DNA from: Aplysia californica
Taxonomy: Eukaryota
NCBI RefSeq assembly: GCF_000002075.1
Contig: NW_004797696.1
Coordinates: forward strand, 235,668-299,667
Direction: 5' to 3'
Length of the DNA: 64,000 bases
The notes beneath the pieces were generated by a model. It worked only from the letters and a program-made list of their open reading frames with translations, was not told where the DNA came from and did no database searches. Below, piece by piece: positions 1-64,000 of this stretch. Within the stretch, counting starts at the first letter, position 1. Every line of letters starts with the position of its first letter. The translations under genes and the position numbers were made by a program.

Positions 1-399
1 TCTCTCTCCCTCTCTCTCTCTGTCTGTCTCTCTCTCTGTCTCTCTCTCTATTTCTCTCTCTCTCTTTACCTACCTACCTACCTCCCTCTCAGCTGTCATC
101 TTTAAAAAATACAGCCATTGCAGTTTTTTAAATTTTACAAGAGAGCTAAAAAAAACTGAACGTTGCCAATAAAACATTTGCTTTAAAGATAATAAGGAAG
201 TCATTATCAAAATTGTGTTCTTAAAAATACTGGCTTTTGATGTTTGCAAACAGTTTGTTTTCTTGGTAACAATATTCAAGGGTTCTTTTAAGCTCATCTG
301 TAAAATTGTAAAAAGTGCATATACTATATTAAATTTCTAAAATGATGGCAGCTCTCTTTCCCTCTCTCCCTCATTCCCTCCCTGTTCATACACAGGTAT

Positions 400-800
400 G
401 AACATACGTACATTTATACCTACCTACTGATCGACCTACCTACTTACCTTCCGACCGACCAATCTCGATACATGTACGAGTGTGTTCCCTCCAGCAGCTC
501 TCTCTTGTCCCTCCCTGTACATACATACATACATACATACCTACGTACCGACCGGCCTACCTACCTACTGACCATTTTACCTACTAACCGATCGACCTAC
601 CGTCTTACTTACCTACCTACCTACCTACCTACCGACCTCGATATATGTGAGTGCGTTCCCTGCAGCTGCTCTCTTTCCCTCTCTCTTTCCTTCCCTCCCT
701 GTACATACTTACATACCTACGTATACCTACCTACTGACCAACTTACCTACTGACCGATCAACCTACTGTCCTACCTATCTACCAACCAACTGACCGACTC
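400..800. repeat. (TACC/GACC)n tetranucleotide compound repeat
   Basis: Repeated tacctacc/gaccgacc blocks with a longer higher-order unit. Confidence 0.9.
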
Positions 801-806
801 AGATAT

Positions 807-1165
807 GTGGGTGGTTGACAGGTGGTCTGGTGTGGTTTGCTCCTTCTTTCCTTTGGAACATCTATCGTCTTCATCTCCCTTCCTTAGTTTTTGTGTACGT
901 TATTCTCTTGTAACACCTCTAATCTTCTGCACTTATATGACCTTATTGTGTTGCAAGTGCCGTAAAACACTTACTAAAACCAAAACGACCCAGACATACA
1001 GGTGCTCAGGTGTGGTTTGCTTCTTCTTTCCTATCAAACATCTATCGTCCTTATCTCCCCTCCTTCTTGTTTATGTTTTGTTGCTCTCTTGTAACACCTC
1101 TAATCTTCTGGCGCTCATACGACCTTATGCAGTTGCGAGGGCCGTAAAACCTCTACTAAAACAAA
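807..1165 (+). mobile_element. Two tandem copies of a ~175-bp short retroposon (family A) with a Nimb/I-LINE-like 3' tail
   Basis: Consensus GGTGGTTGGCGGGTGCTCTGGTGTGGTTTGCTCCTTCTTTCCTATCAAACATCTATCGTCC...CATATGACCTTATGCAGTTGCGAGTGCCGTAAAAC + (TAAAAC)n. Other copies at about 15950, 16254, 17714(-), 26635(-), 33941(-), 34293(-), 37047, 43566, 48738, 55805(-), 56155. Confidence 0.85.
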
Positions 1166-1200
1166 GACATACATGTGAGTGTGCTCCCTCCCTCTGACAG

Positions 1201-1331
1201 ACAACAGTGGGCACTGACCGGGATGGGCGATGTCCTGGAGCAGGTGTCGGCAGTGTCCGAGCAGATGTTGCTGCACGGTCTCAACAAAGAGGAGCTGCTC
1301 CTCCTTCAAGCTACAGTATTAGTTAATGCAG
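1201..1331 (+). CDS. ER: Estrogen receptor (mollusc-type NR3A), penultimate coding exon, ligand-binding domain; the gene begins upstream of the window
   Basis: ctgacag acceptor ends at 1200 and G|gtggg donor follows 1331. Encodes (R)QQWALTGMGDVLEQVSAVSEQMLLHGLNKEELLLLQATVLVNA, matching the steroid-receptor LBD pattern (EE..LL.A..L.N). Phase fits the next exon (G|AG = Glu). Confidence 0.93.
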
Positions 1332-2447
1332 GTGGGTCTTTAAACTCTAATGTCGCTTGTTTTGTTGTTGCTTTTAAATTTTCTGTTGTTTCTTAAATTA
1401 GAATTTGTTTTTCTTTCTTTTTAAACTTTAGTTCATGGAGGTGGATGTTCAAACTGCTTTTTTTGGTTTGTTTTTTAAATGTTCTAAAATAATTAAATAA
1501 TGCAGTTGGATGTCAAATCTGTGCTATTTGGGTTTTTGTTTTCCCAGGAAAGGGGGGTTCTTTTTTCTTTTTTAAAAATAATCAATGCAGATGGATATTC
1601 AAATTGTGTTGGATTTTTTTTTTTTTTTTTTGGGGGGGGGGGGTGCATATTTTCTCTTGGCTTTTTTTCTTTCCTTTCTGAAGTTATTGGTTTTGTTTTT
1701 TAAAAATTAGATTCACTGTGCATTGAAACCAAATCCTTTGCTGTTAATGTGTCTGTGTATTTATTCCCCCCTGCCCCCAACACCATCACCACAACACACA
1801 CACACATGTGTAATCTAAATGTTAATACCGTCCCCTTCAAAAGCAGGTGCTTTACTCCCTTTGACCCTGATTTTTTACAGCTTGAGTGAAAAGAAAGTAA
1901 AAGTTCCTCATTCTTCTTGAGACATCAACGATGTTTTATGCATTTCTCTCTCTGAATATATTCATACGGTACAAAATTTGATATTGGCTGAGGGCGTTGA
2001 TATTCTAGAGCTAATTGAGACCCACATTTTAGCAATGTGGTTCTCATTTTGATGCTACAACTTAATATTCTTGTGAGGGTAGAAATGTATGGAGATCTCA
2101 GACAAAATTCAGTTTTGTCTTTTATGTAATTTAAGACATCCCTAGGAGACATGGAAATCTGTCTTTTCTTGAATGAGAATTCTCTAGTCTATGCAGCGAT
2201 GCCATACTTCTATTATAATGTTGAATTGTTTTGTCAATATACTCAATTTAAGTGTATTGATAGTGTCTCTTCTTGAATCTGTTCCTAGTTGTTGAAATGG
2301 CTACAGTGAGATATACCGGAGTGTTGAGCAGCCTAAATTAGATTTATAGACTTCACAGGGAAGTTTGTTGTTTTTTAAGAATCTTTTTACCTGCCCCCAA
2401 CTCTAAATGTAACAAAATGTGTGTTTTGTGTACGAACTCTTCTGCAG

Positions 2448-2929
2448 AGGTCCGTCCCTTGGACAGTTTCCTGAAAATCCAAGAGATGCGTCAGTTAATC
2501 CTGGATGTGTTCATGGAGGTGGCCGGTCGGCACCAGGGCTTCGGCAACTGGCGCCACGCGCCCTCCATCCTGCTCCTGCTGACTCACATCCGGCAGGCGG
2601 GCGAGCGGGGCATCACCTACTTCCAGAAACTCAAGATGGAGGGCTGCGTGACCTTCTGCGACCTCCTCACCGAGATGCTGGACGCGCACAATTCCTCGGG
2701 CGAGCGGCGGCGGCTGCAGCAGCAACAGCACCCCCAGCAACAGCAACAGCCGCCGGCCCACCACCACCACCACCACCACCAGCAGCCGCCACCGCCGCAA
2801 CAGCAGCAGCAGCAGCAACAGCCACCGCCCCCGCCACCACCGCCCCAGCACCAACAGCAACAGCACCCATCCCAGCACCAGAGCCACCACCCCCACCCGG
2901 GACACCCCCAGCAGACTCTGCCTGAATGA
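2448..2929 (+). CDS. ER: Estrogen receptor last coding exon: LBD helices 9-12 (AF-2) plus a polyQ/H/P C-terminal tail
   Basis: tctgcag acceptor ends at 2447. EVRPLDSFLKIQEMRQ...LLLLTHIRQAGERGITYFQKLKMEGCVTFCDLLTEMLDAH resembles mollusc ERs (human ERa: [41 protein letters not shown]). Stop TGA at 2927-2929 is followed by in-frame TGA TAG. Confidence 0.95.
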
Positions 2930-5900
2930 TGATAGCTGGCCTGCTAGATGACTTTATACATTACATAACTACTACATACGTACATACTTACAGCTTTGAG
3001 GAACGCAAGACTGGCTGGCTGGCTGGGAGCTCTGAACATACTCAAAATGTGGCTAAGCGAGAGAGAGAGGGGGGGGGGAAGGGAGCTGTTCTGACAGACA
3101 ACTGCAGATTCATCCTGATGAGGGAGTGCGAGAGCTGGGAATTTGCTGCTGAATTGTGTGAGTGATGCTGATAGTTCCAGTGCGCCCAGTGTGAATGCGT
3201 CTTGCAACCAAAGGAGTAAGCCGCACTGCTGCAGAAATCGTCACGCTTCTCGTGTGTGTGAGGGTTTTGGGTTTTGTTGGCTCTTAGAATTTTGGGAGTA
3301 CAAAGTTATAGTAAGCGCACACCCTCTCCCTCTTCCCCCCCCCTCCCCCAATGCATGTGCTTACCAAAAGGGCTTAGTGTAAAAGAATCATTAGTATATT
3401 GGGACATGCAGCCTATGTCTTCACTGTCACTGCTTAAGATACAGTGTTGAGCAGTTTAGCACTGTGCTATGTATTCAGCTGCTGCAAGTGGGCTGGCTCG
3501 CTCATGATGTAGTGCTGCCTCTTGTGCTGCACTCTCAGTGTCACTGAGTCTATAGTTTAGTGCTTGGCCCTGTGCCTAGTGTTCACCACCACTGTATTTC
3601 TAGCACGGTTGTGAAGTACTGTGTTATATGTCCAGTGTGGATGTGCTATTAACTAACATAGTGCTTAGTACTAGTCTATGCAGTGCCACTGGCCACCGTG
3701 CTAGGTTAGCCCATACGAGGACTTTATTGTCCCCTAGGCCTGTTCAGGCTTCCCGTAACGGTGAAGTAACCCCACCCCCATCCCCTCTCCACTTTCCCTC
3801 CTGACCATTGCCTTCCACGCATGACATGCGTGCCGTTTTCTGGCACAGCTCATTCATCAGTGTCACTGGCTTTCAGAATAATACCTTGTGGCTTTGTTGA
3901 TTGTATTTCTTACCCAAGTGGTGTGTGTGTGTCTAATAAGACCAGTGGTTCTTGTTGCCTTCAACTAGTGTTGTTGTTCCAGTCTCTGGACTTTCTCGGT
4001 GACATTACACTCTCCAGTGTATATATTTATGGTGAGATAGATATATTTAAACATGTATATGTATATATATATATCTCCAAAGTCAGAAATAGAAACTGTT
4101 CCATCTGGTGTGCCTGCCACTCAAGCTGCAATATATCCACGGCTGCCCCCCCCCTCCCCCTCCCGCACAGCCCCTCCCCCTTCCCCTGGACCGTCACCCG
4201 TGAGGCTGTGTAACAAGCGTGTGATTCACCCACCAGCCAGGAATCGGGAGAATGAACCTACAGTTTTCTGACCAGAAACAAGAACAATAACAACATCAAC
4301 AACAACAAGACAAACTACGTCAGCAGAGATTATGTTTTGTTTCAGAGACAACAATGGCTCCATGGAGTGCTGTCTGTCTCTCCCTCTCACAGCTGTAGCT
4401 TAGCCGAGCGGTTCTGAACATTTTTAACTATGTCCTATTTACCAATGTGAAAGAATTACACCGATTGGAGAGAGGTTTCCCCAACTGTGATCTATGTCTG
4501 CTTCCTCCTGGCCAGGAGCTAAAGATGTTATCTATAGAAACAGGAGGAGTTGCAGGCTGTCTATGGAGTGGCACTGTTTTCCAAGCCTACTACTACTACA
4601 TCTAATAATAATAATAATAATAATACTTCTTGTACTACTAAATCTGTTGTATTCTGTGAGGAAGCGCACTGGCATTTCATACTGGTGACCTTTTGTGTGT
4701 ACTACTCCGTGTTGCGCTTCTTTGTTGTACTGTTGTTTTTACATACATATTATAAATATTATATATAAATATATATACATACGTTATACTGTTGTTGCAA
4801 TTTTATTGATTTTTAGCAATTTTTACTTGGTCTATTTTTGCTATTGTATCATCAATAATTGTACATGTTTCTGAGCTTTGCTGTCATGATTGGAAACTGA
4901 ACGGAGAATTTACGAGGGGAGGGGGGTGCTAATGGTGCCTAGTATATTATGAAAACAACAGGTTGTAAGGGGTGTGGTGGGTGAAATTTACCCTGATTCT
5001 GTTTACATTTTGGTCAGTCAGTAGCCATTTGTGGGGGAAAGATGTTGCTGAAAAAAAGTGTCTTTTGGTAGGCAGGAAACTTAAGGGCAAAACTGTGTGC
5101 TGTATTATTCAGAATAATCTTTGTATTTATAGTGGATATTTAGAGAGGAATATATGGATAGATGTAGGTGACGTTTTGTTTGAATTTGATTATATTTTCT
5201 AACTTTCCTTACAACCCAGCCAGCACATTTCTGCAGCTTAATGTACAACTCTGCCATACGCCATTTAAAAAAGTGATGTCGTATGACAGAGTGTTACACT
5301 GAGCCGTCAGTGTGTACTTTGTCAGCATTCACATAAAGAGGGCCAGAGAACCTATGCAAATCTGCCTGCTTTTGTGTCATTTCATAGATGCTACTTAAAT
5401 CCAGTGCCTAAGGTGGGCTGGCAAAAATCTTTGTATAAGGTTACAACTTTGTGCTGTCCAAAGGAAGACCGGTTAAAAGTTGGGAGAGCGAGGTTGGACA
5501 GTCATAAGGGGCAATTTAAGAACTGCCTTTAGCACAACTTTTGAGGAATGCAAATGATTTTAAATTAGTACAGTTGCTACCTAAAGTGAATAATATTGGA
5601 AACTATTGCTATTTCACCAAGCATGGTCAAACCTGTCGTAAGTAAAAAATTTGGGATAATCTGGAATGGTACTAGTGGTTCCTTTTTTTTTTTTACTGTT
5701 TTGGAAATGTCTAGAAGTAGGCTAGACTTCTTGTTACATGAATGTTTAGGTTTGTGGAGAAGGAAGACTTCGAAACATTTAAGAAGAGAAAGCAGTTCCT
5801 TTGTGGCTACATTTTATGAGAATCTTAAATTTATTACTCTTTTGTGATAGATAGGATAGGTGCTGTCTACTCAGAAACCTGTTCTGCTCCGCTGTTGATT

Positions 5901-8900
5901 TGGATTAAGTCAACTTGACATTTCTAGTTTTAAAAGTTGAATTTTTTTTAAAATGTAATATACACATTTCTTCCATTTTGTTCCCAACATGCCAGCATTG
6001 AATCGGACACAATGAGATTCTGAATGACGGAAGTTCATCATTTTGTTGTGTGGTGTTTCAGTTTTTTGGGTTTTTTTAAATGTACAATACAAAGATGATG
6101 ACTGACTACATTGCTAAGGAGATTGTTGCCACAATTGTTAACTCAAACTGTTTGTTGCAAGCGTTACCAGTGGTTTCTATGATATCTTACCAGTGATTAT
6201 GTTTCAGCTTGTTGCATTGTTTTTTATGTTGTTTTCTCCTCCCTTTATTTCTATACTCATTCTAGCAGATGTTTTTATTAATTTTTTTTCCCCCTAATAT
6301 TTTTCATGTATGTGAACATGTACACAGGTTGGGACAGCACATATAATATTGACTTTGTCCGGTGACCTTCAGTAACATTTCCCTTCCTCCCTCTTCTCTC
6401 CCCCCCCTCAACCACTCGGTCCCCATGCTTTACTACATCAAGCCTCCCCACTGCCACACAATGAAGCAGCTCTTTTCCAAAATGCTAAAAGATCCAACAT
6501 TACCATCTTTTGTTAACCTTTTGTGTCCTCGGAAGATACATCACTGCTGGGACTAGGTTCTTGTCTATTCTAAACTGCATTATTTGAACATTATTGGATA
6601 TATTCTTTTAAGCACAAGATTTTCTCATTCGGAATTGTGTTCAGACTGGTACTGCCATAAACTTAGTTTAATCAAGTCCACCGTGCATTTTGGAGAATGA
6701 GAAAATGTATTCGGAAAGTGTGAATCACTCTGGAGTGAAAGTAGTTTGATTTTAAAGGAGTTCAGCCTTAAGTTGTTTTAATGTCTCAATGCTGCTTTTT
6801 GCATGAAAAAGGCAATGAGGGTCCCAATGCTCTTCAAGATTATTATAATCATGGAATCAGAAGTTGAGAATAGATGTAGTTGATTCAAAATTGGACCTGC
6901 TAGTGTTGAACTAATTCTTCAGACATGTCTCACCATTACTAATAATAGCTTGTCAGGTTGACCCTGAGTGAACGGTTCATATTTTGGAAGAGAGCTCTTC
7001 AGCAAGGGTGTCCCTGATAGGAGTGTTTGGTTCTGTCGACTTGTGCTTGCCCTGTGAAATCCTGGTCTTCCCGTTCTCCATCTGTAGAAGCTGCCTCTCT
7101 CACAGCGTTGGGCTTGGGTCTCTAGTCGTGCGATAATACTACACCACCACCACCCACCTTTCCCCACCCCAAACTCATTTTAGCTTATTGTATGCATCGT
7201 ATAGTGATAGCAGCTGTTGGTTGCTAGGCACTCCGGTGTGGTCTGCTTCATCTTTTTCACGTTACTGTTTCTATTATCATACTCTGTCCCAGCAGCATGT
7301 AGAGGCTATTGTGCCGACTCGTGTCTTGTGGACCGTTAAGAACCCAGTGATAGATAGCTGCTTCATGCCCTCTGGTTTCGTATCAGCTGTGTTACCAAAA
7401 GTCTTGCAACAATCAACATCCTTTAGAGTATCTATGTGTCATCTGTTCCCTTTTCCTAGCAAGTACAGGGTGATTGTTGTCAGTGAACGAGATTCGTAGG
7501 TTTTATCTCCTTGCACTCCTGTCGATGTGCACATATTTGACTGTTTAGTCATCTGAAGTTTACTGGAGGTGCAGGTGTGACCTGCTCTTCCAAGATAGGA
7601 AAACAATTTGAACCATTGTTTTATTTCGCTGTTAAAATCTGAACCTGGTAATTTTATGTTTTGTGGTGGAAGGGTATAACTAGTTCCTTAAGAAGTGATT
7701 TCTTTGGAGAGGTTGCGACCTGTTTAATTGACATTTTAAAGTCAAATCGTTCACTGAACTACTGTTTCATCATTATTCTTTATCTATTACTACAACAGTT
7801 TATTGTGTTTCTGCTTGACAGCATGTTTTAGCTTTCCTTCATGGCTGATCTAGCTACTCTGGTTTGAACTGAACTTTTGAAATCAAAATGAGTTTGTTCC
7901 TCTGTCTCATTCCCTATTTCCTTCTTTCAGTCCTTACCTATCCCACACCCACCCACAGATACCCCCCGTGAGCCTCTAACCTGCCAGTTAGTCCCATACC
8001 GGTGCCCCATCTCTGTTAGTTCCTCTCTACATCCTGCTTTGTCTTTATGGCTTGTGTAGCAGACAGTTTTATCCCTCTGGTGGGTGGTTTGAGGGTGCTG
8101 CTGGTTGGTACTTTTTTTTCTTCTCCTTTTCCCCTGTTGTTTCTGTCGGTCTATCTTGCTATTTTACAGCATCAGTGTCTGTCCAGTGTGGTTTGGATGT
8201 GCTTCTCTTTACTCCGAACTTATCCTTCGGTTAGGAACCAGTTATTCCGTGTGGCTAGTATTTCATCACCTCTTCATCACATGTCAGTTCGCGCAAGATT
8301 CTCTACATTATTTCGTTTTCATTTGTGAATTTTTTATCGCATCCATGGACTTGTTCCCCAGCACATTCCCATATTGTAATGCTACCAGATGTTGCTCGGC
8401 ACGTACACACAGCAGGGATGCGAGTTCATTGTGAATGTTTTTGTTTGTGTGTGTGCGTGGACAAGTTCTCATTTGATTGTCAACCGTTTGCTTTGCCTAT
8501 AACTGTTGTTTGTTTGTGGCGCTCATGCGACTAGTGTGTTGCTTTCAGGTTAGTTGAAACAGTTTGGTTTTAAGTTGTCTCACTGCTGCCTCTGGGTTAC
8601 TTGTTGTAGTTCCTCCTGTGTTTGCCTTGCTAGAGAAGACTGCATTTCTTTTACTTTTTAAAGTGTTTTCTGTAAATTGACAAGCTCTACATGTAGTTTT
8701 TCTGTGCTAAGTTGTGTAAGGTAGTCATTTGTTAAAGTCTCTTTTCAGTGGAAAGACGAGCAGATCAAGTAAATATATGAGGCATTGGGGTTTTATGAAA
8801 TGGAAATATTTATGGGTTTGTTCTGAGAGCCCCATCGTGGGTAAACTCTTCAAAGATTATATCTGACAAGTAGAAAATGTTGTCACGTGAATGTTTCTTT

Positions 8901-11900
8901 TTTCAGATGCGGGGGGCGAGATGAGATTGCAATGGTTTTGATCATTTTTAGCTGAAAATGTTATAATTTTGAGGAGGGTGGGAGTGTATTTGGCAGGTTA
9001 AAGCATATTTTTATTGGTATATCACCACCTAAGGGACAAAAATGAATCCTTTAGATTGATATTCAATATTGCTGTGGTACCACAAGACTCCAGAGGTTTT
9101 TGTGGGTTTTTAAAAAATATTAAACAAAATGCCTTGAATGCATACTTAGCTTTGTAATGTAGCATGTCATTTGTTCTTGAAGAAAGTATACCATGCACTT
9201 GTTGAATAACATGTGTTTGAGTCCATTGTACTTTAAAACCGTAGAGTTTCTTTACAGGTGCATTTTTTTGTTATATTTAAACAGCTGTTATAGATTTCAA
9301 TATGATCAATTGACAATGAAACTTGTTTTTAAACTCAATTTTAGAATTCAGACTGAGGAAAATTTTGTTTTCTTGCATTCCTGAGCTGTAGCCTGTTGAT
9401 CTAGCTGTAATGTTTGTAGAGACTCAGTCTCTAATAGCAACACTGTTTTCATGGTTTGACTTAATGTTAGGCCTTTTTCATGTAGATTTGTGTAGTCTTG
9501 TTGAACATTGAATTAGTTTTGTCCCCTAACATGTTGAAAGCCTTTTTGTTACAATCAACTGAATCTTACACAAAAGGTATCCGGTTCTACGCTGAAGTAT
9601 TTTATTTCATGCCTGGTTGATAGTTTGGGTTTTATTTTGTTATAACACAACTGCTCAGATTTGTTTTCTATGGGCATACTTTTGTTAATGTACTATGGCT
9701 GGTCTGTTGATGCTTATGTTCCTGTTTAGTATTGTAGAAATGTTAGTGTTAACTATATATTCATATTATATATATCTATATCTATATCTATGTATTGTCT
9801 GATATGCAGCTTGCTTTACCAAGAGTCCTGTGTTGTCCGCATTCAATGTTTCAATCTAGACGTGATACCCTCCACACCAAGCCCACCCCTCACCAACATA
9901 CCAGTGGGAAGATGGGGCTTGTAGTTTGATCAAGATCAACGGAAGTATCTGTTCACCTGTCACTAGAGATGTTCCAGGCCAGGCTTAAGTGAGACAGTCG
10001 GATGAGTTTGTTGAGATGAAAAAGAAATTTGTTGGAGTATAGCCTGTGGTATCAATGTAAAATGTGGGAGCCCAGTTTACATAAAGGCAAAATTTTGCAT
10101 TTCATTTTTATAGTTGTGTTCATTTTTAACGACCCGTAATACAAACAAGTAGTCATATTTGATCTTATAGAGTGGTAAAATATGACAAGGGATAGTTGGA
10201 GACATTTCGATATTGGGCTCGATCTCCATTTGAAGGTTTCTTGTGTGTAGGAAGGTTGTTGCTCATGCAGGTTAAGTAAAAGACCCGGACTGCTTTTTAA
10301 TACTGAATCGCTGTCTTTTATGATTGTTTGGGCCAAGTCTGACACAGACTGTAAAATTGTACTATGGATTGACAGTCATGCTTAGGAAAGTGTTACCAGG
10401 TAGCTGTTACTGCATCAGATGGCCTGTGTCTCTCACACTGTTCTAGTCATTACACGGACTAAGTTCTCCCTTGGTTTTGTGGGGGATGTTAGAGTACCAT
10501 ATATATCAAATCACTTATAATACCATGCTGGAAAAGGCCCTGGTATTTGGTTGCTAGAATTCTTATCCAGACTTTCATAGCATCTAGTACAAAGTTTAAT
10601 AAGAGAATTCACTGGGATAAATTGTCATAATGTAGCAGTATTCATCCTTGTCACGAGCTAAGTCTCTCACGTCTCTGCAATTCATCTCATCATAAACTCG
10701 GAATATTTGCTATACACGTATCAAAATAGTCTCTAAGGCTCTGGTTGAAATTTCCTCAAAAATTCCCTGGAGGGATCAGTAAAATGGACATCAGTTGTTG
10801 GATCACTACAAGAGTAGCAGAAACTCCAGTAGCGTATTGTTTACCCTCGCCATTCTACTCCCTGCCAGCCGACAAAGGCTCCTGTCAGCTTCACCACAAC
10901 ACCTGCACCAGTACGCTATATGTCTGTCTCGCACGCCTCCTGCCACATGCTCAACACAAAGCAATGTCTTCATTCTGCAAGAGAACCTTATGCAAAAAAA
11001 AAATTGTTCCATTGACTGAGTGAATGAAGCTGCATTCACGTTATATTTTATCAGTTTCCTTTCATTTTTGCCGGTGCACACATGCAAAACTTGTCCACAG
11101 CTGTAGTGAAGGTCAGGCCTCGTCTCGTCTTCTCATTGACTTCCCGTTGTTTGTTGGTAGGGTACGTACATGTCAGTCTGTGGCCGTACGTTCAGGGTCT
11201 GTTTCTCGCTGCTTGTTAGCCCGGTCACCAGTTATGTTTGAAATGAAATGTTGTTAAATACTTAACTTTTTGAGTAGGCGGTAGGTGCACGCAGGCACAC
11301 GAGTCAGATGTATTGCTTTTGCTACAATCTCCCTCTGACAGAATCATGTAGTTAACAAACTCAGTTTTCTTATTTCGACTCAAGGCTGCTTGTCACTGCT
11401 CCTCCAGTCCCTGTTTACGATGTCCCTGAGCAAAAACACACCCCTCCTCCCCCTTCCCCCATCATACCTATAACAAATATATGTCTCTAATGTTGTTGTG
11501 AGTTCTCGATGACAAATGGCAAGACCCAGCAGGGAATTTTTCTTCCTTCTTCCATTTGAGCTCCCCTTTTTTTTTCCTCTTGTGCAGGGAATTGGGATTC
11601 AAAGTACTGTTGACAATGGCTTCTTCTGCCATCATTTGGCTACTACGTCTACAACTACCACTTTTAGTGCAGAACTATGTGTGTGCTGCTGGTGTGTGTG
11701 TGTGTGTGTGTTGTGTAGGTGGCAAAACTGGGGGAGCTGTGTGCTGCGGATAGCCCTGCTGTGCTGTGAGGCCTAGCAGTCTAGGAGTCAAGCTCAAGAC
11801 TCGTATTTGACAATGGAGAGAAAAAAAGAATTATAATAATTCTTCACACCCCCGCCCCCACACTCCCCAAAAAAATATTTTTTCAAAGCATAAATCATTG

Positions 11901-13760
11901 ATCCAATGCACTACCAGTACTCATTTTGCTAGCTTCTCTTGTTGTTTTTCATTTTGGAAGTGGGACTCTCTTTTTTAAAAAAAATGTTTTGTTTTATAGT
12001 ATTAGTCTAGTTCCTAGTTGAAACTGATCATGTGATTGTGATGTCCATCTTGAGATGTCCCGACTTGTGTCTGGACAAGGGCCAGGCTCCAGGACTGGGT
12101 CAGGATGCTTGCTGATTTTACCCACAGAGTTCACATTGAAACAATTGTTTGGAGTATTTGTTTGTTGTTTTATTTTGTTTTTGTTTTTTTCTGTGGTCTT
12201 AGTTATAACTTCATGAACAGAGTAGTTTTTATTCCATAGACATAGATTACATTATTGTTAGCATTGCCCTATTTCTTGTTGTGCCCATGGGATAAAGAGG
12301 TTGGCTATGCCAGCCTTTGATAAGTCCTAGGGGTTGAATTAGTTTGTTTTTTAAAATCATTTCTCATGGCAAGGCTGATGGCTTGCGGGTCAGGTTGATC
12401 TTTTTCCCCCTACCCAGAGTTCTATGTTTTTCCCTTTGAGATTAGGGATGTTGTAAAGTGTGTGTTTGTTGTGTCTGTGTATGATTTTTCCAGTTTATTC
12501 CTTCAGTCGTGAACACGTGTGTTTATGATGATGAGTGTGTGCGTGTGATGTGGCATAGAGAGAGTGACTATATTTCATGGTTGTTTTTTTTTTCCTTTTC
12601 TTTTTTTTTTTTTTTTCCTTTTCTTTTTTTTTTTTTTCTCCTATTGTTTCTGATTGTGTGCTGACAGGCCGTGAGTGTGCGCACGGCAGCGTGCGTGGTT
12701 GCGTCTGTCGTCCAGCACTCCCTGGAGTGGTCAGGGTGCTGCACTTCTACTATACATTTCTTATGCAACTGAACCTTGAAACGCTCATTGAGGCAAGATG
12801 AATTAATTGTAATGATACACAAACACTTGAAGTGGCAACAACGCGAACTTGAGGGGACAAAGTTCACCCACTCTCTGATGGTGCTATGAACATTGATGAT
12901 GTGACTCGCTGACACGGCCTGGATTGTTTTTNNNNNNNNNNNNNNNNNNNNNNNNNNNNNNNNNNNNNNNNNNNNNNNNNNNNNNNNNNNNNNNNNNNNN
13001 NNNNNNNNNNNNNNNNNNNNNNNNNNNNNNNNNNNNNNNNNNNNNNNNNNNNNNNNNNNNNNNTTTGGTTTGCATTTTGTTTTTGTGTATTTTCATAAAA
13101 GGTTTGTTTTTTACTTTCAATTCCAAGCACTTTTTTTTAGTGTCAAAAAAAAGGAGATAGAGACGTCTTGAATTCTTATTGAAAATGGAAGTTCGTGTAA
13201 CTCAGCCACAATAGGATATATCTGACAACATCTAAGGTTAGGAAGTACATCTAAGAAGGAGTCAATCAACAGCACTTGCTCGATCAAGACTCCGCTGCTT
13301 TTTTTTTCATTCTCTGAACATCTATCGAAGGCATTTCTTATTTCCAGCTTGCTGTAAGAGTTTTTGTCTTTTCAGATCGGACCTTCCATAGCTTTGACTT
13401 CTCTCAAAAGAGTGTACAGTATTTATATAATGAACTTGTATCGATGATGGTCTCTTGTAAAGTGCATTTTCTTTTTGTTGCCATATACTTTCTGTTTTTG
13501 CACAGGACTGGATAGAAAGCTGTAGTATTGTTCCTGCTGTATGCAGAGTTTAGAGGCTTACACTTTGTATATGTGAGGTGATTACACAATGCATAGGATT
13601 TCTTGCCTTTTTTTTTTTTTTAGTGTTAGATATCAGATTTACTTCTTTGAAGGCGAAGGGGAGACTCTTTTACTATTTTTTTTCCTGATAGTAAAATGAT
13701 AATAATTTTTGTAAGGATATTTTTTTTTCAATAAAAGAATTTATTTTAAAACATAAAATT
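2930..13760 (+). other. Probable very long 3' UTR of the estrogen receptor
   Basis: T/G-skewed unique sequence. No copies seen of the retroposons that are common elsewhere in the window. AATAAA at 13730-13735 is followed by GT/T-rich sequence, after which repeats resume. Confidence 0.55.
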
Positions 13761-14766
13761 CCAGTGTTTCATGGTCTGGGTTTCATTTTTTTCTCTCCAT
13801 ACCTCTGTCTCTGTCTCTCTCCCTCTCTCTGTCTCTCTCTCTCTCTCTCTCTGTCTGTGTTGGCAATGTTTCAAGTTCGATATTATATTGGAATTTTTAC
13901 AATCCGGATAACTGTTTTATCATGAATAATTATCTACTACAGAGATGAATGTTATTTATGTTCTGGGATGTGCTGGTCCCCGCCACGGCCAGCCACTAGC
14001 AAACAGATTCATGCCTGCCAGTCAGCATTTGGTTTTTTCCCCCCTAATTGCTTTGGTTATTGCAATGTTAACGTTTTGTTGTTTCTCCCCCATCTCCCCA
14101 TCATAAACATCTGGTTTATTTTCATTCTTGAATAAAAGAAATTTTAATGCTACTGGCCTTTGACATTGTTTGTATTCCTGACAATGTGTGATGTGTGTAT
14201 GAGTTTCTGTTTCATTGACAAGCTGTTAAAATGTAGTAAGCCAAGAAAGCAAAATTTTACAGGAAAGAAAAAATTTGTTTCATTCTTTTAATAATTGTAG
14301 GCCTACCTTTACAGTTTGTTTTTTGGGGGGTTTTTTAACCAAAATATTTCTTCAGCACTTGCAACCAATACTACCTGTTAAGGAATTGCATATTTTTTTT
14401 AATTTCAAAAGTTTGGGCTACGTACATTTTAACAGCTTGTCAATGATTTGCTATTGTCGTGTGTCTCAGTAACTGTTTGATAAAAGGTTTGCTTAGTTTG
14501 TCTGTACATTCTTCTACCTTTTCATTGACAACTGCTGTTGAAAGATTTAGTGTAGTCTTCTCTTCTTAATCTCTTGTGTCAAACTTGTACCAGATGTACA
14601 AATGGTGTTAATCGGGCTGGGCTGGCTGACTCATAAATGACAATGCAACAACTATTGTTCTTTTTTTGTAGTGAAAGTCAGGTTCGGTGAAGGTCCTGAT
14701 TTAGAACTGCAAGGAGCTGGTTGAGCGTGACGAAGTAATGTAGACCCAATTTTTAAAAAGCTGTAC

Positions 14767-14975
14767 GCATCTGTGGTGTAGTGGTTAGGTGCTTTGCTGT
14801 CACATGCCAGAAACCTTCAAGTTCGATTCCTTGTGAAGAAAATTTTTAATGAGTGTTTTGGTCTGTCTACTGAGACCTTATATGCACCTCTCCGCCTGGA
14901 TCGTCGGTGACGGGCAGGACTGAAGCCTGCCTCCTAAATTATTAGAATTGTGTTGATGGGGTCACAAAAAACGCC
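14767..14975 (+). mobile_element. tRNA-derived SINE (degenerate)
   Basis: A box TGGTGTAGTGG and B box GTTCGATTCC (14821-14830); tail GTGTTGATGGGG shared with the copies at 25226, ~17150 and ~35370. Confidence 0.65.
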
Positions 14976-15076
14976 TACATTTTAAAAAGATAATTTTAAA
15001 AGACAACTGTCTACATAGGAATCATACACTTTATAATAGGAAACGGTGGAATACTGAGGACACAACTCGGATAATA

Positions 15077-16910
15077 CACTGTCAAACTGATATCTTGCAG
15101 TGATTCCCACTCTTAAATTTCAATTCACAGTGGTGTTTTTCCCCCCAATGGTGTTCCTCAGCAATTTTGCTGACTGAACAAGGGGAGGTAATTTAGCAAC
15201 CCTCCCTCATGACTTCTGGAAACATATTTTGGGGTTCTTTTCAACAGGTTCGGTTCAGATGCTTTGAGTACTCGTGAGACCAAAGAAAAAACTTACAGAT
15301 TTTCTTTTTACATGTAATACTGGATTAGACTTGGAAATCTCCCCTAAAAGGAAAAAGAACCCGTGGAACTGGAACAATAAATTAATAATGGAAATCTTGT
15401 AATAGAAAGTAAAATAAAAGTCAAACCTGCTCTAGCGGCCACCTGTCCAAGATAAACATCTCTATAAATGACAGCGCTTTCCATCTCTCCTCTTCCATTT
15501 TTTAGATATAATGAAACTGTCCATGGCATCCACCTGTCTAAGAAAACCACTATTTTCATTAACAATGGATGGCTTTCTGGGGCAACCTCGACTGTATAAT
15601 ATTATTGTTTATGTGAGAGTTTTTAAGACGGAAAATCAAATTTAGAGCATTATGGAAGGGGGGGGGAGGGGGGGTGACAGAAAGAAACAAAGGTTCCAAT
15701 ATGGAAAAGTAGTATTTCAATTTACGCTCAATAAAATTGTTAAAAACTTCCCCTACTAAAGTCATCTCTTAACTCAAGAAAGTAAGTGTTTTGTTACCAT
15801 TTCAATAAATGACAAAGGGCTGATGTTTAAATTTTCCCATTCCAACTTGACAGCGATACAACTGTCTCTTAACACCTTGAGACCACACCATCAGATTCTT
15901 GATTTGCATCGAAAGGCTCAGTATTTTTAGGTGCTTTCAAGAGTTCTGTGAGTGGGTGCTCTGGTGTGGTTTGTTCCTTCCTTCCAATTGAGCGTCTGTC
16001 ATCCTTATCCCTCCTCGTTTTTATTGTCTCTTACAAAAACTTTTAAAAGTTCTGTATAGGTCCCAAAGACAGATTGAAGTAAATAGGTTTTCTATTCATG
16101 TTCCTTATCATTCAGGTAAACTGTTAAAATGAACTCAAATTATATTGTCAATCTTTGGCCAACACCCGGTTTTTCTGTTGTGATATAAAACTAAAAGGTA
16201 CTGATACCGCCTCTTTTCTTTTTTCCTCGACCTGAACATTCAGATAAAAATTGGGTGTGTGCTCTGGTGTGATTTACTCTTTCCTTCCTATCAAACATCT
16301 ATTGTCTCATCCATCTTTTCTTTTTGTTTGTTACTTTCATGTACACCTCTAATCTTCGGCACTTCTTTTGACCTTATTAATGTGTTGCTACTTGCAAGTG
16401 CCGAAAAACTTTTCTTAAATCTAAAAATTCATGACTTCCAGTACACAGGCTAAAAAAACTTGTATATTTCAACATCTACATGGTTTAATAGACGGGATTG
16501 TTTCACAAAAGGCAACACTGTTAGGGCACTGTCACAGAATTCTACACTTAGAATTCTGTGGGCACTGTCAAACTGATACATTTCTGTAATTCCCATCCTC
16601 CCCAACGATGACCCTCAGCCCAGCCCTCAGGGCTTGCTGACTGAACAAGGGGAGGTAATATAGCAACCCTTCCTCATGACTTCTGGAAACATTATTTTGG
16701 GATTCTTTTCAACCGGTTCGGTTCACATGCTTTGCTTGAGTACTCGTGAGACCAAAGAAAAAACTTATTATAGATTTTTATTTTCCAAGTAGTACTAGAC
16801 TGGACCAGGAAACCTCCCCTAGAAGGGAAAGAAAACCAGTGTGTGGAACAAATAATAAAAATCTTGTAATAAAAAAGAAAATACAGTCAAACCTGCTCTT
16901 ACGGCCACCT
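15077..16910 (+). repeat. Local ~360-bp direct duplication (15077-15445 and 16563-16910)
   Basis: Shared CACTGTCAAACTGAT...GCTGACTGAACAAGGGGAGGTAAT...TCAAACCTGCTCT. Confidence 0.8.
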
Positions 16911-19900
16911 CCTTTTTATTTCCCTACAGCCACAGTGAAAAGGGATCTTAAATACAGTGGGTCGTATTTTAAAAATGGTTGGCGTTGTTTCATTGAGATG
17001 TTTCCATCTCACATGACTGTGGCTGCCAAAGGCCTACATCACAAGCACATTTAATACTTTTTTCAGGGTCTGAGTCCAAAAGCCCATTTTCTTACCTGAA
17101 AGTCTGTATTCTCTGTTTTCTTATATTGGTATTGCATGCAGGAGACCGAGTTCAGTTGCCAAGTGTGGAGAAACTTTTATCGAGTATCTCAGACTTTCTG
17201 GTCGGATGTTGTATCGCTGTCTGAGCACATGTTTTCCCCGACAAGCAGGGTCGGAAGCCCGTCTTTATGATACAAATTGTGTTGATAGGGGCCTAAAAAG
17301 AACTACAATAAATTTAAAATATTAAAGTTAGAGTCTGGTTCTTTGTTTAGAAAAGTTGGCAGCAGTGTGATAAAGAATATTATTGTACTATTATGGTTAT
17401 GTGCGCAGTTGTGTGTGGAAGAGAGGATGTGTGAGGGAAGAGTGTGTGTGTATATGGGTGTGCACGCGTATGCGTGTGAGTGCATGTGTGTGTGTATGTG
17501 TGTGTGTGTGGTGAAATACCAAACCAATGTGCTAGGATCTGAACAATAAAGATGTATCTTATCTAAGAACTCGACTGTAACAAAACAAAACAGTGGTAAA
17601 AACAAAGATAGAAGAAAATCAGCAACCCTACAAAAAAAAGTTGAAAAGTCGGTCAGAGCAGTCACAAAGGAAGCTCATCTTGGCGGTCACAAAGTAATCT
17701 CACAGCGGGCCTGTTTAGTTTTTTTAAAGTTTTAGAACGAGTTCTACAGCACTTACAACACAATTAAGTCATATAGGAGCTGAACACTCGAGGTGTTACT
17801 AGAGAGTAACATACAAAGAAAGACGGAGGATAGGTAAAGATGATAGAGATGAAGGATAGGAAAGGAGCAAGCCACGCCAGAGAACCCACCAACCACCCAC
17901 AATAAACCCTACTAAAAGAAAAAGTACTAAAAAAACTTTTTTTTTAAGAAAAGAAAAACTTAACTTACATAAGAATTGAAGAATAGTAAATATTTATTCA
18001 TTGTCTGTCATGAAAAATGCATCCAGCAGCTATGAGTCATTCTATCATATAATTGATAGTTACAGAAAACTCATAAAAAGTACAAAAACAGATATATGTA
18101 ATGAATGCAATAATTTTCATCTTTCAGTTTTCTGTTAGTGCATAGGAGAAAGCTGTTACAGGAAATGGAAATTCCTGAAGCATAGACATGATGAAGCCGT
18201 CCATAAAAAGCTTGAAACTGTATATCGAGGTATTGATTTGCAAAATAACGCATACAACAACAACAATTTTTCGGATCATCTCATTTTCAAGGATTTCAAA
18301 AGTTGAGACGTCCTACAAAAAACTAACTCAAACTGAAAATCCCTATTCATGAAAAGAACAAGCTGGCTTCACAGAACAAGATTGTTTGCTAAAAATAAAA
18401 GCCATTTCCTGCTTTTCTCAAAATGAGAACGCTCAAAGAAAAAAAAAAAGAACTTTTCCAGTAATCTTGCATAATTATAAATAATTCTTCCTTTTGGCCA
18501 ATCAAGCTGTTCATTTCCTCCTAGATCTTGTTCCAATATCCACCACAGAGGGGGGAAAACGTGTTCAAAGGAGGAGAGAGTTTTTATAAACCTCAAAGTG
18601 ATGATCAGAGAACAAATCAGACAGTCAGTGGCAAATTAGAAATTATCATTACTACATTATTATATCTCTAGAAAAGAATCAAGTATTAAAATGGCACAAA
18701 TTCAAAAATCCACAACAAAACTGTTTTTGGCTTGTTCCAGAAACTTATCCAAACTGCATGGCAACAATCTCAGAATTCTATAATTAACACCACAAAAAAC
18801 TAGGCAATTTACAGCTTTATTTAAAAACATGAGATGAATTTCAGCCTTCAGCCTTTTTGGTCATCATAAATCAAATTACTATGAAATAACAAAACTGTTT
18901 CAATTAACAGAACTACAGAAATAGTGTGTGAGTTGGGGGGATTGCTTCTACTTACAGCCAAGATTAAAACAAGCTTCCTGAATCCTTAAAACTGAAACTC
19001 ATGAAGTCATCAAGTAACTTAGAATAGAAGCCTTAGAATTATTGCTTTGCTGTCACATCCACTCCCTGTATGTCTATATATAATAGTCATATTCATACCT
19101 TCCCTATATAATAGTCATATCCATTCCTTTTATGTCAATATGCAATGTAATACCAGTTGACATGAATGAAGCTAGAGATTCCCGTACATGGCAATGATGA
19201 ATAGCTGAACACAAAAAAGGTACAAACACAAGAACCAACTGGTCCAATAGATATCTTGGACAGACCGAGTGATTTCACCATTTGATGTGTCTAAAATTGA
19301 TTATTCTTCAAATGTCAAGCACATTTTAAGACTAGCAAAAGCACACAGGATAACTTCCTCGGGGAAAACAAAACACAATGACGAAACTACTCCTCAGTAC
19401 AGAAGCTGTTCTAGAGAGCCAGTCTCCAAAAATCGGAGGAAAGAAACTGGAGTTACGAAAAACACTCAGAAAACTGTGGCTTACCATAGATCAACATCTT
19501 GTACTGAGCTTTTATAAATCAGCGACTGACAACGAAAATCACAACTAAACAAATAATGCAAATTTACAAAACAAAGCACAAAGCTTAAAAAAGCGAGATC
19601 TTCTGCAAAATAAATGGTGCTTAGAAGAAGGATACCATTCAGCAAAACCGTCATAAGAAGAAAAGTAGGTACAAAAGATTCAAGCCTCAGTCCCCCAACA
19701 TCGTCTGTGGCTCTCTCACAGTTCTATGAAAATAAACATCCAACGCACAATGACTGAGAGTATCGAGACAATAAATGACAAGACACAAGTTTTTAGAATG
19801 ACTGTATAATTCTTTAAAAAACCTCAGCAATGAGACAGACAGAGCTGCCTAACAAAAGACAAAGAACCAATCCAACCCAACCAAACACCTCGCTCAGCAT

Positions 19901-20889
19901 GAAGGCGTTAAATATGCAGTTCATATTTTCTTTACTGATTTTTAAAAATTTAAGAATCACTTATAAAACTTTAAAATTATCACTTTGCTTCAAAACCCTC
20001 TCTGATTCTGTTGGTCCAAATAAACAGAAGAATTCCTGATCCCTTAAGAAGCAAAAAAGTGACTGCTTCCCAACCTTCAGCAAGATGAACATTTATCACT
20101 ACAGTCAGCTGCCGGCCATTCTTTCAAGCATACAAAAAAAAACTACAGACCAAATGGGTGTCAAAGTACCCCAGGATGACTAGCACAAAGTTAATAAACA
20201 TACAAGGAGGGAGCTTTGCTACACACAATGAGTACTGGTAAGTCCAGGCCTTCGATCCACCAAACAAAATAAAGTCACAAAATTTAAACAATGATCTCTT
20301 CAGCACACGCCATAAAGCAACACAAAGATCTTAAGACGCATTCACAACTTCGGTATATTTATATATATATGAATTCACTTGATGTAAATAATTTTTTTCA
20401 ACTCACAAGTCAACTGTACTGATCAAACATCACAGTCTACTCATTAACAAACATATATCTTTTAAAAGTAAGTTGTGATGGTGTGAGACTCTTTATGTTG
20501 ATAATGGTCCTGCTTTACATGATTATTAAGTTTGAAAAAAATTACTGTATGACTTTTTTTCCTTTACCCTGAAAAATATCTCGTTCATCAGGAGATATTG
20601 CATGTTGCAACCCTGCTACCAAAGAAGGCCACAACATTTATACTAATGGCTCTCCGCTCCATCAAGTAAAGACAATAACATGAGTTCACACTCCAAAGCA
20701 TTTCTTAATTCATTGAAGTACAGTAAAACCGAAAGGAAATGCTCATTATTAAACACAATACCTCAACTTAGACTGACCAAGCTTCATTTACTACAGAAAT
20801 TTTCTGACACTTCAAAGTGCTAAACTTGAACTGATTCTCTAGCCTAAGAGTGTTGATGTCTAGCTTTAGATCTTGGTTCTTTTTGTTTG

Positions 20890-21302
20890 GATGATAGAGG
20901 CAATGTGTCTTTGCCAGATGATAGAGGCAATGTGTCTTTGCCGGATGATAGAGGCAATGTGTCTTTGCCCGACTTGACCAGTCGATGATTCTTTTCTTTG
21001 CTGTGTAGTCCACCTACAACATAAGCAGTAGTTGCTTAAAATAAGGCCAATTCATTTTTTTGTTAACCAGGCGATATGTTCCTGATATTTTAAAAAAGGA
21101 GAATACGGTAGACACCATGCAGCACAATATGCCATGACAAATGAGTTACAAAGCTGGCCTTTTTATTACCTTCATCAATGCATGGCTGTTTGACCACAGC
21201 AAAGAAAAGAATCATCGACTGGGGGACCACAGCAAAGAAAAGAATCATCGACTGGGGGACCACAGCAAAGAAAAGAATCATCGACTGGTCAAGTCGGGCA
21301 AA
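20890..21302. repeat. 27-bp x3 tandem, 42-bp perfect inverted repeat and 33-bp x3 tandem
   Basis: 20964-21005 is the exact reverse complement of 21261-21302. Confidence 0.9.
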
Positions 21303-22941
21303 ATGTCCGTTCAGGCATGACCTAAAAATAATACGCCTAGTACTTATCAACCATACTTAAAGTACATTTCTACTCTGTGAATGCTCAAAATATTACCAAT
21401 GCATCTTAAAAATTATCTCAAAGGATAAAATCTTTTTACTTTCCCACATCAGGAGAAATTAACTTATAAAACCTAGCTCTCAGCTACACCGAATACATCT
21501 CTAAAATAAGACAACCACAGGGATCATGATTAAGATCTCAAAGTACACTGCCCTAGATGTACAGTTTGGACAAAAATAAATGAAGCAGCATTGTCACCAA
21601 AAGAAAACCTGCCTTTGACATTCAATAGGGAAAATTAAAAAAAAACACTGTTTAATATAGAGTCTGGACAAAATTTCAACATCTGAAGCAAACAACTGTA
21701 GAAAAGGGAGAATTCTTTGTGAGTCGTGCAGACAAAAGTAGTTACTTTTGGCCTTATGGATTATAGATATGTAGGTTGAATGTGTGCAATTTATTAGTAT
21801 GAAATTATAAAAGACACGTAAAGCCTGAAGAAAATGGCATCAGTAAAATCTGTAAATTTGATCACTCCTTCCATCTTCAGCCGATATCTCCATTCATGGA
21901 TTGCAAGAAGTAACTCATTTTGTCAGCACCCCTTACATTATCAAACTGACAAAATAGGCTGAAATATTTTCAGTTCAGAAAATTAAACAAAAACTGTTAC
22001 AAGCTTTTAAAAAAAATAAATTCTTTTAAACGTAAGAAGATATTTCTAAGTTCAAATCTGTGAGTAAACTTTTTCAGAAAAATATTGGATGATATGAAAC
22101 AGGGGAAAACAGAATACAGAAAATATAAAGCATTAGAGATTACACATTGCACATTTTATAGCACCAAGTTATCGAGAAAGATAACAGCAATCGAATGTGG
22201 AGTAAACTGTTGAGATTTGTTCCATAAACATTAAAGCTCTTGCATTCATAACACCATAACATGTGGGGGGACTAGTTGATCAAATTGAAAGCCTGTTTTC
22301 ATCAACACAAAGGGCTTAGATGATGGTCCCTCAAACCACAGAAGGTAGAGGTAGGAGCCAGCCAATGATTTGATACATTCTAGTGGCCACAAACAGGGAC
22401 CAGGTAAATCTTACACTAACAGCGGGGGGAGGGGGGATTTATTGACTTTTGACTGACTTGTACACCACTAATACTTTTACACTAAATTTTCCTCTTTATT
22501 AATCTATCCAAGTACACTTGTTTTTGTTTTTTTTTCGAAATTGTTTTATGCCCTTGTTAGATACCAAAAGAAAATCCTTATAAACCAAGCTTGTTTGACC
22601 ATGCCACTCATGAATCTCAATGATTCAAGGGGGATAATCACAAAGCTATGCCACATGTCAGTTTGTTTTGTCAAGAAAACTTAACTTTTCTCCCATAACA
22701 TTGGATCTATTTGTCTTATTTTAATCTTATCAAGTGTATATAAAGATAAGATGTCTTTTTTTTTCAGTCACATTCTATAATTACGCTTCAAGAACTGGAA
22801 ATTTTGACTTACACAATTTAAAAAATGAACTCACCCCTAAAGATTCATAGCTGTATGTAGTACGAACCAAAAACAATCATCTTCCCTACAGATGATATAA
22901 TGACCCAGTATTCAATATCTGAGTTATTCTTATAAAAGATC

Positions 22942-23364
22942 ATATGTGAGGCAGCGTGGCGAAATCAGGCGCTCGTCAAAACAGTGAAATCAGAGAAACT
23001 TGCACTTTTCTGGGTGTTGGATAATTTTTTTTCGAAATTTTTTTTTTACCTCAACACTTTTTATGTCCTTTTCAAAACACATTTCTGTGTGGACGTTACA
23101 GAAAAACGTTCATTAAAGGCACCAAAAAAGTGAATTTCCAGTTTCCAAGGACACTCATGCTTTGGAAGTCACCATTTTCTTGCTAATTTTACCTCTCATA
23201 TTAGCAGACCACTACCTCCTTCTATTGCAAATATTTCAACTTCTAATCAAGATAGATTGGTATTTTTCGCTAAATTAAAGACTAATTAACAAGTTTTAAG
23301 ATGATATTAATAACTCTCCTAAAAAATTGACAAGCGCCTGATTTCACGGCCTAGTAACACATAT
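22942..23364. mobile_element. MITE with imperfect TIRs; diverged second copy at ~31905-32355
   Basis: ATATGTG...GAAATCAGGCGCTCGTCAA versus TTGACAAGCGCCTGATTTC...CACATAT; internal sequence (ccaaggacactca, ctaattttacct, attgcaaatatttcaact) shared between the copies. Confidence 0.7.
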
Positions 23365-23827
23365 CTCTCTATATATGAAAAAAAAAGAACTAGATCTAGA
23401 AACTTTCACTCATAAGAAAAAAAATTACAGGATTTAAAAAAAAATATATCATTCTTTAAACTTTTTCAAATGCCAAACTGACATAGGTCTAGCTGGTATG
23501 TCAGGAATGGCAACATTTTCCCAAAAATATCAGGGAGTACAAAATGGGTCGTACCAAAAGGGTTAAAGCAACCCTGACAAAAGCAACAGAGATAATAACG
23601 TGATATAAAAAGCATCCAGGATTCCAAATCTTTATTATAAAAAATACAATCTACATTACGTAGATAAGGACTCGAGATTCTTTTCCACACCAAAATAAAG
23701 TCAAGAAATGTCTACAACTTCATTCTTTTGGCAAAACCGTGGCTAATTACAAAATCAATACAGACAATAATGAACTTTTAAGGCACAGCAAACAACAAAC
23801 GAGGAGTCTGGCCAGAGAAGACAGCAG

Positions 23828-24134
23828 CTCCCTCTCAAAGTGGGATCTCCCTCCTCTCAAACTGGGATCTCCCTCCTCTCAAACTGGGATCTCCCTCCTC
23901 TCAAACTGCGATCTCCCTCCTCTCAAAGTGGGATCTTCCTCTCAAAAGTGGAATCTTCCTCTCAAACTGGGATCTCCATCCTCTCAAGGTGGGATCTCCC
24001 TCCTCTCAAAGTGGGATCTCCCTCCTCTCAAAGTGGGATCTGCCTCCTCTCAAAGTGGGATCTCCCTCCTCTCAAAGTGGGATATTCCTCTCAAACTGGG
24101 ATCTCCCTCCTCTCAAAGTGGGATCTCCCTCTCA
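23828..24134. repeat. 22-bp minisatellite (GGGATCTCCCTCCTCTCAAA[G/C]T), about 14 units
   Basis: Direct tandem units, some shortened; overlaps the GALNT-like stop codon. Confidence 0.95.
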
Positions 24135-24326
24135 GAGCAGCACAACACCAGGCTCCAGGTAATCGTTCTCAGCATTTCTGGCGGGCTCCTCCCGCGAAAT
24201 CTCCCAAGCCTGGCTGGCCTGTTGTTTGATGCACTCGGTGATGAGGAGTCCCTTGTTACCATGGATACCGTCCAAACACAGGTTCGTGTCCTGGTGAACG
24301 ATCTTCTCATTATGTCTGTACCAGAT
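24132..24326 (-). CDS. GALNT-like exon 15, ricin-B gamma repeat and stop
   Basis: IWYRHNEKIVHQDTNLCLDGIHGNKGLLITECIKQQASQAWEISREEPARNAENDYLEPGVVLL*. Confidence 0.9.
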   Translation of the reverse strand: MWYRHNEKIVHQDTNLCLDGIHGNKGLLITECIKQQASQAWEISREEPARNAENDYLEPGVVLL

Positions 24327-27225
24327 CTGAGAGACAAAAGTCAGAAAATATGGTGAGTGAAGTTGGTGAAATGTATCCTGCTAGGTGCTGACATTTCACA
24401 AGAGAACTTTTCACATCAATTAATTAAACCTTTCAGTGCGGAGGTGTTTCCACTTACATTTGTACTGACAAGACAAAATGTCCATTCAAGAGAGATTGAA
24501 ATAAAGATAAAATACATTTCTCTTTAATAAGAGTGAGCAACTGCACAAGCGGCAAATACATCTTCTAGAACGTCCTCTATAAACAAGCAAAAAAAAGATC
24601 ACAAGAGAGGATACATGTATACACAACTGTGAAAAGGTTAAGGTACACCACAGCAGTAGCCAAAAGCCAGAAAAAGTTGATTTTGGTATCCAAAACCGGT
24701 TTTTCGAATTTGGACTATTTTAGTAGAGCAACATCTGCTTTATTGATTTGAAATATTTCAAAGTGTCTAAAACATCTATAAAGTGCTCACATATGCCGCC
24801 ATGTTTTTTAACATTGTGTTGAAATAGACCAGTATGAACTCAATTTTCTTTTCAGTTTTCTCAAAACTATGATTTTCTTAGGGGGGTGGGTCACCTATGC
24901 AGAGATATGTCTAAAAGTACATGTCACAGCTCAATCCCACTTTGCTTGACTGTTTCTAGATAATATGTTTGCAACGCACTAAAAGATTATTGTGATATTG
25001 TAATAAGTTTTCTGACAGTGTAAAAAAGATTGACAGTATCACCCTGATTTGTGATTAATTTTTAGTCAGAGTATCGTATATGACACTAAAAGGGCAGTTA
25101 CTAGAAAAGTATGAGACTTAGGAAAGTAAATCTTTACAAAGTTGCAGGTTGAATATACAGAAACACTGTGTGAAAATATCAAGGCTGTATCCATTCAATC
25201 TTTTTCAGAATCCCTGCATAGAATTTGGGTGGTGTCGGTGGCTTAGTGGTTAGGCAGGCGGACTCATAATAATCATGAGATTGCGGGTTCGGGGGTTCGA
25301 GCATCAGCACTTTACACGAATTTCCCACTTGGCTCGGTCCTTTTGGAGACGGACGTTAAACTTGGAGGCCCCGCCTCTTAAATAACCTAATAGTGTTGAT
25401 AGGGGCGTTAAACCTAAACCATTTCATTCTTTAAAAAATAGAATTCAAGCGAATTTTGGTCTGCCGAACCCTTTGCATCTAAAACAATTTGAAAAATTGA
25501 CAGTGAAATCATATACGGAAAGTGTGTTTGTTTCTAGACCCATACTGGTTATTGGGAATCCCAGTAAACTCAATTTAGAGCCCAAACAAAAATTTTCACT
25601 TCAGCTGTACCTAGTGTCTCTTAAATGTGTAAATTCCCCATCAGTATGCTAGTCTCTGAAGTATGCTAGTCTCTGAACATATTTTTTAGTTCTACTCCCC
25701 AGATCTGAGATGTGTGAGGGGTGGACCCTATCAAGAATGCCTACTCTATCCCAAAGAGACAGCCAAAGTGTCCTGGAAACAGGTCTGGATGAGGAGTGTT
25801 GGGAGTTTACTTTTAGTCAGCATCTATATGTAGTGCATTTCAACTTTGCGAATGCTCAAAATACAACTAATACATTTTATTAATCGTCTCAAAGAACTTG
25901 CAACACAATTAGGTCATATGCGTGCCAAAGATTAGAGGTATTACAAAGAATTGTTGTATATTGAATGAGCCAGTATGTACCAAATTAAAAGCTGATTTAA
26001 ATGTTATTGTCTTAATTCACTGAGAAGTGCCGAGAGCAACCAGGAAGTGGGCGCGATAGAAGCGATCTTTATTATTATTATTATCAATATTATTCTTTTT
26101 TTTTATTACTATTAAATATGGAGAGATATTTCAGCAAAAAATGGACCAACACTACACATCCATGCTGTCGGGCTCTGATGGGCTATCTCCCGAGAAGATT
26201 CGTACAAAAGAGGCTAAAAACTGCCTAATTAAACTATCAAAGACAACTTCTATATAAATTTCACCTAAGCGTTTCATGCATTTCCATTTGCTGAATTTTG
26301 ACACCATTTATTGAGATGAAGTACGGTATTTCGATCCTGCATTGCATCAACCTAAAAAAAATCAGGTTTCAGAAAATTGCGTTCAGAGTTGGCCCATTTG
26401 TGGCCGGCGCCATCTACATGTAGATATATATATATATATTCATCGTTTGTGGTATACCCACGGAGAAAAACGCAACATTACCTGGTTCTCAGCATCCTTG
26501 CAAAACTGCACCTGCACAAACCCCTGCATGCTGTGCATGTCCGAGGTGAGGCACATCCCACTGGACACGATGACCCCACGCTTACGCCACGACCACTCCT
26601 GCGATAAATAAAACAATATGCCATTGTTTCGCTGTAGTTTTTTAAAGTTTTTGTAAGAGTTTTACGGCACTTGCAACACAATAAGATCATATAAATGCCG
26701 AAGATTAGAGGTGTTACAAGAGAGTAACAAACACAAAAAAGGAGGAGAGATCAGGATGATAGATGTTTGATAGGAAAGAAGGAGCAAACCACACCAGAGC
26801 ACCCGCCAGCCACCCACTTTCGCTGTAGGAAAATTACTTATGCACACAGAAATGCTGCACGAACGATGCAAGCAATTCAGAAAACGTTTTTTACACAAAC
26901 ACCTCTTCCTAGGTGGTTATGGATTGGACACACACACTCAGAAAGTCAGACCACAACGAGACAAGACAAAGCCTAAAATGGGACTCCCAGGGGAGGAGAA
27001 AGAGAGGAAAGCCAAAATCCACCGGGGAGAGAGACATCATAACATGACCTCAGACATCATCACGTTACAAAGAGCATAGAGTTTGCTGTTGAGCTGGGAT
27101 ATGCGCCATACAAAAGCTGTTTGTGATTATATTATCATGAGTATTATGATTATCATTATATATAATTACTATTATTAACATTATACCATCATCATCATTA
27201 TTATTATAATTATTATTGTTGTCAA

Positions 27226-27267
<42 letters not shown>

Positions 27268-27387
27268 TATTAATATTATCATAATTATCATTACTATTAT
27301 GTTTATGAATATTATGAAATTTATTATTATTATTATTATCATAATTATCATTACCATTACGTTTATGAATATTATGAAAATTATTAC

Positions 27388-27424
<37 letters not shown>

Positions 27425-27635
27425 ATTATTATTATCAGCAACAGACAAGCACAAACTGGCCGCTACCTGTGAGTCCTTGCCGGGTTCACACCGCCTCAGC
27501 TTGGCCACCAGAGGGAGCTGACCAGGGTCAAGGTCGACACAGTTCTCTCCCTGCTTCAGACTGCCGTAAGCAACCTCGTCGGTTATCAGTGGTCTGGAGA
27601 AAAAGAATCAGACTTGGGGCCGGGGAGAGTTTTGT

Positions 27636-27668
<33 letters not shown>

Positions 27669-30600
27669 ACACGCGCGTGTGTGTGTGCATGTGTGTGTGC
27701 ATGTGTGTGTGTATGATATGGCAAAGCATACCACAGAGCTCTGTGTGATTGCAAATAAACCAAACTGCATTAACATTATACAGGTGAGAATTATCATTTT
27801 CCCAATCACATAAAGGGACTGCCCAGCCATGCTGGAAGTTAAGTCGTTTTCCAGTCAAGTACCAACACCCAAAAAGATACTGTTTTTTCCTATTCAGGCC
27901 GGGATCCATCTAAGTATAGAAATGAAAAGAATACCTAAAATCATAACAAATCTCTGAAGTAAATTGGAATGTCAATTTCACTGCAAAAACACAAACTGAA
28001 TCTACAAAAATGGCCAGTCTACAATCAAAAGAAATTTCCCCGGAGAAAAGCACCACACAAACCAATACAACGAAGATCAGGCAAAAATGAGATGTCAGAT
28101 GAAAATTAAAGGAGGGGGGGAGGGGAGAAGGATAAGTAGAAAGTACCCATAAGGTTACCTGATTAGTCACAAAACAGCGTAGTGAAACAACAGACAGATG
28201 GTACAAAAACAAGAATAATGCTCGTTGTTGGGAAACAAATCCCCCTCTGGAGATTGAAAATAAAGTTGGGGGAGGGGGGGGGTGTTTTTTTTAAACAACA
28301 ACAACAAAAAAAAGGAATAAAAGCACAACATAATAGCTTACTGTAGCTGCGGGTACACTGATGTAAGGAACCACTTGAAATTTTTACACTTCAATTTTCC
28401 CTTGAGTTTTCGCTGGCTGCTGACACTGAGAAAAACAATACAGGTGAAGCGTTAATAATGTACGGTGACCATAGCAATTTATGTTGCAAAGTAATTCTTT
28501 AAAAAGCACAAATGCTGCATCCACTTCTTTAATGACAATTAATTTTTTAAAATAAAAGTTTCCACTATACCAGCATGGGCAAAGTACAGCCCGCAGGACC
28601 CTGTAAGAAAAGGTCACTTACTTAAAGTATCCATCATAGACAAGCCATCTTGTTTTCTTGCCAATGCATGTACTTCACTCCTAAAGAGTTCCTACCTTTT
28701 TTTTTTTTTTTGCGTAGCTTCTTAACTCATTCGCAACGTATTATTTTCAGCTTGTGGACGATTTTTTTTCGGGAGGGCGAATGAGATGATGACTAGTGCG
28801 CAGTTCACAGGTCTTTGGGGCCACAAATTCAAATAAATATCAACGTGTTATATACCAATATTTTCAGTATGGTTTGTATAATACATCTGTAATGTTTATT
28901 TATGTATTTTTCAACTTTGGTTCCGGTAAGAGGCGATTATGCAATACAATTTTTATTGGATGCGGATCAAATTTGAAAATAAAAAATTAATAATCTTTGG
29001 TGAAACTCAAAAAATATGTTTGCACCTAGTCAAATGATACATCAAAATAACCATAAATGAATATAGAACTGGAAAATATTGAAAAGTTTGCAGTTATTTA
29101 CATACATTCCATAATATTTGTACATTTGGATCATAACATCCGATATTGAAAAAAAAAAAAGTTTTTTATAATCTTGAAAAACGATCTAAAACAGAAAAAA
29201 CCCACTCGTATCTTATATGGAACTATTCAGAATTGCATTTGGAATAAACCTATACATGTCTTGAGTGGTACTTTTTGTGTAATTTCATCAAAAAGTAGTG
29301 ATTTTGGGGAGAAAAAAGTATTTTGACAATTTAGATCTAGACCTAGATCTGGCACTCAAAAATATAGATTTCTCAATAACAGTGCATTGGCAATATGAGT
29401 CTAATCGTATCAATATTATAAAAAAGAGTCCTACACTTCTTTAGTGGGCAAAATAATGATAGACTTTGTTGTGTAAAATAACTAAGACTGGTGTCCGGGC
29501 TATAATTTTGGCATCGCGATAAAACAAAGTCGAATAAACTACAAAATCGCGTTTCAAAACTGAATCTAAACTTCCCGTTTTCAGTTGAAATGCTTGACCC
29601 GGAAGTCAACATTATATTATGACCTTTATTTTAACATGGATATGTGGATTGGAATAGAATCTAAGCTAAAATTGAAGATTGGTTCTCGAGCCGCCGGGGG
29701 CGGCTTAGCATACTGACGGCACTTTAGCCGTGCCCCCCCCTCCCCCCCACGGCTCGGCGTAGCGAATGAGTTAAGTTGAGCAACACCAAAAACTGCCTAA
29801 AGTCAGAAATACCATCTGGTGACCCTTCACCTGCACAGAATCTGCATTGACTGGGGTACAGTTGTACACCTGTTTCAACACAAATAAGTTCTGCACAAAG
29901 GGAAGTAATTTTTGCCATGTTTAACTCTCTTTTTAAGAGTGAGTGTCATCCTGTAGTATAGTTTTGTTATGCCATGTAGCTATATTTGGAGGCTTTTGGC
30001 TATACTGGGACCCAGACAATAAATGGTGACTCACACCTGCAACGACAAATTCAAATTATAAAGCCTTTTCTTCCACCGTTAAGTAGAACAAAAGGAAACC
30101 TAAATTAATTCTACAAAATTTTATTCTTAAATTTTGTGTCAAAAAGTCTCATCCTTCTTCAATATGATCATTTCATTAGATTCTTTGTTGCCAACTTCAT
30201 TTTCCAGCCTTCTTTTCACCGCATTGGCGCCGACCTGAAATAACTCACTCTGATAGTGGCTGCATTCTCGCAGAAGGCCTCACAGCGTAAAAGAACCTCT
30301 TGAATTCTTCCAGCCACACTTCTGCCAATCTCCGAGCACCTCTGTCAAGAGAAATATCAAACTAATCACATACTTTAAAAAATTATAGGCCCAGTAAAAA
30401 GGAAGGCATTATTTTAAAATATTAGTGAAACCTAAATAAAAGAGATCTATGCCTACACGGATCTACAACATTCTGTCTTTAACTATCTGTCTATTTGCTT
30501 CTCATTCATCCTGTATCTACCTACTTCTTTTCCCCTCCATTCATTTCTGCAGTGTACTGTACAGCATATTGGAGTTACTCAAAAATGAGATGGTTGTACA

Positions 30601-33600
30601 CAAGTACATGTATACATCTAGGAGTACATCCAACAACATTAATAACACTGGGTGACTCAAATCACAAATCCAAAACGTTTGAAAAAAAATGAATAAGCAA
30701 CAACCGTTTTTTTTTTTGGGGGGGGGGGTGTTTAATACGAGAAAAAAATCTAGTGTACGGTAATCAAGCTTACCGGAGGTAATTGTTGAAGATATAAAGG
30801 CGGGAACCCAGTTCTCTCCCATGTGCTTGGATGAGACCGACCCGACTGCAAGGAATTATCTCCACTTGGCCTCCACACATCCACGCACGCATCGTCAATT
30901 CTGTCAAGTGAAAGAAGCAAACATCATTACAAAGATTCTCAGCTCAGAGAAGTGAAAGTAGCAAACAACCTCACAAGGAATTGTAACTCACAGAAGTGAA
31001 AACAGTAACATAAATCTACACAAAACAACTAAATATAGATCTACATCAAAGACAACTCACTGTGAGAAACTAAAAAAGATTTCATGAGACCGAAACTACT
31101 GGTCAGAGCAAAAGCTTCAAAAAAGGTTTTCAAAGCGAAATCAATTTCTTTTCACAAACTTAGGAAAATCACAGCACCAGAGTCCACCCCCCCCCCCCCC
31201 AAAAGATGAATGCTTATAAATGCACACAAAAGTAGCATATCAACGGGACAATTCTACAGACTATTAATTTGGTTAGACAAGGCTGTGTTCGTACTTGTCC
31301 ACTGTTCTGGTTTTGCTAGCTTTCTGCACACTTAACAAACTATAATTCACTCTCAAAACCAAAATGTTTGCACTGCAAGATGATTACCGTACAGACACAG
31401 AATAATATTATCCCCGTTTAACTGTATGTATACCAAAAAAGTAGAACTTAACCATAAAGATGCATCAATTTTTTAAAATAAGTGTATCATGTCAACAAAA
31501 GAAAGAATATCACAATATAAGTGGTCCTACGGAAAAAGAAGAGACGTGAAATAAAATGTCTTTCGTACCTAAATCTTCAATGTCTTTGGACATAGGGTTG
31601 AGGTCATATTTCCCTAACCAGCTGAAAAAGTCCTTCCTGACAGCCAAGACACTTCCACACAATGTCGGAGACCTGAACAAGACAAAAAGATCACAAAAAT
31701 ATTGTCGGAAATATTTCACCAAAAGGGGAAAAAAGAAGCAGATAATGCATGTTAAAAGTAATGATTGCTCTACTCGCCTTTCCATTCAGCTTAGTCGGAG
31801 TCCAGTTATAACAATAAATGTCAAAAATCAGAGAAAACGTTTCGGTTTTTTCCTAAAATACAGAAGACTTACTCTTTTACTTCTATATCCCTATTATGAA
31901 ACCCTTCATTTTGAGGCATCATGGTGTAACAAGGTGCTTGTCAAAATAATGCAGTCAAAGAAACTGGCATGTTGCTATCTGTACGGTGACTTTTTTAAAA
32001 ATTTCATTTTTTGGCTTCAACACCTTTTATGTTCATTTAAAAAGATATATTTCTGTGTGGACTTTAATGAAAAACTTTAATCAAAGGCACAAAAATTGAA
32101 AATTTTCTGTGTCCAAGGACACTCAAGCACTGAAAGTCACCAAACTTTGGCGACCATTTTCTCACTAATTTTACCTGACATCAGGTGACTCCCACCTCCT
32201 TCAATTGCAAATATTTCAACTCCTTTAATTTAAGACTGATGGGGGGTTTCTTTTAACAAAAGCAAGACAAATGAACAAACTTTAAGATAATACCATTAAC
32301 TCTATATACCTAAAAATTGAGGAGTGCCTGATTCCAACGTGTCATGACACATTTGAAGTTAAATTTTAAGTTTAAAGGCTATTTACAGAGACAAAAAAGA
32401 CAGACAGAAAGAAAAAGCAAAGTGAAAGAAAAGAAGAAGTGTCCTCAAGCTTTCCACATCCATAAAGATCCATTTGCAAGTACAATAAAAGTCAGTAATT
32501 AGTTCTACAACACCTGTTTTGTTATTCACAAAATACCCAGGCTTGTCTCTACACTAAGGGTACAACAAATAGAACATTTTCAAAAGTTGTACTTGTAAAA
32601 ACTTACTGATGAAAGAAAGGAAAAAGGACCCAGGGCCTTACCTGATAGGAGCAGTGACATCTTCATTGGTGTGAAAAGCTAATGGAACGTCCTCCCAGCG
32701 ATGCTCCAGAGTCCAATCAAAACCTGAAAATAGTGAAAGTAATAGGTAATGGAATTCTACTTCAATAATGTACTTACAAAGATGATTGTCTACACCATCA
32801 CTGGAAACAATTAATCTTTACAGCACTATTTTTAACTCGTCATCTCTGGCAAGCCGCTCCCAGAGGCTAACAGTCAGAACCGCTGGCAGCAGCTCAGGCA
32901 TATTCCTTTCCGACGAATTCAACCTAATTACTTTTCGGCAATTGCTGAAAACAGGTCTCTTTTACCAGGAATTCGTTCATTAGATGAAAATTTATCAAAA
33001 TAGGTTCGCTTGTTTTGATTTAATGACCAATAAAGTGACGCTCTTAGGTGGAACCTGCTGCTAAATTGAAGTTCAAAGAGTGGGGTAGGTGCCTGTAACC
33101 TGCACCCTAAAATCCAATTTACAAGATGTGGTGATTTTGTTATGCTGGAATGTGATAACATTGGCAGCATAAGTAGCCAAGGTTTGACCAGATCTTTTCC
33201 TTTTAAGACAGCTGATGCTCAATCACAGGGGACTGGCTGAGACTTTTCCCTCCTCAGCCAGGAGACTCTGACACTCTTGAAGGAAGGTGGCTCTTGACAA
33301 GAATGTGTGAACTGAGCTCCTGTACTCAGCGTAGTGTATTTTAAGCCCACGCAGGTGTCATGAGGAGATCAACTACAGAGGAAGGGGATACATGCACACT
33401 ATAATTACAGGCTCTGTGTTCACGTTGCTTTTTAAACGCCAAAAACATTTTGTGTCAGACAATTTATAGCAACAAAGTTTCCAGAAAGAGGAAAAGATTA
33501 CTCTTAAAGGGGGTTATTTATATATTTATATGAAAATTCCATTACACCTGTTTAGACTGCTGTTAGGTAGAGGTTACTCTTATTTGGATTGCTGTTAAGT

Positions 33601-36600
33601 GAACACCATTGTATCATAAAATATTTATAAGACAAGGTGGGTAGAAATTACTAAAAAGCACAAATACCTCCCCTAAAAATTCCAGGCAAAGACCTGTAAC
33701 CAAAAGTCACATGATCGATGGAATCCAAGATGGGGGACACAAGACTCTTTGGACTCTGTAAATAGAACATAAAAAGAGATTATATAATCTGTGTGAGAGT
33801 CAAAGAAAATCAAAACTTCATGAATTTACCAAAACAGGGCACTGAGGTCTGGAGGTCAGAATAAAAGCAGACATAATTACCTTACAATGACACTGTCTTA
33901 AGAAAAGTTTTATGGTATTTGAAAAACAAGACAGTCACATTTAGAGGTGTTACTATAGAGTATCATTCACAAAAAAAGAAGGAGGAGAGATAAGAACGAT
34001 GGGAAAGAAGGAGAAAACCACCCACAATGACATTGTGAAGAAACTCAAGCTTCATTGGTCACTCCTTTGAAATAAATTTCTACATTCACCTCTGAAAAAA
34101 ATAGAGCATACTGAGGAATCTTAAAAACCTAAAAAAAAACACCAAAAAAACCTTCATAAACATGACACAAATTAGATGTAAGAGTCTAACATTAAGTTTG
34201 ACATGCCATCCCTTTTCTTTCTTACTCTTTTTCTTTAAGGGAAGACACTATTGAGACAACAGTTATTGCGATATCCTGGAGATAAAAGGTGTTGAGTTTT
34301 AAGTTTTAGTGAGAGTTTTACGACACTTGTAACACATTAAAGTCATATAAGAGTCGAAGATTGGTTACAAGTGTTACAAGAAGTAACAAATACAAAAAAG
34401 GAGGGGGAATAAGGACGATAGGTGTTTGATAGGAAAGACGGAGCAAACCACACCAGAACACCCGCCAACCATCATTGAAAGGGGTTGAATAAGATATTCT
34501 GATAGACTCTTTAAACCTTCAATCCGGTTCGGTAGCAATACAGGGTCAGATGGGGGTCTCAAGCCTATAAAATTATGAGGTCCAGTATACCAAATCTACC
34601 ACAAGTTCAAGAGATTTGGCTTCGAAATGATCTGTTAGTCCAGTAGATCATTGAAACATCCAAGAAAAAAATTATTAACAGGAAGATATAAATTATGAAT
34701 CACCTGGAGGATGCGAAGCAAAAGGGGAGACAACCAATTGACGTTGACCTCAGCCAAGCTATCGACAAAGACAATGACGTCCCCTGATGCTGCTTGCATG
34801 CCCTTGACCCTGGCAGCTCCCCGTCCTGAGGAACAAATCAGGGCAACCTTGAGGTGGACATAGTACTCACTTTTATTATAATAATAATAATAAATAATAA
34901 TGATACGAGGGCCGCCAAGTAAACTATATTAAGTCATATTTTTCAAATTTTTACAGGAGAGACAAAAAACGGATTTTCTTGAAGCGTTTTTGGTGGATAA
35001 ACTTCATTTTCAAAAGGGAGCCTAATGTCATGCACTTGTAGGCTCCCTTATGAAAATGAAGTTTATCCACCCAAACCGCTTTTTTCAAATCTGCTTTTTG
35101 TCTCTCCCGTAAAAATTTGAAAAATATGACTTACCATAGTTTACTTGGCACCGCTCGTAAGTAATAATAATAATAATAATAATAACAACAATAATAATAA
35201 TAATGAGGATGATGACAATAATATTAAATATTATTATACTAATCACCAGACCACTAGCACCATATTACTTTACTTTTATTAGATTCAGGTTGTTTATCCA
35301 TGACATTATAGTTATACAGTTCATTTGTTGAATAAGGTCACATTTCACTAAGAAGATGATGGTGCCAGTTGTCTATTTAGGCTATCACACCCGTAATTGT
35401 GAGACTGCAGATTTGGGGGTTCGAAAGGCATTTAACTCAAATGTCCTATTTGTTTTACCCCTTTCGGAGATAAACCTTCACCTCTAAGGTTATTTTTGAT
35501 AGGGGCATTAAATCCGCATTATTTCACATTTTCTATGCAGCTAATCGCGACGATGGTAAAACTGACACAGATGTCGAAGGAGCAGCCCGCTTACAAGAAC
35601 ACCTTCAACTATTCACAGCAATGAAGAGTGGATCGGGACCTATTAAAAAAGTTGTCACAAGGAAAATAATCTTCAGTCAATGTAGGACTATGCACTTGTG
35701 AACGCTGTTATTCTTAATAACTTAAAAAATTGAGCAAATCCATATCCATATATACACACCTTATTCACACAAAAATTATTCCATCAGACAAAAGAATTCT
35801 TCAGTCTTCAAATGCAAAGTATTTCTTTTTGTATTGGAAAAGGAGATGGAGGGAGACCCAGAATGAACTAAAAATCATGCTTCCTGTGCTTGATATACCT
35901 TCAATGGAAAAATACATAAATGAACACATCAAATATACATCTACCTCTTAAGGCAAATTCACCAGGACTGACTTTTAACAAACTTTCAAGCTACAGGTTT
36001 AAGGCACAAACCTGTGGGTTGTTCATTCCTAATAACTTGAACACCAGGCAGCTGAGAGAGTAGGTGCCCATCTTCAGCTGTGAAAAACACAAAATTAAGT
36101 TCAATCAGTCAGTGCGCTCGGTTTTGCTCTGTAATTGATTTTTTTCTTAATTTTGATCAATTCTGCCTAAAGTGGCCCCTTTTCTCCTTGACAACGGGTG
36201 GCTGTCTCAGGCAATTTCAACTGTATTGTGTGTACTGAAGCACTCTATTAATTTCTTTTAAAATTCTCAACCACCTCTGTGTAGGAAGTTCCTAATCATC
36301 AGTTCACTTGTTTTGCCTCTATGGCTGTCAGTCCGTATTTAGCAGTATAGCTATTTGACAATATAAGAGAGTACATATATCAGTAGGTTTCATTGTCTGT
36401 ACATATGAATGCTCATCCAAATAGAAATGAATGACAATAAATAGAGCTTTGGTTGAGATGGGAAAATATAATGGGAAAAGGAAACAGCAAACCTGAACCA
36501 ACCACGGACAAATATACTGCCTAAAATATTCAACATACTTTTACATCATACCATTGTTTTTTATTCAGTTTTCAACTGATCAAAATGTAGCATTTCCAAA

Positions 36601-39600
36601 GTAAAGTACTATTTTAGCATTCTTTGAAAATCACAGAACAAGAACATTTTTTCACAGGACTGCCCATGAAAGCTGCATTTGTGTAAATATGAAACTAAAG
36701 CCTACCAAATAAAAGACACTTACCGTTTCTGGAACCATCATCAACCAAAATTATCTCACGAAGGGTGACAGGGCTTGACTTTGTCAGAATACTGCAAACA
36801 GCAAAGGCATTCATCAATGTTTAGACTTTCATATCAAAAAGCAACATCTTAGATCCTCCATGATATTAATCACAATTCTTTTTCCATAACTGACTTCATG
36901 CATCTGACAATACCACATTCGACATATTCACAAAAAATTGCCTCAACTGTTTATGAACAGAACTGAGTTACAATTTAATTTTTAAAAATTATTACTCAAA
37001 ATGGTAACTAAACAAAGCTAAGCAAGGTCTAAAGAGTTTAAGAGACTGGTTGGTGGGTGATCTGGTGCGGTTTACTCCTTTTTTTATTATCAAACATCTA
37101 TTGTCCTTATATCTCTCCTTTTTTATGTTCGTAACTCTCTTGTAATACCTTTAATCTTCACTTGTTGGGTTCCTGTGCAATAAAACATTTACTAAAACTA
37201 AACAAAATTTAACCACCGCAGCATACTATACCTGACTATGTTCCTCAAAAGGACAGACCGGTCTTCATCCCTGAACGTAACAATAATACTTGGTGAAGGC
37301 AGCTCATGCTTTATGGATGAAGTTACAACACCACAACTGAAATAATCAAAGGATATATGATGCATCCTTTGAAAAACCACAAAAATTCAATCTTTAGATA
37401 TTCATCGAACACTTCATTTCATTATCAATAAAGATAGAAGAGTACCATTGTGATTGATGATTAAAATAATTCGTTATCTTTTTATTTGAGCAGTAAAAAT
37501 TATTATATTTCTTCAAAAAGCTCTCTCTCTCTCAGAAGCGAAAAAATACAACGTACATATGACAAGTAACCATACTACAAGAATTTGATACCAACAAGGT
37601 AGGCCTTATTTCTATTTTCGGTTATGAAAAATATTCATTCATTTCAACAATCAATATGACAGACTCTATCAAACTCCATAAAAAAGCTTTAAAAAAATTT
37701 TTTTTTAACCAAACTGCTATGACATAACGTAAAAAAAAAGCTTTGTTTTTCTCAAATATTCGAGTACCCATTACATAAGTCGCTGTTATTCGAATGCATA
37801 GAAATATGCCAATAGTTCTATTTCCAAAACATCTTTTCCTCAGTGACAATAAGCACAAACAGAGCCTATTAAGATACATCTAATCATGATTCCAGCTGAA
37901 TATTTTTCAACAATATATATAGTGTATCTTTGTGAAGACCCATCGCATCACAAAGAAATGGGACATTATATCTATACATTTATGACATGGGTATCCATGG
38001 TAACATAAGAGAAAAAATTGGGAAGAACACATTTTTTGTGACCTCAACAGCTATAGCAAAGTTTACAGTAGTAGGAAGTAGTTAGGGAAACACTACCTTG
38101 CATGTCTTAGGTCAGGAAGACTTCTATTCGGCTTGACTGCGCGGCTGTTGACAATATTATAACCATACCGTCGAGACAGATCTTGCTTTGCAGTATCAGG
38201 TGCAGATTCAACATAGGACAGGTGTTGGAGGAGTGACACATCAAAGGATGACTGAAGAAAACAAAAGCATCAATCAAAATTAACCTAGTGCTGGTCTCAT
38301 AACTTTCTGCAATGTTGAAAGAAAGGCTTCATTTTTTTGGGAAGGACTCAAATTTTGAATTTTGCCCAGACTGCCGCCCGATGGTTAAGGGACCTTATTC
38401 TCTTTTCATTTTTAGAATTCATGACAAGGGATCTTAACACTTGGTCACTTGGCACAATAATGCGAAAGTGAAAATTATCCGTTCCGGTCACCTGGCGTAG
38501 TCTCCCGTGAAGTCCATTGCAGTCACTCTCCTGGCTGGGTGACCAAATGGGTTGTACTGCTGGCTGTGTGACTGCAAAATTTATTAAATGTGCCGAACTT
38601 TCACAGGATACCTCTAAAATATTACGTCCTTCACATATGATATTATATAGCAGCTTTTCCCCATCCATGAAGAAATATCTGGCAGGCCCTGACTCAGTCC
38701 AATGAAATTCGGTTAGCGGTGTGCACTGACTTCGGGGTATTAGACCAACCCCTAACCACATGCTTCCCCCCCCCCCCCCCCCGCCACACACACACAGAAT
38801 GTACATGGTGTTTTTTGAATTATCAACCTAACCCTTCTCAATTCTATTCAATTCTTCTAGAAGGCAGACACTACTAGATCTAGATCTAGATCTAGTCTTT
38901 GTTTACTCTCTCACCCCCCAAAAAAATTACATTGGCTGCGTGAAGGTAGATTATAACAATTATTTCTGAGCATGAAAATGGAAATGTAGGCCTACACTTT
39001 TATATAATTTATAAAACGAAGTGACTATTTCTCCGAACGTTCTGGAAAATAAACCTGAACTCTATTTCTCCGAACGGTTTCCGATCTCGAGATTGTTTGG
39101 GTTATTTGCGAGATTTAGGCACCATCCTTTCATTCTGCCATTCTGCAAGGACTGGGAAGAAGCATTTTTTGCATCAAATTCAATTTCTAGAGCGAGAGAT
39201 TTTTAAATGTCTGAATATTCAGATACTAGTTGTGGTTGGGGCAACATTCCTGGGCTATACCAAAGATAGTACAAGACAAGATGGGTCACTTCTCTCTTTG
39301 AGCCAATTAAAAAAGAGTCCTCAAAATTTGGTGGCGCCCTCTTCACAAAAGCGCACTCTTTGCGAACAGAGTTACCCTACTTGAGTTTTAAAAAATCAAA
39401 GTGAAACTAGCAAGTTTTGGGATAAATTTCGGAAGAACGCTTTTTAAAATGGTTACGCTGACAAAAACCTCTTCCGGAGGAAAAGGAGATGGTTTTCTTC
39501 GTTTAATTTGACTTTAGAATGAAGGGCGAGAGGACATTAAAATTTAAAAAAACCTAAAACTCCGCACTGAACGTACCCGAACTGCTGATGAACAGCAGTC

Positions 39601-40393
39601 GATCTGCGCACGCAAGGAGGTGCTATTCCTATTCTTCTTCTGGAAAAACGAAAGAGAGCTTCAAAACAGACTGCAGCGCCATCTGAAGCAACTTTAGAGC
39701 ATACTTCCTGCGGACACTTTTTAGGCTGAGTGGCCCATCTTGTCTTGTACTATCTTTGGCTATACTTCATTTGAAAATACCTTCAAAGGCTACAGCGAGA
39801 AAACAAGACAGCTCGACCTTGGCAGTAACCTATTTTGCATTTAGTCAACCAGCAAAAACTAAAATCCTTATGTAAAAAAAAATCCCTCCACGCCCCCCCC
39901 CCCAAACCCGTTCACACCTTACACACACACAGACACACACACACACATGCACACTCACACACGCACACTCACACACACACACACAAACACACAGGCCACT
40001 CCATTCGATTATCATCAACAAATCTCGAGAACTGAAACCATTCGGAGAAATTTAGAGCTCAAGTTTATTTTCCCAAACGTTCGGAGAAATAGAGCCGGCC
40101 TTCATAAAATGTCTCATAAGACCTTCTTTCTTTCATCATTGGCTTCCTTTCAATTTATTTGCATTAGAATCTGAAGAATATTTAGACTGACCCAGGGCAA
40201 AAATGTCTTTTCCATTTCCACTGACAATGAATAGGGCCTAGATCTAGGTGACACGAAGACAACTTTTTGAACTTACTGGCAGGTCCCGGTGTGTCATGCT
40301 CCATATTATCTGCCAGAAAATCAGAGCAATGCTGCACAATAGCAGGAACACCAGGAGCACCACGCACTTGTTTCTTCTCATTGGTTTCATCAT
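24132..40393 (-). CDS. Polypeptide N-acetylgalactosaminyltransferase-like protein (GT27, GALNT2-like), 15 coding exons, 549 aa, catalytic motifs degenerate
   Basis: Exons 40393-40277, 38251-38097, 37336-37232, 36791-36724, 36077-36012, 34825-34704, 33755-33668, 32723-32642, 31672-31569, 30900-30774, 30341-30249, 28425-28342, 27593-27467, 26598-26482, 24326-24132. All GT/AG and phase-consistent, 1650 nt total, no internal stop. Type II TM + GT-A domain (EIILVDDGS, RGGFDW, CGGQVEIIPCSRVG, LAEVW, CKNFKWFL..VYP) + ricin-B lectin (three QxW). Confidence 0.93.
25226..25437 (+). mobile_element. tRNA-derived SINE with target-site duplication
   Basis: A box TGGCTTAGTGG and B-box-like GGTTCGAG; tail GTGTTGATAGGGGCGTTAAACC; flanked by ATAGAATT direct repeats. 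Confidence 0.75.
26482..26598 (-). CDS. GALNT-like exon 14, ricin-B beta repeat
   Basis: EWSWRKRGVIVSSGMCLTSDMHSMQGFVQVQFCKDAENQ. Confidence 0.9.
26635..26816 (-). mobile_element. Family A short retroposon copy
   Basis: Reverse complement of the 807-986 element. Confidence 0.85.
27125..27435. repeat. (ATT)n microsatellite
   Basis: Long degenerate trinucleotide tract. Confidence 0.95.
27467..27593 (-). CDS. GALNT-like exon 13, ricin-B alpha repeat
   Basis: PLITDEVAYGSLKQGENCVDLDPGQLPLVAKLRRCEPGKDSQ. Confidence 0.9.
28342..28425 (-). CDS. GALNT-like exon 12
   Basis: VSSQRKLKGKLKCKNFKWFLTSVYPQL(Q). Confidence 0.93.
28726..29770. mobile_element. piggyBac-like non-autonomous element
   Basis: TTAA on both flanks; TIR CTCATTCGC(A/T)ACG. 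Confidence 0.75.
30249..30341 (-). CDS. GALNT-like exon 11
   Basis: GARRLAEVWLEEFKRFFYAVRPSARMQPLS(D). Confidence 0.93.
30774..30900 (-). CDS. GALNT-like exon 10 (VGH position reads VGL)
   Basis: LTMRAWMCGGQVEIIPCSRVGLIQAHGRELGSRLYIFNNYL(R). Confidence 0.93.
31569..31672 (-). CDS. GALNT-like exon 9 (Gal/GalNAc-T motif degenerate)
   Basis: SPTLCGSVLAVRKDFFSWLGKYDLNPMSKDIEDL(E) versus canonical tP.mAGGLFai....F..lG.YD.gMdiWGGENLE. Confidence 0.92.
32642..32723 (-). CDS. GALNT-like exon 8
   Basis: (G)FDWTLEHRWEDVPLAFHTNEDVTAPI(R). Confidence 0.92.
33668..33755 (-). CDS. GALNT-like exon 7
   Basis: SPKSLVSPILDSIDHVTFGYRSLPGIFRG (canonical vVsPiID.I...tF.Y). Confidence 0.92.
34704..34825 (-). 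CDS. GALNT-like exon 6 (DxH position reads DSL)
   Basis: RGAARVKGMQAASGDVIVFVDSLAEVNVNWLSPLLLRILQ. Confidence 0.93.
34906..35157. mobile_element. Fold-back mariner-like MITE inside a (TAA)n microsatellite
   Basis: TA|CGAG...CTCG|TA; the two halves are ~120-bp imperfect inverted repeats. Confidence 0.8.
36012..36077 (-). CDS. GALNT-like exon 5
   Basis: EDGHLLSQLPGVQVIRNEQPT (GALNT2-type EDG.LL....V.V.RN). Confidence 0.9.
36724..36791 (-). CDS. GALNT-like exon 4
   Basis: ILTKSSPVTLREIILVDDGSRN; tgcag/gtaagt junctions. Confidence 0.93.
37232..37336 (-). CDS. GALNT-like exon 3
   Basis: CGVVTSSIKHELPSPSIIVTFRDEDRSVLLRNIV (canonical LP.tSviItFHNEarS.LLRTv). Confidence 0.92.
38097..38251 (-). 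CDS. GALNT-like exon 2 (stem)
   Basis: SSFDVSLLQHLSYVE...YGYNIVNSRAVKPNRSLPDLRHA; matches the GALNT R.lPD.R stem motif; ttcag/gtagt junctions. Confidence 0.9.
39025..40092. mobile_element. TIR element containing a nested 500-bp TIR element (39260-39759)
   Basis: Outer ~70-bp inverted repeats CTATTTCTCCGAACG.../...CGTTCGGAGAAATAG; inner 31-bp TIR CCAAAGATAGTACAAGACAAGATGGG(T/C)CACT flanked by CTATA. Confidence 0.72.
40277..40393 (-). CDS. GALNT-like exon 1: cytoplasmic tail and type II transmembrane anchor
   Basis: MMKPMRRNKCVVLLVFLLLCSIALIFWQIIWSMTHRDLP, then gtaagt donor, phase 0. Confidence 0.85.
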
Positions 40394-41560
40394 AAATTGA
40401 AAGTGAGCTTACAATGGCATTTAATTTTATGCTATGTTTTGTCCAACAAAATAGCAACATCGTATCGATAGGTAGCTTTATTTTAGAAGGCAACCGCTGT
40501 TATGTCGTGGCCTTGTTCTTCTGAGTCTAGAGCTTCTATTGATGACGAGGATTACATCGGCCAGCGAATAGTGCTATCGTGGATAGAACTATGTCAAAAT
40601 CTACACGTTTCACTTATCACAGTGCGGGTGAGTGGTGTCCGAAGTAGCAACACATTTCCGGGCGCTCACTCTTATACAGCACTGGTGTGCAGCCACAAGG
40701 CCACTGTTCGCCTGCACCTCAGTTGCCAACACAGCACATCAATTTTTTGGCACCGCGTGTTCGGCTTGCTCTTTGAATGACGCCACGCCCCCATTTCCTA
40801 CATGCTTGCCTCCCTTATTGTTTACATACACAACATCAATGCTTGTCAAGGAAACGTAGCTGGGTAAGCTTGGAAGCGTATTGTGGAGAAAGATCAAAGG
40901 CGCAGTTCCCCTTAGTAACCAAAAGGAAACAATCGTAATCTAGAGAGACGAGAATATGTCATCTAGATCTACTTTGACGATTGGAAACATTAAAATATTT
41001 CAAAGGAGAAAAGAAGACCTCTATAGTATAGATCTAAGCTATTAAAGTAAAAATAGGCTAATAAGAATCTGCTGACTGCTGATGACTGATGAACGAATTG
41101 CACAGCCTTGGTTTTTGATTATTCTGATTTATCATACACAGGCAATGACCTTGGTATTTTCGATGGTTCTATTGTAGGCCAGGGTTTGTTTTGTTTTGTT
41201 TTTAAATGAAACTGACAGGTTTGCAGAAACACACCCAGTTCCCAAATCTCGTCATTAATTTTTTTCGAAACTGCAGCAGACCGTTGCGAAACCTACCTTT
41301 GTGCCAACCGAGTCCCAAGTAGCCTAAGCCTACGCTTTCATCACGAGTCGCTTTTTTGGAACTGACGTGACCGGTTCACCACTGTAGGTCGTGACCTGCC
41401 CTTTGAACTAGGCCTAGAAAGTAGAAAGTTATTGACTAAGCAAGCGTGGAAGTAATAAGGTGCCAGTGTGCGAGTGTCCTGCTGCAAACCAACCGGCTTT
41501 CGCATTGAAGCATTTTGCTTGCCTTTGCAATAATAGAACATCTTCTACTTGATCTTCAAA
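40394..41560. promoter_or_regulatory. Putative bidirectional promoter and 5' UTRs between the GALNT-like and methyltransferase genes
   Basis: Divergent ATGs ~1.17 kb apart; locally richer in CpG; GC-box GCCACGCCCC at 40782-40791; TGACGT half-CRE at 41363-41368. Confidence 0.55.
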
Positions 41561-41848
41561 ATGGCTCAGATTTTTGGAATTGATCATAAATATGTTGCTG
41601 TATCCACGGCGGCTTTGTCGATAGGAGTTGCAGCGTATTCCATGTACAAGTATAGGTCGATGGTAGCAGCAGTCAAGAATGTTGTACCCGGCTCTGAAGT
41701 CTACGAGTCTGAAAAGCTTCTGGGCGAATACTTAGTGTTTCATTTTGGTTCTCCAGAACAACTAATTCCTTATCCTTTCGGGCCCAAAGACGCTTTGGAT
41801 TTCCCCAAAAGATGTGCTGAGCTTTGTCTTAAACACTACAAACCACAG
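41561..41848 (+). CDS. OvoA-type methyltransferase exon 1 (N-terminal hydrophobic anchor + YE..L..YL.FH motif)
   Basis: caaaATGG Kozak-like context; MAQIFGIDHKYVAVSTAALSIGVAAYSMYKYR...HYKPQ|gtaaag. Confidence 0.9.
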
Positions 41849-44800
41849 GTAAAGTTTGTGGTCAGATATTGATTGTAGGCCTATTGTCTTTCCATATTAT
41901 AATAACAAATAGGCCTAAAGGCCTTATAACAATGACACAGCAAAAGGCAAAAGTTAGATCCAGACTACCGGTTATTTCACAATTTATAGATCTTGATTTT
42001 TACCTCCAATTATATAGGCTAGGCCCCTATTAATTTTAATTTTCCAGTGAAGGTTTGCAGTTTGCATACAAATTTTAGGGGCTTTTTTTCTATGGACCAG
42101 GGACATGGAGATTTTTTTCCCCGTTATGAGCTTTTGGTATCATTTGTATCACTTTGTTTTATATTTAAAAGCAAACAGTACGCTAAAATCGATCTGCTCT
42201 ATATGTGTATGGTTTTATGTATATGACCATATGTATGGGCTTTTGTGCATCATTATCAGGAGACAGAGCGATTGAACCAAGTTAAAGTCAAAAGTTCTCA
42301 TGAAAAGACTAGGAGTATAAAACTAAAACGACTCTATAATAGACAACTCGCTACCTAAGAATTACAAAGGTCTGACATTTTGGGCTGTTTTGAGTCACTA
42401 GAATCTAAGTCCATGAGGTCAGAAACCAAATACCTCGTCAGCTATCAAAATAGCAAGATTATTCAGGATATTTATCGAGATATTTAAAGAATTGCATTTT
42501 TGAAAAAGATTGACTTGTGAAACTCAAATTTTTTTTACATCAAATATCTCAAAACTAGGTACTGAGCTTTGTAATTTTACCGTAGTGATAAATTGATATA
42601 CAGTCGAACCTGCCATGACGACCACCTATAATACAGCCACCTGTGCAAATGGCTACTTTCCTTTCCCCCCCCTTGCTTTTTTTCTACATATTTTCACTGT
42701 GTAAAACAGTCACCTGTCGTTTAACGTGGCCTGGGACACCATATTTTATCACACAACCCCTACCACCCGAAATAATAACACAGTCTGTCTTAGACAGCCG
42801 ACCCGACGTTTTGACATAAATGATGTTTTGACTCCTGACGTTGTGGATGAGTCATCATTGTCCAATCACCTGTCGTTGTTAGATAGTCCCTCCAACCGAT
42901 CATGTTGCCTAGGCCCCTCCCACTGTTGACCAACAGGTAGCAATAAATTTTCAGCTGCTAGTGAGGTAAGCATGTGACCCTTCATAACCCATAAGCCCCA
43001 CCCACAGCTCATACACAAATCGTAAGTGAGATGAGTGTATAATCACTGTTTACCCAGTTTGCAACAAAGTAACAATTTTAACAATGGGCGTCAACATGAA
43101 TTTGTGACAGAAGCGTCTCTCGTTCTCTGAGTGATAGCGACCCATGTGTTTGTTTTTTACCATGGCACTTGGTCTTCCTTAATTGTCTGACACATTTCAT
43201 TTTATTGTCACCCTTGCACGAAATCAGCAACAAATAAAAAGCAAACGAAAACCAAACCAACAGAAACAACAACTACTACTACAACAACAACAACAACAAT
43301 GTGGCTATCTTCGGTTGGGATATTAGAAAGGAATGGTTTGTTTTCTTCAATTTGATCAATCCTTTTTGTTCCAAGTTCAATCCTACCTAAGACGGCCACC
43401 TGTCTTAGGGGGTCACTTTTCTCCTTGACAGTGGGTGGCCGTCTTACACTGGTTCGACTGTATATATTGTTACTTCAAGGCAGTGAATACCCTGTTTGTG
43501 CACAAGGAATGATTGAAAGTTTTACAGAACATTACTCGTGGCCTCCAACTCCAAACCCAAAGTTTGGTGGGCGGTTGGCGGGTGCTCTAGTGTGGTTTAC
43601 TCCTTCTTTCCTATCAAACATCTATCGTCCTTATCTACCCTTCTTCTTTTTTATGTTTATTACTCTCTTGTAACACCTTTAATCTTCTGGCGCTCATATG
43701 ACCTTTTGCAGTTGCGAACACCGTAAAACCTCTACTAAAACAAACAAAAACCTGAAGTTTTCTTATTGTATTGTTTATTGTTGCCTGGCATTGTCATTCT
43801 CATGCAAACCATTTTATTATCTCTTTGTGGCTGAACGTTCCTGCCTGTCGAACCTCTGTAAATGTAAAGTGGAATGGCAAGTGCTGCAGAAAAAAATTCC
43901 AAAAATTTTCCATCTCAGACAGGGGAATTTAGGGGGAGATTGTGGAGGGAAGTTTCAGAGGCTCAACCGGTGGGATCAAGGATCATTTATCCAGTCAGCA
44001 GGGCTGAGAGGTCAAGACTTCACGATTTTCAAGTGCTATCCCCTCTGACAATGGCATGCGTCAGTAATACTTGTTTATTGCCACCAATGCTTGCATCTCA
44101 TAGGACCATTGTTTTACCCATTAAAAAGAGACACGTTTGAACATCTCTTTTACTTCCACCCTTAGCCCCACCCATTGGTGTTATGAGCACAGTCAACCAA
44201 AGTCCAATATGCCACCCCTTCCGTGCATGTAACAACAATTCGAAGAACTCCTTTTTGGCTAGTTGTATGATAAGGGCAGCAGATATTGGTCAAACTAATT
44301 TCACAACTCTGGTCTCTGGCTACCCATGAAAGTTTGTGTGCTGGAGTGCCACTCAAGCTCTTTCACTTTCACAGGCACTGGTGAGATTTCCCACCCACAC
44401 CACCCTATCCGCACCACTAAGAGCTCGCATGGATGGGGTAATATCTACCCCCAAATTGCACACCTACTCCCTTTCCTTGCCTGGCGGCATGGCGTTAAGG
44501 TTAGAGCCAATGATAGAACCAAACTTGTTCATTTTGTTTCAAATGAGGGCTGAGAAGGCAAAGGATTTTTCGTCTTAGACGGAGTAAAAACCTCCCGAAG
44601 GGAAGAAATTTCTCTTTCCATTTCCGCATGAGACAGGTTTCCGTTTTGCAAAGGTAATTATGGAGGAACTTATCAAACGGGACCAGGAAGATTCCGTTGT
44701 GACAGGTTTCCATCTTACCCAGGTTTCTATTCATTATTATAACAGATTTGAGTGTACTTGATTAGAACAAAAATTATAGTATGAATTTGTTTTCCTTTGT

Positions 44801-47800
44801 TGTGGTACTGTGAACTGTACTTCTGAAAAGAACTGAAAATTCATTCTGAATTTTTTTTTCAGTTGTTGCCTTGTCACTTAGTTATACTGGTTTATTCACA
44901 ATCAATTATATGATCTAATTATGGTTTTTCCTGTTCATTTTATCTTAGGAAGGTCTTCCGGACAGGGCACTGGACATCGGATGTGCTGTTGGGCGCTCGT
45001 CTTTTGACCTGTCAAGAGGAGTGAAAGAAGTGATCGGCATTGACTATAGTCAGTCGTTTATAGATGCTGCAAACACATTGAAGCAAAATGGAGAAATGAG
45101 CTACCAACTTGTTCAAGAAGGGGATGTGTTCACCCAAGCTGTTGCCAAAGTAGAAAAGGATGTTGTAAGTTTCTTTCTTTGATAATAGCAAAAAAAACCC
45201 ACTTACTTACCTGGTTATAGGGTTGGAGAATAGGTATCATCAAAGGCAGTACAGTGCCTGAACTGCTCCTCCCTCCTCTTCAAGATCCATGACGGGATTG
45301 ACATTTTTATGTCAAGTTTTTTAACTTTGATGGAATCAATCATAACAGATTGGTACTCCGGAGAAATAGAAAAAGTTTTAACACAGATCTCAGTGTGTCA
45401 CATAGACACAGAGCTGTTAAAGTACTTTTAAAAAGGTACTTAAGTACAAATTTAAGTACAATCTAAAATATGTACTCAAGTACAGTAAAAGTACTTTCCT
45501 GTAAAATGTACTTGAGTACAAGTACTTTTTTTTTAAAAGTACTTAAGAGTACATTTTGAGTACTTTCTGCTAATATGCTAAAACACTTCAGGGCTAATGC
45601 AAAACATCATATAGAATAACATATCAAGTATATTTGACAAATTAGGCCATTTATTACTAATAACGTAAACTGTATACAAAATAATGGAAACACTGAACGT
45701 AGGTGGAAAAGGTCCGTGAAATTGAAAAAAAACAAACCACAAACAAACAGACACAACTAGTGAGTAAGTGATATTATGAATAGAACTTGTTTGAGCAAGA
45801 CAATATGATCAAATGTAAGTTAGTCTTAGAGGTCGGAAAGTAGGAAAAGTATCCAAATTGGAAAATGTAGAGACAAAGTTGCTCTTAAGAAAATATAAAA
45901 TTGATGAAAATGGCCTGCAAAAAAAATGGAAACGTGAATTGAATTCTTCATAAACAAATCCTCAAGGAATCAAGGTAGCCTTAAGCACAAACCACACAAA
46001 AAAGTTAAAAAGAAATTAAGGTAGCCTAAAAAATTGTTACATTGATATACATTGAGAACTCAGTTTCAGTTTCAATTGAAATTATAATAGTGGTAAGACA
46101 GATTTTGGTCACACTGTGTAGTCCACGGCGCCCACAGCAAACCAAAATAGGCCTACATGTAATTTCCTAGTCTAGTAAGTGTAGTGTAACCAAAAATTCT
46201 CTAGTAGTCTCCGCCTACGATCTCAGTGCTCGGGAGCAAGGGAAATACGGGATCTTAACCGACAAAGCCAAGGAAGAATCTACAGTGACCCATGAACTGA
46301 CGTGCCTCTGGGTGGGTTTATGACATATGGCGAGCAAAGAGTGGTCAAACTTGATGACCAATCACAGTAGCATGGTGGCATGAGGCATGCCATAATATTG
46401 TACCGTACACTCATTAGCATATCGTCTCGAGATCTTTATCTGCGTTTATCCAGTTGCCCCTCCCCTTTACCTGTCCAAAAATTGTAGCCTTTCATCTCTG
46501 ATTGAGTCCCCCCACCTTTGTCGTTACGTACCATTACGCTGTGACCGCACCAATTAAAATTCAGGTTGTCTTGCAAATTCGGGAATAGAGAAAAACTGCC
46601 TTCAACTTCAATGGTCAGGGAAGAGTTCACAGTTGAATGTGATCCTGCCTGGAGTGAACTTATAGGCCCTACCCACCCAGCGAGTGATGTCAGTTCAGGT
46701 GGCGAGCTCAGATGCGAGTGCGATGTTTGGGGAAAAGAAATGCATCGGTCAGTTCACATCTCGGTGTGATCGCGTCTGGGGATCATTGTACCGTTTCATT
46801 GTGTTTTACAACGCTTGTGATCACATTCACGAGAGTGGTTGATCTTTGACGCGACGGGCAGTTCTTTGATCTCAACTTTTAACTCTTGGTTGATCGGCTG
46901 TGCCCGCCCGGGTGTTTGTTCCGTAAATTATGATCAGAAATGCCGGCACTTACTCTTTCATTAAGCTTCAAAAGTGCTCAAAAGTACTTTTATAAAAAGT
47001 ATCGGAGTACAGACAAAATTGTGTCGATAGTGCAGTAAAACATCTACTCAATCAATCAATCAATCAGAGTACAGTAAAAGTACTGGTTCTCAAAATGTAC
47101 CGGAATACAGTAAAAGTACAAAAAATTGTAACATAAGTACAACTACTGGAGTACTTGTACTCCGTTACAACCAGCTCTGCATAGACACATGGCCAACCAA
47201 AACAATCTTTGGACCCTTACTTTTCTCTGTGGAAGGATGAGAAAGAAGACTTTCCTAAATAAAATACAAAAATCTAGTATAACCGCATGCCTTGTCTTCA
47301 CATATCTTTTGTTTCATCATTGAAACTTAAAAGACAACAGTCATTATAGTTTATTACAGTGGAATCCTGTTATAACGAGAGGTAGGGGACCGGTGCGAAA
47401 TGTCCCTTATAGCAGGATTCTCGTTACAAGGGATCCAGTTATAAATTCAAGGGAAATGGTAAAGTTGGCTTAATCTATGAGCTATGAGTCTGGCGTTCTG
47501 TTTATTCCTTTTTGTATTTCCCCTGATGATGATTTGTTCAACATGATATCTAGGTCTTACTTGATCAAATATTGAATCAGGTTTCTTTCTCTAGCACTAG
47601 CAATGTTGACAGCTCGGCGTTGGCGATCAGAAAGAAGGGGCTCTGGCTCTAGGCTAACTCGCCCGCTGTGTTGTCCCCCACCCCACCACACCCTGTGGTG
47701 TGTTGCGTCTGCTTGCGCACGTCACACAGTCACTCCATCTATCACAGCATTGTCACGATTGTGACCTCTCCATCCTGCACCAGAGAAGTGAGAGGCACGG

Positions 47801-50800
47801 TATGCCTAGATATTCTAGACTGGGCTGGCCTATCACGCGATGCGTTCTGCTTGTCTGCGCATGCCACACCCTCCCCACTCATTCGCTCCAGCCTCCATCG
47901 TTGGTTCACATGGGCTCTCCCATTCTTTGTTTCGCTGAATCACCAACAACTTTCTCAACTGGCGAGGTTTTATAATGTTTAATTGGTCTGTGCACTGTGC
48001 ACAGCAGCAGCAATATTCCGTTAAAATGACTCGCACGACTCTCTGATTGCGCAATAGCAGTATTTTATTTACAAAGATAAAGAAGGAGAAAAAACGGGGT
48101 TTTAGAATAGTGTCTTTATAACAGACTTCTCGTTGTTTCAGGACTCGTTATAAGTGGACTCCACTGTACCTTCCAAGTGTGGCTTGAAATAAGAAGTTGA
48201 ATGAAGTAAGGTATGATTATTTGCTTAAAGTGTGGTTTCTCTTCATAACATTTTAATCATATATTCATTATAAGATTACTTTGTTATTCATTGCACTCCT
48301 TTGGTTCCTACAAGTTGCTCATGCTCAGGTAGGTAGGCCAACTGATGGACATGAAAAGCAGTCAATGGGAAGTCATTAAAAGAAGAGAAGTTTATAAAGT
48401 ACAAAGAAACAATTTTAATGAACAAGGTCATTAGGTCTGTGTTTTGACGTTTTGTTAAAACGACCGTTAAATTTCTTTCTTTCTTTCTTTTTTCCGAAAC
48501 AGGACCGAAGCCGAGTCAGTTTTGAACAAGGCGATGCTTGTGATTTAAGATCATCACTGGGCCAGTTTGGTGTGATACTTGCTGCAAATCTGGTCTGTAG
48601 ACTCCACCATCCTAAGGAATTCCTGAAGAGGCTGACATCACTGTTGCCTAACAGAGGAGGAATCCTGGTGATAACAGCCCCGTATACTTGGTTAAGAGAT
48701 TTTGCGAATAAGGTGAATGTTATGAGACTTTGTTCGTGTGTGGTTGGTGGGTGCTCTGGTGTGGTTTGCTTCTTCTTTCGTATCAAGCATCTATCGTCCT
48801 TATTTCCCCTTTTTCTTTTTTATGTTTGTTACTCTCTTGTACAAGTAACACCTCTGATCTTCTGCGCTCATAAATCATATGACCTTATGCAATTGCAAGC
48901 GCCGTAAAACCTTTACTAAAACTAAAACTAAAGACTTTGTTCCTCCTTTTTATTCCATGTGTAGGTTTTCCTCTGAGGGGCAGTGTCCCAACAGTTAGGT
49001 TCCAGAGAAGAGTCGTGTCTGAAATGGGCTATTATAATTGATTTTGTGGATTGATATGGGTCAGGGGTCAGTTGGATTTGGTTTTTTTCTTATTATAATA
49101 TTATCTCTCTGGGTTTTCCGTTCTCATCTATCAACAGGTAAAATTTTGCTAACTGGAATGCTATTAAGATTCAATTCCTTTTTTGGGGGGTCCTGTGTCC
49201 TGATTTGGTGCCAGATATTTGGTCGCTTTTAAGCACAAGGGGCTATCCCGAAAAATGCTGTTTTGAAAAGATCGAAGGTAAAGTTTTTGCCCATTGTTCA
49301 GTTTCTTTAAAAGACAAGGAGAGTTTTCTCTACTACCAAACAAATATACTCACCAATGAAACCAAACTTCCCCTATAGGTAGGGCAATGCCCACTTTTGG
49401 TGTAGGTCAAGATTTCTGGAAACCCCCAAAATCTGGGTTGGCCCGCTTGTCCTTAAAAGTAAAAGCGACCATTTGTAGTTTGCATAGAAAAATGTGTTTA
49501 CTTGATGAAACTTATTATTCTTCAAGAAAGAAACTGGAAACACGAAAATTGTTTGAAAATAGATGATGATAATGATGACCAAATTGTTGAGAACAATGTG
49601 CAAGATGAATCTTGATATTAGTTTTATTCTTCATTTGATGCCAACTCAAGGATACCATCAGTCTGTCCTGAGGGGCAGGACTCAACAGTCATTCCCTACT
49701 CCATGCATAGGATGGCCAAAATTTTTCAATTAGTTTCACCTTCTTTCCTGTTCTGTAACCATGTTCTGTTGTCTGCTTTTGTCTCCACTTTCTGCCCCCA
49801 CCCCCACCCGCCCTGTCCTCTGGGCTCCTGATTCTTTCTGCAGCCTTTCTACTGCTACTCCTTATCTCCTTCTTACTGCTGTCTTTCAGCCACACCCATG
49901 ATCTTAGGGTAGGTAAGATCTAACACCTAGCCTTCTCGGATAAGGATGAAAAATCTCAGAGGTCTTGTGTGCAAGTTGCGCACATTAAAGATCCCTTGGT
50001 CGTCCAAAATTGATAAGAGTAGGCTTCAGCTGCCACCTGAACAAAACTGAAAAATAATTCCTACCAAACTAAAAATAGAAGAATGCAGAATCATCCATTG
50101 CCTGACAAGCCTCCTACTATGCTTTCAGAACTTCAAAACAGTGAGAAGAATGTGGCAAATAACTTTTTAAATGATTTTCATAGTCAGTACCATTGTGTTC
50201 AGAGGTTGACCATCGCTGAATGTGTGTGCTTCCAAGCCATTGCTTTCTGCAATTAGTCACAGATCCCAAGGTACTTATATTATAGTGGGACCTTGTCAAA
50301 AGCCTGAAAAACCATGTCCAGTCGACCAAAGAATTACAAAGACGCCTCTTCTTAAAATGACAGCAGCAAATTCATCAATTATGTACAACAAGGCAATGCA
50401 TGTAAAGCATGCTGTGGTGGAGAACCAAAAATGGAATTGTATCTGGTGTCCAATCAGATACCATGGGCATTAAAAACCCTCTCTCTTTAAAATGGTCCTA
50501 CATTTTAGAAGCAACAATTAATGGAAAGGGAGGACAAGATAGGCCTACATGTAGTGTTAAGTGCTCAAAACGTTGTATCAATTACATCCCTATTCTACCC
50601 TATGTGATAACATACAACTGCTAATGGTATGATGAAATATGGTGAAGATCAAATCTGTAGATTGAAAGCAAAAGAATAAAAACATAATGTAATACGTTTA
50701 TGTTTGTTAAGTGGAGTCCTCTTAACTGAAATCTGCAGGACCTCCATATTTTCTTCGCTTTTGCCAGGTGCTTGGTTAAGAGAGGTTGCTCAAATACAAC

Positions 50801-51953
50801 AACAAAATTGAGGATTTTATTTGCTTTTGGTTTATAGCTGTTTCCAGATTAAACATTTTCAATTTAAATGGACTCCAATGTATAAATTTCTCTATATATG
50901 TATTCTGTCAAATTAATTCTTATTCTTATTTTTTATTAATTAGAAAAAGACTTTGTCATGCTTGTACAAAATTGTTTCCACATTGTGCAAGCATACATTT
51001 TCTTGTAATAAATTATCCTTCAGTAAAGTGGTTTATCTTCACGGGGCACCACTTGTAACTGTTATAAATATGACATAAGAGGTGACCTTTGCTCTCAAGC
51101 TCCCCTATGTCTGTGAAATATCTTTGCTTGTTTACACTCGTATCAACTGTCCTTTCTACATTTATATATATGATATCTTCTATGATCTGTCCTGTTTTAG
51201 CAATGTAACGAAGCATTGTCACTGAGTGGTCTGTTCCTGCTATTTCTTCCTCTTTTTTTTTAGTGCTTGTATTTCTGTTGTCTGAATTTGTTCCAAGAAA
51301 AAATTAGGTTGTGTGCTTTGGTATATTCCATGTTTTTGTACACATCATGTGACAGATGAACACTCACAGTAAAGCTTCAGAAGAGAATATGAGCTCTAGA
51401 AATACTTTACTGCATGAACCAAGGCTGAAGGAGGGGATAAGAAGAAGCCCGTGATGATTTCTCTCAACTCAGTTTGGTTTATAGATTGTTGACTACTGAT
51501 GTAAACCCTTTTTTACGGTCACAAAGTATCTGCTGTATGTGTACCTTAATGTATTATGTATAAGGGTTAAATTAGTACCATGTGTGTAGATTCTATGTGT
51601 GGGTGTGGAGAAGATAGACAGGAGGTTAATTCTGAAGTAAACATTTCAAATTTTCAAGGTGTTTTAACTGGATGTTGTTGAGATGCTTTTTTTTTTTTCA
51701 CTTTTAGTCAGAAAGTAGATTGAGGTTGTATAGTTTTTGTACTTCATTATTGTTTGTTCATCTCCAGAATGAATGGCTTGGTGGGTACGTTGGTGCCGAT
51801 GGTCAAGCTGTTACAGGATTCCAAGGCCTTCAGAAAGAACTGGGGCCATACTTCGACCTTGTGGAAGAAGTCAACATGCCTTTCTTCATCAGGGAGACGG
51901 CTCGCAAGAACCAGTGGACTGTAGCACATGCGACTGTTTGGCGTAGGAAGTGA
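41561..51953 (+). CDS. Stand-alone class I SAM methyltransferase homologous to the OvoA C-terminal (mercaptohistidine N-methyltransferase) domain; 4 exons, 299 aa
   Basis: Exons 41561-41848, 44949-45164, 48503-48712, 51768-51953; all phase 0, GT/AG, 900 nt. Motifs VYESEKLLGEYLVFHFG, RALDIGCAVGRSSFDL, GIDYSQSFI, FEQGDACDL, ANLVCRL, TAPYTW, WLGG and PFFIRETARKNQWTV are recognisable as the OvoA C-terminal methyltransferase family. Confidence 0.92.
42601..43460. mobile_element. pogo/Tc1-mariner-like MITE
   Basis: TA|CAGTCGAACC...GGTTCGACTG|TA; subterminal GCCACCTGT repeats. Confidence 0.8.
43566..43750 (+). mobile_element. Family A short retroposon copy
   Basis: Near-consensus full-length copy with A-rich tail. 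Confidence 0.85.
44949..45164 (+). CDS. OvoA-type methyltransferase exon 2 (SAM-binding motif I)
   Basis: EGLPDRALDIGCAVGRSSFDLSRGVKEVIGIDYSQSFIDAANTLKQNGEMSYQLVQEGDVFTQAVAKVEKDV; cttag/gtaagt junctions; absent from the supplied ORF track. Confidence 0.93.
45409..47179. mobile_element. Non-autonomous hAT DNA transposon with Tol2-like ends
   Basis: Perfect 8-bp TSD CATAGACA (45401-45408, 47180-47187); termini CAGAGCTG...CAGCTCTG; dense subterminal AAGTAC/GTACTT repeats. Confidence 0.88.
47357..48166. mobile_element. pogo/Tigger-like MITE
   Basis: TA flanks; left TIR CAGTGGAATCCTGTTATAACGAG versus right TIR (reverse complement) CAGTGGAGTCCACTTATAACGAG. Confidence 0.8.
48503..48712 (+). CDS. 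OvoA-type methyltransferase exon 3
   Basis: DRSRVSFEQGDACDLRSSLGQFGVILAANLVCRLHHPKEFLKRL...GGILVITAPYTWLRDFANK. Confidence 0.93.
48738..48932 (+). mobile_element. Family A short retroposon copy
   Basis: Full-length copy ~25 bp downstream of the methyltransferase exon 3 donor. Confidence 0.85.
51768..51953 (+). CDS. OvoA-type methyltransferase exon 4 and stop
   Basis: NEWLGGYVGADGQAVTGFQGLQKELGPYFDLVEEVNMPFFIRETARKNQWTVAHATVWRRK*. Confidence 0.93.
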   Translation, partial: NEWLGGYVGADGQAVTGFQGLQKELGPYFDLVEEVNMPFFIRETARKNQWTVAHATVWRRK

Positions 51954-52107
51954 TTGTTCATCTTGGTGACATAAGTTGTCGGTGTTATGTCCGTCACATT
52001 CCACACAATAGAGATCCGTGATACAACTCCAAAGGTTTTCAATTTCCTGCAATGTCAAATGCTGACAGCTTTTAAAGGTTGTGTTTATTTTATCATGATG
52101 GGAAAAT

Positions 52108-52380
52108 AAGGGGCATTAACAATTCTTTAAAATGTTTGATACAAGTCTATATGTTTCTGCATATTTCAAGTTAGGGGGCATTAACAATTCTTTAGAATGT
52201 TTCATACTAGTCTAAATGTTTGATACAAGTCTATATGTTTCTGCATTTTTCAAGTTAGGGGGCATTAACAATTCTTTAGAATGTTTCATACTAGTCTATA
52301 TGTTTCTACATGTTTCAAGTTAGGGGGCATTAACAATTCTTTAAAATGTTTGATACGAGTCTATATATTTCTGCATGTTT
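52108..52380. repeat. ~64-bp tandem repeat, about 4 copies, downstream of the methyltransferase stop
   Basis: GGGGCATTAACAATTCTTTA.AATGTTT.ATAC.AGTCTATATGTTTCT repeated. Confidence 0.9.
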
Positions 52381-53065
52381 TATGTAAGGGTAAAAGAGTA
52401 AACGTATCTCAAGTTGATGCGAGTCCAAAGCTTAGTAATTGTTCAAAAGACATTTGAGATTTGTCATTACATTCTCCAGTTGTTATTCCTTGTCAAAGTA
52501 TTATTGTCTCACTATAGGTGCAGTCCTTTTTATTGGATATAAATGGTACCAAATTTTCTTTTCTGTTCATTGAAAATGTTGTGAAATTTCATAGAAACGT
52601 GATATTTGTCCTGTGAATAAGCATAATAATAATCCATGTTATAGTTAAAGTATTGGAAGAAAGGTCACGGTTTTGTAATTCTCATGTTTATTTTTCCCTC
52701 TCATTTTTAAAGATTTCATAACGCTGGTTGGTTGAGTTTAAACATCCATTCCTTTTTTACTGACTTTAAATATGCCACAAGTAGCCCCTATAAACACCTC
52801 CACTTAAATATGCTATATGTAGCCTCAATAAGCCAACCTCCTGGCTAAACTTAATGAGTCTAGAAATAGCTTTGATAATCAAACACCCCTGCCCCTCCCC
52901 TCTCCTTGTTTGGTTATATAGGCTATATGTAGCCCCAATAGACAATTTTCTTCTTTTTTGTCCATTTATAAATTTTATTGAGTATTGTTTCCTGGAATCA
53001 TTGTGTGAGAGAGTCTGCAAGCTAGCTTCCAGATAGTCTGTCATTTTCCTTTTACAATGCAACAT

Positions 53066-53322
53066 ATAATATTGTTTCTTTTAATGTATTCAACTCGCAT
53101 ACCAAAGTTCATTATAATCATCTCAGTGATAAATAGCCAGTAATGTTGATTATGCTTTCATGTCATTTAAAATTGTTTGAGACTTTCTGCTGAACTATAA
53201 TATTGTTTCTTTAATGTATTCAACTCGCATCAAAGTTCATTATAATCATCACAGTGATAAATAGCCAGTAATGTTGATTATGCTTTCATGTCATTTGAAA
53301 TTGTTTGAGACTCTTTGCTGAA
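53066..53322. repeat. ~130-bp tandem duplication
   Basis: TATAATATTGTTTCTTT...TTTGAGACT..TGCTGAA occurs twice. Confidence 0.9.
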
Positions 53323-53734
53323 ATATGCAGACCTCTGTGGCTTGTTTGAAAGTTCTATGGACAATTAATATGCTGGTAATTGCAATATTTCAGGGTATTT
53401 TTCAAACTTATTGGTGTGAGCGTTGTGCTTCTTCTTTGCGTTCTCCTGCTAAATCTCAGGAGTTGTTGACTGCTGGTATGAGTGTTGTTGTAGATTTGGG
53501 GTAGATTCTTTACTTTAAAGTTACTGTACAGATTTGAGAATCAGTGCAATCTCAGTTGTCTTCATCCTTAGTATAGTCATAGAATAGCTGGGAGAAAATG
53601 TTGTATTTTAATGCATTATACAGGTAAACAAGAGATTTGTGAAATGGGAAAAAGTATTTTATACTTTAAAAAGATCTCAAAATTTTGTTTTTACATGCAC
53701 TGCCACCTTTCAAATGTAATATTAGTATGAAGTC

Positions 53735-53740
53735 AATAAA
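53735..53740 (+). terminator. Probable polyadenylation signal of the methyltransferase gene
   Basis: AATAAA ~1.8 kb after the stop, followed by T/GT-rich sequence and then mobile elements. Confidence 0.45.
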
Positions 53741-54159
53741 AAATGATTGTATGAAGAATTTGATTTCGTTTTGGTGAAGATTTTCATGCCTGTTAAATTA
53801 TTGTCATATAAGGGGACAAGTGTTGTATAGCAGTGAACACATTCGCTTTGTAAACCAAAATCCCTGGGTTCATTTCCTCTGCACAATGCCACGATATTGT
53901 ATGTCTTTGTAACTCACTGGTAGTACCAACTCGAATCAGTTCTAGTGCAGAAGGACATTGAAATGTAGATTCCTCTTTTTTATGATAAAACTATTGATAA
54001 GAGACATGTAACACAGCCAAAACTATTTATATATATATAATAAAGTAGAAAATATTGTTTCCCTCTTCTCATTTCTTGGAGGGACTTAAACTGCCTGAAT
54101 ACTTAGATACTTGTGAAAATTGTAAAGATTAAGAAATGCAGCAAATCGGCAAATAAAGT

Positions 54160-54750
54160 CAAATACTACACCTCCAGTCTGTGGGAGACGCACTGGAAAA
54201 AGCAAGTAAACAACAAATTTCACAACATTAAGTCCAAACTGGGACCGCGAAATCCTTCGCGCCTCTCCTGAAGAGAGGAAATAATTTTGACTTGATTACG
54301 CATCAGACACACGTCCCTAATACATATTATATATATAAATACCTCTTTCAGGGAGATGAGAAGCCGTTCTGTGTCGGATGCACCACAGGTTTTACCATTA
54401 GACACATTTTAACAGAATGTCTAGACTTCAGAGAGACCCGAAAGAAATACTTCAGATGAAAAAAATTGAAAGATCTGCTTTCCTTCATTGATTTCAACAG
54501 AATTCTGGATTTTATCAAGCCCATTGGCCTTTATGGGAAGTTGTGAATAGAATTGTTCAAAATTTTTAATGTTATTTAAAAAGATGTTTTAAATTAATTT
54601 ATTTCCACAAATTTTTTGCATTTTAATGGAAGTGTTGACCAGAGTCAGGCTGTGCAGTGTACTGTTGCGAACAGAACCAACCTTTTTTCACACGCTCATA
54701 TGACCTTATGCAGTTGTGAGCGCCGTAAAACTCTTACCAAAAAACAATAC
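54160..54750 (+). mobile_element. 5'-truncated Nimb/I-clade LINE remnant (ORF2 C-terminal CCHC zinc knuckle + 3' UTR)
   Basis: Decayed translation WETHWKKQVNNKFHNIK...REEIILT*LRIRHT...KYLFQGDEKPFCVGCTTGFTIRHILTECLDF...IGLYGKL*; ends CGCTCATATGACCTTATGCAGTTGTGAGCGCCGTAAAAC + A-rich tail. Confidence 0.8.
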
Positions 54751-56394
54751 AAAAAGCTAATCGGCTTATAAAGGAAAAGCGAGGTTTATACTGGGTGAGC
54801 ATGCTCGAAAAATAATGTTTACTAGATCTTCAGAGGTTAAAAACAAACACCTCAGAGGATCATGGCACAGGTTTGCTTGGCTGAGGCAGATAACAACAAG
54901 CCCCTTTTTATACAATGTACAAATTGAATTTCTACTCATGTCCCAGATGTGTGGCATTGGAGTCTTGTCTTTTCACAAAATAAGAGAAAGTATGGAAGAA
55001 AAAACGAACTATAATAATTATCCTCATGGGGAAATCCACAAACTTGATTCAAATGTAGATCTATGTCTGTTACAAGTTTGAGGTTCGAATCCGAGTAAGG
55101 TTGAAAAAAAGAATCATGCTTCCTGCTCTAATTAATTTCTCTTAGCCTGTTTTCTTGAATGGGAACTACAGTCAAACTTCCTTTTACTGCCACCCTTGGA
55201 ACGGGCGTGAAGTTGGTGGTACAGCGGGGCTGACAATTCAACGGGTTCATCTGTTGTATAGCCCTGACTGCCCAACTTCAAGGAACATAATTCTGCTGTG
55301 CGATCTGTGTTTGAAAAGTGTCTTTTTCTTGGTGATATGTACATGTACATAAGCAAATGTATTCAGAGCTGAGAGACTTCTCGATCTCCCTCTATTTCTA
55401 TGTCTTTCTCGCAATCACAGACGACCAGTGGGCGTTATGTGCAGTGTGTACTTCTAACGATCAATTCGCTGCTTTATGGTGGGGGTAAATTTGCATTAGT
55501 TAAGTTAAAAAAGGGTCATACAACTCATGAAGTTGGCGGATGGTTTTATGAAGGCGAAAATACTATGTTTATGTAAGCGATCCTTTTCGTACATTGGCAG
55601 AGCGGGGTTGGTGGTACAGCATTGGGGGGGGGGGCACGGTACAAGTTTTGGCTGTACATCGTGTACTGTATAATGATATGTGGTGCATTGTCATAAATGG
55701 GACAAAAAGTAAAACTTTAACAACCACAAAAACTAAAGACATCCTCTCAAAGGCTGTGATCACTCACATTGCATAGTGTTCTGTAACTAGTTGAACACTC
55801 ATCATTTTTTATGGCACTTGCAACACAATTAAGTCATATAAGTGCCAAAAATTAGAGGTGTTACGCACAAATAAAAAGGAGAGATAAGTACATGTACGTT
55901 AGCTTGAAAAACACACCAGAGCACCCGCCAACTCCCACTGGTCATTTTTTCTCTCTGGTATTGCTGTGGTTTTGTCTGCTAAGAAGGGCTCTTCACCTGT
56001 CTTTGATACGGTGCTTTGCTCTCTATCCCCAGCCAGCTGTGCCCCATAAATTCATCCATCACTTACATGTATTAGTATTAGTGTTCTGAAATAGTCGTGT
56101 GCATCTCAATGCTGGGAGACATAGGTTCTTCGCGTGTGAAAGGAGACACATTTTGGTGGGTGGTTGGTGGGTGTTCTGGTGTGGTTTTCTTCGTCTTTCC
56201 TCTAAAAAATATATTGTCCATATAAACTAATAAATCTTTCCTCCTTTTTGTGTTTGTTTCTCTATCGAATTCTTTGACCTAATTGTATTTCAAGTGCCGT
56301 AAGACGCATACTAAAACTAACCAGGAGATACATTGTGTATGCAAGATGAGTCTCCCCCTGCAATTGACCGGGGGAGGTGGGGGGGGTAACAAGT

Positions 56395-56635
56395 AGGCAC
56401 TGGTCCGTCTCACTCTCAGGAAGTCAAGCAGCTGCATATCAAGGAAAGTGTTAGATTGGAACCCACAGGGTAAAAGATCAAGGAGAAAACCACGTGAAAC
56501 CTGAAGAAGAATCACAGAAATGAATGTACAGAAAAGTGTGAAGACATGGAATGGCATCAAGCGACTAGCCCAGGATAGGGAAAGGTGGAAAGTGTTTGTT
56601 CGTGGCCTATGTATCCCGGTCATGGGTGAGAAAGG
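56395..56635 (+). mobile_element. RTE-like LINE 3' fragment
   Basis: [31 protein letters not shown]...WNGIKRLAQDRERWKVFVRGLC, typical of the RTE ORF C-terminus. Confidence 0.75.
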
Positions 56636-56840
56636 CAATGATGACTGGTTCGTCTCGACTGGCGACAGCGTTCACGCCGGACTGGTCTACAGTAATGAGT
56701 AATGTTTGTCCTGTGGTGGTGGCACACATTGCTAACGCGTGCAAGAAAATGGCAGTGGTTGTGACAAGTCAGGGAGATTATTACCTCTACGTTCTGTACC
56801 CTGCAGCATCTCTTCGAATGATATTTTTTATATATTTGAC

Positions 56841-56841
<1 letters not shown>

Positions 56842-56897
<56 letters not shown>
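56842..56897. repeat. (CT)n microsatellite
   Basis: Pure dinucleotide tract. Confidence 0.95.
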
Positions 56898-56900
<3 letters not shown>

Positions 56901-59900
56901 GGTGGATCGATACACCATCCCCAGTTCACAAAGATTGATGTTGAGTCGAAGTAAAGCACATCGACACAATAACGACCATTACAGAGCTGGGAAGAAGCAA
57001 AACAGATAGACAATAAAAATAAAAAGAAATAATCCGGCAGTTAAAATGGCCCGATTGCCCTGCCAGACATTGTGTCTCTTTTGCCATGTGCAACATACTG
57101 TGCAACGAGTACAACTTTGTCGTTGACAAGGCCACCTACACTAACATTTATTTAATGCCGGCTCCGCAGCACCAGAGAAAACGTTAAACCCGTTAGTTTA
57201 TTCTGACCAAGGTACGTGTATAACCTCCTTGGCCCTGCAAGAACCACTTAATAATTCTATTTTAATAACCTCCTTGCCCCTGGCGAATCTGCAACCCTCG
57301 CATCTCTCTTTTTTTTTCTTTTTTTTTTTTTTCTTTTTTTTTTTTNNNNNNNNNNNNNNNNNNNNNNNNNNNNNNNNNNNNNNNNNNNNNNNNNNNNNNN
57401 NNNNNNNNNNNNNNNNNNNNNNNNNNNNNNNNNNNNNNNNNNNNNNNNNNNNNNNNNNNNNNCGGTTGCTACCCGGATTCGAACCCGGGACCTTTTGAGT
57501 GAGAGGCCAACACCTTAACCTCTAGGCCACGAAAGCCCCCACATTTTCTTTGATGTTAGCCTAAAACGGTAAAAAAAAAAGTAAAAGGCGATTTACAACA
57601 AACATCTGCAACATTAGAAAATTGACATATTTTCCTAAAAGCCCAAGAAAGACGTAGGGCAAGACACAGGGTGAGTTCTTTTCGAGACACGTGGAGACGT
57701 CTAGACAGTCGTGGGATGAAAGAGAACAAGCTTCAGACGATAGATCTAGTATTATAATATGACGCCTTTGGCGTTTATCATTTCTTTTTTCAAGTTCATA
57801 ATATGGCTCTCAAATTCTTCACCAATATTTCAAAGTCCAACGACCGAACCTACACTTAGGTTCTAATTAATATTGTGTTCATTCTTTGTGGAAAAATGTT
57901 CACTTTTTCCAATGGTTTTCTTGTAAATTATGGCATTATAGCTTGATCACTTTCGTCTGAACACATTTAAAACAAGATACAATCAAATTGCTCAGTTGAA
58001 TCTTCTTAAGTCATTCTGATCCTAAAGTTGGATGCAACGTTTCGTGAGCATTGCTAAATTAATCATTAATGAATGAGCTAGAGTTTTTTTCACACGGACA
58101 GACGAACGTGAACTAGCTATAATAGGCCTGCTAGGCTGCCATAATACTATACTCGGTGTATTTGGGGCTGCAAGTCAAGTTATCATTAGCCCCAAACAAA
58201 AGATACCCCCCCCCCCCCACCAAAAAAATTTTTTAAAATTGAAACGTACAGAAACAACAACCCAAGGACAAAACATAATTTTTTTAAAAAGTAAAATCTC
58301 AAACAAGCACACTCGCTCCTAGAAAAACAACGCCCCCCCCCTCCCCCCAAGAGAAAAACAAACAAACCAACCCAACAAACAACAACACTAACAACAACAA
58401 TAACAACAACTACGACAACAACAGCAGAAAAAAACCCTCAACAAAATAGACAACAGACACAAATACTAATACAGGGCTTACCAAACAAATACAAGGGAAA
58501 TAACCCAAAGCAGAAGCATTAAAACAAAACCAGAAAAAAGAGAAAAGAGGACAACAAGAAGAGAAAAACTGACATAATGATTATTATTATAGAATGTGGA
58601 CCCTACACGTTGACAACTTTTATTCATTTTGGTTTTTTGTTTAAATATTATTTTCTTTCTAATTCATGGAGTTGGGCTTTAAATTGTGGCACAGCTGGAA
58701 GTGGACTTGGCTGGCGACATGCTGAGAGATGAGGCTCTGTACCAAGCTGGAGAGTGGAAAATTTTCCTCTCCTGCAGATCTAGATGGGAGATTCTCCCCT
58801 TCCTCACCACACGCACGCATACCATCGGCTCATTCCCAGGCGGCGCAAAAGTCAGAAGGGGGGGGGGGGGGGGGGGAGAGTACAGAAAAAAGGGAAGACT
58901 GCGGTATACCATTCTCTAAAATTCGTTATGCACGGACTTGGCAATCATTTAATGGCGTTATAATAATATTGTTACATTGGGGGTCTAGTGCATTATTCAC
59001 GCAGTCATCTTTGTACTTAATTTCAGCGTTCAGGGAAAACTTTCTTCTACAATTAGGGTGCCATGACCCCCCCCCCCCCCCAGGCCCCCGTATAACGCGT
59101 TACTTTTGTGGAGGCGTAAGTTTTCTATTTATGCATAATTCATATTTTCACAAACTACACTCAGTGTCAGTATAGTTGGTTGCAACCTTTGAGGGCTTTT
59201 ATTGGTTACTATTTATAGATAAGCGAGATATGCGGTTTTTCGAATTATTACTCGTTGAAACACCGATATTTCTGACCGAATCGCTTTTTCTGAGGCATTT
59301 AGAACGTAATGATATAATGAAAAATATCGCATACATTTTAATAAGTAAAAAAGCGTTTATAGGTTCCAGCTGCGCCTATTGTTCACTCTGAGGACAATTG
59401 TCAAAGGAATCCTACGGACAGCTTATGAAATCATACAGTACAGCTACTAAAATTTAAAAACCCTGAAAAAAAATATATAAATTCAGTTTTGAGAATACGC
59501 GAAAACGCTAAAAAAAAAAAAAAAAAAAGGAAAAGATTAATGAAATTTGTTTTAAATTCTATTTAAAAAACCCTCAAAAGTTTTCATTTTTTTTACTTTG
59601 TTACTATCACATATAAGTCAGTGAAATGTACATCTTTGTCAGAATCCATCAATTTGATGTACTGGATCAAACACCCAGTTGGCAATATTATCACGATGGG
59701 AAAATAGAACAAGAATACTTAAAGTATTTCAGACCAAATAAGAAATTCATCAAGGATTATTGAACTAATTTTAGATGTAAACCAATAGCGAACAAGTGTG
59801 CCTGGCGCTGTTGAGATGAGCTATGCTGCACTGCATTGATCAATCAAAATTATGTAGTGTGCCTTCATGAGCTCTTCAACTCAGAATAAAGTTTTATTTC

Positions 59901-60310
59901 AAAACATCTCCCCACACCCCCACCCTTCCCAACCNNNNNNNNNNNNNNNNNNNNNNNNNNNNNNNNNNNNNNNNNNNNNNNNNNNNNNNNNNNNNNNNNN
60001 NNNNNNNNNNNNNNNNNNNNNNNNNNNNNNNNNNNNNNNNNNNNNNNNNNNNNNNNNNNNNNNNNNNNNNNNNNNNNNNCCTCCCTCGGTAAATCTGTCT
60101 GCCTCTATCTATCCGTAGACTCTGTTCAATCCCCCTCCAAAACATACAAAACAAACACAAAACAAACCCAAACCCAAAGGAAATAATAATATTGAAGGCG
60201 TTCAAGTCGGGGGCGTTACGCTACCATTGATTTGTAAGCCATCGGCTCATAAGGCGTTCTCCAGACCTTTCTTGCAACCTTACAAGGACCACTCATGACG
60301 TGTGGAGTGG

Positions 60311-60563
60311 TTTTGTTTTTGTTTTTTATTGTAAGTGTTTTATGGCACTCGCAACTGCATACGGTCATATGAGCGCGCGGGACACATAAAGCTTTTTTCA
60401 GTTGGTAGGAAATTTCGAGACGAAAGCAGACAACAGAACATTGCTAGAGGAGGTGAAAGGAGACAATTTTAGAGACGAAAATGTTTCGTTCGCTACCCGA
60501 AATCGAACCCAGGACCTTTGAAAGAGAGGCCAACACCCTAACCTCTAGGCCACGAGAGACCCC
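60311..60563 (-). mobile_element. Full-length tRNA-derived SINE with Nimb/I-like tail
   Basis: Minus-strand head GTGGCCTAGAGGTTAGGG...GGTTCGATTTC; tail GCGCTCATATGACCGTATGCAGTTGCGAGTGCCATAAAAC; GGAGTGG direct repeats at 60304-60310 and 60564-60570; a second head at 57463-57537 abuts a gap. Confidence 0.8.
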
Positions 60564-62419
60564 GGAGTGGAGTGTGGCCTCCGCTATCCCACTAGAACCA
60601 TGTCCTCTCAGCAGCATAACACCTTCTCCTACAGAAGCTCCCCCTAAACTCTCTCAGCACGGGGAGATACCCAACCCATCTGATGTGACCGTTGTAGTTT
60701 TACCATCTTTGCCCTGACACCAGAAAGCACCAATGACACCCCTGTTGCTGACAACCTACATCTATTATCAGAAGTAAACTTTTACCTTTCACTCAATTTT
60801 CGTTGACATGAAAACAAAATTTGAGAAATTTTTTTAACACGATGATTGATTTTTTTCCCCCTATTGACAAACGTGAAGTCCCTCCTGGTTGAGTTTTGTC
60901 TGTTCTAAGTTTGGTTTCCTATTAAACTCTACAGTACACGAAATGCAACAAAAAACAGACGAACTAACTTACGTTGCGGAAAAAGTTGGCCTTATTTAGG
61001 CACTTCAGTGAACGCGCTCACTATAGCATGATTTGGCTTCGGAAAGTCCCATTGGGTTTTGTTTCCGGACATGACGTCTCATCGCGACAGTGGGTTCAAA
61101 CAGCCCATATTTTTGTTTAATTTAGGGGACCAACATTCAAGTCTGATACATGTCTTCAAAGATCTTTGGATGGCCTTCAAGACGTTTTTTTTCCCAGGAG
61201 GATGTGCGACTAATGAGTCTCGAGATATTTTAAGTTGAAAAATAGACAATTTTTAACCTTTGATTTTTCATAAATTTTCTTGTCACATTTTTTTCAAACT
61301 ACCCTTGTTGGTAAACCATTCTTTGTTCTTCCAGAAAACGTATAAATGGTTATCGTAGAAGTCTTACCTTGGCTAGTGTAGTCTTACCCTTTTATCAACC
61401 AAATCCGCGAAAACCTAGCTGAACCCTTCCACCGTGACATAGCGCAGAGTCGTGACGTCACGCATTTCGCCTTGAGCTTTTGGCTTCCTCTCTTCATTGT
61501 TTTAAATTTACGAGACAAGGAAATGCTTTGCCGAGAGATTTTTAAACTTCTGTTTAAAAAGTTAATCAATTTTGGTAATGTTTTATAATCACTGACCTTA
61601 CATTGCGCCTTTGTTCATTCGATAGTATAAAGAAAACGAGACTTTTTAGACCAAAGTATTTCCTTTTCGCTGAGCTCCCCCCTCCCTCCTTTTTTACCCT
61701 TTCATTGCGTAGGGCCTAGATCTAGTAGATTTATGAAGAGTCTGGACTCGTGTTGTTATCAGAGTCAAAAATTAAATTGAGACGCCTATTAAAGTATCTG
61801 ATGCAATTATTTACTTGATACAAGTTTCTTAGGTCTATTGTTAGTACTGATCCAGATTTTCTTTCTTTTCTGTCGCATGAAAAAACCGAAAAATGCTGTG
61901 TACTGGAATGTGNNNNNNNNNNNNNNNNNNNNNNNNNNNNNNNNNNNNNNNNNNNNNNNNNNNNNNNNNNNNNNNNNNNNNNNNNNNNNNNNNNNNNNNN
62001 NNNNNNNNNNNNNNNNNNNNNNNNNNNNNNNNNNNNNNNNNNNNNNNNNNNNNNNNNNNNNNNNNNNNNNNNNNNNNNNNNNNNNNNNNNNNNCTCCTAT
62101 TTTCATAATCGTACCTCTTTTTTCTCCTCCATCCCACATTACCTGCTCTTCACAACTGCATACACATTTTCTCTATTATATCCTTCTTGTCGTCTTATTT
62201 CTCTTATACTCGCCACTGCCGCCATCCTTCAACGACTCACGGTATTAGTAGCGGAAGCCTATTACTCTTTTCTACTAATGAAACAACCCTGAAGAAAGAT
62301 GTCAGTTGCAACAAAGTGATCACTTTTGCTCCTCAGTTCTTACTTTACTTTACTTTTCCCTTTCTCTGGTATCCTAATGATGTCGAGGGGAGGAGCAGGT
62401 TTGGGAGTCTGTGATAGGT

Positions 62420-64000
62420 ATGTTAATTAGTTTTATTGTTCCAGGACCTTTTTATCCCATCCAGTCAAGTCTTTCTTGATCTTCCTCTTGATTTAAAGCC
62501 AATTCGCGGGTGTGGTAAGCTCTAGCCGCTAGTTGTTTCTGTGGCATTCTGGTTAGATGTCCGAACCATTGGACTCTTTGACGATCTAATAAATTAACTA
62601 CTTGTGAACGAATGGTCTCGTTCCTTATGCGCTTTCCTTTGGTGGCGTTGGTGGTTTTGCGGAGACACCTAATTTCGGGTGCATTGATTTTTCTTTATCA
62701 TTCCTTGTTTAGAGACCATGTTTGACACTGGTTTGTTAATGTTGATCTGAAGATTCTATTCATGAGCTGGGATTTCACTTCAGTTGGGATGTTCTTGTGA
62801 CTGAGAAGGGCTGCTAGCTGGTAGGTCACTGCATTTGCCTTCATAGTTCTTGTTTGTTTTTCTTTGTCCATACGCCCATCTAGTGTGAAGATGCTTCCCA
62901 AATATTTAAATTCCTCTACTTGTTGGAGTTGTGTTCCGTCAATAAGGATATTGAGTTTCCCTGGTTTTTTCTAGCCTTCATAACTTCCGTTTTTGAAATA
63001 GAGATTTTCATGTTTAGGTGTTTACATTCCTCATTAATTAATTTTGTGGTGTGTTTTTGTGATTCCTCTTCATCTGTATTAAATGTACTCTGGTCATCAG
63101 CAAATACTAGCTTGCTCAGTTCATTGATGTTGTCATTTGCTGCTTTCGTGATCTTATCCATGTAAGTGATGAAGAGAAGCGTAGAGAAAACACACCCTTG
63201 TCTCACCCCAGACCTGAAGGGGAAACAGTCCGATAGTCCTTCTGTTGACCTTACGGCACACAGGCTGTTTTTATAAAGCGCCATGATGTTCTCCAGCAAT
63301 TGTCCTTTTACAACATATTCCTCTAAGGCTACCCACTGGCTTCAGCCACTGACTGAAGTATCTTTAGGCCATTCCCAAAGAGGGGACGTTTTTCGTTCTA
63401 ATGCACAGTAGAATTGTAACTGGACTGATCGAACAATGTCATGCTCATAACCGTGCCGGAACTACAACAGGGAACTGCTACTTTTTCTTTCCTAATCCTT
63501 ACTGTCGTCATTTTCCTCTACTTCTTTTGTATGTTTGTCACACTCTTGTGACCCACTTTTTCCGGGATGCCTTTATAGTCGAAGCAGACTTTGTGCTTTT
63601 GAAGCTAGAGAGGTGAGCAGAGTAAATCTGATTCCCTGTAAGGACTCCTCTGTTGACACCCACCCCTTGGCGCTCATATGACCTTATGCAGTTGCGAGTG
63701 CCGTAAAACTTCTACTAAAACCTCTAAGACTTCCCAAAGTTGACATCTATTTATCCTGTCGAACGCTTTTTCGTGTTCCACGAAAACGATATTGAGGTCT
63801 TGTCATTTCCAATGGCAGTCTCACAGAACTGTGCGAATGCAAAAAAGTGTCAGTACAGCCCCTGCCTTTTCTGAATCCAAACTGGGGTTCATTGAGTTGA
63901 GTCTCTACAATCGGTCTCATTCTCATTTCCAGTATATTGGCTAACGTTATATCCACACAGCTGAGAAGGGATATTCCTCAGTAGGCTCTGTGTTGTTTTT
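62420..64000 (-). mobile_element. Decayed non-LTR retrotransposon reverse transcriptase (RTE-like), interrupted by an insertion
   Basis: QFGFRKGRGCTD, GVRQGCVFSTLLF, FADDQ, ISISKTEVM and KYLGSIFT motifs, with frameshifts. Confidence 0.88.
63336..63720 (+). mobile_element. 385-bp retroposon with Nimb/I-like tail inserted into the RTE-like LINE
   Basis: Flanked by 16-bp direct repeats CCTCTAAG(G/A)CT(A/T)CCCA at 63320-63335 and 63721-63736; ends GCGCTCATATGACCTTATGCAGTTGCGAGTGCCGTAAAAC. Confidence 0.8.

What the first reader, a model, noticed from the sequence alone, without database searches (positions are those of the whole stretch)
24132..40393. Intact GALNT2-like gene that has lost its catalytic residues: candidate Golgi pseudo-glycosyltransferase
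Seen: an uninterrupted 549-aa frame over 15 exons. DxH reads DSL (34755-34763), CSRVGH reads CSRVGL (Leu codon 30833-30835), the following F-R reads Q-A, WGGEN reads KDIED, and FHNE reads FRDE. Established: in GalNAc-T2, Asp224, His226 and His359 coordinate Mn2+, and Trp331 and Arg362 bind UDP-GalNAc; losing them abolishes activity. Structural cysteines, the TM anchor and three lectin QxW motifs are kept. Inference: selection preserves the fold but not the chemistry, pointing to a non-catalytic lectin, chaperone or regulator of O-glycosylation, or a changed metal-independent activity. It is more degenerate than the vertebrate Y-subfamily GALNTs, which as I recall retain DxH.
Basis: partly seen in the sequence, partly recalled or inferred. 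Interest (0 to 1): 0.8.

Follow-up and report, generated by a model that had tools for sequence, protein, structure and literature searches.

The report
Conserved catalytically dead GalNAc-transferase in sea slugs
This Aplysia gene is an intact, expressed relative of the enzymes that start mucin-type protein glycosylation, but its whole snail and slug lineage replaced the metal- and sugar-donor-binding residues long ago and has kept the protein under strong selection since, so it most likely now works by binding rather than by catalysis.

Summary
A 15-exon, all GT-AG, 549-aa gene lies on the minus strand (40393-24132). It is identical to Aplysia californica XP_005104633.1. DxH reads DSL, WGGEN reads KDIED, CSRVGH reads CSRVGL and FHNE reads FRDE.

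Spliced contigs from two studies join the exons exactly as modelled and carry these codons. An independent DNA run also carries them.

All 11 heterobranch orthologues sampled share the loss: His226 is Leu in 11 of 11 and His359 is Leu, Val or Ile. Patella, Lottia, Haliotis, caenogastropod, chiton and scallop orthologues keep the canonical residues. Exon sizes and a head-to-head methyltransferase neighbour are conserved with Lottia.

dN/dS is 0.13 in the heterobranch clade and 0.10 in canonical orthologues. The AlphaFold model is confident and best matches GalNAc-T2.

Two corrections:
- The gene belongs to the GALNT14/16 lineage of subfamily Ib, not to GALNT2. Aplysia has a separate, intact T2 orthologue.
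- The QxW motifs are structural. Only one of the four GalNAc-tethering residues of the T2 lectin site is kept, so sugar binding is not shown.

Verdict: this is a long-conserved GT27 pseudoenzyme that still has its lectin domain. It is a new variant of a known kind. Its function is inferred, not shown. Oysters lost the same residues independently.

The parts
40277..40393 (-). Exon 1: start codon (40393) and type II signal-anchor (residues 10-31, 40366-40301)
   Evidence: AlphaFold helix 7-34. Orthologues start alike.
38097..38251 (-). Exon 2: short stem and start of the catalytic domain
   Evidence: A 155-nt exon of the same size is found in Patella, Lottia, Babylonia, Bradybaena and Candidula.
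37232..37336 (-). Exon 3: contains FRDE (37275-37264) in place of FHNE (T2 His145->Arg, Asn146->Asp)
36724..36791 (-). Exon 4: VDDGS (36745-36731); T2 Asp176 equivalent kept in 11/11 heterobranchs
36012..36077 (-). Exon 5
   Evidence: X17 record 17 covers 36011-36075.
34704..34825 (-). Exon 6: DSL (34763-34755) replacing DxH. Also the clade-invariant new Arg172 (34823-34821, T2 Leu204 position) and the retained Arg176 (T2 Arg208).
   Evidence: There are 0 differences in the X13 and X17 contigs, and the X11 DNA piece covers it.
33668..33755 (-). Exon 7
   Evidence: Covered by spliced contig X13 record 9.
32642..32723 (-). Exon 8: GFDWTLEHRW, with the T2 Trp282 equivalent kept
   Evidence: Covered by X17 record 13.
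31569..31672 (-). Exon 9: KDIED (31587-31573) replacing WGGEN. Trp331 is lost and Asn335->Asp is invariant in the clade.
   Evidence: There are 0 differences in the X13 and X17 contigs.
30774..30900 (-). Exon 10: CSRVGL (30850-30833; Leu 30835-30833 replaces His359) and the rewritten flexible loop (30832-30797)
   Evidence: There are 0 differences in the X13 and X17 contigs.
30249..30341 (-). Exon 11: linker helix (AEVWLEEFKRFFYAVRPSARMQP), highly conserved. Carries the synonymous SNP at 30257.
28342..28425 (-). Exon 12: linker to the lectin domain
27467..27593 (-). Exon 13: lectin alpha repeat, CVD (27541-27533)
26482..26598 (-). Exon 14: end of the alpha repeat (QEW) and the beta repeat (CLT)
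24132..24326 (-). Exon 15: QIW, gamma repeat CLD (24278-24270), QAW (24212-24204), stop codon 24134-24132
40394..41572 (.). 1.2-kb divergent intergenic region shared with a head-to-head methyltransferase gene. The same pairing is found in Lottia.
   Evidence: tblastx of the Lottia L008 upstream flank against the window: 59% over 29 aa, E 2.6e-8, opposite strands. Neighbour Pfam families.

Best explanation
Shown: this is the single-copy Aplysia orthologue of the GALNT14/16-type lineage of GalNAc-transferase subfamily Ib. It is a type II membrane protein with a GT-A domain and a C-terminal beta-trefoil. Before the last common ancestor of Aplysia, sacoglossans, freshwater pulmonates and land snails, the lineage lost two of the three Mn2+ ligands (His226->Leu in 11/11; His359->Leu/Val/Ile). 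It also lost the gate-keeper Trp331 with the WGGEN motif, and UDP-GalNAc and loop contacts (His145, Arg201, Asn335, Arg362, His365, Tyr367). Since then it has stayed intact, with the same 15-exon structure, it is transcribed in Aplysia, and it is under purifying selection almost as strong as in its catalytically canonical orthologues. Inferred: aliphatic residues now sit at two of the three metal ligands and at Tyr367 (Leu194, Leu325, Leu333 in Aplysia numbering), which I take to mean the site is filled in, and new clade-invariant residues appear (Arg172, Asp301). The protein therefore cannot carry out Mn-dependent GalNAc transfer. It most likely acts as a non-catalytic Golgi binding protein. 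The most constrained parts are the linker and beta-trefoil, and part of the peptide groove remains (Trp250, aromatic 248). Through these it would hold (glyco)protein substrates or partner GalNAc-transferases and so tune O-glycosylation, which is carried out by the other, intact isoenzymes, including the true T2 orthologue.
For: Gene model and identity. Motif losses against human T2; roles of Asp224/His226/His359, Trp331 and loop 362-373 are from PMC4432651. Loss shared by 11 heterobranchs while 12 canonical mollusc orthologues keep the ligands. Phylogeny: heterobranch clade 100/100, inside a gastropod clade 98/95, stem branch 0.89. Orthology: identical exon sizes, conserved head-to-head neighbour with Lottia, single copy in the genome. 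Selection: NG86 omega 0.14, 0.18 and 0.105 for three heterobranch pairs against 0.11 and 0.155 for canonical pairs. ML omega is 0.131 (catalytic 0.146, lectin 0.076) against 0.105 (0.097, 0.062). Expression and splicing: X13 and X17 spliced contigs. Fold: pLDDT 90, pTM 0.84; Foldseek top hits are GalNAc-T2, E about 1e-52. Intact isoenzymes elsewhere in the genome. Precedent for inactive family members with biological roles: GALNTL5 (PMC11655647) and T18 (PMC4291152).
Against: No biochemical test exists, so inactivity is inferred from residues. Several nucleotide-side residues are still invariant (Thr143, Asp176, Arg208, Asp224 and Glu334 equivalents), so some nucleotide or sugar binding cannot be excluded. 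The catalytic domain remains strongly constrained (omega 0.146), which is more than a mere scaffold might need. The lectin repeats lack most canonical GalNAc-tethering residues, both in this clade and in the canonical mollusc orthologues, so what the trefoil binds is unknown. A poly(A) RNA run of 14.8 million reads had no read on the exons (X21), so expression is low or tissue-restricted. Golgi location is assumed from family topology. No partner or ligand is known.
Confidence: 0.62

Rival explanations
1. It is still an enzyme with rewritten chemistry: a metal-independent or donor- or acceptor-switched GT-A transferase. The clade-invariant new Arg172 (at T2 Leu204) and other basic residues would neutralise the diphosphate in place of Mn2+, as in metal-independent GT-A enzymes such as C2GnT-L (from my own knowledge).
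For: The catalytic domain has omega 0.146, only 1.5 times that of canonical orthologues. Retained and invariant: Thr143, Asp176, Arg208, Asp224 (10/11), Gly308 and Glu334 (9/11) equivalents. New invariant residues: Arg172, Leu194, Asp301. That is a pattern of fixed replacement rather than random decay.
Against: The losses are broad, not a single swap. Two metal ligands, Trp331, Gly332/Gly333, Asn335, Arg201, His145, Arg362, His365 and Tyr367 are all replaced, and many of these positions vary within the clade. The flexible loop that closes over UDP-GalNAc is rewritten. Pfam no longer detects the Gal/GalNAc-T motif domain.
Confidence: 0.12
2. It is non-catalytic but works outside O-glycosylation control. 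For example, it could be an ER or secretory-pathway protein that engages chaperones, as reported for GALNTL5, or a shed luminal binding protein with a lineage-specific ligand.
For: GALNTL5 has no transferase activity, binds ER chaperones and is needed for sperm function (PMC11655647). The trefoil lacks the standard GalNAc-binding set. Expression appears low or restricted.
Against: Unlike GALNTL5, it keeps the whole lectin domain and linker, and these are its most constrained parts. The lectin alpha-repeat sequence is nearly the same as in catalytically canonical mollusc orthologues. This suggests the ancestral substrate- or glycan-directed role of that domain was kept.
Confidence: 0.2
3. It is a decaying or young pseudogene, or an assembly or annotation artefact.
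For: Loss of catalytic residues is what a dying enzyme gene would show. One poly(A) run has no reads on the exons.
Against: The open frame and all 14 introns are intact. The same losses occur in 11 species across four heterobranch orders, all with intact frames. Omega is 0.13. Spliced transcripts appear in two studies, and independent DNA confirms the codons.
Confidence: 0.02

Closest known systems
GALNT14 / GALNT16 (GalNAc-T subfamily Ib) and their canonical mollusc orthologues (Patella, Lottia, Haliotis, caenogastropods)
   Same: Orthologous lineage: it nests inside the gastropod clade of this group. It has 15 exons of the same sizes, the same head-to-head neighbour as in Lottia, and the same domain order, cysteines and lectin alpha-repeat sequence.
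   Different: It has lost His226, His359, WGGEN/Trp331, Arg201, Arg362, His365 and Tyr367. It sits on a long stem branch (0.89). It has clade-specific invariant Leu194, Arg172 and Asp301.
Human GalNAc-T2 (best solved-structure match) and its true mollusc orthologues (Bge-ppGalNAcT of Biomphalaria)
   Same: Same subfamily Ib and the same fold. T2 is the top sequence match (332 bits) and the top Foldseek match.
   Different: It is not the T2 orthologue. Aplysia carries a separate T2 gene whose exons are about 90% identical to human T2 (38 of 43 and 34 of 41 aligned residues), with DSH and CSRVGH intact. The Biomphalaria T2 orthologue is 61-65% identical to human T2 and is Mn-dependent and active (PMC6994419), whereas this protein is 36% identical to T2 and lacks the ligands.
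GALNTL5 (GALNT20), an inactive vertebrate family member
   Same: A GT27 family member without transferase activity that still has a biological role (PMC11655647).
   Different: According to that paper, GALNTL5 keeps conserved catalytic domains but lacks the lectin domain. This protein is the reverse: the lectin domain is kept and the catalytic ligands are lost. It is also a different lineage (vertebrate against heterobranch mollusc).
Vertebrate Y subfamily (GALNT8, 9, 17, 18)
   Same: Altered Gal/GalNAc-T motif and low or disputed activity. T18 has been proposed to modulate other isoenzymes (PMC4291152, citing Li et al. 2012).
   Different: Fish GALNT8 keeps DAH, YGGEN and CSKVAH. The Aplysia protein has lost both His ligands and the whole WGGEN motif, so it is far more degenerate. 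The Y subfamily is described as vertebrate-specific.
Oyster orthologues (Ostrea, Saccostrea, Crassostrea virginica)
   Same: The same lineage of subfamily Ib, and they also lack DxH, WGGEN and His359.
   Different: The loss is independent. They are sister to a canonical scallop protein (98/94) on their own long stem (1.14), and their replacement residues differ (SGV/TAP/SEA; no conserved Leu).

Membership tests
GT27 polypeptide GalNAc-transferase family (by descent and fold) | N-terminal GT-A catalytic domain (Pfam Glycos_transf_2) | tested here: met
   PF00535, E 5e-21, residues 107-262. Foldseek top hits are all GalNAc-Ts, E 1e-52 to 1e-40.
GT27 polypeptide GalNAc-transferase family (by descent and fold) | C-terminal ricin-type beta-trefoil with three repeats and conserved cysteines | tested here: met
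   PF00652, E 3.5e-13, residues 417-526. Six lectin cysteines are invariant in 78 sequences. QEW, QIW and QAW are present.
GT27 polypeptide GalNAc-transferase family (by descent and fold) | Type II membrane topology (short cytoplasmic tail, signal anchor, stem) | tested here: met
   Hydrophobic stretch at residues 10-31 after MMKPMRRNK. AlphaFold helix 7-34. Golgi location itself was not tested.
Active ppGalNAc-T enzyme (EC 2.4.1.41) | DxH motif: Asp224 and His226 bind Mn2+ | tested here: not met
   DSL in Aplysia; Leu in 11/11 heterobranchs; His in 12/12 canonical molluscs and 13/13 other T14/16-type proteins.
Active ppGalNAc-T enzyme (EC 2.4.1.41) | Third Mn2+ ligand His359 (CSRVGH) | tested here: not met
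   CSRVGL in Aplysia; Leu5/Val5/Ile1 in the clade.
Active ppGalNAc-T enzyme (EC 2.4.1.41) | Gal/GalNAc-T motif WGGEN with gate-keeper Trp331 (Pfam Glyco_transf_7C) | tested here: not met
   KDIED in Aplysia. There is no PF02709 hit at E<=0.01. Trp is absent in 11/11, and Asn335->Asp in 11/11.
Active ppGalNAc-T enzyme (EC 2.4.1.41) | Flexible loop and UDP contacts (Arg201, Arg362, His365, Tyr367) | tested here: not met
   Pro169, Ala328, Arg331 and Leu333 in Aplysia. All four positions are replaced across the clade.
Active ppGalNAc-T enzyme (EC 2.4.1.41) | Transfer of GalNAc from UDP-GalNAc to Ser/Thr | not testable with these tools
   Needs recombinant protein and an assay.
GALNT14/16-type lineage of subfamily Ib (orthology) | Groups with GALNT14/16-type proteins and follows the species tree; shared gene structure and synteny | tested here: met
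   Clade of 40 rows 100/99; mollusc 99/94; gastropod 98/95. Nearest vertebrate hits of the Patella orthologue are T14/T16. Exon sizes are identical. The Lottia neighbour is conserved. No true T2 sequence was in the tree.
   Another Aplysia locus (G000:C282, L012) has exons 38/43 and 34/41 identical to human T2 (84 and 63 bits). The equivalent exon of this gene scores 26 bits.
GALNTL5-type inactive member | Catalytic unit present, lectin domain absent | tested here: not met
   The lectin domain is present and is the most constrained part. GALNTL5 features are from PMC11655647.
Functional GalNAc-binding lectin site (T2 alpha-site type) | Asp458, Tyr471, His474 and Asn479 equivalents in one repeat | tested here: not met
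   Alpha repeat: Asp kept, but Arg, Glu and Ser at the other three. Beta repeat: only Asn. Gamma repeat: only Asp (residue roles from PMC4432651). Binding of another ligand, or binding in another geometry, is not excluded.

The most novel reading that the evidence does not exclude
The heterobranch protein is not dead but a re-engineered GT27 enzyme or sugar-nucleotide sensor. It would have a metal-free active site built around the clade-invariant Arg172, Asp301 and the retained Thr111, Asp144, Arg176, Asp192 and Glu300. It would use a different donor or acceptor, possibly connected with the unusual methylated O-glycans of snails and with the conserved head-to-head methyltransferase neighbour. 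Oysters would have taken a parallel path.
Probability: 0.1. Interest if true: 0.85.

Novelty: new variant of a known kind. Interest (0 to 1): 0.58.

Why it matters
Inactive members of the GalNAc-transferase family are known only from vertebrates (GALNTL5, perhaps T18), and how they act is poorly understood. This is a natural, long-conserved case with the opposite anatomy: the lectin domain and linker are kept while the metal and donor site is erased. Catalytically canonical orthologues exist in sister gastropod lineages, and there is an independent replicate in oysters. That gives a clean comparative system for asking what the non-catalytic parts of a GalNAc-T do on their own. It also shows that the RefSeq name 'GALNT2' on these proteins is misleading for glyco-gene inventories of molluscs, including the schistosome vector snails Biomphalaria and Bulinus.

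Tried and rejected
1. I first concluded that heterobranchs lack any canonical subfamily Ib enzyme, because no such protein outranked the pseudo-clade. I rejected this after PMC6994419 showed an active Biomphalaria T2 orthologue and searches found an intact T2 gene in Aplysia. The pseudo-clade replaces only the T14/16-type member.

2. The locus G000:C2:1783k, the best exon hit of the Patella protein, was tested as a possible canonical copy. It is T1/T13-like.

3. I hoped to use run X17 ('organism B') for a close-species dN/dS. Its contigs are identical to the window except for one synonymous site, so it gives no divergence.

4. Poly(A) raw reads (X21) gave no reads on the exons, so transcript ends, strand and expression level could not be measured.

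5. YN00 failed on saturated pairs, and NG86 dS is undefined for deep pairs. Only close pairs and the ML codon fit were used.

6. Nucella CDS was not on record.

7. Literature searches for a described GalNAc-T pseudoenzyme in molluscs or Aplysia found nothing relevant.

8. The joined exon model was built only inside scripts. It was never sent to a search tool; searches used single exons by reference and then the database protein P0001, which reads the same as the joined model.

9. No coordinates of the AlphaFold model are available, so the proposed hydrophobic filling of the metal site and an Arg172-Asp301 contact could not be checked.
Full report
**1. What is in the sequence**

On the minus strand between 40393 and 24132 there are 15 exons. 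Every intron starts with GT and ends with AG behind a pyrimidine tract. The joined frame is 1650 nt, or 549 codons, ending in TGA.

I searched with single exons by reference. Exon 10 (window:30776-30898:-) found a 549-aa representative, P0001, whose printed sequence I read against the joined model without finding a difference. It is XP_005104633.1, named 'polypeptide N-acetylgalactosaminyltransferase 2', of Aplysia californica. The joined model was kept inside scripts and was not sent to any search tool; all later protein searches used P0001.

Pfam finds Glycos_transf_2 (residues 107-262) and Ricin_B_lectin (417-526). It does not find Glyco_transf_7C, the domain that covers the Gal/GalNAc-T motif.

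- DSL at 34763-34755.
- CSRVGL at 30850-30833, with Leu at 30835-30833.
- I-Q-A where T2 has V-F-R.
- KDIED at 31587-31573.
- FRDE at 37275-37264.

The alignment to human GalNAc-T2 chains puts these on Asp224-Ser225-His226, His359, Phe361-Arg362, Trp331-Asn335 and Phe144-Glu147. According to PMC4432651, Asp224, His226 and His359 hold the manganese, Trp331 is the key catalytic residue, and residues 362-373 form the loop that switches the enzyme on.

**2. Is it real DNA and is it expressed**

I laid four runs on 30200-36199.
- A 768-nt contig of X13 and a 725-nt contig of X17, from two different studies, lie on exons 6, 7, 9, 10, 11 and on 8, 9, 10, 11 respectively. The consecutive record coordinates break within two bases of my exon borders. 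There are no differences in exons 6, 9 and 10. They are therefore spliced transcripts carrying DSL, KDIED and CSRVGL.
- An independent DNA run (X11) covers both key codons. The differences listed for the piece over DSL lie in the intron; the single difference in the piece over the Leu codon (30818-31041) is not among the rows shown, so its place is unknown.
- The only exon variant in the rows shown, 30257 T>C, changes CCA to CCG and is synonymous.
- A poly(A) raw-read run (X21, 14.8 million reads) had no read on the exons. Expression is therefore low or tissue-restricted.
- The gene is single copy in the assembly.

**3. Relatives**

P0001 finds a tight group of full-length proteins in Arion, Bradybaena, Candidula, Lymnaea, Plakobranchus, two Elysia species, Biomphalaria, Bulinus and Physella, at 49-62% identity. 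Patella follows at 44% and oysters at 39-41%. After that there is a sharp drop to ordinary GalNAc-Ts.

In the alignments:
- All 11 heterobranch proteins have Leu at the His226 position and Leu, Val or Ile at His359.
- None has Trp331, Gly332 or Gly333.
- All have Asp for Asn335.
- Arg201, His145, Asn146, Arg362, His365 and Tyr367 are replaced.
- Still invariant or nearly so are the equivalents of Thr143, Asp176, Arg208, Asp224, Gly308, Glu334 and Trp282.
- Three replacements are fixed in the whole clade: Leu194, Arg172 (at T2 Leu204) and Asp301.

The orthologues of Patella, Lottia, Haliotis, seven caenogastropods, a chiton and a scallop keep DSH (Nucella ESH), WGG(E/D)N or a near form of it, and CS(R/H)VGH.

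**4. Which lineage it belongs to**

The Patella protein's nearest vertebrate hits are GALNT14 and GALNT16, not GALNT2.

The careful maximum-likelihood tree (45 proteins, LG+C20+F+G4) follows the species tree:
- A T14/16-type clade, support 100/99.
- Within it, molluscs at 99/94.
- Within those, gastropods at 98/95.
- Within those, the 11 heterobranch proteins as one clade at 100/100, on a long stem of 0.89 substitutions per site.

Oyster proteins are sister to the canonical scallop protein (98/94) on their own stem of 1.14. Their loss of the same residues is therefore independent.

The CDS mapped on genomic loci has 15 exons with the same internal sizes (155, 105, 68, 66, 122, 88, about 80, 104, 127, 93, 84, 127, 117) in Patella, Lottia and Babylonia and, with a few departures, in the heterobranchs (Biomphalaria and Bulinus differ in a few exons, and the Bulinus model has 16).

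In Lottia a methyltransferase gene lies head to head with the gene. Its first exon matches the window at about 41573-41659 on the plus strand, 1.2 kb from the ATG at 40393. Orthology with the canonical gastropod enzymes is therefore well supported.

I had first inferred that heterobranchs lack any canonical subfamily Ib enzyme. This was wrong. PMC6994419 describes an active, Mn-dependent Biomphalaria enzyme 61-65% identical to human T2. In Aplysia, a locus on another contig (L012) has exons 38 of 43 and 34 of 41 residues identical to human T2, with DSH and CSRVGHVFRKQHPY intact. The window gene is therefore the T14/16-type member of subfamily Ib, and the RefSeq name is loose. The tree did not include true T2 sequences, because none was available by reference.

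**5. Selection**

Pairwise Nei-Gojobori dN/dS:

| Pair | Group | dN/dS | dS |
|---|---|---|---|
| Bradybaena-Candidula | heterobranch | 0.14 | 0.51 |
| Two Elysia species | heterobranch | 0.18 | 0.63 |
| Biomphalaria-Bulinus | heterobranch | 0.105 | near saturation |
| Babylonia-lgn139 (a neogastropod transcript) | canonical | 0.11 | 0.93 |
| Patella-Lottia | canonical | 0.155 | 1.10 |

ML fit with one omega (GY+F3X4):

| Group | All | Catalytic domain | Lectin domain |
|---|---|---|---|
| Seven heterobranch genes | 0.131 | 0.146 | 0.076 |
| Four canonical genes | 0.105 | 0.097 | 0.062 |

Constraint on the catalytic domain is relaxed about 1.5-fold but is still strong. The linker and the trefoil are the best conserved parts, at 72% and 66% mean identity within the clade. 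A decaying pseudogene is excluded.

**6. Fold**

AlphaFold2 on a 78-sequence alignment gives mean pLDDT 90 and pTM 0.84, with a transmembrane helix at residues 7-34. pLDDT is lower (74) in the block of residues 331-340, the rewritten loop.

Foldseek against the PDB ranks GalNAc-T2 structures first (E about 1e-52, TM 0.6-0.68). The high rmsd fits a different mutual position of the two domains.

**7. The lectin domain**

The three QxW motifs are present, but they are core residues of the trefoil. In T2 the GalNAc is held by Asp458, Tyr471, His474 and Asn479 (PMC4432651).
- In the Aplysia alpha repeat only the Asp remains; the other three positions are Arg, Glu and Ser.
- The beta repeat has only the Asn.
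- The gamma repeat has only the Asp.
- The canonical mollusc orthologues show nearly the same alpha-repeat sequence.

Sugar binding of the standard kind is therefore not supported. The domain's sequence predates the catalytic loss and has been kept since.

**8. Mechanism**

Shown:
- Two of the three metal ligands, the gate-keeper Trp and most donor and loop contacts are gone.
- They have been gone since before the split of Aplysia, sacoglossans, Hygrophila and Stylommatophora.
- The protein is maintained under purifying selection across the clade and is expressed in Aplysia.

Inferred:
- The former metal site is now lined by aliphatic residues.
- Mn-dependent UDP-GalNAc transfer is impossible.
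- The protein acts by binding, through the trefoil, linker and what remains of the peptide groove, to substrates or to active isoenzymes. This would resemble what is proposed for T18 (PMC4291152) and is loosely similar to GALNTL5 (PMC11655647).

I give this reading 0.62. The main rivals are:
- A non-catalytic role unrelated to O-glycosylation (0.2).
- A rewritten, metal-independent activity (0.12). The fixed Arg172 and Asp301 and the retained nucleotide-side residues keep this one alive.

**9. Novelty**

The gene is annotated, but as an ordinary GALNT2. I found no paper in the held library that describes a mollusc GalNAc-T lacking its catalytic residues.

Inactive GT27 members are known, so the kind is not new. 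The anatomy is new: the lectin domain is kept while the ligands are erased. So are the age and breadth of the clade, the availability of canonical orthologues as controls, and the parallel case in oysters.

Noticed in passing
window 41573-41659 (+) and intergenic 40394-41572; Lottia L008:1-136 (-): A Methyltransf_11/12-type gene lies head to head with the GalNAc-T-like gene, 1.2 kb away. The same divergent pair exists in Lottia (tblastx 59% over 29 aa, E 2.6e-8). Snail O-glycans are notable for methylated hexoses (PMC6272458), so a functional link would be worth testing. The scan already holds a separate note on this methyltransferase.
   Followed up: partly
window 23831-24131: A 22-bp unit is repeated 14 times (87% matches), beginning directly 3' of the stop codon. 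It therefore lies in the presumed 3' UTR. It creates the repetitive plus-strand ORFs seen at 23739-24356.
   Followed up: no
proteins P0025, P0026, P0027 (Ostrea, Saccostrea, Crassostrea virginica): Oyster orthologues of the same lineage have also lost DxH (SGV/TAP/SEA), WGGEN and His359. They are sister to a canonical scallop protein on a long stem, so this is an independent second loss.
   Followed up: partly
proteins P0136, P0137, P0139 (neogastropods), P0134 (Pomacea): Canonical caenogastropod orthologues keep the metal ligands but show partial erosion. Arg362 is Leu or Val in three neogastropods, Trp331 is Leu in Pomacea, and Nucella has ESH and WGADN. The T14/16-type active site may be under weaker constraint in gastropods generally.
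   Followed up: no
window 32000-32399, 33800-33999, 34200-34599 (introns): These are high-copy interspersed repeats. Depth reaches thousands to hundreds of thousands in all runs, with reads on both strands in the poly(A) RNA run and many chimeric joints.
   Followed up: no
G000:C282:~247400-251400 (L012:3430-3561 and 7284-7427, minus): This is the true Aplysia GALNT2 orthologue. Its exons are 38/43 and 34/41 identical to human T2, with DSH and CSRVGHVFRKQHPY intact.
   Followed up: partly
G000:C2:1261000-1350000 and G000:C6:221000-247000: Several GalNAc-T-like exon sets lie close together on both strands, suggesting tandem arrays of paralogues. The locus at C2:1783000-1794500 is T1/T13-like.
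   Followed up: partly
G000:C895:16340-17470 (-): A 637-aa open frame without stops shows weak (23-29%) likeness to GalNAc-T catalytic domains over about 340 residues. It may be an intronless, divergent family member or a retrocopy.
   Followed up: no
window 30257: T>C in three of the runs laid (X13, X17, X11), from three studies. It is a synonymous Pro codon change in exon 11 and the only exon variant in the rows shown over 6 kb.
   Followed up: yes
window 27126-27435 and 35162-35204 (introns): Long ATT/TAA microsatellites produce spurious poly-Asn and poly-Ile ORFs on both strands.
   Followed up: no

What the first reader, a model, noticed from the sequence alone, without database searches (positions are those of the whole stretch)
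41561..51953. Stand-alone, membrane-anchored OvoA-type methyltransferase in an animal genome
Seen: a 299-aa, 4-exon gene made only of a SAM methyltransferase domain with the motif set of the OvoA C-terminus. It is preceded by a moderately hydrophobic segment and basic residues (YVAVSTAALSIGVAAYSMYKYR). No DinB or FGE-sulfatase sulfoxide-synthase exons fit upstream, because another gene starts 1.2 kb away on the opposite strand. Established: animal OvoA is normally a three-domain fusion whose last domain methylates the imidazole ring of 5-thiohistidine to give ovothiol A; N-alpha-methylated ovothiols B/C and other thiohistidine products occur in marine invertebrates. Inference: this is a separate, possibly organelle-anchored (mitochondrial outer membrane or ER) enzyme of thiohistidine/imidazole methylation, an undescribed branch beside canonical OvoA. 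From memory, the FHFG...PFGPKDALDFP and RETARK.QWTV segments look more like bacterial stand-alone family members than fused OvoA, which raises ancient paralogy or horizontal transfer followed by intron gain.
Basis: partly seen in the sequence, partly recalled or inferred. Interest (0 to 1): 0.85.

Follow-up and report, generated by a model that had tools for sequence, protein, structure and literature searches.

The report
Stand-alone ovothiol-type methyltransferase of animals
This sea-hare gene is a real, expressed, free-standing relative of the enzyme that adds the last methyl group to the marine antioxidant ovothiol. It is conserved across animals that have the ovothiol synthase OvoA and may do the step that textbooks assign to OvoA itself.

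Summary
Four phase-0 exons with GT..AG borders (41561-41848, 44949-45164, 48503-48712, 51768-51953) encode 299 aa. They are identical to RefSeq "uncharacterized protein LOC101856202 [Aplysia californica]". RNA-derived contigs from three studies carry the exon 1-2 splice and begin 100-470 nt upstream of the ATG, with no upstream exon.

The protein scores 235 bits on TIGR04345 (cut-off 170). Its model superposes on bacterial OvsM, OvoM and the OvoA_Th2 methyltransferase domain (TM 0.92-0.93). It keeps every family-invariant residue.

It is not peculiar to this genome. Orthologues of about 295-305 aa, with the same N-terminal helix and basic flank, form one well-supported holozoan clade. They were found in the animal groups reported to have OvoA and not in bony vertebrates, insects or nematodes.

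Aplysia has OvoA on another contig. The methyltransferase-like exons of that gene have lost several family-invariant residues.

Best reading: an OvoM-type N-pi-methyltransferase, probably membrane-anchored, that makes ovothiol A from 5-thiohistidine in trans. Recent horizontal transfer is not supported. The substrate and the membrane anchoring are inferred, not shown.

Caveat: the closest prokaryotic relatives are stand-alone genes of Verrucomicrobiota, and their genomes mostly lack any OvoA/EgtB-type synthase.

The parts
41092..41560 (+). Transcribed leader (5' UTR). RNA contigs begin between 41092 and 41457 and are colinear with the genome. No upstream exon is spliced on.
   Evidence: table 8: X14 record 17 from 41092, X4 record 26 from 41327, X1 record 1 from 41457
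41561..41848 (+). Exon 1, residues 1-96. It holds the N-terminal helix with its basic flank, a linker, and the first family block (Y48 E49 ... Y57 ... H61) of the methyltransferase domain.
   Evidence: splice 41848/44949 seen in 3 runs
41591..41647 (+). Coding for residues 11-29, the moderately hydrophobic helix proposed as a membrane anchor. K-Y-R follows it.
   Evidence: KD mean 1.28; same position in orthologues; model helix 9-39, pLDDT 90-95 over residues 11-30
44949..45164 (+). Exon 2, residues 97-168. It holds SAM motif I (L-D-I-G-C-A-V-G-R) and the acidic residue D128 after strand 2.
   Evidence: (TIGR04345 72.3 bits, profile 43-106)
48503..48712 (+). Exon 3, residues 169-238. It holds the G-D-A-C block, the A-N-L-x-C-R-L block and P-Y-T-W.
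   Evidence: (70.5 bits, profile 115-181)
51768..51953 (+). Exon 4, residues 239-299 plus the stop codon. It holds W-L-G-G and the C-terminal I-R-E-T-x-R-K-x-Q-W block.
   Evidence: (50.4 bits, profile 184-242)

Best explanation
The gene encodes a free-standing member of the thio/selenoimidazole N-pi-methyltransferase family (TIGR04345). That family comprises the C-terminal domain of bacterial OvoA and the stand-alone enzymes OvoM and OvsM. Residues 48-299 form the catalytic SAM-dependent domain. Residues 9-39 form a conserved helix of moderate hydrophobicity with a basic C-terminal flank, which probably tethers the enzyme to a membrane with the catalytic domain facing the cytosol.

Most likely it takes 5-thiohistidine and transfers a methyl group from SAM to the ring N-pi, giving ovothiol A. 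The 5-thiohistidine would come from the OvoA sulfoxide synthase encoded on another contig, followed by a lyase.

Shown: the gene model, its expression and splicing, family membership, fold, conservation of the family's invariant residues, a holozoan-wide orthologous clade, and OvoA elsewhere in the genome with altered methyltransferase-like exons.

Inferred: the substrate, the division of labour with OvoA, and the membrane anchoring.
For: - Family and fold. TIGR04345 scores 234.9 bits against a cut-off of 170, over the full profile. PDB sequence matches are OvsM 2.6e-57, OvoM 5.8e-50 and OvoA_Th2 1.1e-47. The AF2 model has pLDDT 94.5. Foldseek's top ten hits are all OvsM, OvoM or OvoA_Th2 (E about 1e-30, TM 0.92-0.93 normalised to the stand-alone OvsM/OvoM chains, rmsd 1.8-2.5). 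The next fold scores 1e-9.
- Active-site conservation. Y48, E49, Y57, H61, C108, D128, S130, F133, F175, D179, N197, R201, P228, W241, R280, E281, K285 and Q287 are kept at 94-100% in 86 holozoan, 77 Verrucomicrobiota-type and 137 fused OvoA sequences.
- Expression. The GT..AG joint 41848/44949 appears in contigs of 3 runs from 3 studies, with no upstream exon.
- Pathway context. This is the only locus in the genome that matches TIGR04345 at E <= 0.001. Two OvoA N-terminal gene copies lie on C216.
- OvoA's own domain. The minus-strand OvoA copy has methyltransferase-like exons with D105 to H, C108 to T, S130 to C, F133 to L, N197 lost and the Y57/H61 block altered. Fragments from three other sources share the exon-1 substitutions at 55-78% identity.
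- Distribution. Orthologues occur in sponges, placozoans, anthozoans, annelids, molluscs, a brachiopod, a nemertean, echinoderms, hemichordates, amphioxus, tunicates, lamprey and cartilaginous fishes. None from bony vertebrates, insects or nematodes appeared among the best 120 hits, a list that reaches down to bacteria. This mirrors the published OvoA distribution and its two losses (PMC4768315).
Against: - No enzyme assay exists for any animal member.
- Sea-urchin OvoA is reported to keep its SAM-binding residues (PMC4768315). The fused domain may therefore be active in other phyla, which would make this enzyme redundant or differently specialised.
- The closest prokaryotic homologues are stand-alone genes of Verrucomicrobiota. 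Of 40 such genomes, 35 showed no full-length OvoA/EgtB-type synthase. Membership of this sequence neighbourhood does not therefore guarantee an ovothiol role.
- The N-terminal helix falls below the usual hydropathy threshold for a transmembrane segment.
- Absence from bony vertebrates and ecdysozoans rests on a top-120 list, not on genome searches.
Confidence: 0.6

Rival explanations
1. The fold and family are the same, but the substrate differs. The enzyme might methylate another histidine-derived or imidazole or thiol compound. Candidates are 5-selenohistidine as in OvsM, a thiohistidine from the diet or from symbionts, a further methylation towards ovothiol B/C, or a substrate shared with the Verrucomicrobiota enzymes. 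OvoA's own domain would then make ovothiol A.
For: - The best solved match is OvsM, the selenium enzyme (44% identity against 37% for OvoM).
- Thirty-five of 40 genomes holding the nearest prokaryotic homologues lack a full-length OvoA/EgtB-type synthase.
- In 52 of 80 such loci the gene sits next to a conserved unknown gene with a NicX/M29-like fold.
- The enzymes for N-alpha methylation of ovothiol are unknown (PMC8623360).
Against: - All family-invariant residues outside the SAM motifs are the same as in fused OvoA domains. This argues for the same substrate class.
- The NicX-like partner was not found in Aplysia with a single protein or with a profile.
- An N-alpha methyltransferase would need a different pocket. 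In the ovoselenol preprint OvsM does not methylate histidine.
Confidence: 0.25
2. A redundant paralogue. Animal OvoA is fully bifunctional, and the stand-alone enzyme only adds capacity or a second location for the same reaction, with no essential role.
For: Sea-urchin OvoA is reported to keep its SAM-binding residues. Both genes coexist in many phyla.
Against: - Orthologues from many animal phyla keep the gene, including its N-terminal helix. That is hard to reconcile with dispensability.
- In Aplysia the fused domain has lost residues that are invariant in 300 family members.
Confidence: 0.12
3. A recent bacterial acquisition by horizontal transfer followed by intron gain, or bacterial contamination of the assembly.
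For: Identity to Verrucomicrobiota proteins is 44-51%. The family is mainly prokaryotic.
Against: - The gene has three spliceosomal introns, and the first splice is confirmed in RNA-derived contigs.
- It lies in a 1-Mb-scale animal contig with animal repeats.
- Animals plus an ichthyosporean form one clade (SH-aLRT 97), separate from the Verrucomicrobiota group.
Confidence: 0.03

Closest known systems
OvsM, 5-selenohistidine N-pi-methyltransferase (PDB 9bxh/9bxj/9bxk, Marinimicrobium koreense; activity shown for the Halomonas utahensis enzyme in bioRxiv 10.1101/2024.04.10.588772)
   Same: A stand-alone protein with the same fold (TM 0.92-0.93, rmsd 1.8-1.9, 44% identity). It is the best sequence match among solved structures (197.5 bits). 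The family blocks are the same.
   Different: OvsM is bacterial, about 245-267 aa, and has no N-terminal helix. It works with the selenoxide synthase OvsA and the selenosugar genes SenB/SenC. That context was not looked for here beyond the OvoA-type genes on C216.
OvoM, stand-alone 5-thiohistidine N-pi-methyltransferase (PDB 9bxl/9bxm/9bxn, Sulfuricurvum sp.)
   Same: A stand-alone enzyme of the ovothiol pathway with the same fold (TM 0.92, 37% identity). This is the activity proposed here.
   Different: OvoM is bacterial and has no N-terminal extension. From my recollection of the structure paper, which I could not read here, it accompanies OvoA proteins that lack the methyltransferase domain. 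Aplysia OvoA still carries an altered methyltransferase-like domain.
C-terminal methyltransferase domain of bifunctional OvoA (PDB 8khq OvoA_Th2; Erwinia tasmaniensis OvoA)
   Same: The same family model, TIGR04345 (fused proteins score 180-208 bits). The invariant residues are the same. Identity is 36-37%.
   Different: That domain is fused behind the DinB and FGE-type sulfoxide synthase. Here it is a separate gene on a different contig from OvoA, with its own promoter region and a different N-terminus. None of the introns mapped in Aplysia OvoA's methyltransferase-like exons coincides with an intron of this gene.
Stand-alone TIGR04345 homologues of Verrucomicrobiota (uncharacterised)
   Same: They are the closest prokaryotic sequences (44-51% identity over residues 47-299) and are stand-alone. 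Seventy-eight of the 80 best loci have no synthase within 6 kb.
   Different: They have no eukaryote-type N-terminal helix. They form a separate group in the tree. They are usually next to a conserved gene with a NicX/M29-like fold, which was not found in Aplysia. Most of their genomes lack OvoA.

Membership tests
Thio/selenoimidazole N-pi-methyltransferases (TIGR04345: OvoA C-terminal domain, OvoM, OvsM) | The whole protein scores above the curated cut-off of the family model and covers the full profile | tested here: met
   234.9 bits against a cut-off of 170; profile 1-242 on residues 48-298
Thio/selenoimidazole N-pi-methyltransferases (TIGR04345: OvoA C-terminal domain, OvoM, OvsM) | Three-dimensional fold of the solved family members | tested here: met
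   Model pLDDT 94.5. The top ten Foldseek hits are OvsM, OvoA_Th2 or OvoM at E about 1e-30 (TM 0.92-0.93 to the OvsM/OvoM chains). Unrelated methyltransferases score 1e-9.
Thio/selenoimidazole N-pi-methyltransferases (TIGR04345: OvoA C-terminal domain, OvoM, OvsM) | SAM-binding motif I and the acidic residue after strand 2 | tested here: met
   D105, G107, C108, G111 and D128 are present and are 94-100% conserved in all three groups compared
Thio/selenoimidazole N-pi-methyltransferases (TIGR04345: OvoA C-terminal domain, OvoM, OvsM) | Family-specific invariant residues outside the generic SAM motifs (Y48, E49, Y57, H61, F133, F175, N197, R201, W241, R280, E281, K285, Q287) | tested here: met
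   All are present in the window's protein and conserved in holozoan, Verrucomicrobiota-type and fused OvoA sets. Their roles in substrate binding are inferred, because I could not read the structure paper.
Thio/selenoimidazole N-pi-methyltransferases (TIGR04345: OvoA C-terminal domain, OvoM, OvsM) | Catalyses N-pi methylation of 5-thio- or 5-selenohistidine | not testable with these tools
   Needs an enzyme assay
Thio/selenoimidazole N-pi-methyltransferases (TIGR04345: OvoA C-terminal domain, OvoM, OvsM) | A source of 5-thiohistidine (an OvoA-type sulfoxide synthase) in the same genome | tested here: met
   Two sets of TIGR04344 exon matches on contig C216, running up to profile position 443 of 444. 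Aplysia OvoA is listed as XP_005099570.1 in PMC4768315.
Canonical bifunctional OvoA | DinB and FGE-type sulfoxide synthase domain on the same polypeptide | tested here: not met
   There is no TIGR04344 match on the window's contig. Transcript contigs start 100-470 nt upstream of the ATG with no upstream exon.
OvsM (ovoselenol pathway) | Co-occurrence with OvsA and the selenosugar genes SenB/SenC | not tested
   Only OvoA-type synthase exons were sought and found. SenB/SenC were not searched.
N-terminally signal-anchored membrane proteins (ER or mitochondrial outer membrane) | One N-terminal hydrophobic helix long enough to span a bilayer, with a basic C-terminal flank | tested here: inconclusive
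   A helix at 9-39 is predicted with high confidence. The basic flank is present, and its position is conserved from cnidarians to chordates. The hydropathy means of 1.0-1.5 are below the usual 1.6 threshold.
N-terminally signal-anchored membrane proteins (ER or mitochondrial outer membrane) | Membrane association shown experimentally | not testable with these tools
   Needs fractionation or imaging

The most novel reading that the evidence does not exclude
In sea hares, and possibly more widely in animals, OvoA may not be the bifunctional enzyme of the textbook scheme. Its C-terminal methyltransferase-like domain has lost residues that are invariant in the active family. The final N-pi methylation that makes ovothiol A would then be done by this separate OvoM-type enzyme, tethered by a conserved N-terminal helix. 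That enzyme tracks OvoA across animal phylogeny, including the losses in bony vertebrates, insects and nematodes.
Probability: 0.3. Interest if true: 0.72.

Novelty: new variant of a known kind. Interest (0 to 1): 0.62.

Why it matters
Ovothiol A is a major redox buffer of marine invertebrate eggs and embryos. Its animal pathway is usually drawn with OvoA doing both the first and the last step.

A conserved, separately encoded enzyme for the last step would change which gene has to be studied, knocked down or used as a stress marker. It would give the pathway a possible membrane location. It would also explain why Aplysia OvoA's C-terminal domain is so unlike the bacterial one.

The gene also assigns a plausible function to an "uncharacterized protein" present in many animal phyla. 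Finally, it points to an unexplored two-gene module in Verrucomicrobiota that may make a related compound without any known sulfoxide synthase.

Tried and rejected
- **Upstream synthase exons: rejected.** The genome-wide TIGR04344 search puts them on another contig, and RNA contigs show no upstream splice.
- **Recent horizontal transfer or contamination: rejected.** The gene has introns, the splice is confirmed, and the holozoan clade is separate from the bacterial groups.
- **Full-length animal OvoA proteins could not be retrieved.**
  - A search with the fused protein P0020 returned only bacterial and protist OvoA.
  - None of my 137 fused sequences is animal-like.
  - A helper alignment of Aplysia OvoA exons to P0020 (A1) was too badly stretched to use as a profile.
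  - A search with the first methyltransferase-like exon of Aplysia OvoA returned three unnamed genomic fragments only.
  - So I could not test whether the fused domain is altered in other phyla.
- **The tree backbone is unresolved.** Many forks are below 80, so no sister group of the animal clade is claimed.
- **The look-up of encoding contigs has no record of P0221**.
- **Pfam found nothing on ORFs of the neighbouring gene or of other window genes**, apart from a reverse-transcriptase fragment.
- **The conserved Verrucomicrobiota neighbour gene was not found in Aplysia**, with a single protein or with a profile.
- **No complex prediction was run.** Nothing here argues that the enzyme binds OvoA.
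- Whole-protein work used P0221, which a search returned and which equals the four exon translations.
- **Assembly gaps.** N runs in the plus-strand OvoA copy were left as they are.


Full report
**1. The observation**

The window holds four open exon segments on the plus strand with canonical borders:
- 41561-41848 (ATG at 41561, donor GTAAAG)
- 44949-45164
- 48503-48712
- 51768-51953 (ends in TGA)

All four are phase 0 and sum to 299 codons. I searched the exons one by one, by reference. Exons 2, 3 and 4 each match NCBIfam TIGR04345 (ovoA_Cterm) at 72, 70 and 50 bits over consecutive parts of the profile. Pfam sees only generic methyltransferase families.

A search of 1.84 billion cluster representatives with exon 3 gave 634 hits. 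These included stand-alone proteins of about 300 aa and fused OvoA proteins of 700-800 aa. A follow-up search with the nearest full-length hit returned P0221, RefSeq "uncharacterized protein LOC101856202 [Aplysia californica]". P0221 is 100% identical to the four exon translations, end to end.

All whole-protein work used P0221.

**2. Expression and gene limits**

Contigs assembled from four public runs were laid on 40400-46300. Their small total sizes mark them as probable RNA runs, and the intron-skipping contigs show those contigs come from RNA.

Three runs from three studies carry the joint 41848/44949, with GT..AG ends. Their contigs begin at 41457, 41327 and 41092, colinear with the genome. 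The X1 contig runs on for about 600 nt beyond exon 2.

No contig splices an upstream exon onto exon 1. A genome-wide scan finds OvoA N-terminal (TIGR04344) exons only on contig C216, not on the window's contig C426.

Another transcript contig ends at 40717, and a minus-strand ORF starts at 40493. This fits a head-to-head neighbour. I could not name that gene.

**3. What the protein is**

- *Family.* P0221 scores 234.9 bits on TIGR04345 (cut-off 170) with residues 48-298.
- *Solved relatives by sequence.* Only three distinct PDB sequences match: OvsM (5-selenohistidine N-methyltransferase, 197.5 bits), OvoM (5-thiohistidine N-methyltransferase, 173.4 bits) and the bifunctional OvoA_Th2 (166 bits).
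- *Fold.* An AlphaFold model built on 70 homologues has mean pLDDT 94.5. It shows a long helix at 9-39, a less confident linker, and then the methyltransferase domain. Foldseek's first ten hits are all OvsM, OvoA_Th2 or OvoM (E about 1e-30; TM 0.92-0.93 on the OvsM/OvoM chains; rmsd 1.8-2.5; 36-44% identity). The next best fold, nicotinamide N-methyltransferase, is at 1e-9.
- *Invariant residues.* I compared 86 holozoan stand-alone proteins, 77 Verrucomicrobiota-type stand-alone proteins and 137 fused OvoA domains. The residues that are invariant in the family, including those outside the generic SAM motifs, are kept at 94-100% in all three sets and are all present here. They are Y48, E49, Y57, H61, C108, D128, S130, F133, F175, D179, N197, R201, P228, W241, R280, E281, K285 and Q287.

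That argues for the same substrate class as the characterised enzymes. It remains an inference, because I could not read the structure paper that assigns the roles of these residues.

**4. The N-terminus**

In orthologues from cnidarians to chordates, and in an ichthyosporean, a 19-residue Ala/Ser/Thr/Gly-rich segment sits at about residues 10-30. Lys/Arg follows it, and the catalytic domain starts at residue 35-53. The hydropathy means are 1.0-1.5, with a few up to 2.1.

The positional conservation and the confident helix support a functional anchor or targeting helix. The moderate hydrophobicity leaves open whether it spans a membrane. From general knowledge, moderate hydrophobicity with a basic C-terminal flank is typical of signal anchors of the mitochondrial outer membrane. 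With the basic flank on the C-terminal side, the catalytic domain would face the cytosol. Bacterial homologues of about 250 aa lack this extension.

**5. Distribution and descent**

Orthologues of 290-306 aa are annotated, all as uncharacterised or generic methyltransferase proteins, in:
- sponges, Trichoplax and Nematostella
- annelids, many molluscs, Lingula and a nemertean
- echinoderms, hemichordates, amphioxus and tunicates
- lamprey, chimaera, sharks and rays

No bony vertebrate, insect or nematode appears among the best 120 hits of a shark query, although that list runs down to bacterial proteins.

The published OvoA distribution covers the same groups, with losses in nematodes, insects and bony vertebrates, and it lists an Aplysia OvoA (PMC4768315). 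The match of the two profiles, including the shared losses, is the main comparative argument for a role in the ovothiol pathway. Its weakness is that absence is read from a capped hit list.

In a maximum-likelihood tree of 132 domains, all animal proteins plus the ichthyosporean form one clade (SH-aLRT 97). The Verrucomicrobiota proteins form another group (93). Fused domains are scattered, and the backbone is unresolved.

Within Aplysia, I mapped two introns in OvoA's methyltransferase-like exons. Neither coincides with any of this gene's three introns. This fits an old separation and gives no support to recent transfer or recent duplication.

**6. OvoA in the same genome**

Contig C216 carries two convergent sets of OvoA N-terminal exons. 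The plus-strand copy is interrupted by assembly gaps, which I left alone.

Downstream of the minus-strand copy lie methyltransferase-like exons at C216:307038-306736 and 305657-305406, and probably at 304293-304144. Their scores on TIGR04345 or on my family profile are very low: 24-30 bits, 8 bits and about 0 bits. Both clear exons have good splice sites and join in frame.

At positions that are invariant in about 300 family members they carry other residues:

| Family residue | In Aplysia OvoA's exons |
|---|---|
| D105 | H |
| C108 | T |
| S130 | C |
| F133 | L |
| N197 | lost |
| G-D-A block | not recognisable |
| Y57 / H61 block | reads I / E in my manual alignment; the profile aligns this block differently |

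Three fragments from other, unnamed sources share the exon-1 substitutions at 55-78% identity. So the domain is conserved in its altered form rather than decaying.

I infer that the fused domain in this lineage is unlikely to be a normal 5-thiohistidine methyltransferase. The stand-alone gene is the only locus in the genome that matches TIGR04345 at E <= 0.001. For sea urchin, the literature states that the SAM-binding residues of OvoA are conserved. The inference may therefore not extend to all animals, and I could not fetch other animal OvoA proteins to check.

**7. A caveat from bacteria**

The 80 closest prokaryotic loci are almost all from Verrucomicrobiota, at 44-51% identity. Seventy-eight are stand-alone genes with no sulfoxide synthase within 6 kb.

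| Result in the 40 genomes searched | Genomes |
|---|---|
| Fused OvoA | 2 |
| OvoA-like synthase without a methyltransferase domain | 1 |
| EgtB-like synthase | 2 |
| No full-length OvoA/EgtB-type synthase detected | 35 |

Many of these genomes are metagenome bins and may be incomplete.

In 52 of the 80 loci the gene directly upstream is a highly conserved protein of about 385 aa with no Pfam, NCBIfam or PDB sequence match. Its model (pLDDT 91.5) resembles the iron dioxygenase NicX and M29 aminopeptidases. Aplysia has no detectable homologue.

The sequence neighbourhood of the animal clade thus includes enzymes whose pathway is unknown. This keeps a different-substrate reading alive.

**8. 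Comparison with what is known, and novelty**

Stand-alone bacterial members of this family are known. The ovoselenol preprint shows OvsM activity and its order of action (bioRxiv 10.1101/2024.04.10.588772). The PDB holds OvsM and OvoM structures released in 2025. A 2026 preprint cites OvoA proteins without a methyltransferase domain.

Full-text searches found no paper on a stand-alone animal enzyme. Papers on animal ovothiol assign the methylation to OvoA.

I therefore file this as a new variant of a known kind: a holozoan form with an N-terminal helix that coexists with OvoA.

**9. Verdict**

- Confidence in family membership is very high.
- Confidence that it makes ovothiol A from 5-thiohistidine is about 0.6.
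- Confidence that it replaces, rather than supplements, OvoA's own domain is about 0.3-0.4 in Aplysia's lineage and lower for animals in general.

Noticed in passing
L023-L102 (e.g. L045:4617-5768:+), directly upstream of the stand-alone methyltransferase in Verrucomicrobiota loci: A highly conserved protein of about 385 aa (mean column identity 70%) precedes the methyltransferase in 52 of 80 loci. It has no Pfam, NCBIfam or PDB sequence match. Its model resembles the non-heme iron dioxygenase NicX and M29 aminopeptidases. Most of these genomes lack any OvoA/EgtB-type synthase, so this pair may be an undescribed pathway.
   Followed up: partly
G000:C216:272449-289941 (+) and 318949-307871 (-): Two convergent copies of the OvoA sulfoxide-synthase gene lie about 18 kb apart. 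The plus-strand copy is broken up by assembly gaps, so its integrity cannot be judged. The minus-strand copy continues into altered methyltransferase-like exons (307038-306736, 305657-305406).
   Followed up: partly
window 43552-43748 (intron 1); similar translated stretches near 805-1197 and 48730-48900, and in C216 introns: A short interspersed repeat is present in many copies. Summed contig depth there is 4-5 orders of magnitude above the flanks in all four runs. Many spurious joints and loose ends cluster at 43600-43750.
   Followed up: no
window 40182-40717 (-): First exon of a head-to-head neighbour. A 2-kb transcript contig ends at 40717, and an ORF starts at 40493 on the minus strand. 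That leaves about 0.4-0.7 kb between the two transcript starts, which suggests a shared bidirectional promoter region. The gene was not identified (no Pfam match).
   Followed up: partly
window 2417-2929 (+): An ORF whose start reads like the C-terminal part of a nuclear-receptor ligand-binding domain, followed by long Gln/Pro/His runs. Pfam gave no hit at E <= 0.01, so this rests on my reading only.
   Followed up: no
window 62916-63299 (-): A reverse-transcriptase fragment (PF00078, 45 bits), probably a retroelement remnant. An assembly gap lies nearby at about 61850-62100.
   Followed up: no
L024, L069, L102 (Verrucomicrobiota loci): A few bacterial homologues align with the animal protein from residue 1-15 onward. 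They may carry an N-terminal extension of their own. I did not check whether it is hydrophobic or an artefact of ORF extension.
   Followed up: no
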